Assembly: GCA_002256025.1 (NCBI GenBank)
Contig: NKIB01000529.1
Span: 1 to 32,139, forward strand
From: Asterionella formosa
Lineage: Eukaryota
Length of the DNA: 32,139 nt
Reading direction: 5' to 3'
The translations under genes and the position numbers were made by a program. Positions within the stretch are counted from its first letter, which is position 1; each line of letters begins with the position of its first letter. The notes below the pieces were generated by a model. That model had not been told where the DNA came from. It saw only the letters and a list, made by a program, of their open reading frames with translations, and ran no database searches. Below are positions 1 to 32,139 of this stretch, in pieces.

Positions 1-39
1 TTATATAGATGTCGATAAAAGTACTGCCCTGCAGGCGTA

Positions 40-424
40 TTTTCGGTTATTTTATCGGTGACAACGGAAATGATACCCGCGTGAAAACGTCAGTATCACT
101 GATACCGTTTTTGGAGGGGGCAAAAAAAGGTATCAATTTTGTATCAATGATACAAGTTACCGTTGCTGATACCGTGTTTTGATACCAACCGTCATTTTTT
201 GCCCACAACCCGGAAATGATACAGCAAATTCGGAATGATAAGAACGACCCTAAAGCAGTTTTTGACTGGTACCTGGTATCAGCAACAGTAACTTTATGGT
301 ATCAAATTTTGTATCATCGATACAAAATTGATACCATTTTTTGCCCCCTCCAAAAACGTTATCAGTGATACTGATGTTTTCACACGGGTATCATTTCCAT
401 TGTCACTAATAAAATAACCAAAAA
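40..424. repeat. Long inverted repeat (arms 40-173 and 275-424), GATAC/GTATC-rich, MITE-like
   Basis: Reverse complement of 309-424 aligns to 40-155, and 275-294 (ggtatcagcaacagtaactt) to 154-173. About 10 substitutions plus a ~14-bp insertion in the right arm. Confidence 0.9.
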
Positions 425-539
425 AAATTTCAATACAAGTAGTTTTCCTACATGGTTTTAGTACTTGAAAATTATCAAAATAGACTGGAGGGAAGCCTGG
501 AGGCATACATGCACATGATTGTAGCAAGCTTGTAACCGT

Positions 540-683
540 TGAATTTTCGTGATACTTTTTGGTGATACAATTTTATTGCTGTTGTAGAGATTGGATTTTT
601 TCGGTTCAAATCGAGTAGCCGTTGCATGATACTTTTTCAAAAGATATGAAACCAAATCGAAAATGATAAGAACAACAACCCTT
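540..683 (+). repeat. Further fragment related to the GATAC-rich element
   Basis: Several GATAC motifs; its end (aatgataagaacaacaaccct, ~662-682) resembles aatgataagaacgaccct at 234-251. Confidence 0.45.
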
Positions 684-1332
684 AGTAAACATTCAATTTT
701 GCTTAATGGTTGACATCATCATTTCAACCAAACTACTGTCATGACAATCACGTACTCGGAGTACCAACCTAGTATGATACGGAACACCAACTGGTATTGA
801 TAATTGGGTCAAATTGCTGGCACCACTAGCGTCTTTACTGTTCACATATGATGAAGGATTACATGGCCAACATACCATCTTTCTACGTGAGAGTCGGCTT
901 ACTCGAAAAAATGCGTTTGCTATTAGTTGCATACATGTGAACATATACTCTGTTTCTGTAATTGAATTATTACTATCTAATTAAACTATTCGAAACCAAT
1001 TTAACATACATATATTCATCCCATACATGAACATATTGCCAAATGCCATTCTACATCAGCCGGTCACTCAAATATTTGCAGGAAACCGAATACTACTTGT
1101 CACTATCATAATTATAACAAGAATAGAAGTACTGTCATTTCTTTACACTTTCTACGGTTGTTGCGATGATTACATGGACCATACTGCCGGATATTTAATG
1201 GTTACATCCTCAAAACGAGCATGCTATCGTTTTCTTCCTTCCCATCATCGTCACTTTCGGGATTCTTGCGCATTCCATAATTAAACGCAAGTTGCCGTTG
1301 TTCTACTGGCTGTTTTATCGTACTTTGTATTT

Positions 1333-2846
1333 ATGTTGAGGGTATCAATTAGATGGCCTGAAACTGCTGATGCAACGCTATGTCCCATGGCAGTTGATTA
1401 TGCTGTACATGCTGTGTATAAGCATTTGCCAGGAGGAGCACGGACAGGACAGTCACCAATTGATATATTCACTGGGTCTCTAGTACCTAGACATGGACTT
1501 ATGGACTTACATGTTTGAGGCTGCCCATGCTATGTACTAGATCCTAAAATGCAAAATGGCATTAAGCTACCTAGATAGGAACCAAGTTCTAGTAGGAGAG
1601 CACTGGCTGTTTGTAGGAATGTCTCCTAATCACAGCAGTGATGTGCCATTAGTACTAGACCTAAAAACAGGAAGTATATCACCACAATTTCACGTGGTAT
1701 TTGATGATTTCTTTTCTACAGTTATGTCCTTGCCAGAGGAAGATAACCCACCAGCAGACTGGGAAACAATTTTCGATGAGTCACGCTTTCAAGCGTACTT
1801 CGATGAGCATGATCTATCTTCCTTAGTCTACAGGAAGAATGGTTACAGGACAAGGAAGCCTTCCTAGAAAAGAAATTACGTATGGACGAGGCTAAGGTGC
1901 TACCCACTATGGGATCCACATGGATGAAATGCCTTATGCACCTCAGAGGGAGTTACCAGTGAAGGTGATTATGACACCAGTAATGGAGACACAATTAGCC
2001 CCTAGTGTTGCTGCACTACGACCAACCGAAGAAGTATCGCAGAGTGTACCAGCACGAATGGAAGTTGTGGATACAATTAAGTGGCTGCATAGACTGCCTC
2101 CCACTAGTAGGAATTACGGTACAAGATACTGTAGGAATGATTCCACAAGGAACAGCAGCAGTGGAACAAGAACAAATTTAGCATCCTCAACAACAAGAAA
2201 TGTCGCTTCCACAGCGACGCAGTACCAGAACTGACAGAGCACCGCAACGGCACGGTTCATTCCTGGTCTAGCTGCATGCTGGGCAAGATGGATAGCTTGC
2301 ACATACTTTTCTATCTAGTCTAAGTGAACAGGATTATTGTTTGAGCCTAGCTATCGGAGTCGGTCCTGGCCTAATGATCATCACTAATGACCGATCCTAG
2401 TATTACCGGATATATGGAATCTACCAACCTCATTGTGTTTGCTTGCTGCTATGGCAAAACGGTCTGATCCAGATTCTCCTCGTTATCATGAGGGAATGGC
2501 AAGCATCGATTCAGAATCATTGAGGGATCTAATTCCATTAAGACAAATTTGCAAGGAGGCATCTGAAGCTCTAAAGATTACTGAGCAGTTCATAGTATGG
2601 TCACATTCAAAGATATACGAAGAAAACAGTCATGTTTGCCTCAAGCAACAATGCCGAAAATGACGCAACGCACAAAACATATTGCAGTGGCATATCATCA
2701 TTGGTTTAGATAGTATGTGCCATCAGGTGATATTGAGGAAATCTTTAAGATCGAAACTACAAAACAACTTGGGGACGCACATTTTCACAAAGGGTTTAGT
2801 AGCAGAGAAATTTACAGCAATGCGCAAATTACTATGTGGATGGTAG
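1333..2846 (+). mobile_element. Decayed Ty1/copia (CoDi-like) LTR retrotransposon, pol remnant: integrase C-terminus and RNase H, RT deleted
   Basis: Across frameshifts and stops: WP...LCPMAVDYAVH, SPIDIFTG, LHV*GCPCYVLDPKMQNG, FVGMSPNHSSDVPLVLDLKTGSISPQFHVVFDDFFSTV (integrase C-terminal region); DPDSPRYHEGM (just before RT); LRDLIPLR, IYEEN, RTKHIAVAYH, QLGD..FTKGL, RKLLCGW* ending at 2846 (RNase H). IN before RT/RH is the copia order. Confidence 0.9.
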
Positions 2847-2861
2847 CAGCATGCTTTTGCC

Positions 2862-3500
2862 AAGTGGGAGAGTTGAAACATTTAGAGATTCCTGATTCCA
2901 GATCAGGTTGTGGGAGCAGCTACAATATCTTTCGTCTCTAGTGACCTGATCAGGACATGTACCACAATTCACTAGATGATCAAGGACACATGGTTAAATA
3001 TCGCATGTAAAATGCCACAGTTGAGAGAGGAACTTTCACGAGAAGTTCTCTCCAACCTTTTAAATGGAATCTAGAAGGCAATCGGAAATAAAGGCCAAAT
3101 CAATAAATGATTGACAACTAGACAATTACAGATACTATGTCTGCAAAATCAAGGAACATTAAAGAAGCTAACTAGATATGATCTAGTTATGATTAACAGG
3201 ATCATCCTGTAAGCAGTCATTGATCAAACAGCATCTGGCCTAAGTTGAAATAGGTCAAGATGAGACATATGTGTATTTAGGAAGAGGATGCAGTTTATTC
3301 TCAGTTCAAGTTGGGAACACAAATGAACCTTGCCTCTGATGATCACCTCCATTTTGAAACATGCATGAGATTGGAAGTTTCAAAATTATACATTCAAATT
3401 TTACATTTACATTAAGCTCACTCTTTTATCAAAGCAACTATTAGCAAACAAAGTAAAACAAACAAATTGTGCAGAAACATTTTTCTAGCAACTTTTACTG
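2862..3500 (+). repeat. Putative polypurine tract (aagtgggagag, 2862-2872) and 3' LTR beginning TG at 2874; right boundary uncertain
   Basis: Purine tract lies 15 nt after the pol stop and is followed by TGAAAC and CpG-poor non-coding DNA. No second LTR in the window to confirm it. Confidence 0.5.
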
Positions 3501-3798
3501 CGTGAGAGCTACAGATTCGTAGCATCTACCAACTCTTCTCGGTAATTTGATGATGTCTATCCTGGTCTTTTTTGACCTGCCTTTTTCTAACAATATTCCT
3601 TGATTTGACAATGTCTGATGTTCTGGTCTTTTTCGGCCTGTCTTCTGGAAACATAAATTGTTTTACGGTTAAATCGTCATTAAGATTTATTTCCCTCCAG
3701 CAACAGTCATCTGTATGTATAATTTCTCTCATGCCATCTGTTGAGCTCACTCGTCTTCCATAAATCTCATCTCGACAGCCACTGCGACAAACTCGATC

Positions 3799-5209
3799 AT
3801 GCGATTAATTGCTGTGATATTCGCTTCATTGACGTCGGCGTATGCTCAGCAAGCTCCTAACGTCGAATCTAGTGACCAACTCCTCCGACGGACGATGACA
3901 GGACTAGACCCCAAAACAGTCGAGTTAAAATCTGGAAAGGGCAAACCTGCCAATCGCCGCAAGTTCGTGTCATATCGTAGTTCAGAATGGGAGCAGATGT
4001 GGTGAGTGATTCATGTCCAGGACCATTTTGTGGGCACATTCAACACAATTCTCTTGAACATAGTCACAGTATACAAGCCGTGATTCTAAACTGGTAACAT
4101 TGTCTTTTCTCGTTACAACAGGGTCGACAACGTCGACAAGTGGGCAGAAAAGCAGGAGATTTGCTCCGTCTTATTGGTCGAACAAGCTCAAATCCTCCAC
4201 GATTTTCTAAAAGTCACTTGTACTCGATGGGTAACAGCCCCGTATGCCAATTGGTGCATTATCGATGACAACTTTGTTCCACTTTGGTACAATACAGCCA
4301 ACCGAGCGACATTTGAAGTCTCTTTTGTAAGACCGATCGCTGTTCCCAAGGAACATCCCATTTCTGACAATGAGCCTGTCACTCCTGGACCAGAACATGA
4401 TCACCTTATGAGTCGATTCATTTTCTTCGATGAGCTCACGGGAACGAATTACGTTGAATACATTGAGCCACTTATATCAACGCTCCGTTTTCCGCTTGCC
4501 AAGTGTCTTCAGCCTGAGCCAGCAACAGATGAATACAAATATCACTTTGTCGTGTTTCGAGGATGGATCATTCCGCCTCCTGGGATTAAGGCTGAAAGAG
4601 CTGTGTACTTTGATGCAGGGGCTAGTTCATGGAGCGGAGGTGCGGGGGGTCCTTCTCTGGAGTATTTCACGCATATGTGGCACCGACATGGGATCGATTT
4701 CGACCAAATTCAGGCCTTTGATTTGCAAACATCACCAGATAATTTCTACTCGCAAGTTCCAAAGGAGTGGCAAGGCAAGGTACATTATCGACAGTGTGCT
4801 GTGAGTTCGTCGGCAGGAGACGATAGTGAAGAACACCCCTTTCTACCGATGTTCATCAATCGCCATACAAGTGCTTCAGATTACGTTTTGTTCAAGGTAA
4901 GAGTCTCCATGAATTTCATACTTCTTTTTTTGCAGTTCATGTAAATTGGCTTGGCAGCTCAATAATTCTATTTCCTTCTAGCTTGACGTGGACAGTCCAG
5001 GTGCAGAGGATGGTTCTATCATCGCGATTCTTGAAGATCCTTACACCCATGTCAATGAAGTCGTATGGGAGCATCATGTCAAAGGAAACTATCTGCTGGC
5101 AGATAAGGAGTGGAGTGGCACTGGAGTAGCAGACTTGTCCCTGAGACAATCATATGAATATTTTTTGCGATTGAGAGAAAAAGGCATTCGTGCTCATAGC
5201 TGGGTATAG
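3799..5209 (+). CDS. Secretory-pathway FkbM-like (class I SAM) methyltransferase-domain protein, 401 aa
   Basis: Exons 3799-4001, 4122-4896, 4982-5209 with GT-AG introns give an open 1206-nt frame. N-terminal signal peptide MRLIAVIFASLTSAYA; motifs VYFDAGAS, IQAFD, spliced DYVLFKLDVDSPGAE, VNEVVWEHH, LREKGIRAHSWV. Confidence 0.8.
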
Positions 5210-5519
5210 GCTACTTCCTGTATTGACGCATCTATGGCATAAGAATATTATAACCTTTTTTGGATTTCTCTTAGGTACAGGATGTTCATTATCATGAGAA
5301 TTGTCACTCATTTCAGGATGGGAATATCAAGTAACTAAAGCTATTTCTGTAGATTGATGCAGCAAACAGCACTTCGGTGTGTGATAATGAGAAAAGGAAT
5401 AAGTATTGTACTTCCAAATCCAACTCAGACAGCATTGCTGCTCAGTTTTTGTTGAGTGCACTGACAGCCAGGGTAAACCTGATACCTATACTAGTAGACT
5501 AGATGTTGATGGGTTTATG

Positions 5520-6125
5520 GGTACCTGGTACCTACCGGGGTACCTGGTAGTTTGGTTGTACAGATGCACTCCATTTTCCACTCTACTGCTATCAATCACA
5601 CGAGAAATATTCACCAGTACTGCAAATTGCTGACTGCTATGGCTACATATGCCATGTGAAAATGTACACAACACACAACAACAACTGGTTCGACAACTGG
5701 TCATTCATCAAGATCCAGGTAAGTAAAGCAATACGTGAAAAGGAAAGCATATTGTATTTTGCATGGAGACATGACTAAAAAGCCTGTACTAGGCGGTACC
5801 GTAGAGCGTCAAAATTTAATACATATGAATAATACGTACTAGAATGAACCGCCATGAAGGACAAGCAAAGCAAAAGGTACCAGGTACCAGGTACCTAGTA
5901 CCAGGTGCAGAGTATGCTCCTCCCAAGAGTGAGTTCGTGGAGTACATTCATTTGCCGGCCTGATCATGATACATACCGGTATGCTGTGGTCATAAATACA
6001 ACAGGTACATGAGTATATACAATGATAATAGTGCCGGTATGGTACCCTGGTACCAGCAGGAGTGGACATTTATAAAAACGAGATCATGATCAAAGTCTAT
6101 GTAGGTACCTGGTACCAGGTACCCG
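5520..6125. repeat. GGTACC(A/T)-rich low-complexity clusters upstream of the fucosyltransferase gene
   Basis: ggtacctggtacc at ~5520, ggtaccaggtaccaggtacc at 5876-5895, ggtacctggtaccaggtacc at 6104-6123. Confidence 0.8.
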
Positions 6126-6252
6126 AATTTACAGAACTGTGCCACTTCCGGTACTTATTTAGATATCAAAGTACATCTTCTATCAATCGATGTGACCCGA
6201 TGAACAGAAGCTGTGTCACTTTAAAGTTTCCTCCCCCAGACGCAAAGCAAAG

Positions 6253-7541
6253 ATGGCTCCTCGTTTCTATATATCATTCCTTGTCAACATCCTTGCTTGT
6301 TCAGCATTAGTATTGGCCAAAGACAAAACCGAGGAAGATTTCCAGCAACACCTTCATCGTCGACTCCAAGGCATGGCCTACGAACTTCCGGCCTCGGCTG
6401 CTGAATGGTGCTCGCCTCCTGTACTCCCTCCACTCCCCTACGATGAATGTACGAAGAAGGAAACTCTCAATTCAATTCCTCTTTATGGAGGCCTAACCAA
6501 TTCACTGAAAATTGTCTTATTAGGGGCCATTCTTTCCTTTGAAGAAGGAATATGCTTCTTCGTTGACGAATCCAACTCAGAACTCCTGAATCGAGGTGAT
6601 CAGTCGCAATCGTTGGATTCATTCATCAATCGCTACTTTGAACCTATTGGTGTACAAGATAAAGAGCTTATAGCAAGAATGAAGAAAAACCAAAAAGTTG
6701 AGGTCAAGGATTGGAGTCAAGTGTGGGCAGACTATGATCATAATCGCAGGACGTATGGGTTCTTGTCCGACATCAAGTCTCTGAATTATGAAAAAGTTGA
6801 GGGCCATTACTTGAAGAGAACAATAATGAGGCGATTGTGGGTGAGTTCGCAAGAAGTGCTTCAGTGGAAAATGTGATCATCATATGGTACATATTGGTTC
6901 TAATGTATTTCCGCTGTCCCTTCCTATTTCAGCGTCCGCTCCCGCTGGTCCGCGAACAGACTTGCAGTACTCTGGCTGCACATGGTCTCAAAGAAGATTT
7001 TATTACTATGAGTATTCGCCAGGGAGATAAGAAAACAGAGGAGAATTTTCAGTTTGCGTCCATGCAGCAGTACATCGATGCGGCCGAGCAAAGTATACCA
7101 GTTCACTTTAATGGAAAAATGCCAACTATTTTTGTGGCCACTGATGATTGTAGTGTACTTGGAGAGCTGAGACAGTTGAGACCGGAATGGAAATTCGTTA
7201 GGTGAGTGCAGTTGCTGAGCTCGATTCTGAACAGTTTTTCCCATGTAAACTCAACGTTCATCCCTTCCACGAATATCAATAGCGAGTGCGACCGGGCTAA
7301 AAAGGTAGATCACGGCTTCGCCTTGGCTGATATGAATGGGTGGAGTCAGGATGCGACAGACGAGCATTATAGCAAGTTTTTTGTCGAGCTATACGCCATG
7401 GCGTCGGCCAAGGTTTTTATCGGCATTTGGTATACCAACGTCACATGGTGGGCCTTTTTTATGCGACCAGACAATCGATCCACCTTTAAATTATTGGATA
7501 CTCCAGGAGTAGAAGATCGTGAGTCATTGGATTGGTGGTAA
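6253..7541 (+). CDS. Fucosyltransferase-like protein (GT23/FUT8-like GT-B fold), 371 aa, with signal peptide
   Basis: Exons 6253-6840, 6933-7201, 7283-7541 (GTGAGT...AG introns) give an open 1116-nt frame. Three motifs shared by alpha-1,2, alpha-1,6 and O-fucosyltransferases: SIRQGDKKTEE (HVRRTDK-like), IFVATDD, ELYAMASAKVFIGIWYTNV; N-terminal YGGLTN. Confidence 0.8.
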
Positions 7542-7820
7542 ATAGCAAAGAAAATGTGAGGAGTTGTGGGGGTACGTAGCCTTGGCAAATGAAGTGGATG
7601 AGATCTGTATATGCAAACAATTGTAGATAGCTCTGGCCGAATTACTTAGTAATGAATATTCATTTTCCAAAGCCAAAGAATGAGGAACTCTAAGAGGGCG
7701 ATTGAGACTGATGACAAAATATGGTATGCTATGGTCCTCCATCCTATGTACGTAGGACTTACCTGTTGTATAAAGAGTGCTTATATCTATTGTTGCCGGC
7801 CTCCTTACTAGTTTTCGCTG

Positions 7821-9449
7821 TGGCTGGGTGCACGAAGACTAAAGTTTGGGTAGCCATAGTAGAGCTGGTATGTTATTTTTTAGCTTTCGGTTGGATGCAG
7901 AATCTATCATGCCATTACACTTGCTTCATTACCTCTGACAATGGTGGTGAATATCTCCATATCTTCTTTGTCTGCCACATGCACCGCTAGCTGTATCTGA
8001 CCATTTTGACCATCATAAGCCAAAAAACATCGGTGCACACGGCAAACAATGCACCAATCCGTTTATATTGACTTGTTTCAAGGCTGCCATGAGCGAACAT
8101 GCGCTTCATGATTGCTGGCTACCAGCAGACCAATTGCGGTTATACATGCTCCAGAAATACTCAATTGAGGATTCAGCACAGTTTAATTTAGCTTCGATGA
8201 TAAGGGTGGTCAACAAGGTGCTTCCTCTCATGAGTTCTGCACCAAACATTCTAGAGATTCAAGGTGGCCAACAAGTGCAAGTATACAGGCATTCCTTCCA
8301 AAATCGGAAATGTCGCTATTTCTTCTTTGTCACCTCCAAATTGAAATTCGTTCCTGTCCTCCCTTCACAGTTGAAAGCGTTATCATGGGAGCAAGATTGT
8401 GTACTGACAAGGCTTTTAGCAGGCAGTCAGAGTAAGCCATTGTCAACGAAAATTTCTGAACAAGAAATTATAGTGATGGATGATGCTATCAACAATGGCA
8501 ATAAAGATGGATTGGAACAACCAAAAAAGCGAAAGAGGGGCGGGAGCAATGAATCAGATCCAATTATAATTAGTCCTGTTGAACATCATCAGATGAAAAC
8601 AGATGCTGATGTATGGTGTAATTCTGGAGATGCTCGAAAGTTATTGTGTGTTTTGCATGAAATTCCTACAGTCATAACTGTTGAAAATTTTCGTGAAGGA
8701 TGGGAACAAGGAAGAGCGAAGGATTTGCTGCAAGTTCTTTGGGAAAGAGCATTCATTGACAGCACAAACCTAAGCAAATATGCACTTACTGGGAAGAGAG
8801 AACTCGGAATATTCAACAATGTCAACAGCTTGAGACACATAATGGGAATGTGTGCTGACTTTTTAAATGAAGAGGGAATGCTGCAATATATTGCAACCAA
8901 GATTGGCGTCATGGTCCTCCTGACACCAAAATGTCATGCTGAACTTGCAGGGGAAGGGATAGAGTACATGTGGGCTTGTTCCAAGGGTGCATACAGAAAT
9001 TTGAGCTTGAAAGAGAATAAGGGGAAGGAAAACTTCAATGCAAGTGTGGGCCATTGTTGTCTTTCAGAGCAACTCATCACAGTTCGAAGAATACGAAAGT
9101 TCGCACAGCGTGCTCGTCTGTACCTAATGGCTTACCATGCCATTGATTTTAGTCAAGTTGACCAACAGACTCAACAAGGCTATTCCAAATATGGCCCTGT
9201 TGCCTTAACACGGCTCATCAATGAGTTCAAGACACATCGATGTGCCTTTGACTTTGACTACAAGTTCATTTGGAGTGTGATGAATGATGATTGATGGTCT
9301 TGAGTTTCCTGTTGCATCAATCCTTTTACCTACTACATAGCTGTATATCGTAATATAGAAATTTCATTTAGACATTTCATTTAGACTATAAACGTCGCAT
9401 ACTAGATCTACGGTGGCTACCCAATCGAGTCCAAGCGTGCACCCAGCCA
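7821..9449 (+). mobile_element. TIR DNA transposon, IS630/Tc1/mariner-like, probably internally deleted (1629 bp)
   Basis: Imperfect ~52-bp TIRs: 7821-7872 tggctgggtgcacg-N11-ttgggtagccatagtagagctggtatg versus reverse complement of 9398-9449 tggctgggtgcacg-N11-ttgggtagccaccgtagatctagtatg. Flanks are TG (left) and TA (right). Encloses a transposase-like ORF. Confidence 0.85.
8068..9294 (+). pseudogene. Transposase-like ORF (408 codons) retaining the C-terminal part of an IS630/Tc1-type DDE domain
   Basis: TPKCHAELAGEGIEYMWACSKGAYR corresponds to the P-x-x-[HS]-x-E-L-N-P-I-E-x-x-W-x-x-x-K motif around the catalytic Glu; GWEQGRAKDLLQVLWERAFID precedes it; NLS-like PKKRKR. No recognisable upstream catalytic Asp motifs. 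Confidence 0.7.
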
Positions 9450-9514
9450 TATTGACCTGTCTCTGTCAATTTTCACTGTTTCTTACATTAATAAGCTTAC
9501 TCTAAAAACCTAGA

Positions 9515-9676
9515 TTCAATCCCATTTATCACATTTTGAGAACCTGTTCTTCACGTTCCCCTTTCGCTGATGTAAACCTAGCTAGTTTCTTGACAACATG
9601 GGCATGCTCCATTTGATTCATCAGATGATAATTGAGTCCACAATTCTCGTGACTCATAATAGACATTGATACTACA
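9515..9676 (+). repeat. Dispersed repeat, copy 1 (copy 2 at 29709-29914)
   Basis: Shared blocks ttcaatcccatt, tttgagaacctgttcttca, agctagtttcttga, atgctccatttgattcatc, gagtccacaatt, cgtgactcataatag in the same order and orientation. Confidence 0.9.
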
Positions 9677-9828
9677 TATCTACATATCATATGATATTTT
9701 TGACATACCGGTAGACTACCGGCACCCTCCACGTGCATGAATTGACATGTTCATCACTTTGATCCCCAGTGATGGATTCAAAGTACCCGATAGCTTTACC
9801 GGTACACCGGTAGTCCATCCGAGCAAAG

Positions 9829-10854
9829 ATGAACGCAACAAGGCGCTGCATGTTCGCAAGTCAAGCACTTCCATTTATGGAACCCTTGCACATATTGGGA
9901 AGCGGATCTATTGGCTTGTTGTTTGCATCGTGCATTCGAATAAGTTTCCCGAGTTATCCCATAACAATGCTAGTCAGGCAGCGGCACGAGTCTCACTTGC
10001 AGAAAGAAGGTCGCAGTAAGTCATACATGGAAGTATGTCTCATGACCCAGAAACAACCGAGAATGGTCCGTATTCCTGCTCAGATTGTTTCTGGAGCGTC
10101 CACCTCCAGCATTCGGCACCTGCTCTTGACAACCAAGGCACAGGATGCTCCAGCGGCCCTGCAATCCATCCTCCATCTACTCGACAAGAAGTCGTCAAGA
10201 ATAATTATTCTTTGCAATGGAGCTCTAGCAGTCAAGGACGAAGTTGCTCAGGTTTTGCGAAAGGCATCTCTCGAGAGAACAACTAGGATCACTTTGGCAT
10301 CAACCTATCATGGAGCATATCTACATGAGCCTGACGGGGATGATTTATATCACATAACACATGCGGGTGTCGGGAAGACTTTTGTAGAAGAAGACATTCC
10401 ATTGGCTCAACTATGGGACCAATCTAGTTTAGTGGCCACGTCGATATCTTCCAATGAAATGTCAACACTGTTATGGCAAAAGCTTGCTGCAAACTGCGTG
10501 ATTAATCCTCTAACAGCCCTCTTGGGGTGCCGGAATGGGGCCATTCTGGACCAGGAAGTGTACATCAAATTGGCGCCTTGTATTATTCAAGAGATATCGC
10601 ATGTAGCAAGTCATGTGTATGGCGGCACACAAGTTCAACTGCAGCCAGACATCTTGGCAACATTTGTCGACCAAGTCATTCAGGGCACACTCGACAACAA
10701 GTCGTCCATGTACCAAGATATTTTGAGAAAGCAACCAACAGAAATAGACTTTCTAAATGGATATATTGTGCGGCTAGGAAAGGAGGGGAACATTCCAACG
10801 CCAGCAAATCAAGAGATATGCGACAGCATATTTGCTCTTACTGCAAACAGATAA
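9829..10854 (+). CDS. panE: 2-dehydropantoate 2-reductase (ketopantoate reductase, ApbA/PanE family), intronless, 341 aa
   Basis: Rossmann motif HILGSGSIG, LLTTKA, ILCNG, LWQKLAANCVINPLTALLGCRNG, NKSSMYQD, TEIDFLNGYIV, GNIPTPAN. Short N-terminal extension may be a transit peptide. Confidence 0.95.
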   Translation: MNATRRCMFASQALPFMEPLHILGSGSIGLLFASCIRISFPSYPITMLVRQRHESHLQKEGRSKSYMEVCLMTQKQPRMVRIPAQIVSGASTSSIRHLLLTTKAQDAPAALQSILHLLDKKSSRIIILCNGALAVKDEVAQVLRKASLERTTRITLASTYHGAYLHEPDGDDLYHITHAGVGKTFVEEDIPLAQLWDQSSLVATSISSNEMSTLLWQKLAANCVINPLTALLGCRNGAILDQEVYIKLAPCIIQEISHVASHVYGGTQVQLQPDILATFVDQVIQGTLDNKSSMYQDILRKQPTEIDFLNGYIVRLGKEGNIPTPANQEICDSIFALTANR

Positions 10855-11331
10855 TTTTGTAGTAAACTGACTAATGATTCTTCAAAGTAAGGAATGGTTA
10901 GAATTAACATTCAGTATCTCGCAATAGTGTAACGTACTCTACAAACGAACAAATTCTTCAAAATAATAAAATTGGCTTCATGGCAAAAACAATAATGTGA
11001 ACCAATCTATTTCATGTCATGATATCATTCTCGAAGGTTATTTATTTCTTGAACTTTCACCTGACGACGGTGGCGGCGTTGTGCCCATGGTTTCTATCTT
11101 CCCGTATGTTTCCATACCACAAGATAAAGTGATGACGCGGCCAAAAGTACGGCGACGAACCACCACCGGCTCTACGAACCGACCCTGATGCACCTCCAAC
11201 GCTACTTGCAATAGACGCGACCGTGCCAGCTAACAATCCAACTCAACAAGCTTCCTCGACAATGACTCCTGCTCCAGAAACAGACAACGCCCCCATGTGT
11301 GCGTGTATATGTAATCCAAGAAAATGGTCAT

Positions 11332-12980
11332 TTAAAAGCCAAATGCACCAACACCATCGCGTTGCTCCTTCAAGAATGCTTCGTAAAATTGGTAAATGAT
11401 GGTAACGGATAGCAAGATACCAGTTCCGGTACCAATGGCCCCCATAAAATCGGCAATCACCGTCAATGCCCCAATGCACATACCACCAAAGGCAGCGGCA
11501 GTAGGAATGTAACGGTTCAAGACATGAATCAACGATGAGTCGCGGTGCCCCTTCATGACCATTTGGTTGTCGCGGAGTTGCTTGGCAACATCTCGAGCTG
11601 AGGCTCCCGATACTTCAATCCATGTTTTGGAAAAGAGCGCGCATGCCGTCAAGATAAAGACCAAGTAAAAGACCGCGTGGAATGGATCGTATAGAATTTC
11701 GGCAAAAGAGGTCGGTGGAGAAATGTAATAAGCGATTCCCCCAACAGGAATCATTTGTCCAGTCGCTCCCTCGACATCTTGCCACTTGCCCAAGAGGCGC
11801 ACCAAAATGTTGGTTGGTGCGCGGTTGTACAGCAGCTGCGAGACAAAGTAGAGGTTGGACACCAATGCCGTTTGAAGGATAATGGGCATATTGGAAGTGT
11901 AGAAAAGCTTGATTGGGTAATTTCCCTGCTGTCCACGGTACTTTTGGTACTTGACAGGCAGGTCGACGCGCCATCCTTGGAAGTAAATGACAATGACAAA
12001 GATCAAGACCGTTGCCATGAGGTTGGTCAAGTTGGGAAGGTTCTGTCGGTATAGGGCTTCTCTCAGCGCGCGCACCTTGTCATTACGTGTGATGAGGAGG
12101 TGGAAGAGAGCGATGATGGCCCCTTCGAACTCCGTTCCTCTTCCAGTGTTGATGGTGGTCGGGCTAAATGCCTTCCACACAATGTTTTCACAAATGTTGG
12201 TTGCGATGAAAAGGGAAATGCCCGATCCAAGCCCGTATCCCTTCTGTAGGAGCTCATCGAGCGTCAAAACGATGAGTCCGGCGCAGAATAGCTGCGCAAT
12301 GATGAGAATAGCGTTACCCGCTCCGATGGAACCAAGATCACCGTACATTCCACTGACGACGTAAGCAATGGCTTCTCCGACAGTGATCAAGATGCCAAAC
12401 AGTTTCTGTGCCCCGGAAAAGAGTGCGCGGTCTTCCTTGACGTTGTAGTCTACTTCAATGATTCTGGACCCAGCGAGCAGCTGCATGACCAGCCCAGATG
12501 TGACGATGGGAGAGATCCCAAGCTCCATGAGAGTGCCGCGGTTGGAGGCCAAGATAACTCGCATCCAGTAAAACGGGTCAGAGGACTTCGCCGACTGAAC
12601 TCCGTAAAGGGGGATCTGGCAGCAGACCAAGAAGATGAACAGCGTAATGGTGGTCCAGAGGAGCTTCTCGCGGAACGGGATCTGGTCATGGCAGAGGGTG
12701 AGTTACCGTTATAATAGTAGCAAAGTCATTCCAACTCGAGTCAGTCCCGAGCCACGAAGTGCAATACCACAACCCTAGTAGATACGCACAACCCTAGCAA
12801 GGATCCTGCGGCTCTCGTGCACCGATCGGGCGTTGTCAACGTGGAGGTATGCACCATGATTCCTAGACTACGGCATCCACTGTCTCTTTCTCGTTCTAGT
12901 GAACAACATACCTTGCGGTCAGGGCTCGCCACCTCTGGGAGGGCGAACATCACCGGACGGATCAGATGAAGAAATCTCAT
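11332..12980 (-). CDS. SEC61A: Protein transport protein Sec61 subunit alpha, 472 aa
   Basis: Exon 1 12980-12912 ([23 protein letters not shown]), GT-AG intron 12911-12682, exon 2 12681-11332. Hallmarks [86 protein letters not shown]. Confidence 0.98.
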
Positions 12981-13022
12981 TGCTGCGTGCTCGTTTTGCT
13001 TTTTTTATGGCAGAGGCGAAAG

Positions 13023-13710
13023 CACCGGGTACCGGTACCGGTATGCTGTAGTGTGAACCTGGTACCTGGTACCAGGGTCCCGATAGTTCGATATTGAATT
13101 ATAGTACCAGGTACCTGGTACCGTGTACCGGTAAGAAAGGAACCAATAAATGCCATTCAGAGTCGTGAACCGTTTGAATTGAAGACTTTCAGTACGTATG
13201 TGCTGTACATTAGCAAAAAGGCGCTTTCATGCGCATGGCAAAACATGCGGGCCTCTTAGAACATATGTATTGTAGGAATCGTACTGGTAACCGGAGTATA
13301 ACCAGTACCAGGTACTGGTACCAGCGTACCGGTACTTCAAGCTATTTTAAGGACCGGTACTGCAGTACATGTGCTATATATGTTATGTAGAAGGCATCGG
13401 TGCGCATCAGCCACCATGCCACTCGGGAGTATGCCAAGGGAGTACAGGTATGGTGCTGGTACCGGAAAAAACAATCATGCTGCTTCACCAAAATTTGAAT
13501 TCTTGTCACGAATGATGTGCTCAGAAGCTAGTAAGTAAGTATTGGCATCTGGTCTCCTGGTACCAGGTACTGTACTATTCGTAAGGGTACCTGGTACCAT
13601 GGTACCAGGTACTGGCATTACTAGGCATGTATGCCAGGACGACTGTGCGTATGTATGTACCGGCACGACACCAGATGTGGTCATACAAGTATAGTACCGG
13701 TATGTACGCT
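13023..13710. repeat. Dense GGTACC/ACCGGT/CCWGG palindrome-rich region between divergent SEC61A and CCCH genes
   Basis: For example ggtaccggtaccggt (13028-13042), cctggtacctggtaccagg, gtaccaggtacctggtacc, ggtacctggtaccatggtaccaggtac (~13586-13612). Confidence 0.85.
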
Positions 13711-13863
13711 ACGTAGCTGTAATGTCACACCCGAGGAATCAAGAACACCGAATTGCCGTTGACCATGAGCCTCGCAGCCAAGGGTTCATTCGTATCAATA
13801 GACACAACCACGACGAGTAATTTCGATTTGATTTTTCAAGCACCGTTATAGCGATTCAGACCA

Positions 13864-15114
13864 ATGATAAGGACCGAAATGAGCACGCACAGATTAAATC
13901 ATCAGTACTCGAAACGACCGTTCATTCGTTCTCCAAAAGGACAAGGAGGAGCTCATAAATGGGTTCGCTCAACGACAGCAGATGAAGCAGCAGCAACAAA
14001 CGATCGTCAGACCGTTCTAGGGGGGCCAAGGCTGCAATACAATCCTCCCAAGACGTCATGGAAACGGCAGAAAACGAACTCTGCTACTACTACTATTGAA
14101 ATCACGGGTACTGATGTACATTCGAAACAAATAGATTCCCGTCAAGATTCTACGCCAATTCACCCCGCCGCCGACGACACACAGAACGGTTCAGACATTG
14201 AGTCTATCAGTACTAGTCCTAAATGTACCATTGGTACTACTTTTGTTAGTCCTAGCTCCAACGCGGCAATACAAGAACCACTCCGAAAAGTTGGGAGTCA
14301 TAAGCTCGTAATAATGAGACAGCAAACTTCAGCCAAGGAAGAACATTCAGTACAAAATGATGTACTACTGCACCAAGATGAAGCATCCTTGAAGGAGCGA
14401 ATTTTAATGAAAATGAAAAAATGTGGCAGACACAAATTGATTCTTGCACAGATAGGCAAGACCGCAAACAACGAAAACAAATCCAAACGCCAGAGCAGAA
14501 CATTGCCAGCATTGTCGCCAGTTGCATCACTTCCGGACAATCTGCTAAAGCGAAGTCGCAACAAATTAGTCACCAAACAACATCTGACTCAGGTTATGTC
14601 AAAATTACAGTCGAATCGACGGCAAGGTCCAGTGGCCAAGCGTATCAAGCTTTTGAATGGAACGGATGACCCAGTCGGTGGGAGATTGGAACCAGCAGAA
14701 GTATCGTCCAATGCACCTAAGGACAAGTTGACAGACTTTGCATATCGACACACCACGAAAAAGGTATCTGCGCGGATGGGTTTGGTTCGAGTGCGTCCTG
14801 ATGCCGACACAACTCCCATTTGTCCGACTTTTATGCGAGGTATTTCGTGCTCAAATGCGAGTTGCACCAAACGACACGATGTTCCGCGTTCTGCAGCCAC
14901 GCCTATTTGTTCCTTCTTTCAGCATCAAGGCCAATGCTATAAGGGTACTTTCTGCCCGTTTCGTCATGTCAAGGTAAGTTCACAAGCGATGGCATGTCCG
15001 AGTTTTAGTTTGTTGGGATTTTGTGAGGATAAAAACTGCAAAATGAAGCATCTGAGACAAGAAAAACCAAAATCGTGTCGTAAAGCTGACGGAGACAGTC
15101 TACTGAATGGCTGA
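13864..15114 (+). CDS. CCCH zinc-finger protein, ZC3H3-like, 416 aa
   Basis: Long basic, low-complexity N-terminus, then three C-terminal CCCH fingers: CPTFMRGISCSNASCTKRH, CSFFQHQGQCYKGTFCPFRH, CPSFSLLGFCEDKNCKMKH. Linker HVKVSSQAMAC resembles the ZC3H3/Red5-type finger array. Confidence 0.8.
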   Translation: MIRTEMSTHRLNHQYSKRPFIRSPKGQGGAHKWVRSTTADEAAATNDRQTVLGGPRLQYNPPKTSWKRQKTNSATTTIEITGTDVHSKQIDSRQDSTPIHPAADDTQNGSDIESISTSPKCTIGTTFVSPSSNAAIQEPLRKVGSHKLVIMRQQTSAKEEHSVQNDVLLHQDEASLKERILMKMKKCGRHKLILAQIGKTANNENKSKRQSRTLPALSPVASLPDNLLKRSRNKLVTKQHLTQVMSKLQSNRRQGPVAKRIKLLNGTDDPVGGRLEPAEVSSNAPKDKLTDFAYRHTTKKVSARMGLVRVRPDADTTPICPTFMRGISCSNASCTKRHDVPRSAATPICSFFQHQGQCYKGTFCPFRHVKVSSQAMACPSFSLLGFCEDKNCKMKHLRQEKPKSCRKADGDSLLNG

Positions 15115-15277
15115 AGTAAACTATCTATAACGATGCATTGCACTAAAACTATGGTGAGGAAATAAGCAGCACGAGAATGAACCCAGTAACTCGTTTATTA
15201 GAATAAAAATTGTGATTATCAGGTAGCAAACGATAGCTTAAAGCGACCAGCATCAAGAACAACACGCAAATTCGTGG

Positions 15278-16372
15278 TCATAGGAGTGACACTGCGGACA
15301 TATTAATTGGACTTGTTAAGAAAGAATCACTATTGGCCGAAGAAAGGGACGATGAACCTCCGTGAAGGGGAACGAAATCTCCGAGTTCCAAGTATTCCGC
15401 CCGCAAGGCACCGGCAAAAAAGTCGTTTAGGCAAAAGTGAATCAGAGGCACTTCCAAGACAATTAACACCAACAGAGATCCAATGGCAAACCACCCAATA
15501 CTTTTTTGGCGCTCATCGTCCATGTCAATTACGGCTTTTGATGCCAGTCCTGTTAAAAAGGCGACCAATACAACAAAAACGCTTATCAAAATCAAAGTGG
15601 TTAATCGAGATTGGAAGCTGCAAGCCCTTTCGACGCTGTTCTTTGGATATGCACTCCGAACATAACCAGGAAGCACCAACAGTTCAATATAATGGTGTTC
15701 AGGAACGAACAGATTTTCTGAAAGACTCCCTTGCTGTCCGGGGATGAACGCGTCCGGAAAATCAGAGGTCATGGTGAGGCACATTTGAGAGCTGTCATTG
15801 AGGAGGTAGAAGTTGTTCTCATCAGAAGGACTAGCACCTCCCTCCACCTCCACCTCGATCCTGATCGTTCCAATCCTGACTGGTTCAATAAAGTCAACCT
15901 GACTAACCTTGACTTGCTTTCTTATTCTTACCGCATAGTCTTTGGTCATGTTCCTGTTGTACTCGACAAAGGCAATAAATGCCGGCTTTGCCTTGGCCTT
16001 TGAACAACATTCTACTTGTCCACCACCACGGACAACTGCAGCAGTCATGACGTTGCCTCGAACGACTTCGCCTTCATCTCGATATCGTCGCATCAACGCA
16101 TCTTCATGCACGGAAAACGATAAAATCCCTGTTCCCAATAGCGTAATGCAGTAGCCGAACATCAGCGACAGTGATAGCAACATGTACCATTCATCGGCAG
16201 CGACTGTAGATGTTCCTTGATAGGAGGCATCGTCAGATGCGCCTCCTTCGGCAACATCATTATTTGCATCGGCAGCCTCGACAGTTATGGAACATAGTAA
16301 TGAACTGAAATAGAAGAGGCTCAAATGAAAAGTTATCGAAGGTATATGAAGGTTTAAAAACCGAAGCCTCAT
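15278..16372 (-). CDS. Uncharacterised membrane protein (signal peptide, 3 predicted TM helices), 364 aa
   Basis: First ATG at 16372 (the ORF-track start is TTG). Hydrophobic leader ending TVEA; TM WYMLLSLSLMFGYCITLLGTGIL; beta-rich loop ending ELLVLPGYVRSAYP; two further TM helices. Confidence 0.7.
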   Translation of the reverse strand: MRLRFLNLHIPSITFHLSLFYFSSLLCSITVEAADANNDVAEGGASDDASYQGTSTVAADEWYMLLSLSLMFGYCITLLGTGILSFSVHEDALMRRYRDEGEVVRGNVMTAAVVRGGGQVECCSKAKAKPAFIAFVEYNRNMTKDYAVRIRKQVKVSQVDFIEPVRIGTIRIEVEVEGGASPSDENNFYLLNDSSQMCLTMTSDFPDAFIPGQQGSLSENLFVPEHHYIELLVLPGYVRSAYPKNSVERACSFQSRLTTLILISVFVVLVAFLTGLASKAVIDMDDERQKSIGWFAIGSLLVLIVLEVPLIHFCLNDFFAGALRAEYLELGDFVPLHGGSSSLSSANSDSFLTSPINMSAVSLL

Positions 16373-16964
16373 GATGGTTCTCCTATCAATTTTGTATCTG
16401 TGTATTATGAAGAGACTTTCACTGTACAGAGTAGGTCCTACATACAAAAATGTTGCTGGGGACCATTATTACATCAACCGGCTTTGTTACGAGATTTGGC
16501 GTTTCGTTTGTCGCGAAAAGGCAGTTCCATGTTTCCTCTTTCCCTCGCAGACCCGGAAAGGCTGTTGACGCTTCGTGCCTTTCGGTGAATTGGTGAGAAC
16601 GATCGGGCCCGCCTTAACTCCCATTCATGCTTGCCAGCGGGAAACTCGTCGTTGATATGAACGCAGTGCACCGGTCTATGTAATTACGGTTACGCCGGTA
16701 CATCAGCCTCCGGGTGGGATAACTTTGATTGGGGGAACCATACTTATCATATGAGAACAACGCAAAATCGTACATGTCTACAATACCGATAGAATTTGAT
16801 ATGGCTAATTTAATCAACTTCATTCGTCCATCGGACGTTTTCTTGTTGATGTCAAATTTATACAAACTTGAAGAAACGATCTGTATAAACATTCCGAAAC
16901 TACATAGAAGGATGTCAACGGTATGCTACTGTATGTAGTGGTGTGTATGGCTACGAAGTATCAT

Positions 16965-17095
16965 ACCGGTACTCAGGGTATGGTACCAGGTACCAGGTAC
17001 CCGAGCTGGCCCTCGTAGGCACTACCGGAGTATTTAAAAGGATTTACTACACAAGCAGCCATTTTGTGTTTCTAACATTTGGTGTACCGGTAGGC
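16965..17095. repeat. GGTACC(A/T) cluster at the border between genic and CpG-poor DNA
   Basis: tggtaccaggtaccaggtacc at 16981-17001, with accggt motifs on either side. Confidence 0.75.
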
Positions 17096-17802
17096 TAGAC
17101 GAAAAAGGCAATAGAAAAATCATTTCAAAAAGAATCCTAAATTGTTTTTGTGTTTAAATAGCTAAAAAGAATATAGTTTGATAATGCCAATCGAGCGATG
17201 CGAAATGAGGGGTCAATCTGTTACATCATTTCAGCTGAATGTTTTCTTCAGCTGAAATGGTATGAGCATGTCAAATTGTCTTTGTTCTTTAAATTGAATT
17301 AGCTCTTCGGTATATATAAAGTTCTGATGCAGGCTACATGATTCATCTTATGTAATTTATATTTCACCCAAAACCACTTCCCTCTCTCAAAACTTAGATT
17401 TATTTAGATACGATGATGAGCAAGGATGAGTGAGTTAGCAATAGCAATCTGTTCAATGCTTACTTGCAGCCCAATGTAGCTAATTGAAGTGAATCTTTGA
17501 TAGAAGTTGATGCACAACCAAATCTATTGATTGTTCGCAGTCATTCATCTTGCACTTAAACCAGAAAAGCTCCTCTGATTCGAAATGAGTTCTTTGAAGA
17601 CAAATCACAATAAAGACAGAAATAATGAAGATTATGTGTTCCGTGAACTTTCATACAGTTCTTCATCTTCATCTAATGATGGCAAAGCCACTGTCAGCAG
17701 TTATGGTGCATGTAGAATGAGAGACTCCTTTTGCATGCATGACAACGCTATAGCTTTTGGGATACATAACGGAAATGCAACAACAGGAACAACTCCAATT
17801 AC

Positions 17803-18120
17803 GAAAACTGAAACAAAGGGTGCAAAGAAGGACACAACAGGAACGATAAGTGTGAATGTGCAAACTGGAACAACGACTACAAAGAATGAAAATAAGAAAT
17901 CAGGAATGACTCCAAATGTTGAAGCCAAAACAATGACTGCAAAAAGGATACAACAGGAGCAATGATTTCAAATGTACAAACTGGAACAACGAGGACTGCA
18001 AAGAAGGAAACAACATGACCAATGAGTTCAAATACGCAAACCAGAACAACGACTGCAAGGAAGGACACAACAAATCAATTAATGCAAATATGCAAACCAG
18101 AACAATGAATGCAACAACAG
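17803..18120 (+). repeat. Degenerate ~57-bp tandem repeat (~5.5 copies) within a frameshifted Thr/Lys-rich ORF relic
   Basis: Units start at about 17803, 17861, 17921, 17977, 18037 and 18093; approximate consensus caaactggaacaacgactgcaaagaaggacacaacagga...aaatgtg, translating as QTGTTTAKKDTTG...NV. Confidence 0.75.
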
Positions 18121-19439
18121 GTATGACAATAACAAGAGGAATCAAAAATAATACAACAGGAATAACAGTAGGAATCAAAAATGCTAAAACCAGAAAAACG
18201 AAAACGACTATAAGAGCGACAACAGGAACAACAAAAACAAGATCATGTGACATAACCAATGAGAAATACAATAAAGTTGTGTAAATAATTGAAAACTGGA
18301 ATGATCCAGAGATATGGCGACAATATTGTTATTTATGGTTATTTGGTTGTGAAAAAGTATATAATGGCTGAGATCAAAAAAGATGTGGATGGCAATCTTT
18401 TATAAAGTCTCTATGTTATCAGGACAGACAGCAAGATTTTGATTGGATATCCACATATCTTCCACAGAGCCAATAGTTCTGAGTTTACATCTGAATAAAT
18501 TGTGGGAATGATGAAAACAAGGTGAAATCAAAAAGTAATGGCAGTCACTGGTACGACATGAAAGCCCAATAATCAGGAACAATTGAAACCATCAACAGGC
18601 TCCTTGTGAAAGTTGTGATTAACAGTGGTGTACTTTCAATTGGACTTCAAAACATCTGTCCCACCAACTGGACCAAATACCTTAGGGAAGTGAATTAAAT
18701 TCTGAACCGACAATTTGGTCCGGAAAAACTGATGTTTCTGCATATGAAATCGATTCTGGGATTGATTTTGATCCAATTATGCCAGACACCTGGGACAGCA
18801 TCTGCAAGTGCACAACCATCTAAGAGCGCATGGATTTGGCAGCTAGTAGTAGATTCCACTGTTGTGTAATCCATATAGGACTTGAACAAACCATAATCCC
18901 AATAACCCTGATGACTCGCTCTGAATCCATGTACTTGACATTGTCACAGGTTGACAAACATCTAAGACGCCGTTTACAGCACTTTTTAAATTTTGTGTTT
19001 ACAGTGATGTGTTTATGTTCCTTTTTTCGGAATTTATTTGGGCTAATTCCAAATTTATGTGTTCTATATACAAAATTTATTTAATATAGAATAATTTTGT
19101 GATCACACCAATAAACATGTGTGGTTGTGACATTTTATATTGACCAACTAGCCATAGCGACAGTATAATAGCGAAATTATGCTGCTTCACGGTATTGTTA
19201 TGCTGGTTTCACCATACAATGAAACAAAGAGTCACCAATTCCGATTCAAGTTTTTCCCGCTCTGAAATATTTCTTTGACCTCAATTTCCAAAGAACAACA
19301 TATGTAAGAGGAAGATTCACACAGTATAATTAAGCAGACGTACCTAGCTAGTACCAGGTAGACACCTTTTAGCATATTGTTGTGTCATTGTTGATTGTAG
19401 AGTTTTCAATAGCCAGCGACATAAGTTATAAAACATCAT

Positions 19440-20070
19440 TGAGCCTTGCATGTCACCATAGTGACCCAAAACTGAGATGTCCCACAAGGGCCTTCTCCTT
19501 TTCGGAGCGGCTAAACAAAGTCTAAAACAATAACTCATGAGAATATATTTAAAGGAGCAAAGGACAAGGAGTGTGTGGTTAATCGAATTTGTAAATTTGT
19601 TTAGACATAGTTGCTGTTGCATCAAAGCATGTTGCTGCAGTGATTCGAAATGAGACATGCCACAATGGTCTTCTCCTTTTCGGGGCGCCTACAATTCATC
19701 TACAATGATAACTCTAGCAACTAAGATATAGTAAACACAGCAAAGGATGAGGAGATGTGGTAGATCGAATTTATAAAGTTCAATAATGATAGCTGTTGCA
19801 TATATTAGCATTCATTGCATGTCGCCATGATACACTCGAAACTGGTATGTACCACAATGGTCTTCTTCATTTTGGAGTGTCCACAAATTGTCTTCAATGA
19901 TAACTCTAGCAAGTAAGATAGAGTAAATGCAGCAAACAAGGAAGAGGAGCTATGATTGATCAAATTTATGAAGTTCTACAGAAAAAGCTGTTGACCCAAA
20001 TATTAGCATTCATCGCATGTCACCGTAGTCAGTCGAAATGAGAAGTGCCGCCCACTATGAACTTCTCTAA
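19440..20070. repeat. Degenerate tandem repeat, unit ~180-200 bp, ~3.3 copies
   Basis: Anchor ccac(a/t)a.g..cttc at 19482, 19660, 19852 and 20052. The last two full units share caatgataactctagcaa.taagata, tattagcattcat and gcatgtc. Confidence 0.8.
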
Positions 20071-20609
20071 TCTGTTGGCTGTAACCCGTCACAAGTAGTA
20101 CAATGGACCTTGTTTCATTGGCCATTTTGATTCATCTCCATTGATTCTTCATCTAATTTGCTACTCTTGAACATGTAAAAGTCGCTGCAACTTTGTGTAA
20201 ACCTTCTTCTTTGCCACCTTGTATTTCTTCTCACCCTTTGCTGCAACATCCTCGAACTACTTAATCTAACTTTCATCATTCATCTTCCGTTCTTTACTCC
20301 TTTCATCGTTAAACAGTTTTTGGTGTGCAATGTTCTGATCGATTTTTACGGCTAACTACGATGCCAACAGCTAAAACTTCTGAAGCCAACAAAGAACTAA
20401 TATTAAGTCATTTGACACAAGCTGAGCATCTTGTAAATCTTCTCTTTGGTACTGCTGATGATTTTTAGACTACGGCCACTTGATAGACAAACTCAATATC
20501 CTTTTCACATTGTTATGAACCCCAGATAAGCCAAACCCACCATGTTTCTAACTATAGGACAGTATCAGCTACCTACTAACAAATTAATCAAGTCACTACA
20601 TCCGTCTGT

Positions 20610-22913
20610 CTACAAGTCTAAATTAATTCTTTCCTCGTCAAAGATGCTACTCCACACTGAAGTCAACGACGAAACGGCAGTATCTTGATCTGCCACGGAT
20701 TCTAAAAGTGAGCCTTTGAATTTGATCAATTTGAGGTCCTCTAGATCATTCAAAGCAGCACCGACATTGATATCGATAAACTTATCAACGGCCAGAGCAT
20801 TGTTGACACCAACATAACCCTGCTTTGTAACCTGGTCCCGAGTTAACGGCCCACCAACACCGCCAGATGTCCCGTTATATTGTTTTGTTCGGCTGAGCAA
20901 CCATGAATGCACAAGGGCAGCCCGAACAGCACGTTGTGACCCAGCTTCACCTGTTATGTATTTCAAGGCCCCAGCATTACGGTTAGCAATCTTGGAAGTC
21001 AAAAATTTCTTCACCAGTAGGTCGTATCGGGCTAATTTATTGGAATATCGAATGATTGTTCGAAAGATCCACAAGCCAAGCGAGATGAAAGCAATCAAAT
21101 CAAGACGTGGGTTGTCAAATTTAAAGGAGAACGAGATGAGAATTAATGTTGCAACGCTGATAAAATCGTTGAGAAGAGCGTCGGCGGGCCTGAAAACAAG
21201 CTTAGTCTTAGGAAGAACAGCAGGAAGATTTGCCATCGGAACACCATTAAATGCTCGGATCTCAAGGGGAAGAGGATCTGGTTCAGGTACGAGTATTGGT
21301 CGCTCAGGTAGTACCTTGTCCACATCGAGAACCTCCGCCAAATCATAAAAAAACCGAGGAGGGACCAATTTTTTAGGTGATCGTTTTTTCTTTGCAGTTG
21401 GTCGCCAAACCACTACAACTTCCTCGAAGGTCGGTTCCACAAGCTCTGATTTGGAAAAGAATCGCTTGGCGAACTTTGCTCTGCCTTCCTTAGTGAGAAC
21501 ATCAACAATACTACTTATACTCACCCGCTCCAAAAGAGTAGTTGGTAACAGCTGAGTGCTTCGTCGATGCTCAGAATCGTATTGACAGGTAAAGTCACCT
21601 CGATTCAGTGCTTCGTAAATGTCATGATTCACTCGTTGCTCCTCGTCAATTTGGTGAATGCTGGCGTTGAGTACAGTGGGATCATCCAATGTTTTGTTTT
21701 TCAATTCACAAATGAGAAAGGGCGTTAACTCATTATGGAGATCGAGTGATCCAACCAATTTGACCTGCCTTCCTCCATAGCGAGCAAGTTTAAAGTACAT
21801 GTTCTCGGTCCTTAAACTAACAAAATCATCGTGAGACTCCTCCTCAGTTGAGTTTTGCCAATTTACCAGGGATGCAACAGGGGGAACCATCGCCTTAATG
21901 ACTGCCATTCTTGCACCTTTTGTAACACTATGTATGCCAATTACTTCATGGTTCTCGTTCTCAGTGGAATTCTTCCACCCAACGACCAATGTTGAAACAG
22001 GAGTAATCACAGCACCCATAACATTGATTAACGTGCTTCGTGCAACTTTCATAACGGTGTTGATTCCATTAAGGATGTTCTTCTCGAAAACACCCACTTG
22101 TGTTATGGCTGCAGCAACTGATCGTGACACAAGACTCGCTTGCAGGTAGTCAATTTTGGGAAGGAGCAATCTCCCAGTAGTGACTTCTGAGGAGTATCCG
22201 CGTCTATAGACCAAAACTCTACCACCAAATAAAGCATCTTCAGTGTCGTTTTTGTATGAGCGTTCTGGATAAAACTCGTCAAGTATCCCAGGATCCAGAT
22301 CAGTGAGGTCTGGATCAATCGAAAGGCGCAGGAGGTACCCTACATTTAAGGCGTCGCATAAATCTAAGTCTCGTTGCGACAAGAGCTCGAACCCAGCATC
22401 TTCCAGAGAATTTCTCAAAACATTCACTAGTTTTTTCTCTTCTGTTTTGCAAAATGAAACAATGGAATTCCGATCCATGTAGGCCAAGTGTCTCGTTTCT
22501 ATACGTGATATTGCGTGATAAATAGCGTCCAGCTTCTCCAAAATATGAGGCGGTTCGTTGAGAGAGGGAGGTAGAATCTGTTTGGAGCAAGGAATTCTCG
22601 CGTCTGAAAGTGCCACAAGTCGACAGACTGTACTTTCGAACCCCAACTCGCTCGCCGCAGCGCGAAGTGTGTTGCTGTCGACCACCGTGCTAACCCCGTT
22701 GTTGCCAATGGTTTCGTTGTTCTTGGTCTCTCCGACGTGCTGCAAGTGCTCTTTCCTTATTCCTAGATCAGATTCATGCTTTTGCATCAATCGCCTAGTT
22801 TGAAAAATATATCGCTGAATTGGAGCGACATGGTGAAGCGACAGTCGAAAGGCAAACGATGCCGGTAGCAGCATCATCCGGGTGAAAATTTTCAAATTCA
22901 TCTTGTCGTCCAT
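20610..22913 (-). CDS. DUF3754 / TMEM143-like membrane protein, probably plastid-targeted, 767 aa
   Basis: AGFELLSQRDLDL, YLLRLSIDPD, RVLVYRRGY, VEPTFEEVVVVWR, LEIRAFNGVPMANLPAVLPKTK followed by two TM helices and ANRNAGAL. N-terminal MMLLPASFA|F resembles a diatom ASAFAP-type cleavage site. Confidence 0.8.
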   Translation of the reverse strand: MDDKMNLKIFTRMMLLPASFAFRLSLHHVAPIQRYIFQTRRLMQKHESDLGIRKEHLQHVGETKNNETIGNNGVSTVVDSNTLRAAASELGFESTVCRLVALSDARIPCSKQILPPSLNEPPHILEKLDAIYHAISRIETRHLAYMDRNSIVSFCKTEEKKLVNVLRNSLEDAGFELLSQRDLDLCDALNVGYLLRLSIDPDLTDLDPGILDEFYPERSYKNDTEDALFGGRVLVYRRGYSSEVTTGRLLLPKIDYLQASLVSRSVAAAITQVGVFEKNILNGINTVMKVARSTLINVMGAVITPVSTLVVGWKNSTENENHEVIGIHSVTKGARMAVIKAMVPPVASLVNWQNSTEEESHDDFVSLRTENMYFKLARYGGRQVKLVGSLDLHNELTPFLICELKNKTLDDPTVLNASIHQIDEEQRVNHDIYEALNRGDFTCQYDSEHRRSTQLLPTTLLERVSISSIVDVLTKEGRAKFAKRFFSKSELVEPTFEEVVVVWRPTAKKKRSPKKLVPPRFFYDLAEVLDVDKVLPERPILVPEPDPLPLEIRAFNGVPMANLPAVLPKTKLVFRPADALLNDFISVATLILISFSFKFDNPRLDLIAFISLGLWIFRTIIRYSNKLARYDLLVKKFLTSKIANRNAGALKYITGEAGSQRAVRAALVHSWLLSRTKQYNGTSGGVGGPLTRDQVTKQGYVGVNNALAVDKFIDINVGAALNDLEDLKLIKFKGSLLESVADQDTAVSSLTSVWSSIFDEERINLDL

Positions 22914-23179
22914 ATGTCGAGCCAGAATGCATCCAATTTCACTCTAATGGGCTCTCAAGTTTGAATGGAACAAGCTTAAAAACAGCAAATTATAATCCAG
23001 GAACGAAGTAGAATTGATAAAGAACAGAAGGAGAATATTTCAGATTGCATTCTACAAATGTGTACGATGATAGTAACCGGCATAACGAGCGATTGTGATG
23101 CAAATCAGGGGTGAAAGCAAAACAAACGAACAAAAAAACACAAGCATGTAGACTTTTTAAAATAAGAAGGTGCAGTAAT

Positions 23180-23410
23180 TGGGACCAGGTACCTGGTACC
23201 GCACTTGGTATCCCTGGCAGAAAAGACAGTTCTTACTACGAGAGAAATTTAGCTAAATTCCTGGTACATACCCCCAGTTGAGAGTGCCTGGGTACCAGCT
23301 ACCTGGTACCTGGTACCAGCTATGTAGGGAAGGTCATCAAAATATACCGTACCAGGGTGCTACAATACATACCGATACATTTTTTCAGGTTACCATACCA
23401 GGGTACCACC
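23180..23410. repeat. GGTACC(A/T) clusters between the divergent DUF3754 and cyclin genes
   Basis: ccaggtacctggtacc (23185-23200), ggtaccagctacctggtacctggtacc (23291-23317), gggtacc (23401). Confidence 0.75.
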
Positions 23411-24397
23411 ATGGGAGCAGAGCACCTTGACCTGAACACATTCCTGTCAGAAAACACAGTATGCAGCATTCTTTCTGGGCGAACGACACCAACATTCACA
23501 GCGCGCCCTCTTCCACTCTTGGTCGTCCCCCCGGAGGGTCCACCGTGCTCACTTCCACACTGCTGCAGTTTTCTAAGTTTCAATTTCGTAATTTCCAAAC
23601 GATGCAGTCTTCAAGAATTTTTGAAATCTCTGAATTTTTAATGACTGTGACACTGTTTAGGGAGTAAACTGCCATATACTGTTGTGTCATGCCGAGTCCC
23701 CATGAAATTTGATTAACAGAAAGCTGAGTTCGAAGATTAATGATTTCGAATGATGTGCATCAAGATAGAATCCTTTCCGAATTGGGAAGGTTTTTCAATC
23801 AAGATTGGATTTTGGGCTTCTGTTTGCTGAATACTTAGTATGTGTCCGGAACCCCACGATTGTAGAATGATTGTGTATGTGTAGATGTGTTCGTCCACCA
23901 GTTTCATACATATACGTCGCTAAGAAGGCTCGACCACATGCAGCGAAGCTCAGAAATAGAAAAAGGACTTTCCAACTTGGACTAAATAAATAAATAGTGA
24001 GGAAGCGGGTTTGGTGGCTCTTGAATTTTCATTATTTATTGCGGTCCTATGAAGGTACGTGTTTAAGGATGCCGGTAACGAGCTTGAGATATTGCCGCGA
24101 TCAGCTGCTTTACCGGTAGCTAAACTCAACAGATACCTCGTCGCTTCTGGGAATGAATGGATAGTTAACTTCCGTTGCATATGGACGGCGCCGGCATGAC
24201 CTTGGTAGGCTCGTGAGAGAGAACAAAACTCCAGAGTCAGTTTGAATGTTATTTTCAGTTCTAAATATATATTTCGGGACTCATCGCAAAATTTGCGGAC
24301 GACGTCCAGGCGATGTGCCTCCAAGCGAAAGCTTTACCAAGTTTTCACTTGTCACTTCATAAAAGTTTCGAAGCCAGTTACAGCTCGACCCTCGACG

Positions 24398-25991
24398 ATG
24401 ATGTCCTTTGATCGTTCCACACAGTCGAAATCATGGGTTTTCACAGAGAAGAACCTCCGGCGATGCCGTGAGAAGGCAACGAATGAACGCTTAGTCTCAA
24501 GGAACCAAAATGGCGAAGTACGAGTTCGAAACTTTGCTTCGGGCTTTCGATCGTCAGGGGCTTTCTCGATTCAGAATCCTCTGCCTGTTCAACTGGAAAG
24601 CAAGGAAATTCAATCAAATCTATTGTTATCGTCTCAAGAACAAGATACTTTGGTTCGCTTCCACGCTAATCAGATTTCTATGTTAGTAGGCCCTGACGCT
24701 ATTCTCTCAACCCTGGTTCGATCAGAAACTGTTTATGCGACGTCCATAATGATTTTTCGTCGATTCTTTCTCTCCAACTCAGTTCTAGACTTCTCCCCGA
24801 GGAAGATGGCAACAGCTTCGTGCTTTCTGGCTTCAAAACTCGAAGAGAGTCGACTCGATGTAAGTTTAGATCTTCTCAATATCTTGTCGGAAGTTTTGCC
24901 GCACTTTTCGTGATTTTTGAGCGTTCTTGTGTTGCTGGCTGGCGCGTTTGTGACTATTTGTCGATTTATTTATGTTGATTCGATCGATCAGAACTTCATA
25001 TACGTAGGATTTTATTATCCTTAAGTAAGCTGACGTCAACGGATCGATGTGCTCGCTGTTGTCCAGTTCAACTGGATTCGAGTCTTGCAAATATAATCGA
25101 ATGTACATCCTAACATGCTCGTCACTCCAAATTTTCTCTCTTAAGATTCGTTCGCTCTCAAATGCTACAGCAGTGATTTATGATAAGATTAAGAATGCCC
25201 CCATGTGCCGTCGAGAATTAGGCTTCGTTTCGGTCGCAGAAATTGAAGATGGCGAGCGAGATTTGATGGAGGGCATAAACTATGAAATGCGCTTTCATCA
25301 TCCTCATTCTGCTATTTCTGTATTGTCGTCTAAGATCAACGCCTTTATTGTTGATCAGGAGCGCGTTGAAGCAGCCAAATTGAGTGGCACTTCCTTTTAC
25401 CATACATCATCTCCTCGCAATATGTCGGAAAGTGGCACAAATGTTGAAGAAATTATTGAGAATGCCATGATGATTGCTTCCAACGCCTTGGTATTTTCGG
25501 ATGCGCCATTCCTGTTCCCCCCAGGTCAGATCGCCTTTGCTACAATTGCCATGGCTATGCGAGTCAATGATCCCTATTCCCCCTCAAAAGGCTTAATTCA
25601 TCAGACCCTTTTTGCATTTTTGCGTCATCGATTTGGGAGCAAAAACGACGACGAACTTAATAATTTTGAGGATGAAGTGTCCTATATCATTCAGCATCTA
25701 ATGGATAGTCCTGTCATGGACCTGAAGTTGCTTTCCTTGTCTAGACCTTCTGAGGAACTCGATGGTATTATTGCCGAACAAGCAGAACGACTGGGGCGGG
25801 TCTTTCATAAGGTATCAATTATTCACAACACTGCAGCACCCCTTACGTCGGATCCCATCGGAGATTTTCGAAAGAGAAAACACAGCATAAAGTTTAAGGT
25901 TTCTCTCTCGCCTCCTGGTCATCCCATTTGTACGGAAAAGGTTGCCAGGATCACCCCCACCAAGCGCCGGAGGATTTCCATTCCGAGTTAA
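24398..25991 (+). CDS. Cyclin H-like protein, 435 aa
   Basis: Exons 24398-24859 and 25146-25991 (GTAAGT...TTAAG intron) are in frame. N-terminal STQSKSWVF, cyclin box IFRRFFLSNSVLDFSPRKMATASCFLASKLEE, INYEMRFHHP, SDAPFLFPPGQIAFA match the cyclin H/Ccl1 pattern. Confidence 0.85.
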
Positions 25992-26419
25992 CCCTTCTCT
26001 GCCTTACGCTTCCATTGGGTGGGTTTCATAGAAACAACGTTGTCCACTTTCTAGAATGTTAGATTTTTCATTCAAAAAGACTTGAAATCTTGACCGATTC
26101 AACGAAGTAAGCAAGCCGCACAATAAATGTCATGGCCAGTCCGTGGGTGCTATGTCAACACTGCCTCTGCACCTGTCATCATATTGTCTCCTTTTTCATG
26201 AGCCTATGATTTTGTATGTGGTACCGGTACTTCTTAAGGTAAACGGATCCCACACTATTCACCATAGCTAGTGTGCCATATAAAAGCTGGACTATACTTT
26301 CGAAAATAAAGTAAGTCCTCCATTTTTAACTTCTTACACATCGATACTGTACTGACAGCCAAAGTAACTATATATAGAAATGTAAGAATTCACAAAATTA
26401 ATACAGTAGTGCAGCAGTT

Positions 26420-26810
26420 GACTACCGGTATTTACATACCGCCCGGTGGGCAGACTTGACTACCGGTATGTACCATTTTTGCCCTGTGGTGTGTGACGTA
26501 ACAAAGATCACTTACGACTTGTTTTGTGAATTTTGGTCCGAAGGAGTACCAGGGACCAGGAAAATCCGGCAAACACGTTTTTAATTTATAAAAAAATACA
26601 GCTAAATATCTCCACATCCGGTCCTTCGTTCAGGTGTAAAATGCAGCAGGTACTGTACATACGAACCGATTATCGACATACCGGTACTGGTACCCGGTAC
26701 CTTAGTCATACGTATGTCCAATCAAGGAATGATTTTTGCATTTCTCACACGAACCTCGTTGCTGGTATGGAGACTGCATTACCAGTACCGGTACCTGGTA
26801 CCAGGTCTTG
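26420..26810. repeat. GGTACC/ACCGGT clusters upstream of the ubiquitin-like gene
   Basis: ttgactaccggtat occurs twice (26418 and 26456); accggtactggtacccggtacc (~26680-26701); gtaccggtacctggtaccagg (~26785-26805). Confidence 0.75.
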
Positions 26811-27066
26811 TAGCTTTGTTCATCATCCACCCACTCAGCAAAAAGGTGAGGGAATGTTCGACGATGAGGACTGTCACTAGGTATACATAAGCAACAATAT
26901 TGTTATTCTGTATACCTGATTAATAACGCAAAACTGGTTCCAATTGAGATTCGTCAACGTAACTAAAAGATTCCAATTTTCAACGAAGTCGAGCAACTCA
27001 TGTTTCACTTTTGGACTTTATTTTGGTTCCGTTGACAAACTATTCGAGCGCCATTTCAGAAACACC

Positions 27067-27468
27067 ATGACGGCCGTGACAGTAGTCTCCTCTTTGACAA
27101 CCATTTCGGGTTGTGGAACGGTGTATCTAGGTGATGTGAACGTCACTGATCATTCAGTTGGCGAAATCAAGGAGATGATAGAGACTGCAACATCCATTTC
27201 CATTCCGAATCAAAAGTTGTGGTGGAGAGGCTACATTTTGGACAACAATTTTCTTCCTTTAATCGAGGCATGTGTCGGTTAGTTCCTGCTGTTTCAATTG
27301 CTTGTCGATTGGTGACATTCAAAGCCATTTCATTTAGTCCTAACCAAAAACGATCTGCTCCTATCAACAGGAGTCAATGATGGAGAAAAAATTTCTGCTG
27401 AGTTGGATGTGCTTATTATATTTATGACTGTGGATCAGCCAAAGACTGAGCTATCCTCCAGTTTGTAA
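27067..27468 (+). CDS. Small ubiquitin-like (beta-grasp) protein, 102 aa
   Basis: Exons 27067-27277 and 27371-27468 (GTTAGT...CAG intron). SVGEIKEMIETATSISIPNQKLWWRGYILD matches the UBL pattern TV.ELK..I....GIP...Q.L...G..L.D. No C-terminal GG. Confidence 0.65.
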
Positions 27469-29060
27469 TGATGGAGGATTTCCCGCCTTCAAAGTTCCAC
27501 TTTTTCCAAATGTTTCAATGATTATTATTCACTTTTGTGGTTCAAGGACAAAGTCGGTCTGCAAATGATTGCACTATTATTCCATATTGAATCCTTTTAC
27601 AAGAGATCGATGTAGAAAAATATGTTCCACACTCACCATCTTCAGGATTGTCTAATCACATTTGGTTAAATCACTATTGCTCACAAGGAAGAAAGCAACA
27701 AAGGTGATGGCAACATTGGAATGCCAACAAGGAGTACAAGAATGATCCCAAAGAACAATGAATTTTTCCCATTCTGTTTCCAATGGTCCTTGTTATATTC
27801 ATCATTGAAATAAGTCTTTCTGTCCACCTCAACCTTCAGCAGTTTGGTTATGACCATGGTACAGCACTTTCATCATGGTTCTATAGTTTGGAACAAGTGC
27901 ATTGGACCAAGCAGTTGGAGTATGTTCATAATTAGAATGTCTGTCAAAATGGTCATTGCATCACCACATCATAGCAACAGCCAGCCCTCCGCTGGTTTGG
28001 TACTTCCTTAGGTTGCAAACAATTGCAGCAATTATTAAAAGTTCTCCAGGTCCATTTTTGACTCCTACAATTTTCTCCAGCTCAATTGCCCAAATGTGTG
28101 CAATCACTTAAGCTATCCAGATCTATGAAAGTTTAAAATTTGCAACTATATTTGCTTTTCACTTTTGGACATCTCAAGCAAAATGCAGATGCATGAGGAC
28201 CCACTTTTTCAAACCATCTATTCTCACCACACATACAAATGTAAGAAATAATGGAAGAGAGACAGCAACCTGCCTTCAATTCTGGATTGTGCAACCATGC
28301 AAGTGGCAGTGATAGGAAGGAAGAAAGCAATAGTATGCTGTTATGATGATAGGACCTGTTAAATATCTGGTGACATGGTCAATGTAAATAAAGGTAATAG
28401 CTGTAGAAAGGATATGGAATGACTGTTCTTCTACTCCTGTTATAATTATGAAAGTGATGTGTTTTGTTTGATTTCCTGCAAATATTTGAGCAGCCAGCTT
28501 GCTTTTGGCGGTATATATGTATACCCTATGGGGGAATGACTTAGTGGTTAGCAATCTTCTGAGATAGCGGATTTGGTTCCTGCATTCTACAGATGCTTTG
28601 TTTATGAATTCCCTTAGGTTCTAGGTGTTGAGGCAGAAAACAAGCAGATCCAAGGCCCTCTTGGGCCCCTTGGGGGCCAAGAGTGACTTCACAACCTCCA
28701 CTATAGGCAAGGTCTTTAATGCTACTTGTGTACAATAAAATTTACTTAACAATTTTTGTATGTTCATTTATTTTTGATTAATTTATATACAAGGGATTGC
28801 TTTAATTAGTGACTGAGAGTTTAGATTCATGTCTATGTGACTCATACAAATGCATATTTTCCAGTAATTTGATGCATCCTCATGTTGAAAACTGATATGT
28901 TTTCTATGTAATCCATCCTAAAAATAAGCTGCTCAGCACTTGAATTACGGCAAATTGCAGAAAAAATTCAACCTGAGGGAGTACCAGGAAGTACTAGTCA
29001 GTAAGTAGTTATGAGTGATGGCTGGTTTTCATATCAAGCTACCACCAGTACCTGTAGATT

Positions 29061-29105
29061 TAGCTGGGTGCATCATGAAACAACATTGGGTAGCCACCAT
29101 AGCTA
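29061..29105 (+). mobile_element. Solitary TIR of the same family as the 7821-9449 element, facing right
   Basis: tagctgggtgca-N13-ttgggtagccaccatag versus tggctgggtgcacg-N11-ttgggtagccaccgtag: same two blocks, same spacing. Confidence 0.75.
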
Positions 29106-29708
29106 TCATCACAACAAAATAATTTGAACATAAGTAAAATGTTCTATATAAATAACATTCATATGAATAAATTTTTTGTATACATGCATCCGCATCATGA
29201 TGCATTGTCCTCTGGTGATGCTTGCACTGGTGCAGCACATGGTACCAGCATTGTTGCGATCCTTTATCTAAGGGAAGAGTTGAAATTAGATAGAGGAATA
29301 TCCAATTGGCTGACCCCGCTTGCATAGAAGAATGTCGGACTTGTGTGAAAAATTCATCAACTTTGCGTATGTCAGTAAAAAGTGAATTGCTTGGCTGATT
29401 GCTGATTGGTGTTGTTGATAGCGACATCCACTAACCCTCCAATTTCATCCTTGAACCTCTGACAGAAAGCTGCGTTTGGTATTCTGTACAGAGGGCATTG
29501 TTGACATACAATCTTTGAGATGTGGAAGGGTGATATTTTTCTGAGCCAATATCGGTGGTGGGCAACTGGTGATACTCAGGCAGGTGGCCAGCAAGCAAGG
29601 AAAATTTTTGGGGATCCAGGATCTCCTTCATTATAGAAGTGTAGTAATCTATTGACTAACGAAGAGTCAACAAAAAAAAGGGGGGGGTCAGAGTGAGGAG
29701 GGAGTAGT

Positions 29709-29914
29709 TTCAATCCCATTCATCACGCTTTGAGAACCTGTTCTTCATGTTCCCTATTTGTTGATGCAAACTGTCTTCTCATTGATATGAAACATCAATC
29801 TTGTTACCAGTAGCTAGTTTCTTGAGGACATGGGAATGCTCCATTTGATTCATCCGTAGACAAGATAATCGAGTCCACAATTTTCGTGACTCATAATAGC
29901 CATTGATAATAACA
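29709..29914 (+). repeat. Dispersed repeat, copy 2 (about 40 bp longer internally than 9515-9676)
   Basis: Same ordered blocks as 9515-9676; extra segment at ~29772-29810. Confidence 0.9.
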
Positions 29915-30050
29915 GGTACTCCTACCAGGTAGCCTACCGGTACCATTATGATTACCGCTATATTCTTGACGACATAATGGTGGTTTACCGGCAGTAAATG
30001 TACCGGTAGTTTCTGGTCCGAGGTAACGGTACTGGTACCAGGGTACCTGG
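29915..30050. repeat. GGTACC/ACCGGT cluster abutting the dioxygenase-like frame
   Basis: taccggtacc (~29935-29944), gtaccggtag, gtactggtaccagggtacctgg (~30029-30050). Confidence 0.75.
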
Positions 30051-31249
30051 CACATGGACAACGGAAGAGTAAGGAACAACTCTTACTGGTTAGATACTTT
30101 GATCATGATGACAAAGGCAAGGAGACATGGCTAGATGACAATGTCCTGGATTTTGTTCTCAACAAATTCTATGTGGTCCTAGAGTCTGGCTTGTTTAACA
30201 AAACATCATTTGGAACTTCAAGGAAATTTCGGAATCATATAGGACCAGCGATGATTTTATGGAAGACTCACTTTCCTCGAGATTTTAGACTACATCAGAA
30301 ACACAACAATATGCCGCCAAATGCAGCAGAGATAGAAGACTTCATATGTCTCATCACTGATTCCTCATTACGGTTAATCAAAACAGTTCTGAGAACAGAT
30401 AACTTCCTTTATGTTATCGACGGAATTGAACAAGAACGCGTGTTTTTCCTCAATCTATCTTTCCTTCCAGATGAGTTTTTTGGAAGAGAAGAAAAAGACA
30501 ATCCATTTTTACATGTGGCAAACTCTTTTTGTACTTCCGAGAAAATCTATAACCCTCCTATTCGTTTGTTGAAACAAACATTCAAAACAACTGCAAAATA
30601 CAAAGAACTTGCAAATACTATAGAAGGAAAAGCCATACAAGTGTTTCCTTTCAAGAATTGTACTGACAGCTTAAAATATTCAAAGCTGGATCTGCCAAAT
30701 GTAAAACCATTTTGGCACATGATAAAGACCTTGTTACTACCAGGTTACAATGATGTCTCCAGCAATAGCGACAGAGTTCTACCACACACTGCCACTATAT
30801 TGTTCATCGATTCTGGAAAGAATGGCTACCCAAAACCTTAGAAACCATACCAAGATTATACACCAACAGAATGCGAAAGGGAAACACCTATGCCTTGGGG
30901 AATGATAATGTCGTTGTCTTTAGGAGGGAACTGCTTAAATGTATGGGATAACTGTGCAGATGAGAAACATGCAATACATTTGTCCATACCATTCAAATTC
31001 ATCTTTCTCATGCATGGAGATATAGCTAGTCCATGGAGGAGCTTTGGATAATAGTAAAAAAATTGTGCTCTACGGATTCATTCTCATTTATCGCCAGCTA
31101 TAAAACAAAGAAATGGACACAGACCAACTGTCGCCGAACTGAAACAACAAGATGACAACATACACACTGATGGATCAATATGTGGTCGTAACCAGAAATT
31201 TTCGTCATTCTTATTGCAATATGACGGAACAGGGTGGTCTAATTTATAA
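30050..31249 (+). pseudogene. Fe(II)/2-oxoglutarate dioxygenase-like (PhyH-type DSBH) pseudogene
   Basis: The frame is open from ~30050 to a TAG at 30839-30841 and continues *KPYQDY...MPWGMIMSLSLGGNCLNVW...HLSIPFKFIFLMHGDI, then after frameshifts VHGGALDNSKK and NCALRIHSHLSP...GWSNL* (31249). Restoring TAG to CAG and TAC to CAC gives Q-K-P-H-Q-D, a distal His (GDxVHGG) and an Arg (LRIH). Confidence 0.6.
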
Positions 31250-31428
31250 TCTAATTTCACAATTTATGTAATTGAATTTTTTTATGATGTTGTATTCCAT
31301 ATGTATTTATTTAGTGGGGTGGTCGACAATTAAGCAAAAATGTTAGAAGGCCTAACGCATTTTTCATTCATAGACGAAGTCATCAAAAATTGCCAATTGG
31401 ATCTCGCCTTGCAACAGGCGAGATAATG

Positions 31429-32139
31429 TCACCTAGCTAGTTGCTGATTTTTAGTAGTCATACTTAGTAATATACCCAAGTCATTCACAGGTGAGAAGGG
31501 GCTTGAGCTGGGAATATCATCTGACAATGGACTTGATGATGACATGAATCTACTCTTCTTTGAGTAATACTCATCCACAATGTTTTCACGTTTTCTGGTT
31601 CTCTGAGAAGACAGACTGTCAATCTGATTTGTAATAGATTCCAGTTTTCCATCTAAAGTATTAAGCTTTGTTTGGATATTTGCGAACATTATATGTTCCA
31701 ATGGTTATCTAGCTTGTTGTTGCAGAAGACCTTTCATCCGATGACGAGTGCATGCAGCAGATTGACTCAGACCAAACAATGCATTTCCCAAAATTGAATT
31801 GTTAATCAAATCTTCTGATAAAGCCAGTTTTGCTGCTTCTACTGATGCGTCCTCGACTTTCAGCTGGCCTCTGCTTCCAATGGAGCAATCAATTGACATA
31901 TCAGAAGAACGACTGAAACTTCGTTCCTCTGCAACCAATTTTCTAGCTGATGCACGGCCTGCTGATTCTTTCTTGCCATTCTCAAAGACACAATCCTTTG
32001 TTAGCAAGAGAATAGACTTGAACTCATCTCTAGCAAATGGTCCAAACAATTTGAATCCAATCCAGCCATGAAAATAATAATCCACAGGCATCCCAACATC
32101 ATCATTCAATGCCACAGCAGCACCCAAGATTTCCTCCTC
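31429..32139 (-). pseudogene. Uncharacterised, probably TE-associated ORF with an in-frame stop, truncated by the window edge
   Basis: ORFs 31705-32127 and 31429-31701 share one frame, separated by a single TAA. Contains MPVDYYFHGWIGFKLFGPF, a basic GRASARK segment, a coiled-coil-like LNTLDGKLESITNQIDSL and a Ser-rich tail; CpG-poor context. Confidence 0.55.

Follow-up and report, generated by a model that had tools for sequence, protein, structure and literature searches.

The window, i.e., the whole stretch of 32,139 nucleotides that was analysed (Asterionella formosa contig NKIB01000529.1), carries the following features in its last 3 kb. A related element further upstream is given as the first entry.

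7823-9447, plus strand: reference element of the TIR family; 1,625 bp, with a TIR at each end and one 447-codon frame at 7951-9291
29063-29112, plus strand: solitary truncated left TIR end, recognized by a two-block motif and by the alignment of three ends; separate from the dioxygenase unit
29170-29631, minus strand: open-frame relic, 154 codons long and with a single in-frame stop (translation), within single-copy sequence
29705-29911, plus strand: R1, a short high-copy repeat, present again at 9511-9674 (three blocks of 85-92% identity)
29918-30056, no strand: GGTACC-rich cluster that follows R1, adjoins the truncated element, and matches other GTAC clusters of the window
30057-31249, plus strand: 5'-truncated pseudogene of a 433-aa HxD...H...R protein, from approximately codon 41-42 to the natural stop; 92% identity to P0001
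31364-32139, minus strand: C-terminal ~60% of the gene for a 418-aa 'FKLFGPF' protein (P0037 family), by translation; runs off the window

The TIR end and the segments up to 30057

The motif GCTGGGTGCA-N13-TTGGGTAGCCA was matched three times, at 29063-29096 (+), 7823-7856 (+), and 9414-9447 (-), and was not matched in 100 shuffles. The inward-facing TIR that had been predicted at about 29061 is real (29063-29096) and solitary, and the search for the two-block motif found no complete partner in the window, as had also been noticed before. When the three TIR ends were aligned, the likeness continued for approximately 16 nt inward past the motif and then ended. Contigs at single-copy depth resumed by 29131-29165, just inside the TIR end.

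The inner 11-mer of the motif was found, inverted and exact, at 30823-30833. Since the outer block is absent there, this match was read as a coincidence. The 11-mer codes for N-G-Y-P-K in the plus-strand ORF, and in L009 it is found at the corresponding coding position; it was rejected as a partner TIR, being conserved coding sequence that lacks the outer block. A partner had otherwise been expected downstream of the window. However, the motif was present in none of the 13 related metagenome loci (approximately 90% identical by blastn), four of which (L004, L006, L012, and L013) reach 0.7-1.5 kb beyond the window end, which argues against such a partner.

The TIR family is similar to Tc1/mariner-IS630 elements in its small size (1.6 kb), its TIRs, and its single frame of approximately 400-447 codons. 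Nevertheless, no transposase domain was recognized in it: the 447-codon frame (7951-9291) matched no Pfam family at E values up to 1 and nothing in a PDB sequence search, and no TA duplication was evident at the flanks 7823 and 9447. Given the missing Pfam match and TA duplication, and given that the transposase linked to the dioxygenase unit is of the PIF/Harbinger type, the earlier IS630/Tc1-like label was not retained.

The minus-strand ORF relic of the original prediction is present at 29170-29631. Like the other ORFs of the interval, it matched nothing in Pfam, and no similarity was seen when it was considered as a remnant of the 447-codon frame of the TIR element. By contig depth, 29131-29705 is single-copy and flanked by repeated neighbours; an exact contig of run X1 (29165-29581) and a contig of run X2 (29131-29734) were each at baseline depth. 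For R1, the summed contig depth, which is not equal to copy number, was approximately 180,000 versus a baseline near 1,000 in X1, and loose contig ends lay at 29706 and 29908 in X2. With at most one mismatch, GGTACCWGGTACC occurred 22 times in the window versus 0.01 expected. A repeat and a GTAC cluster do interrupt the interval, at 29705-30056, as foreseen. The parts are also CpG-poor as described, with an observed/expected ratio of 0.27 in 28001-30000 and 0.55 in 30001-32000; the remaining window had ratios of 0.47-1.11.

The repeated unit and its linked transposase

In all ten related metagenome loci that extend to the left edge, the match to the window begins exactly at 30057. The same ten loci carry 365-3964 nt upstream of the homologous point, and this sequence is absent from the entire window. 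At 30057, 59 X1 contigs had a loose end, and their consensus was the N-terminal coding sequence of the family. The similarity to the related loci was unbroken from 30057 to 32139 and onward; L011 aligns with 30057-32081 in one piece, and the match of L013 covers 30859-32139, after which the locus continues. These comparisons support that the dioxygenase-like ORF and the FKLFGPF ORF are parts of one repeated unit. Because the motif occurs in none of the 13 loci, the divergence lies at 30057, and the single-copy sequence 29131-29705 stands between, the TIR at 29063 is not the end of this unit, which it had been taken to be.

The summed contig depth in X1, again not a copy number, was 140,000-1,080,000 over 30100-32139 versus approximately 1,000 over 26000-28049 and 29280-29484, and the independent run X2 displayed the same pattern (650-3,700 versus 34). 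Over all identity bands, 11,623 X1 contigs were aligned to the window, and at single positions variant letters appeared in dozens of contigs. Identity among many of the metagenome loci is 97-99%. At least four distinct kinds of truncated or deleted copy were found, including loci that end at 30325 (L007 and L008) and loci without 30903-31660 (L004, L006, and L012); L001 is a rearranged form. The parts of the unit are co-linear and multi-copy, some other copies hold intact ORFs, and the window copy carries lesions.

The dioxygenase-like pseudogene on the plus strand was recovered at 30057-31249, within one frame that spans 30050-31249. It is disrupted by a TAG at 30839-30841, by a His-to-Tyr change at 30848 through which the first His of the HxD motif is lost, and by two frameshifts, 4 nt inserted after 31022 and 1 nt lost after 31059, which displace the distal His from the frame. 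Most other copies among the contigs have C at 30839 and 30848. The convergent minus-strand ORF leaves the window edge and is broken, in agreement with its first description: a TAA stands at 31705-31707, and small indels lie close to the 3' end. At 31705, the contigs show G in most copies, which gives Tyr. PolyA RNA contigs (X8), contig data that give no starts, strand, or level, covered 30313-31903; since each had 11-24 differences from the window copy, they were assigned to other copies. The element is abundant and transcribed, and intact copies of its 433-aa and 418-aa genes exist.

A degenerate transposase of the PIF/Harbinger type lies upstream of the module in the fuller related loci only, and all copies seen are frameshifted. 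L004:2446-2715 matched DDE_Tnp_4 (PF13359) with an E value of 1.7e-10, its score of 41.2 bits being above the cut-off of 24.8, and the match spanned positions 97-158 of the 158 in the profile; a piece of this region was also found in L001. No transposase lies in the window, the copy of the unit there being truncated before the transposase gene. L004 and L002 have common sequence from L004 1230 and L002 189 onward (97% over 3.5 kb), and the flanks before these points are unrelated, which places the left terminus, a GGTACC-rich stretch, on the evidence of these two loci. No inverted copy of GGGACCACACTGTC, the specific part of the left terminus, was detected in the 13 loci. L012, the sole locus that extends past the right side, has GGTACC-rich inverted repeats at 2067-2097 and 2327-2363; neither a right terminus of the unit nor a target-site duplication, which is 0-3 bp long in PIF/Harbinger transposons, was found in the 13 loci.

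The 433-aa and 418-aa proteins

Three different intact 433-aa proteins, P0050, P0052, and P0056, were found. In a 15-sequence alignment, H49, D51, T35, Q46, and P64 were invariant, and the His of VH(G/A)G and the Arg of R(I/L)H were kept in every row reaching them. In the L009 ORF numbering, the distal His stands 63 residues after the HxD His, and the Arg a further 14 residues on. The family has the iron-binding triad HxD...H plus the basic residue for 2-oxoglutarate. Judged by these motifs, the 433-aa protein is probably an Fe(II)/2-oxoglutarate dioxygenase, in which iron would be held by H-x-D and the later His, and 2-oxoglutarate by the Arg. The order and spacing of HxD...H...R are in common with PhyH and other Fe(II)/2-oxoglutarate oxygenases, and a GD dipeptide stands shortly before the distal His, as in PhyH. 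However, approximately 250 N-terminal residues of the 433-aa protein have no known counterpart, no Pfam cut-off was reached, and the double-stranded beta-helix (jelly-roll) fold of such enzymes is only putative here.

When the 15 members were searched against Pfam at E values up to 10, none reached a family cut-off. One of them, P0029, matched PhyH over the HxD region below threshold, with an E value of 0.023 and 15.4 bits where 22 are required. Tet_JBP was not in the hmmscan lists of the 15 members at E values up to 10, a range in which the HMMER filters drop most matches above 0.1, so that a very remote relation may still exist. The protein-atlas feature matches to the 2OG-FeII_Oxy_3, HalD, and PhyH clusters scored 0.89 and, being below 0.9, are leads only. 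PHROG returned four single-member matches only (E 0.026-0.3), with no dioxygenase among them, and sequence and profile searches of the PDB gave no match for the family. The alignment by hhalign with a single phage PiuC had a probability of 0.1 and showed no signal, and a profile search for further relatives yielded only 5 proteins among 8000 candidates.

AlphaFold2 gave a pLDDT of 37.1 for the full-length relative P0027 (13 rows) and of 41.6 for the C-terminal half of L009 (15 rows). The latter model was rich in strands, and the motifs fell on consecutive ones, but it was unreliable, and Foldseek found nothing below E 0.6 for it, these matches being meaningless. The dN/dS among copies was 0.44-0.68, which indicates weak constraint only. 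Diverged homologues of both the 433-aa and the 418-aa proteins occur in other assemblies at 30-49% identity, and many database members are frameshifted fragments.

An intact 418-aa ORF is present in L013, and P0038-P0041 are homologues. At E values up to 1, no Pfam family was matched by P0037 and P0038, and P0040 and P0041 had chance-level matches only; among these four proteins, no Myb/SANT domain was matched. A PDB search with the 418-aa protein gave coiled-coil noise only. All atlas feature matches of P0037 were to Ndc10/NDC10_II, GCR1_C, DUF3435, DUF3504, and Phage_integrase clusters (0.81-0.87, leads only). The Ndc10/NDC10_II, DUF3435, and Phage_integrase domains are Crypton-related. Since the five-sequence alignment of the 418-aa family has no invariant His, the R-H-R-Y catalytic tetrad is not kept.

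Nature of the element and comparison with known systems

Although all of the features of the original prediction exist, 29063-32139 is not a single TIR-bounded transposon. The interval is, in our view, likely a mosaic whose pieces are unrelated, and in which 30057-32139 and beyond would be a dead, 5'-truncated copy of a multi-gene DNA transposon. Of the predicted DNA transposon with several genes, one of them for an enzyme, what stands is a repeated, transposase-linked unit with the dioxygenase-like and FKLFGPF ORFs; neither its link to the TIR nor the IS630/Tc1 label is supported. Homologues of the dioxygenase-like gene co-occurred with the FKLFGPF ORF and, in fuller copies, with a transposase, but in none of the 13 loci with the TIR motif. 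For annotation, the interval is to be divided into four unrelated repeat or unique segments instead of one element. The parent transposon of the 30057-32139 copy is very abundant and probably young. Its fuller copies on related metagenome contigs open at the left with a GGTACC-rich terminus and a (CAA)n run, continue with a PIF/Harbinger DDE transposase and 114-bp tandem repeats, and then carry the 433-aa gene and, convergent to it, the 418-aa gene.

The large transposon originally proposed would start with the TIR at 29063 and end with a partner TIR past the window end, and its cargo would be the relic together with the dioxygenase-like and FKLFGPF genes. The TIR is indeed real and inward-facing, all parts are CpG-poor, and the inner 11-mer does recur, exact and inverted, at 30823. 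However, this 11-mer is coding sequence conserved in L009, the motif is in none of the 13 loci, including L004, L006, L012, and L013, and every copy parts from the window at 30057. The summed contig depth over 29280-29484 is also two to three orders of magnitude lower than over 30100-32139, and we regard this model as highly improbable. The dioxygenase homologues are not single-copy host genes unlinked to a transposase, since the unit is multi-copy and is linked to a transposase in its fuller copies (DDE_Tnp_4 in L004). An ordinary host gene pair conserved in related algae, of which the window would hold a decayed duplicate, is very unlikely on similar grounds: 11,623 X1 contigs fall across the identity bands, dozens of them with variant letters, there are at least four forms with truncations or deletions, the database members include many frameshifted fragments, a transposase is linked, and a terminus is common to loci with unrelated flanks. 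Such a pair would nevertheless fit the diverged homologues of both proteins (30-49% identity) in other assemblies, and the metagenome loci that are 97-99% alike could be one locus sampled repeatedly.

The two genes could also be a mobile module of non-Harbinger type, the degenerate transposase upstream being an older unrelated insertion that was copied along, and the module moving, e.g., as a Crypton-like element or by segmental duplication. In the Crypton-like variant, the 418-aa protein would derive from a tyrosine-recombinase/Ndc10-like DNA-binding protein. The atlas leads of P0037 point to Ndc10/GCR1_C/DUF3504-type clusters, no intact transposase was seen, and stramenopile Cryptons are elements without TIRs in which an extra gene is possible (PMC3212892). 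Against this, the atlas scores are below 0.9 and thus leads only, P0037, P0038, P0040, and P0041 have no Pfam match, the PDB search gave coiled-coil noise only, and the R-H-R-Y tetrad is not kept. Moreover, in two insertions whose flanks differ, a single shared block holds the terminus together with the transposase and the dioxygenase-like gene. We therefore hold such a module to be rather unlikely.

The unit may move by Harbinger-type cut-and-paste, the 418-aa protein may replace the DNA-binding partner required by Harbinger transposases, and opposing host silencing would be one possible benefit of the 433-aa protein to the element. It is tempting to go further and to propose a very abundant Harbinger-type transposon of a freshwater alga that brings along an Fe(II)/2-oxoglutarate dioxygenase from a family not yet described, an enzyme that would act on DNA or chromatin marks against silencing as an independent, non-TET counterpart of the fungal TET/JBP elements. 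This full proposal is speculative, and we give it a small chance.

CryptonS share with the element a stramenopile host, no need for TIRs, and, in some, an accessory gene, and the atlas leads of the 418-aa protein are Crypton-related. GCR1_C and DUF3504 are tied to Cryptons, and CryptonS are recorded in oomycetes and diatoms (Kojima & Jurka 2011, PMC3212892). The element differs in having no Pfam recombinase domain and no conserved catalytic His, and a DDE transposase is linked to it instead. Canonical PIF/Harbinger elements, which have been reported in Thalassiosira pseudonana (PMC2806351), have the DDE_Tnp_4 transposase in common with it. They have two genes, a Myb/SANT partner, a 3-bp TSD, and TIRs, whereas here there are three genes and a partner without Myb/SANT; a second gene besides the transposase is described as required (PMC12730594).

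Transposon-borne enzymes that modify chromatin or DNA show how mobile DNA fights host silencing. Among the titles and abstracts listed in a literature search, there was no case of an algal dioxygenase-carrying DNA transposon, and such transposons are so far described only in fungi (Kojima 2025, PMC12730594). A three-gene element of Harbinger type whose dioxygenase-like protein is unclassified would extend this fungal theme to stramenopile algae, and the 433-aa protein would represent an enzyme family without a described member. The closest analogues are Harbinger-type transposons of fungi with TET/JBP dioxygenases, i.e., the 'PHISTA' transposons of the Harbinger superfamily in rust fungi, which have a third protein without a Myb/SANT domain and make TA duplications (Kojima 2025, PMC12730594). 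Both have a PIF/Harbinger-type DDE transposase, a dioxygenase or dioxygenase-like gene, and a third protein without Myb/SANT. The host of PHISTA is a fungus, whereas here it is a freshwater alga, taken for a diatom in the first description; PHISTA makes TA duplications, and the element here has a GGTACC-rich left terminus. The dioxygenase of PHISTA is TET/JBP, whereas the 433-aa protein shows no TET/JBP match, since it reached no Pfam family at the cut-off.

The two-gene unit and its left boundary

Read through its single stop, the plus-strand frame at the right of the window showed 92% identity to P0001, a 371-aa database protein whose cluster has 82 members, 40 of which were read. Among metagenome contigs, a scan identified 13 related loci (L001-L013). 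When these were compared with the window by blastn, the match started at 30057 in all 10 loci reaching that far, and the same 10 loci carried 365-3964 nt more upstream, unmatched anywhere in the 32-kb window. Since the related loci carry sequence upstream of 30057 that the window has not, the window copy is cut at its 5' side. The match of L011 ran from 30057 to 32081 without a break across both genes, and that of L013 covered 30859-32139 and continued beyond the window end. Because the match is unbroken rightward across both, the dioxygenase-like gene (+) and the convergent FKLFGPF gene (-) form one unit. By these alignments, the right-hand 2.1 kb is part of a repeat family, beginning in the window at exactly 30057.

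Copy number and the inverted-repeat end at 29063

The original prediction had read the interval from 29061 onward as a candidate large TIR transposon. The parts that it placed there, namely the minus-strand relic, the plus-strand pseudogene, the convergent broken ORF, the low CpG and the R1/GTAC repeat, were all found where it had put them. The TIR motif at 29063 was also real: the two-block motif GCTGGGTGCA-N13-TTGGGTAGCCA had 3 matches in the window, at 7823 (+), 9414 (-) and 29063 (+), and none in 100 shuffles. The first two bound a complete element.

7823-9447: complete TIR element, 1,625 bp, between the motifs at 7823 (+) and 9414 (-)
7951-9291: its one uninterrupted frame, 447 codons, without a match in Pfam or among PDB chains

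In this element the two blocks are invariant and flank a hypervariable 13-nt spacer. When the three ends were aligned, the conserved blocks and the spacer were followed by about 16 weaker positions and then by no similarity. Neither the two-block motif nor its outer block was present in any of the 13 related loci, including L004, L006, L012 and L013, which extend 0.7-1.5 kb past the window end. The TIR at 29063 thus appears to be without link to the two-gene unit. The inner 11-mer at 30823-30833 was rejected as a partner TIR; it codes for NGYPK of the protein and lies in the same coding place in L009.

Contigs of four runs were placed on 26000-32139 at at least 85% likeness, and the summed contig depth, which is not equal to copy number, is given below for run X1.

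Summed X1 contig depth (not copy number) by interval
26000-28049: about 800-3,000
29075-29279 (TIR bin): 64,000
29280-29484: 1,026
29690-30099: about 170,000-180,000
30100-32139: 140,000-1,080,000

The same contrast in summed depth was seen in the independent run X2 (34 versus 650-3,700), and, at baseline depth, contigs with an exact or near-exact match covered 29165-29581 in X1 and 29131-29734 in X2. The size of the contrast, the 11,623 X1 contigs placed on 26000-32139, and 59 X1 contigs that continue left of 30057, in a loose end, with the family's N-terminal coding sequence point to a high-copy family from 30057 onward, with a single-copy stretch to its left. A single-copy middle would not be expected in one transposon running across 29063-32139.

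The surrounding window is eukaryotic and rich in genes, and the runs containing it are labelled as algae, freshwater or lake metagenomes. Its long frames include the following.

9814-10851: ketopantoate reductase
11335-12702: Sec61/SecY
20613-22943: DUF3754 protein
24209-25988: weak, sub-cut-off cyclin-domain matches

One more small, very abundant repeat lies at 28050-28254 (summed X1 depth about 119,000 against a baseline of about 1,000), and its loose ends, at 28056, 28156 and 28208, are sharp. Tandem repeats occupy 17787-18114 (57-60-bp unit, six times) and 19482-19946 (about 180-190-bp unit, three times) in a low-GC, CpG-poor stretch. The window starts with a 116-nt inverted repeat (40-155/309-424, 92% complementary, 153 nt between arms), and the two window ends (1058-1256 and 28301-28499) are joined by two more inverted matches, one 82 and one 39 nt long.

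The two proteins and the lesions of the window copy

The 433-aa protein had 32 relatives at E <=0.001 in an exhaustive phmmer search, several of them full-length with 29-41% identity. Their common motifs were T...Q..PHxDY, PW, G..L..W, IP....L.RGD.VH(G/A)G and R(I/L)H.(Y/F); H49 and D51 were invariant, and the later His and Arg were present in every row extending to them. This order and spacing, HxD, a His at +63 from the HxD His and an Arg at +14 from that, is the one seen in Fe(II)/2-oxoglutarate oxygenases, and the GD-x-x-H-G...R stretch resembles the PhyH C-terminal motif. Weak hints came from atlas feature matches at 0.89 (2OG-FeII_Oxy_3, HalD and PhyH clusters) and from a PhyH match below the cut-off in 1 of 15 members (E 0.023). 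Otherwise, Pfam, PDB, PHROGs, Foldseek, AlphaFold2 and hhalign against one phage PiuC were blank or unusable for this family, and the Pfam scan of the 15 members gave no TET/JBP match. On balance, we lean towards the 433-aa protein being a dioxygenase.

Two diverged homologues of the 418-aa protein were found: P0040, 42% identical over 94% of the query, and P0041, 49% identical over 46%. In the 418-aa protein itself, N-terminal and central blocks are conserved, and it also has an acidic linker and, at the C terminus, a coiled coil. It matched nothing in Pfam or PDB, and no catalytic His was conserved in its alignment. Atlas leads at 0.81-0.87 were the Ndc10, GCR1_C and DUF3504 clusters; the latter two are tied to Cryptons in Kojima & Jurka 2011 (PMC3212892). 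It is probably the element's DNA-binding or partner protein.

Three different intact 433-aa proteins (P0050, P0052, P0056) were present in the database, and in L013 the convergent ORF of 418 aa was intact. In the window copy, roughly 41 codons are missing from the start of the dioxygenase-like gene; the copy also carries small indels and the following lesions.

30839: TAG, dioxygenase-like gene
30848: Tyr replacing the HxD His, dioxygenase-like gene
RGD motif: His replacing the Arg, dioxygenase-like gene
31023-31059: +4/-1 frameshift pair, distal His lost
31705: TAA, convergent gene

The intact letter stood at 30839, 30848 and 31705 in almost every other copy of X1 and X2. The window copy is thus dead, with intact genes in other copies. 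The polyA RNA contigs, from the sample that also gave X1, covered both genes, but derived from other copies. Between copies, dS of 0.04-0.06 and dN/dS of 0.44-0.68 suggest a young, weakly constrained family. Across 30986-31534, most indels relative to L009 and L013 were short tandem duplications, many of them CTAG, TAG, TAGC or CTA adjoining pre-existing CTAG/TAG; these may have arisen by replication slippage or have been left on excision by an element with a 3-4 bp target.

Fuller copies and known systems

L004 has the parts in the order below.

From 1230: GGTACC-rich stretch, then (CAA)n
1516-2715: PIF/Harbinger transposase, frameshifted fragments
3201-3663: 114-bp tandem repeats
3838-4900: dioxygenase-like gene
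4760-5445: convergent gene

The C-terminal transposase piece matched DDE_Tnp_4 (E 1.7e-10), so a transposase did co-occur with the two genes. L002 and L004 were 97% identical from L002 189/L004 1230 onward and unrelated before; because they are alike inside and unrelated in their flanks, we read them as two insertions of one element, with the common left terminus GTACTCTGGTACCAGGTACCAGG... In L001, of the subgroup nearer the window, the copy is rearranged, and a piece of the transposase region lies beside its dioxygenase gene. Among the related loci, neither a right terminus nor an intact transposase was found. The multi-gene transposon idea is retained in altered form, in that the two genes form one unit with a transposase in fuller copies; its bounding by the TIR at 29063, and with it the large TIR transposon, is unsupported.

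Copies were also variously broken: L007 and L008 end at window 30325, 30903-31660 is missing from L004, L006 and L012, and X1 contigs showed additional internal joints. In L007 (634-2846) and L008 (1147-1573), the copy cut at 30325 is fused at the same junction to unrelated sequence with a long minus-strand open frame. The 114-bp unit (about 4 tandem copies in L004, with the transposase remnant on one side and the dioxygenase-like gene on the other) recurs in L002, L003, L005, L006, L010 and L011, and in shorter form in L008, and its copy number varies from locus to locus.

GGTACCWGGTACC occurred 22 times in the window versus 0.01 expected, in clusters that are all intergenic relative to host genes.

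GGTACCWGGTACC clusters in the window
5520; 5876-5902; 6104-6123; 13061-13122; 13559-13613
16982-17001; 23181-23317; 26689-26802; 29918-30056

The left terminus in L002 and L004 is of the same sequence type. In L012 such sequence forms 30-nt inverted repeats (2067-2097/2327-2363, 230 nt apart), a pair resembling a miniature element. A Harbinger-related family may have left these clusters, as its termini or as footprints.

No algal transposon with a dioxygenase was among the titles and abstracts listed in a literature search. Harbinger elements have been reported in the diatom Thalassiosira pseudonana (PMC2806351). In Kojima 2025 (PMC12730594), the Harbinger-superfamily elements of rust fungi encode, besides a transposase, a TET/JBP dioxygenase and a third protein that lacks Myb/SANT; oomycete HarbingerS elements carrying a SET-domain gene are also cited. 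Set against the rust-fungal elements as described there, the present family has the same three-part plan, but in another host and with an unclassified enzyme-like protein.
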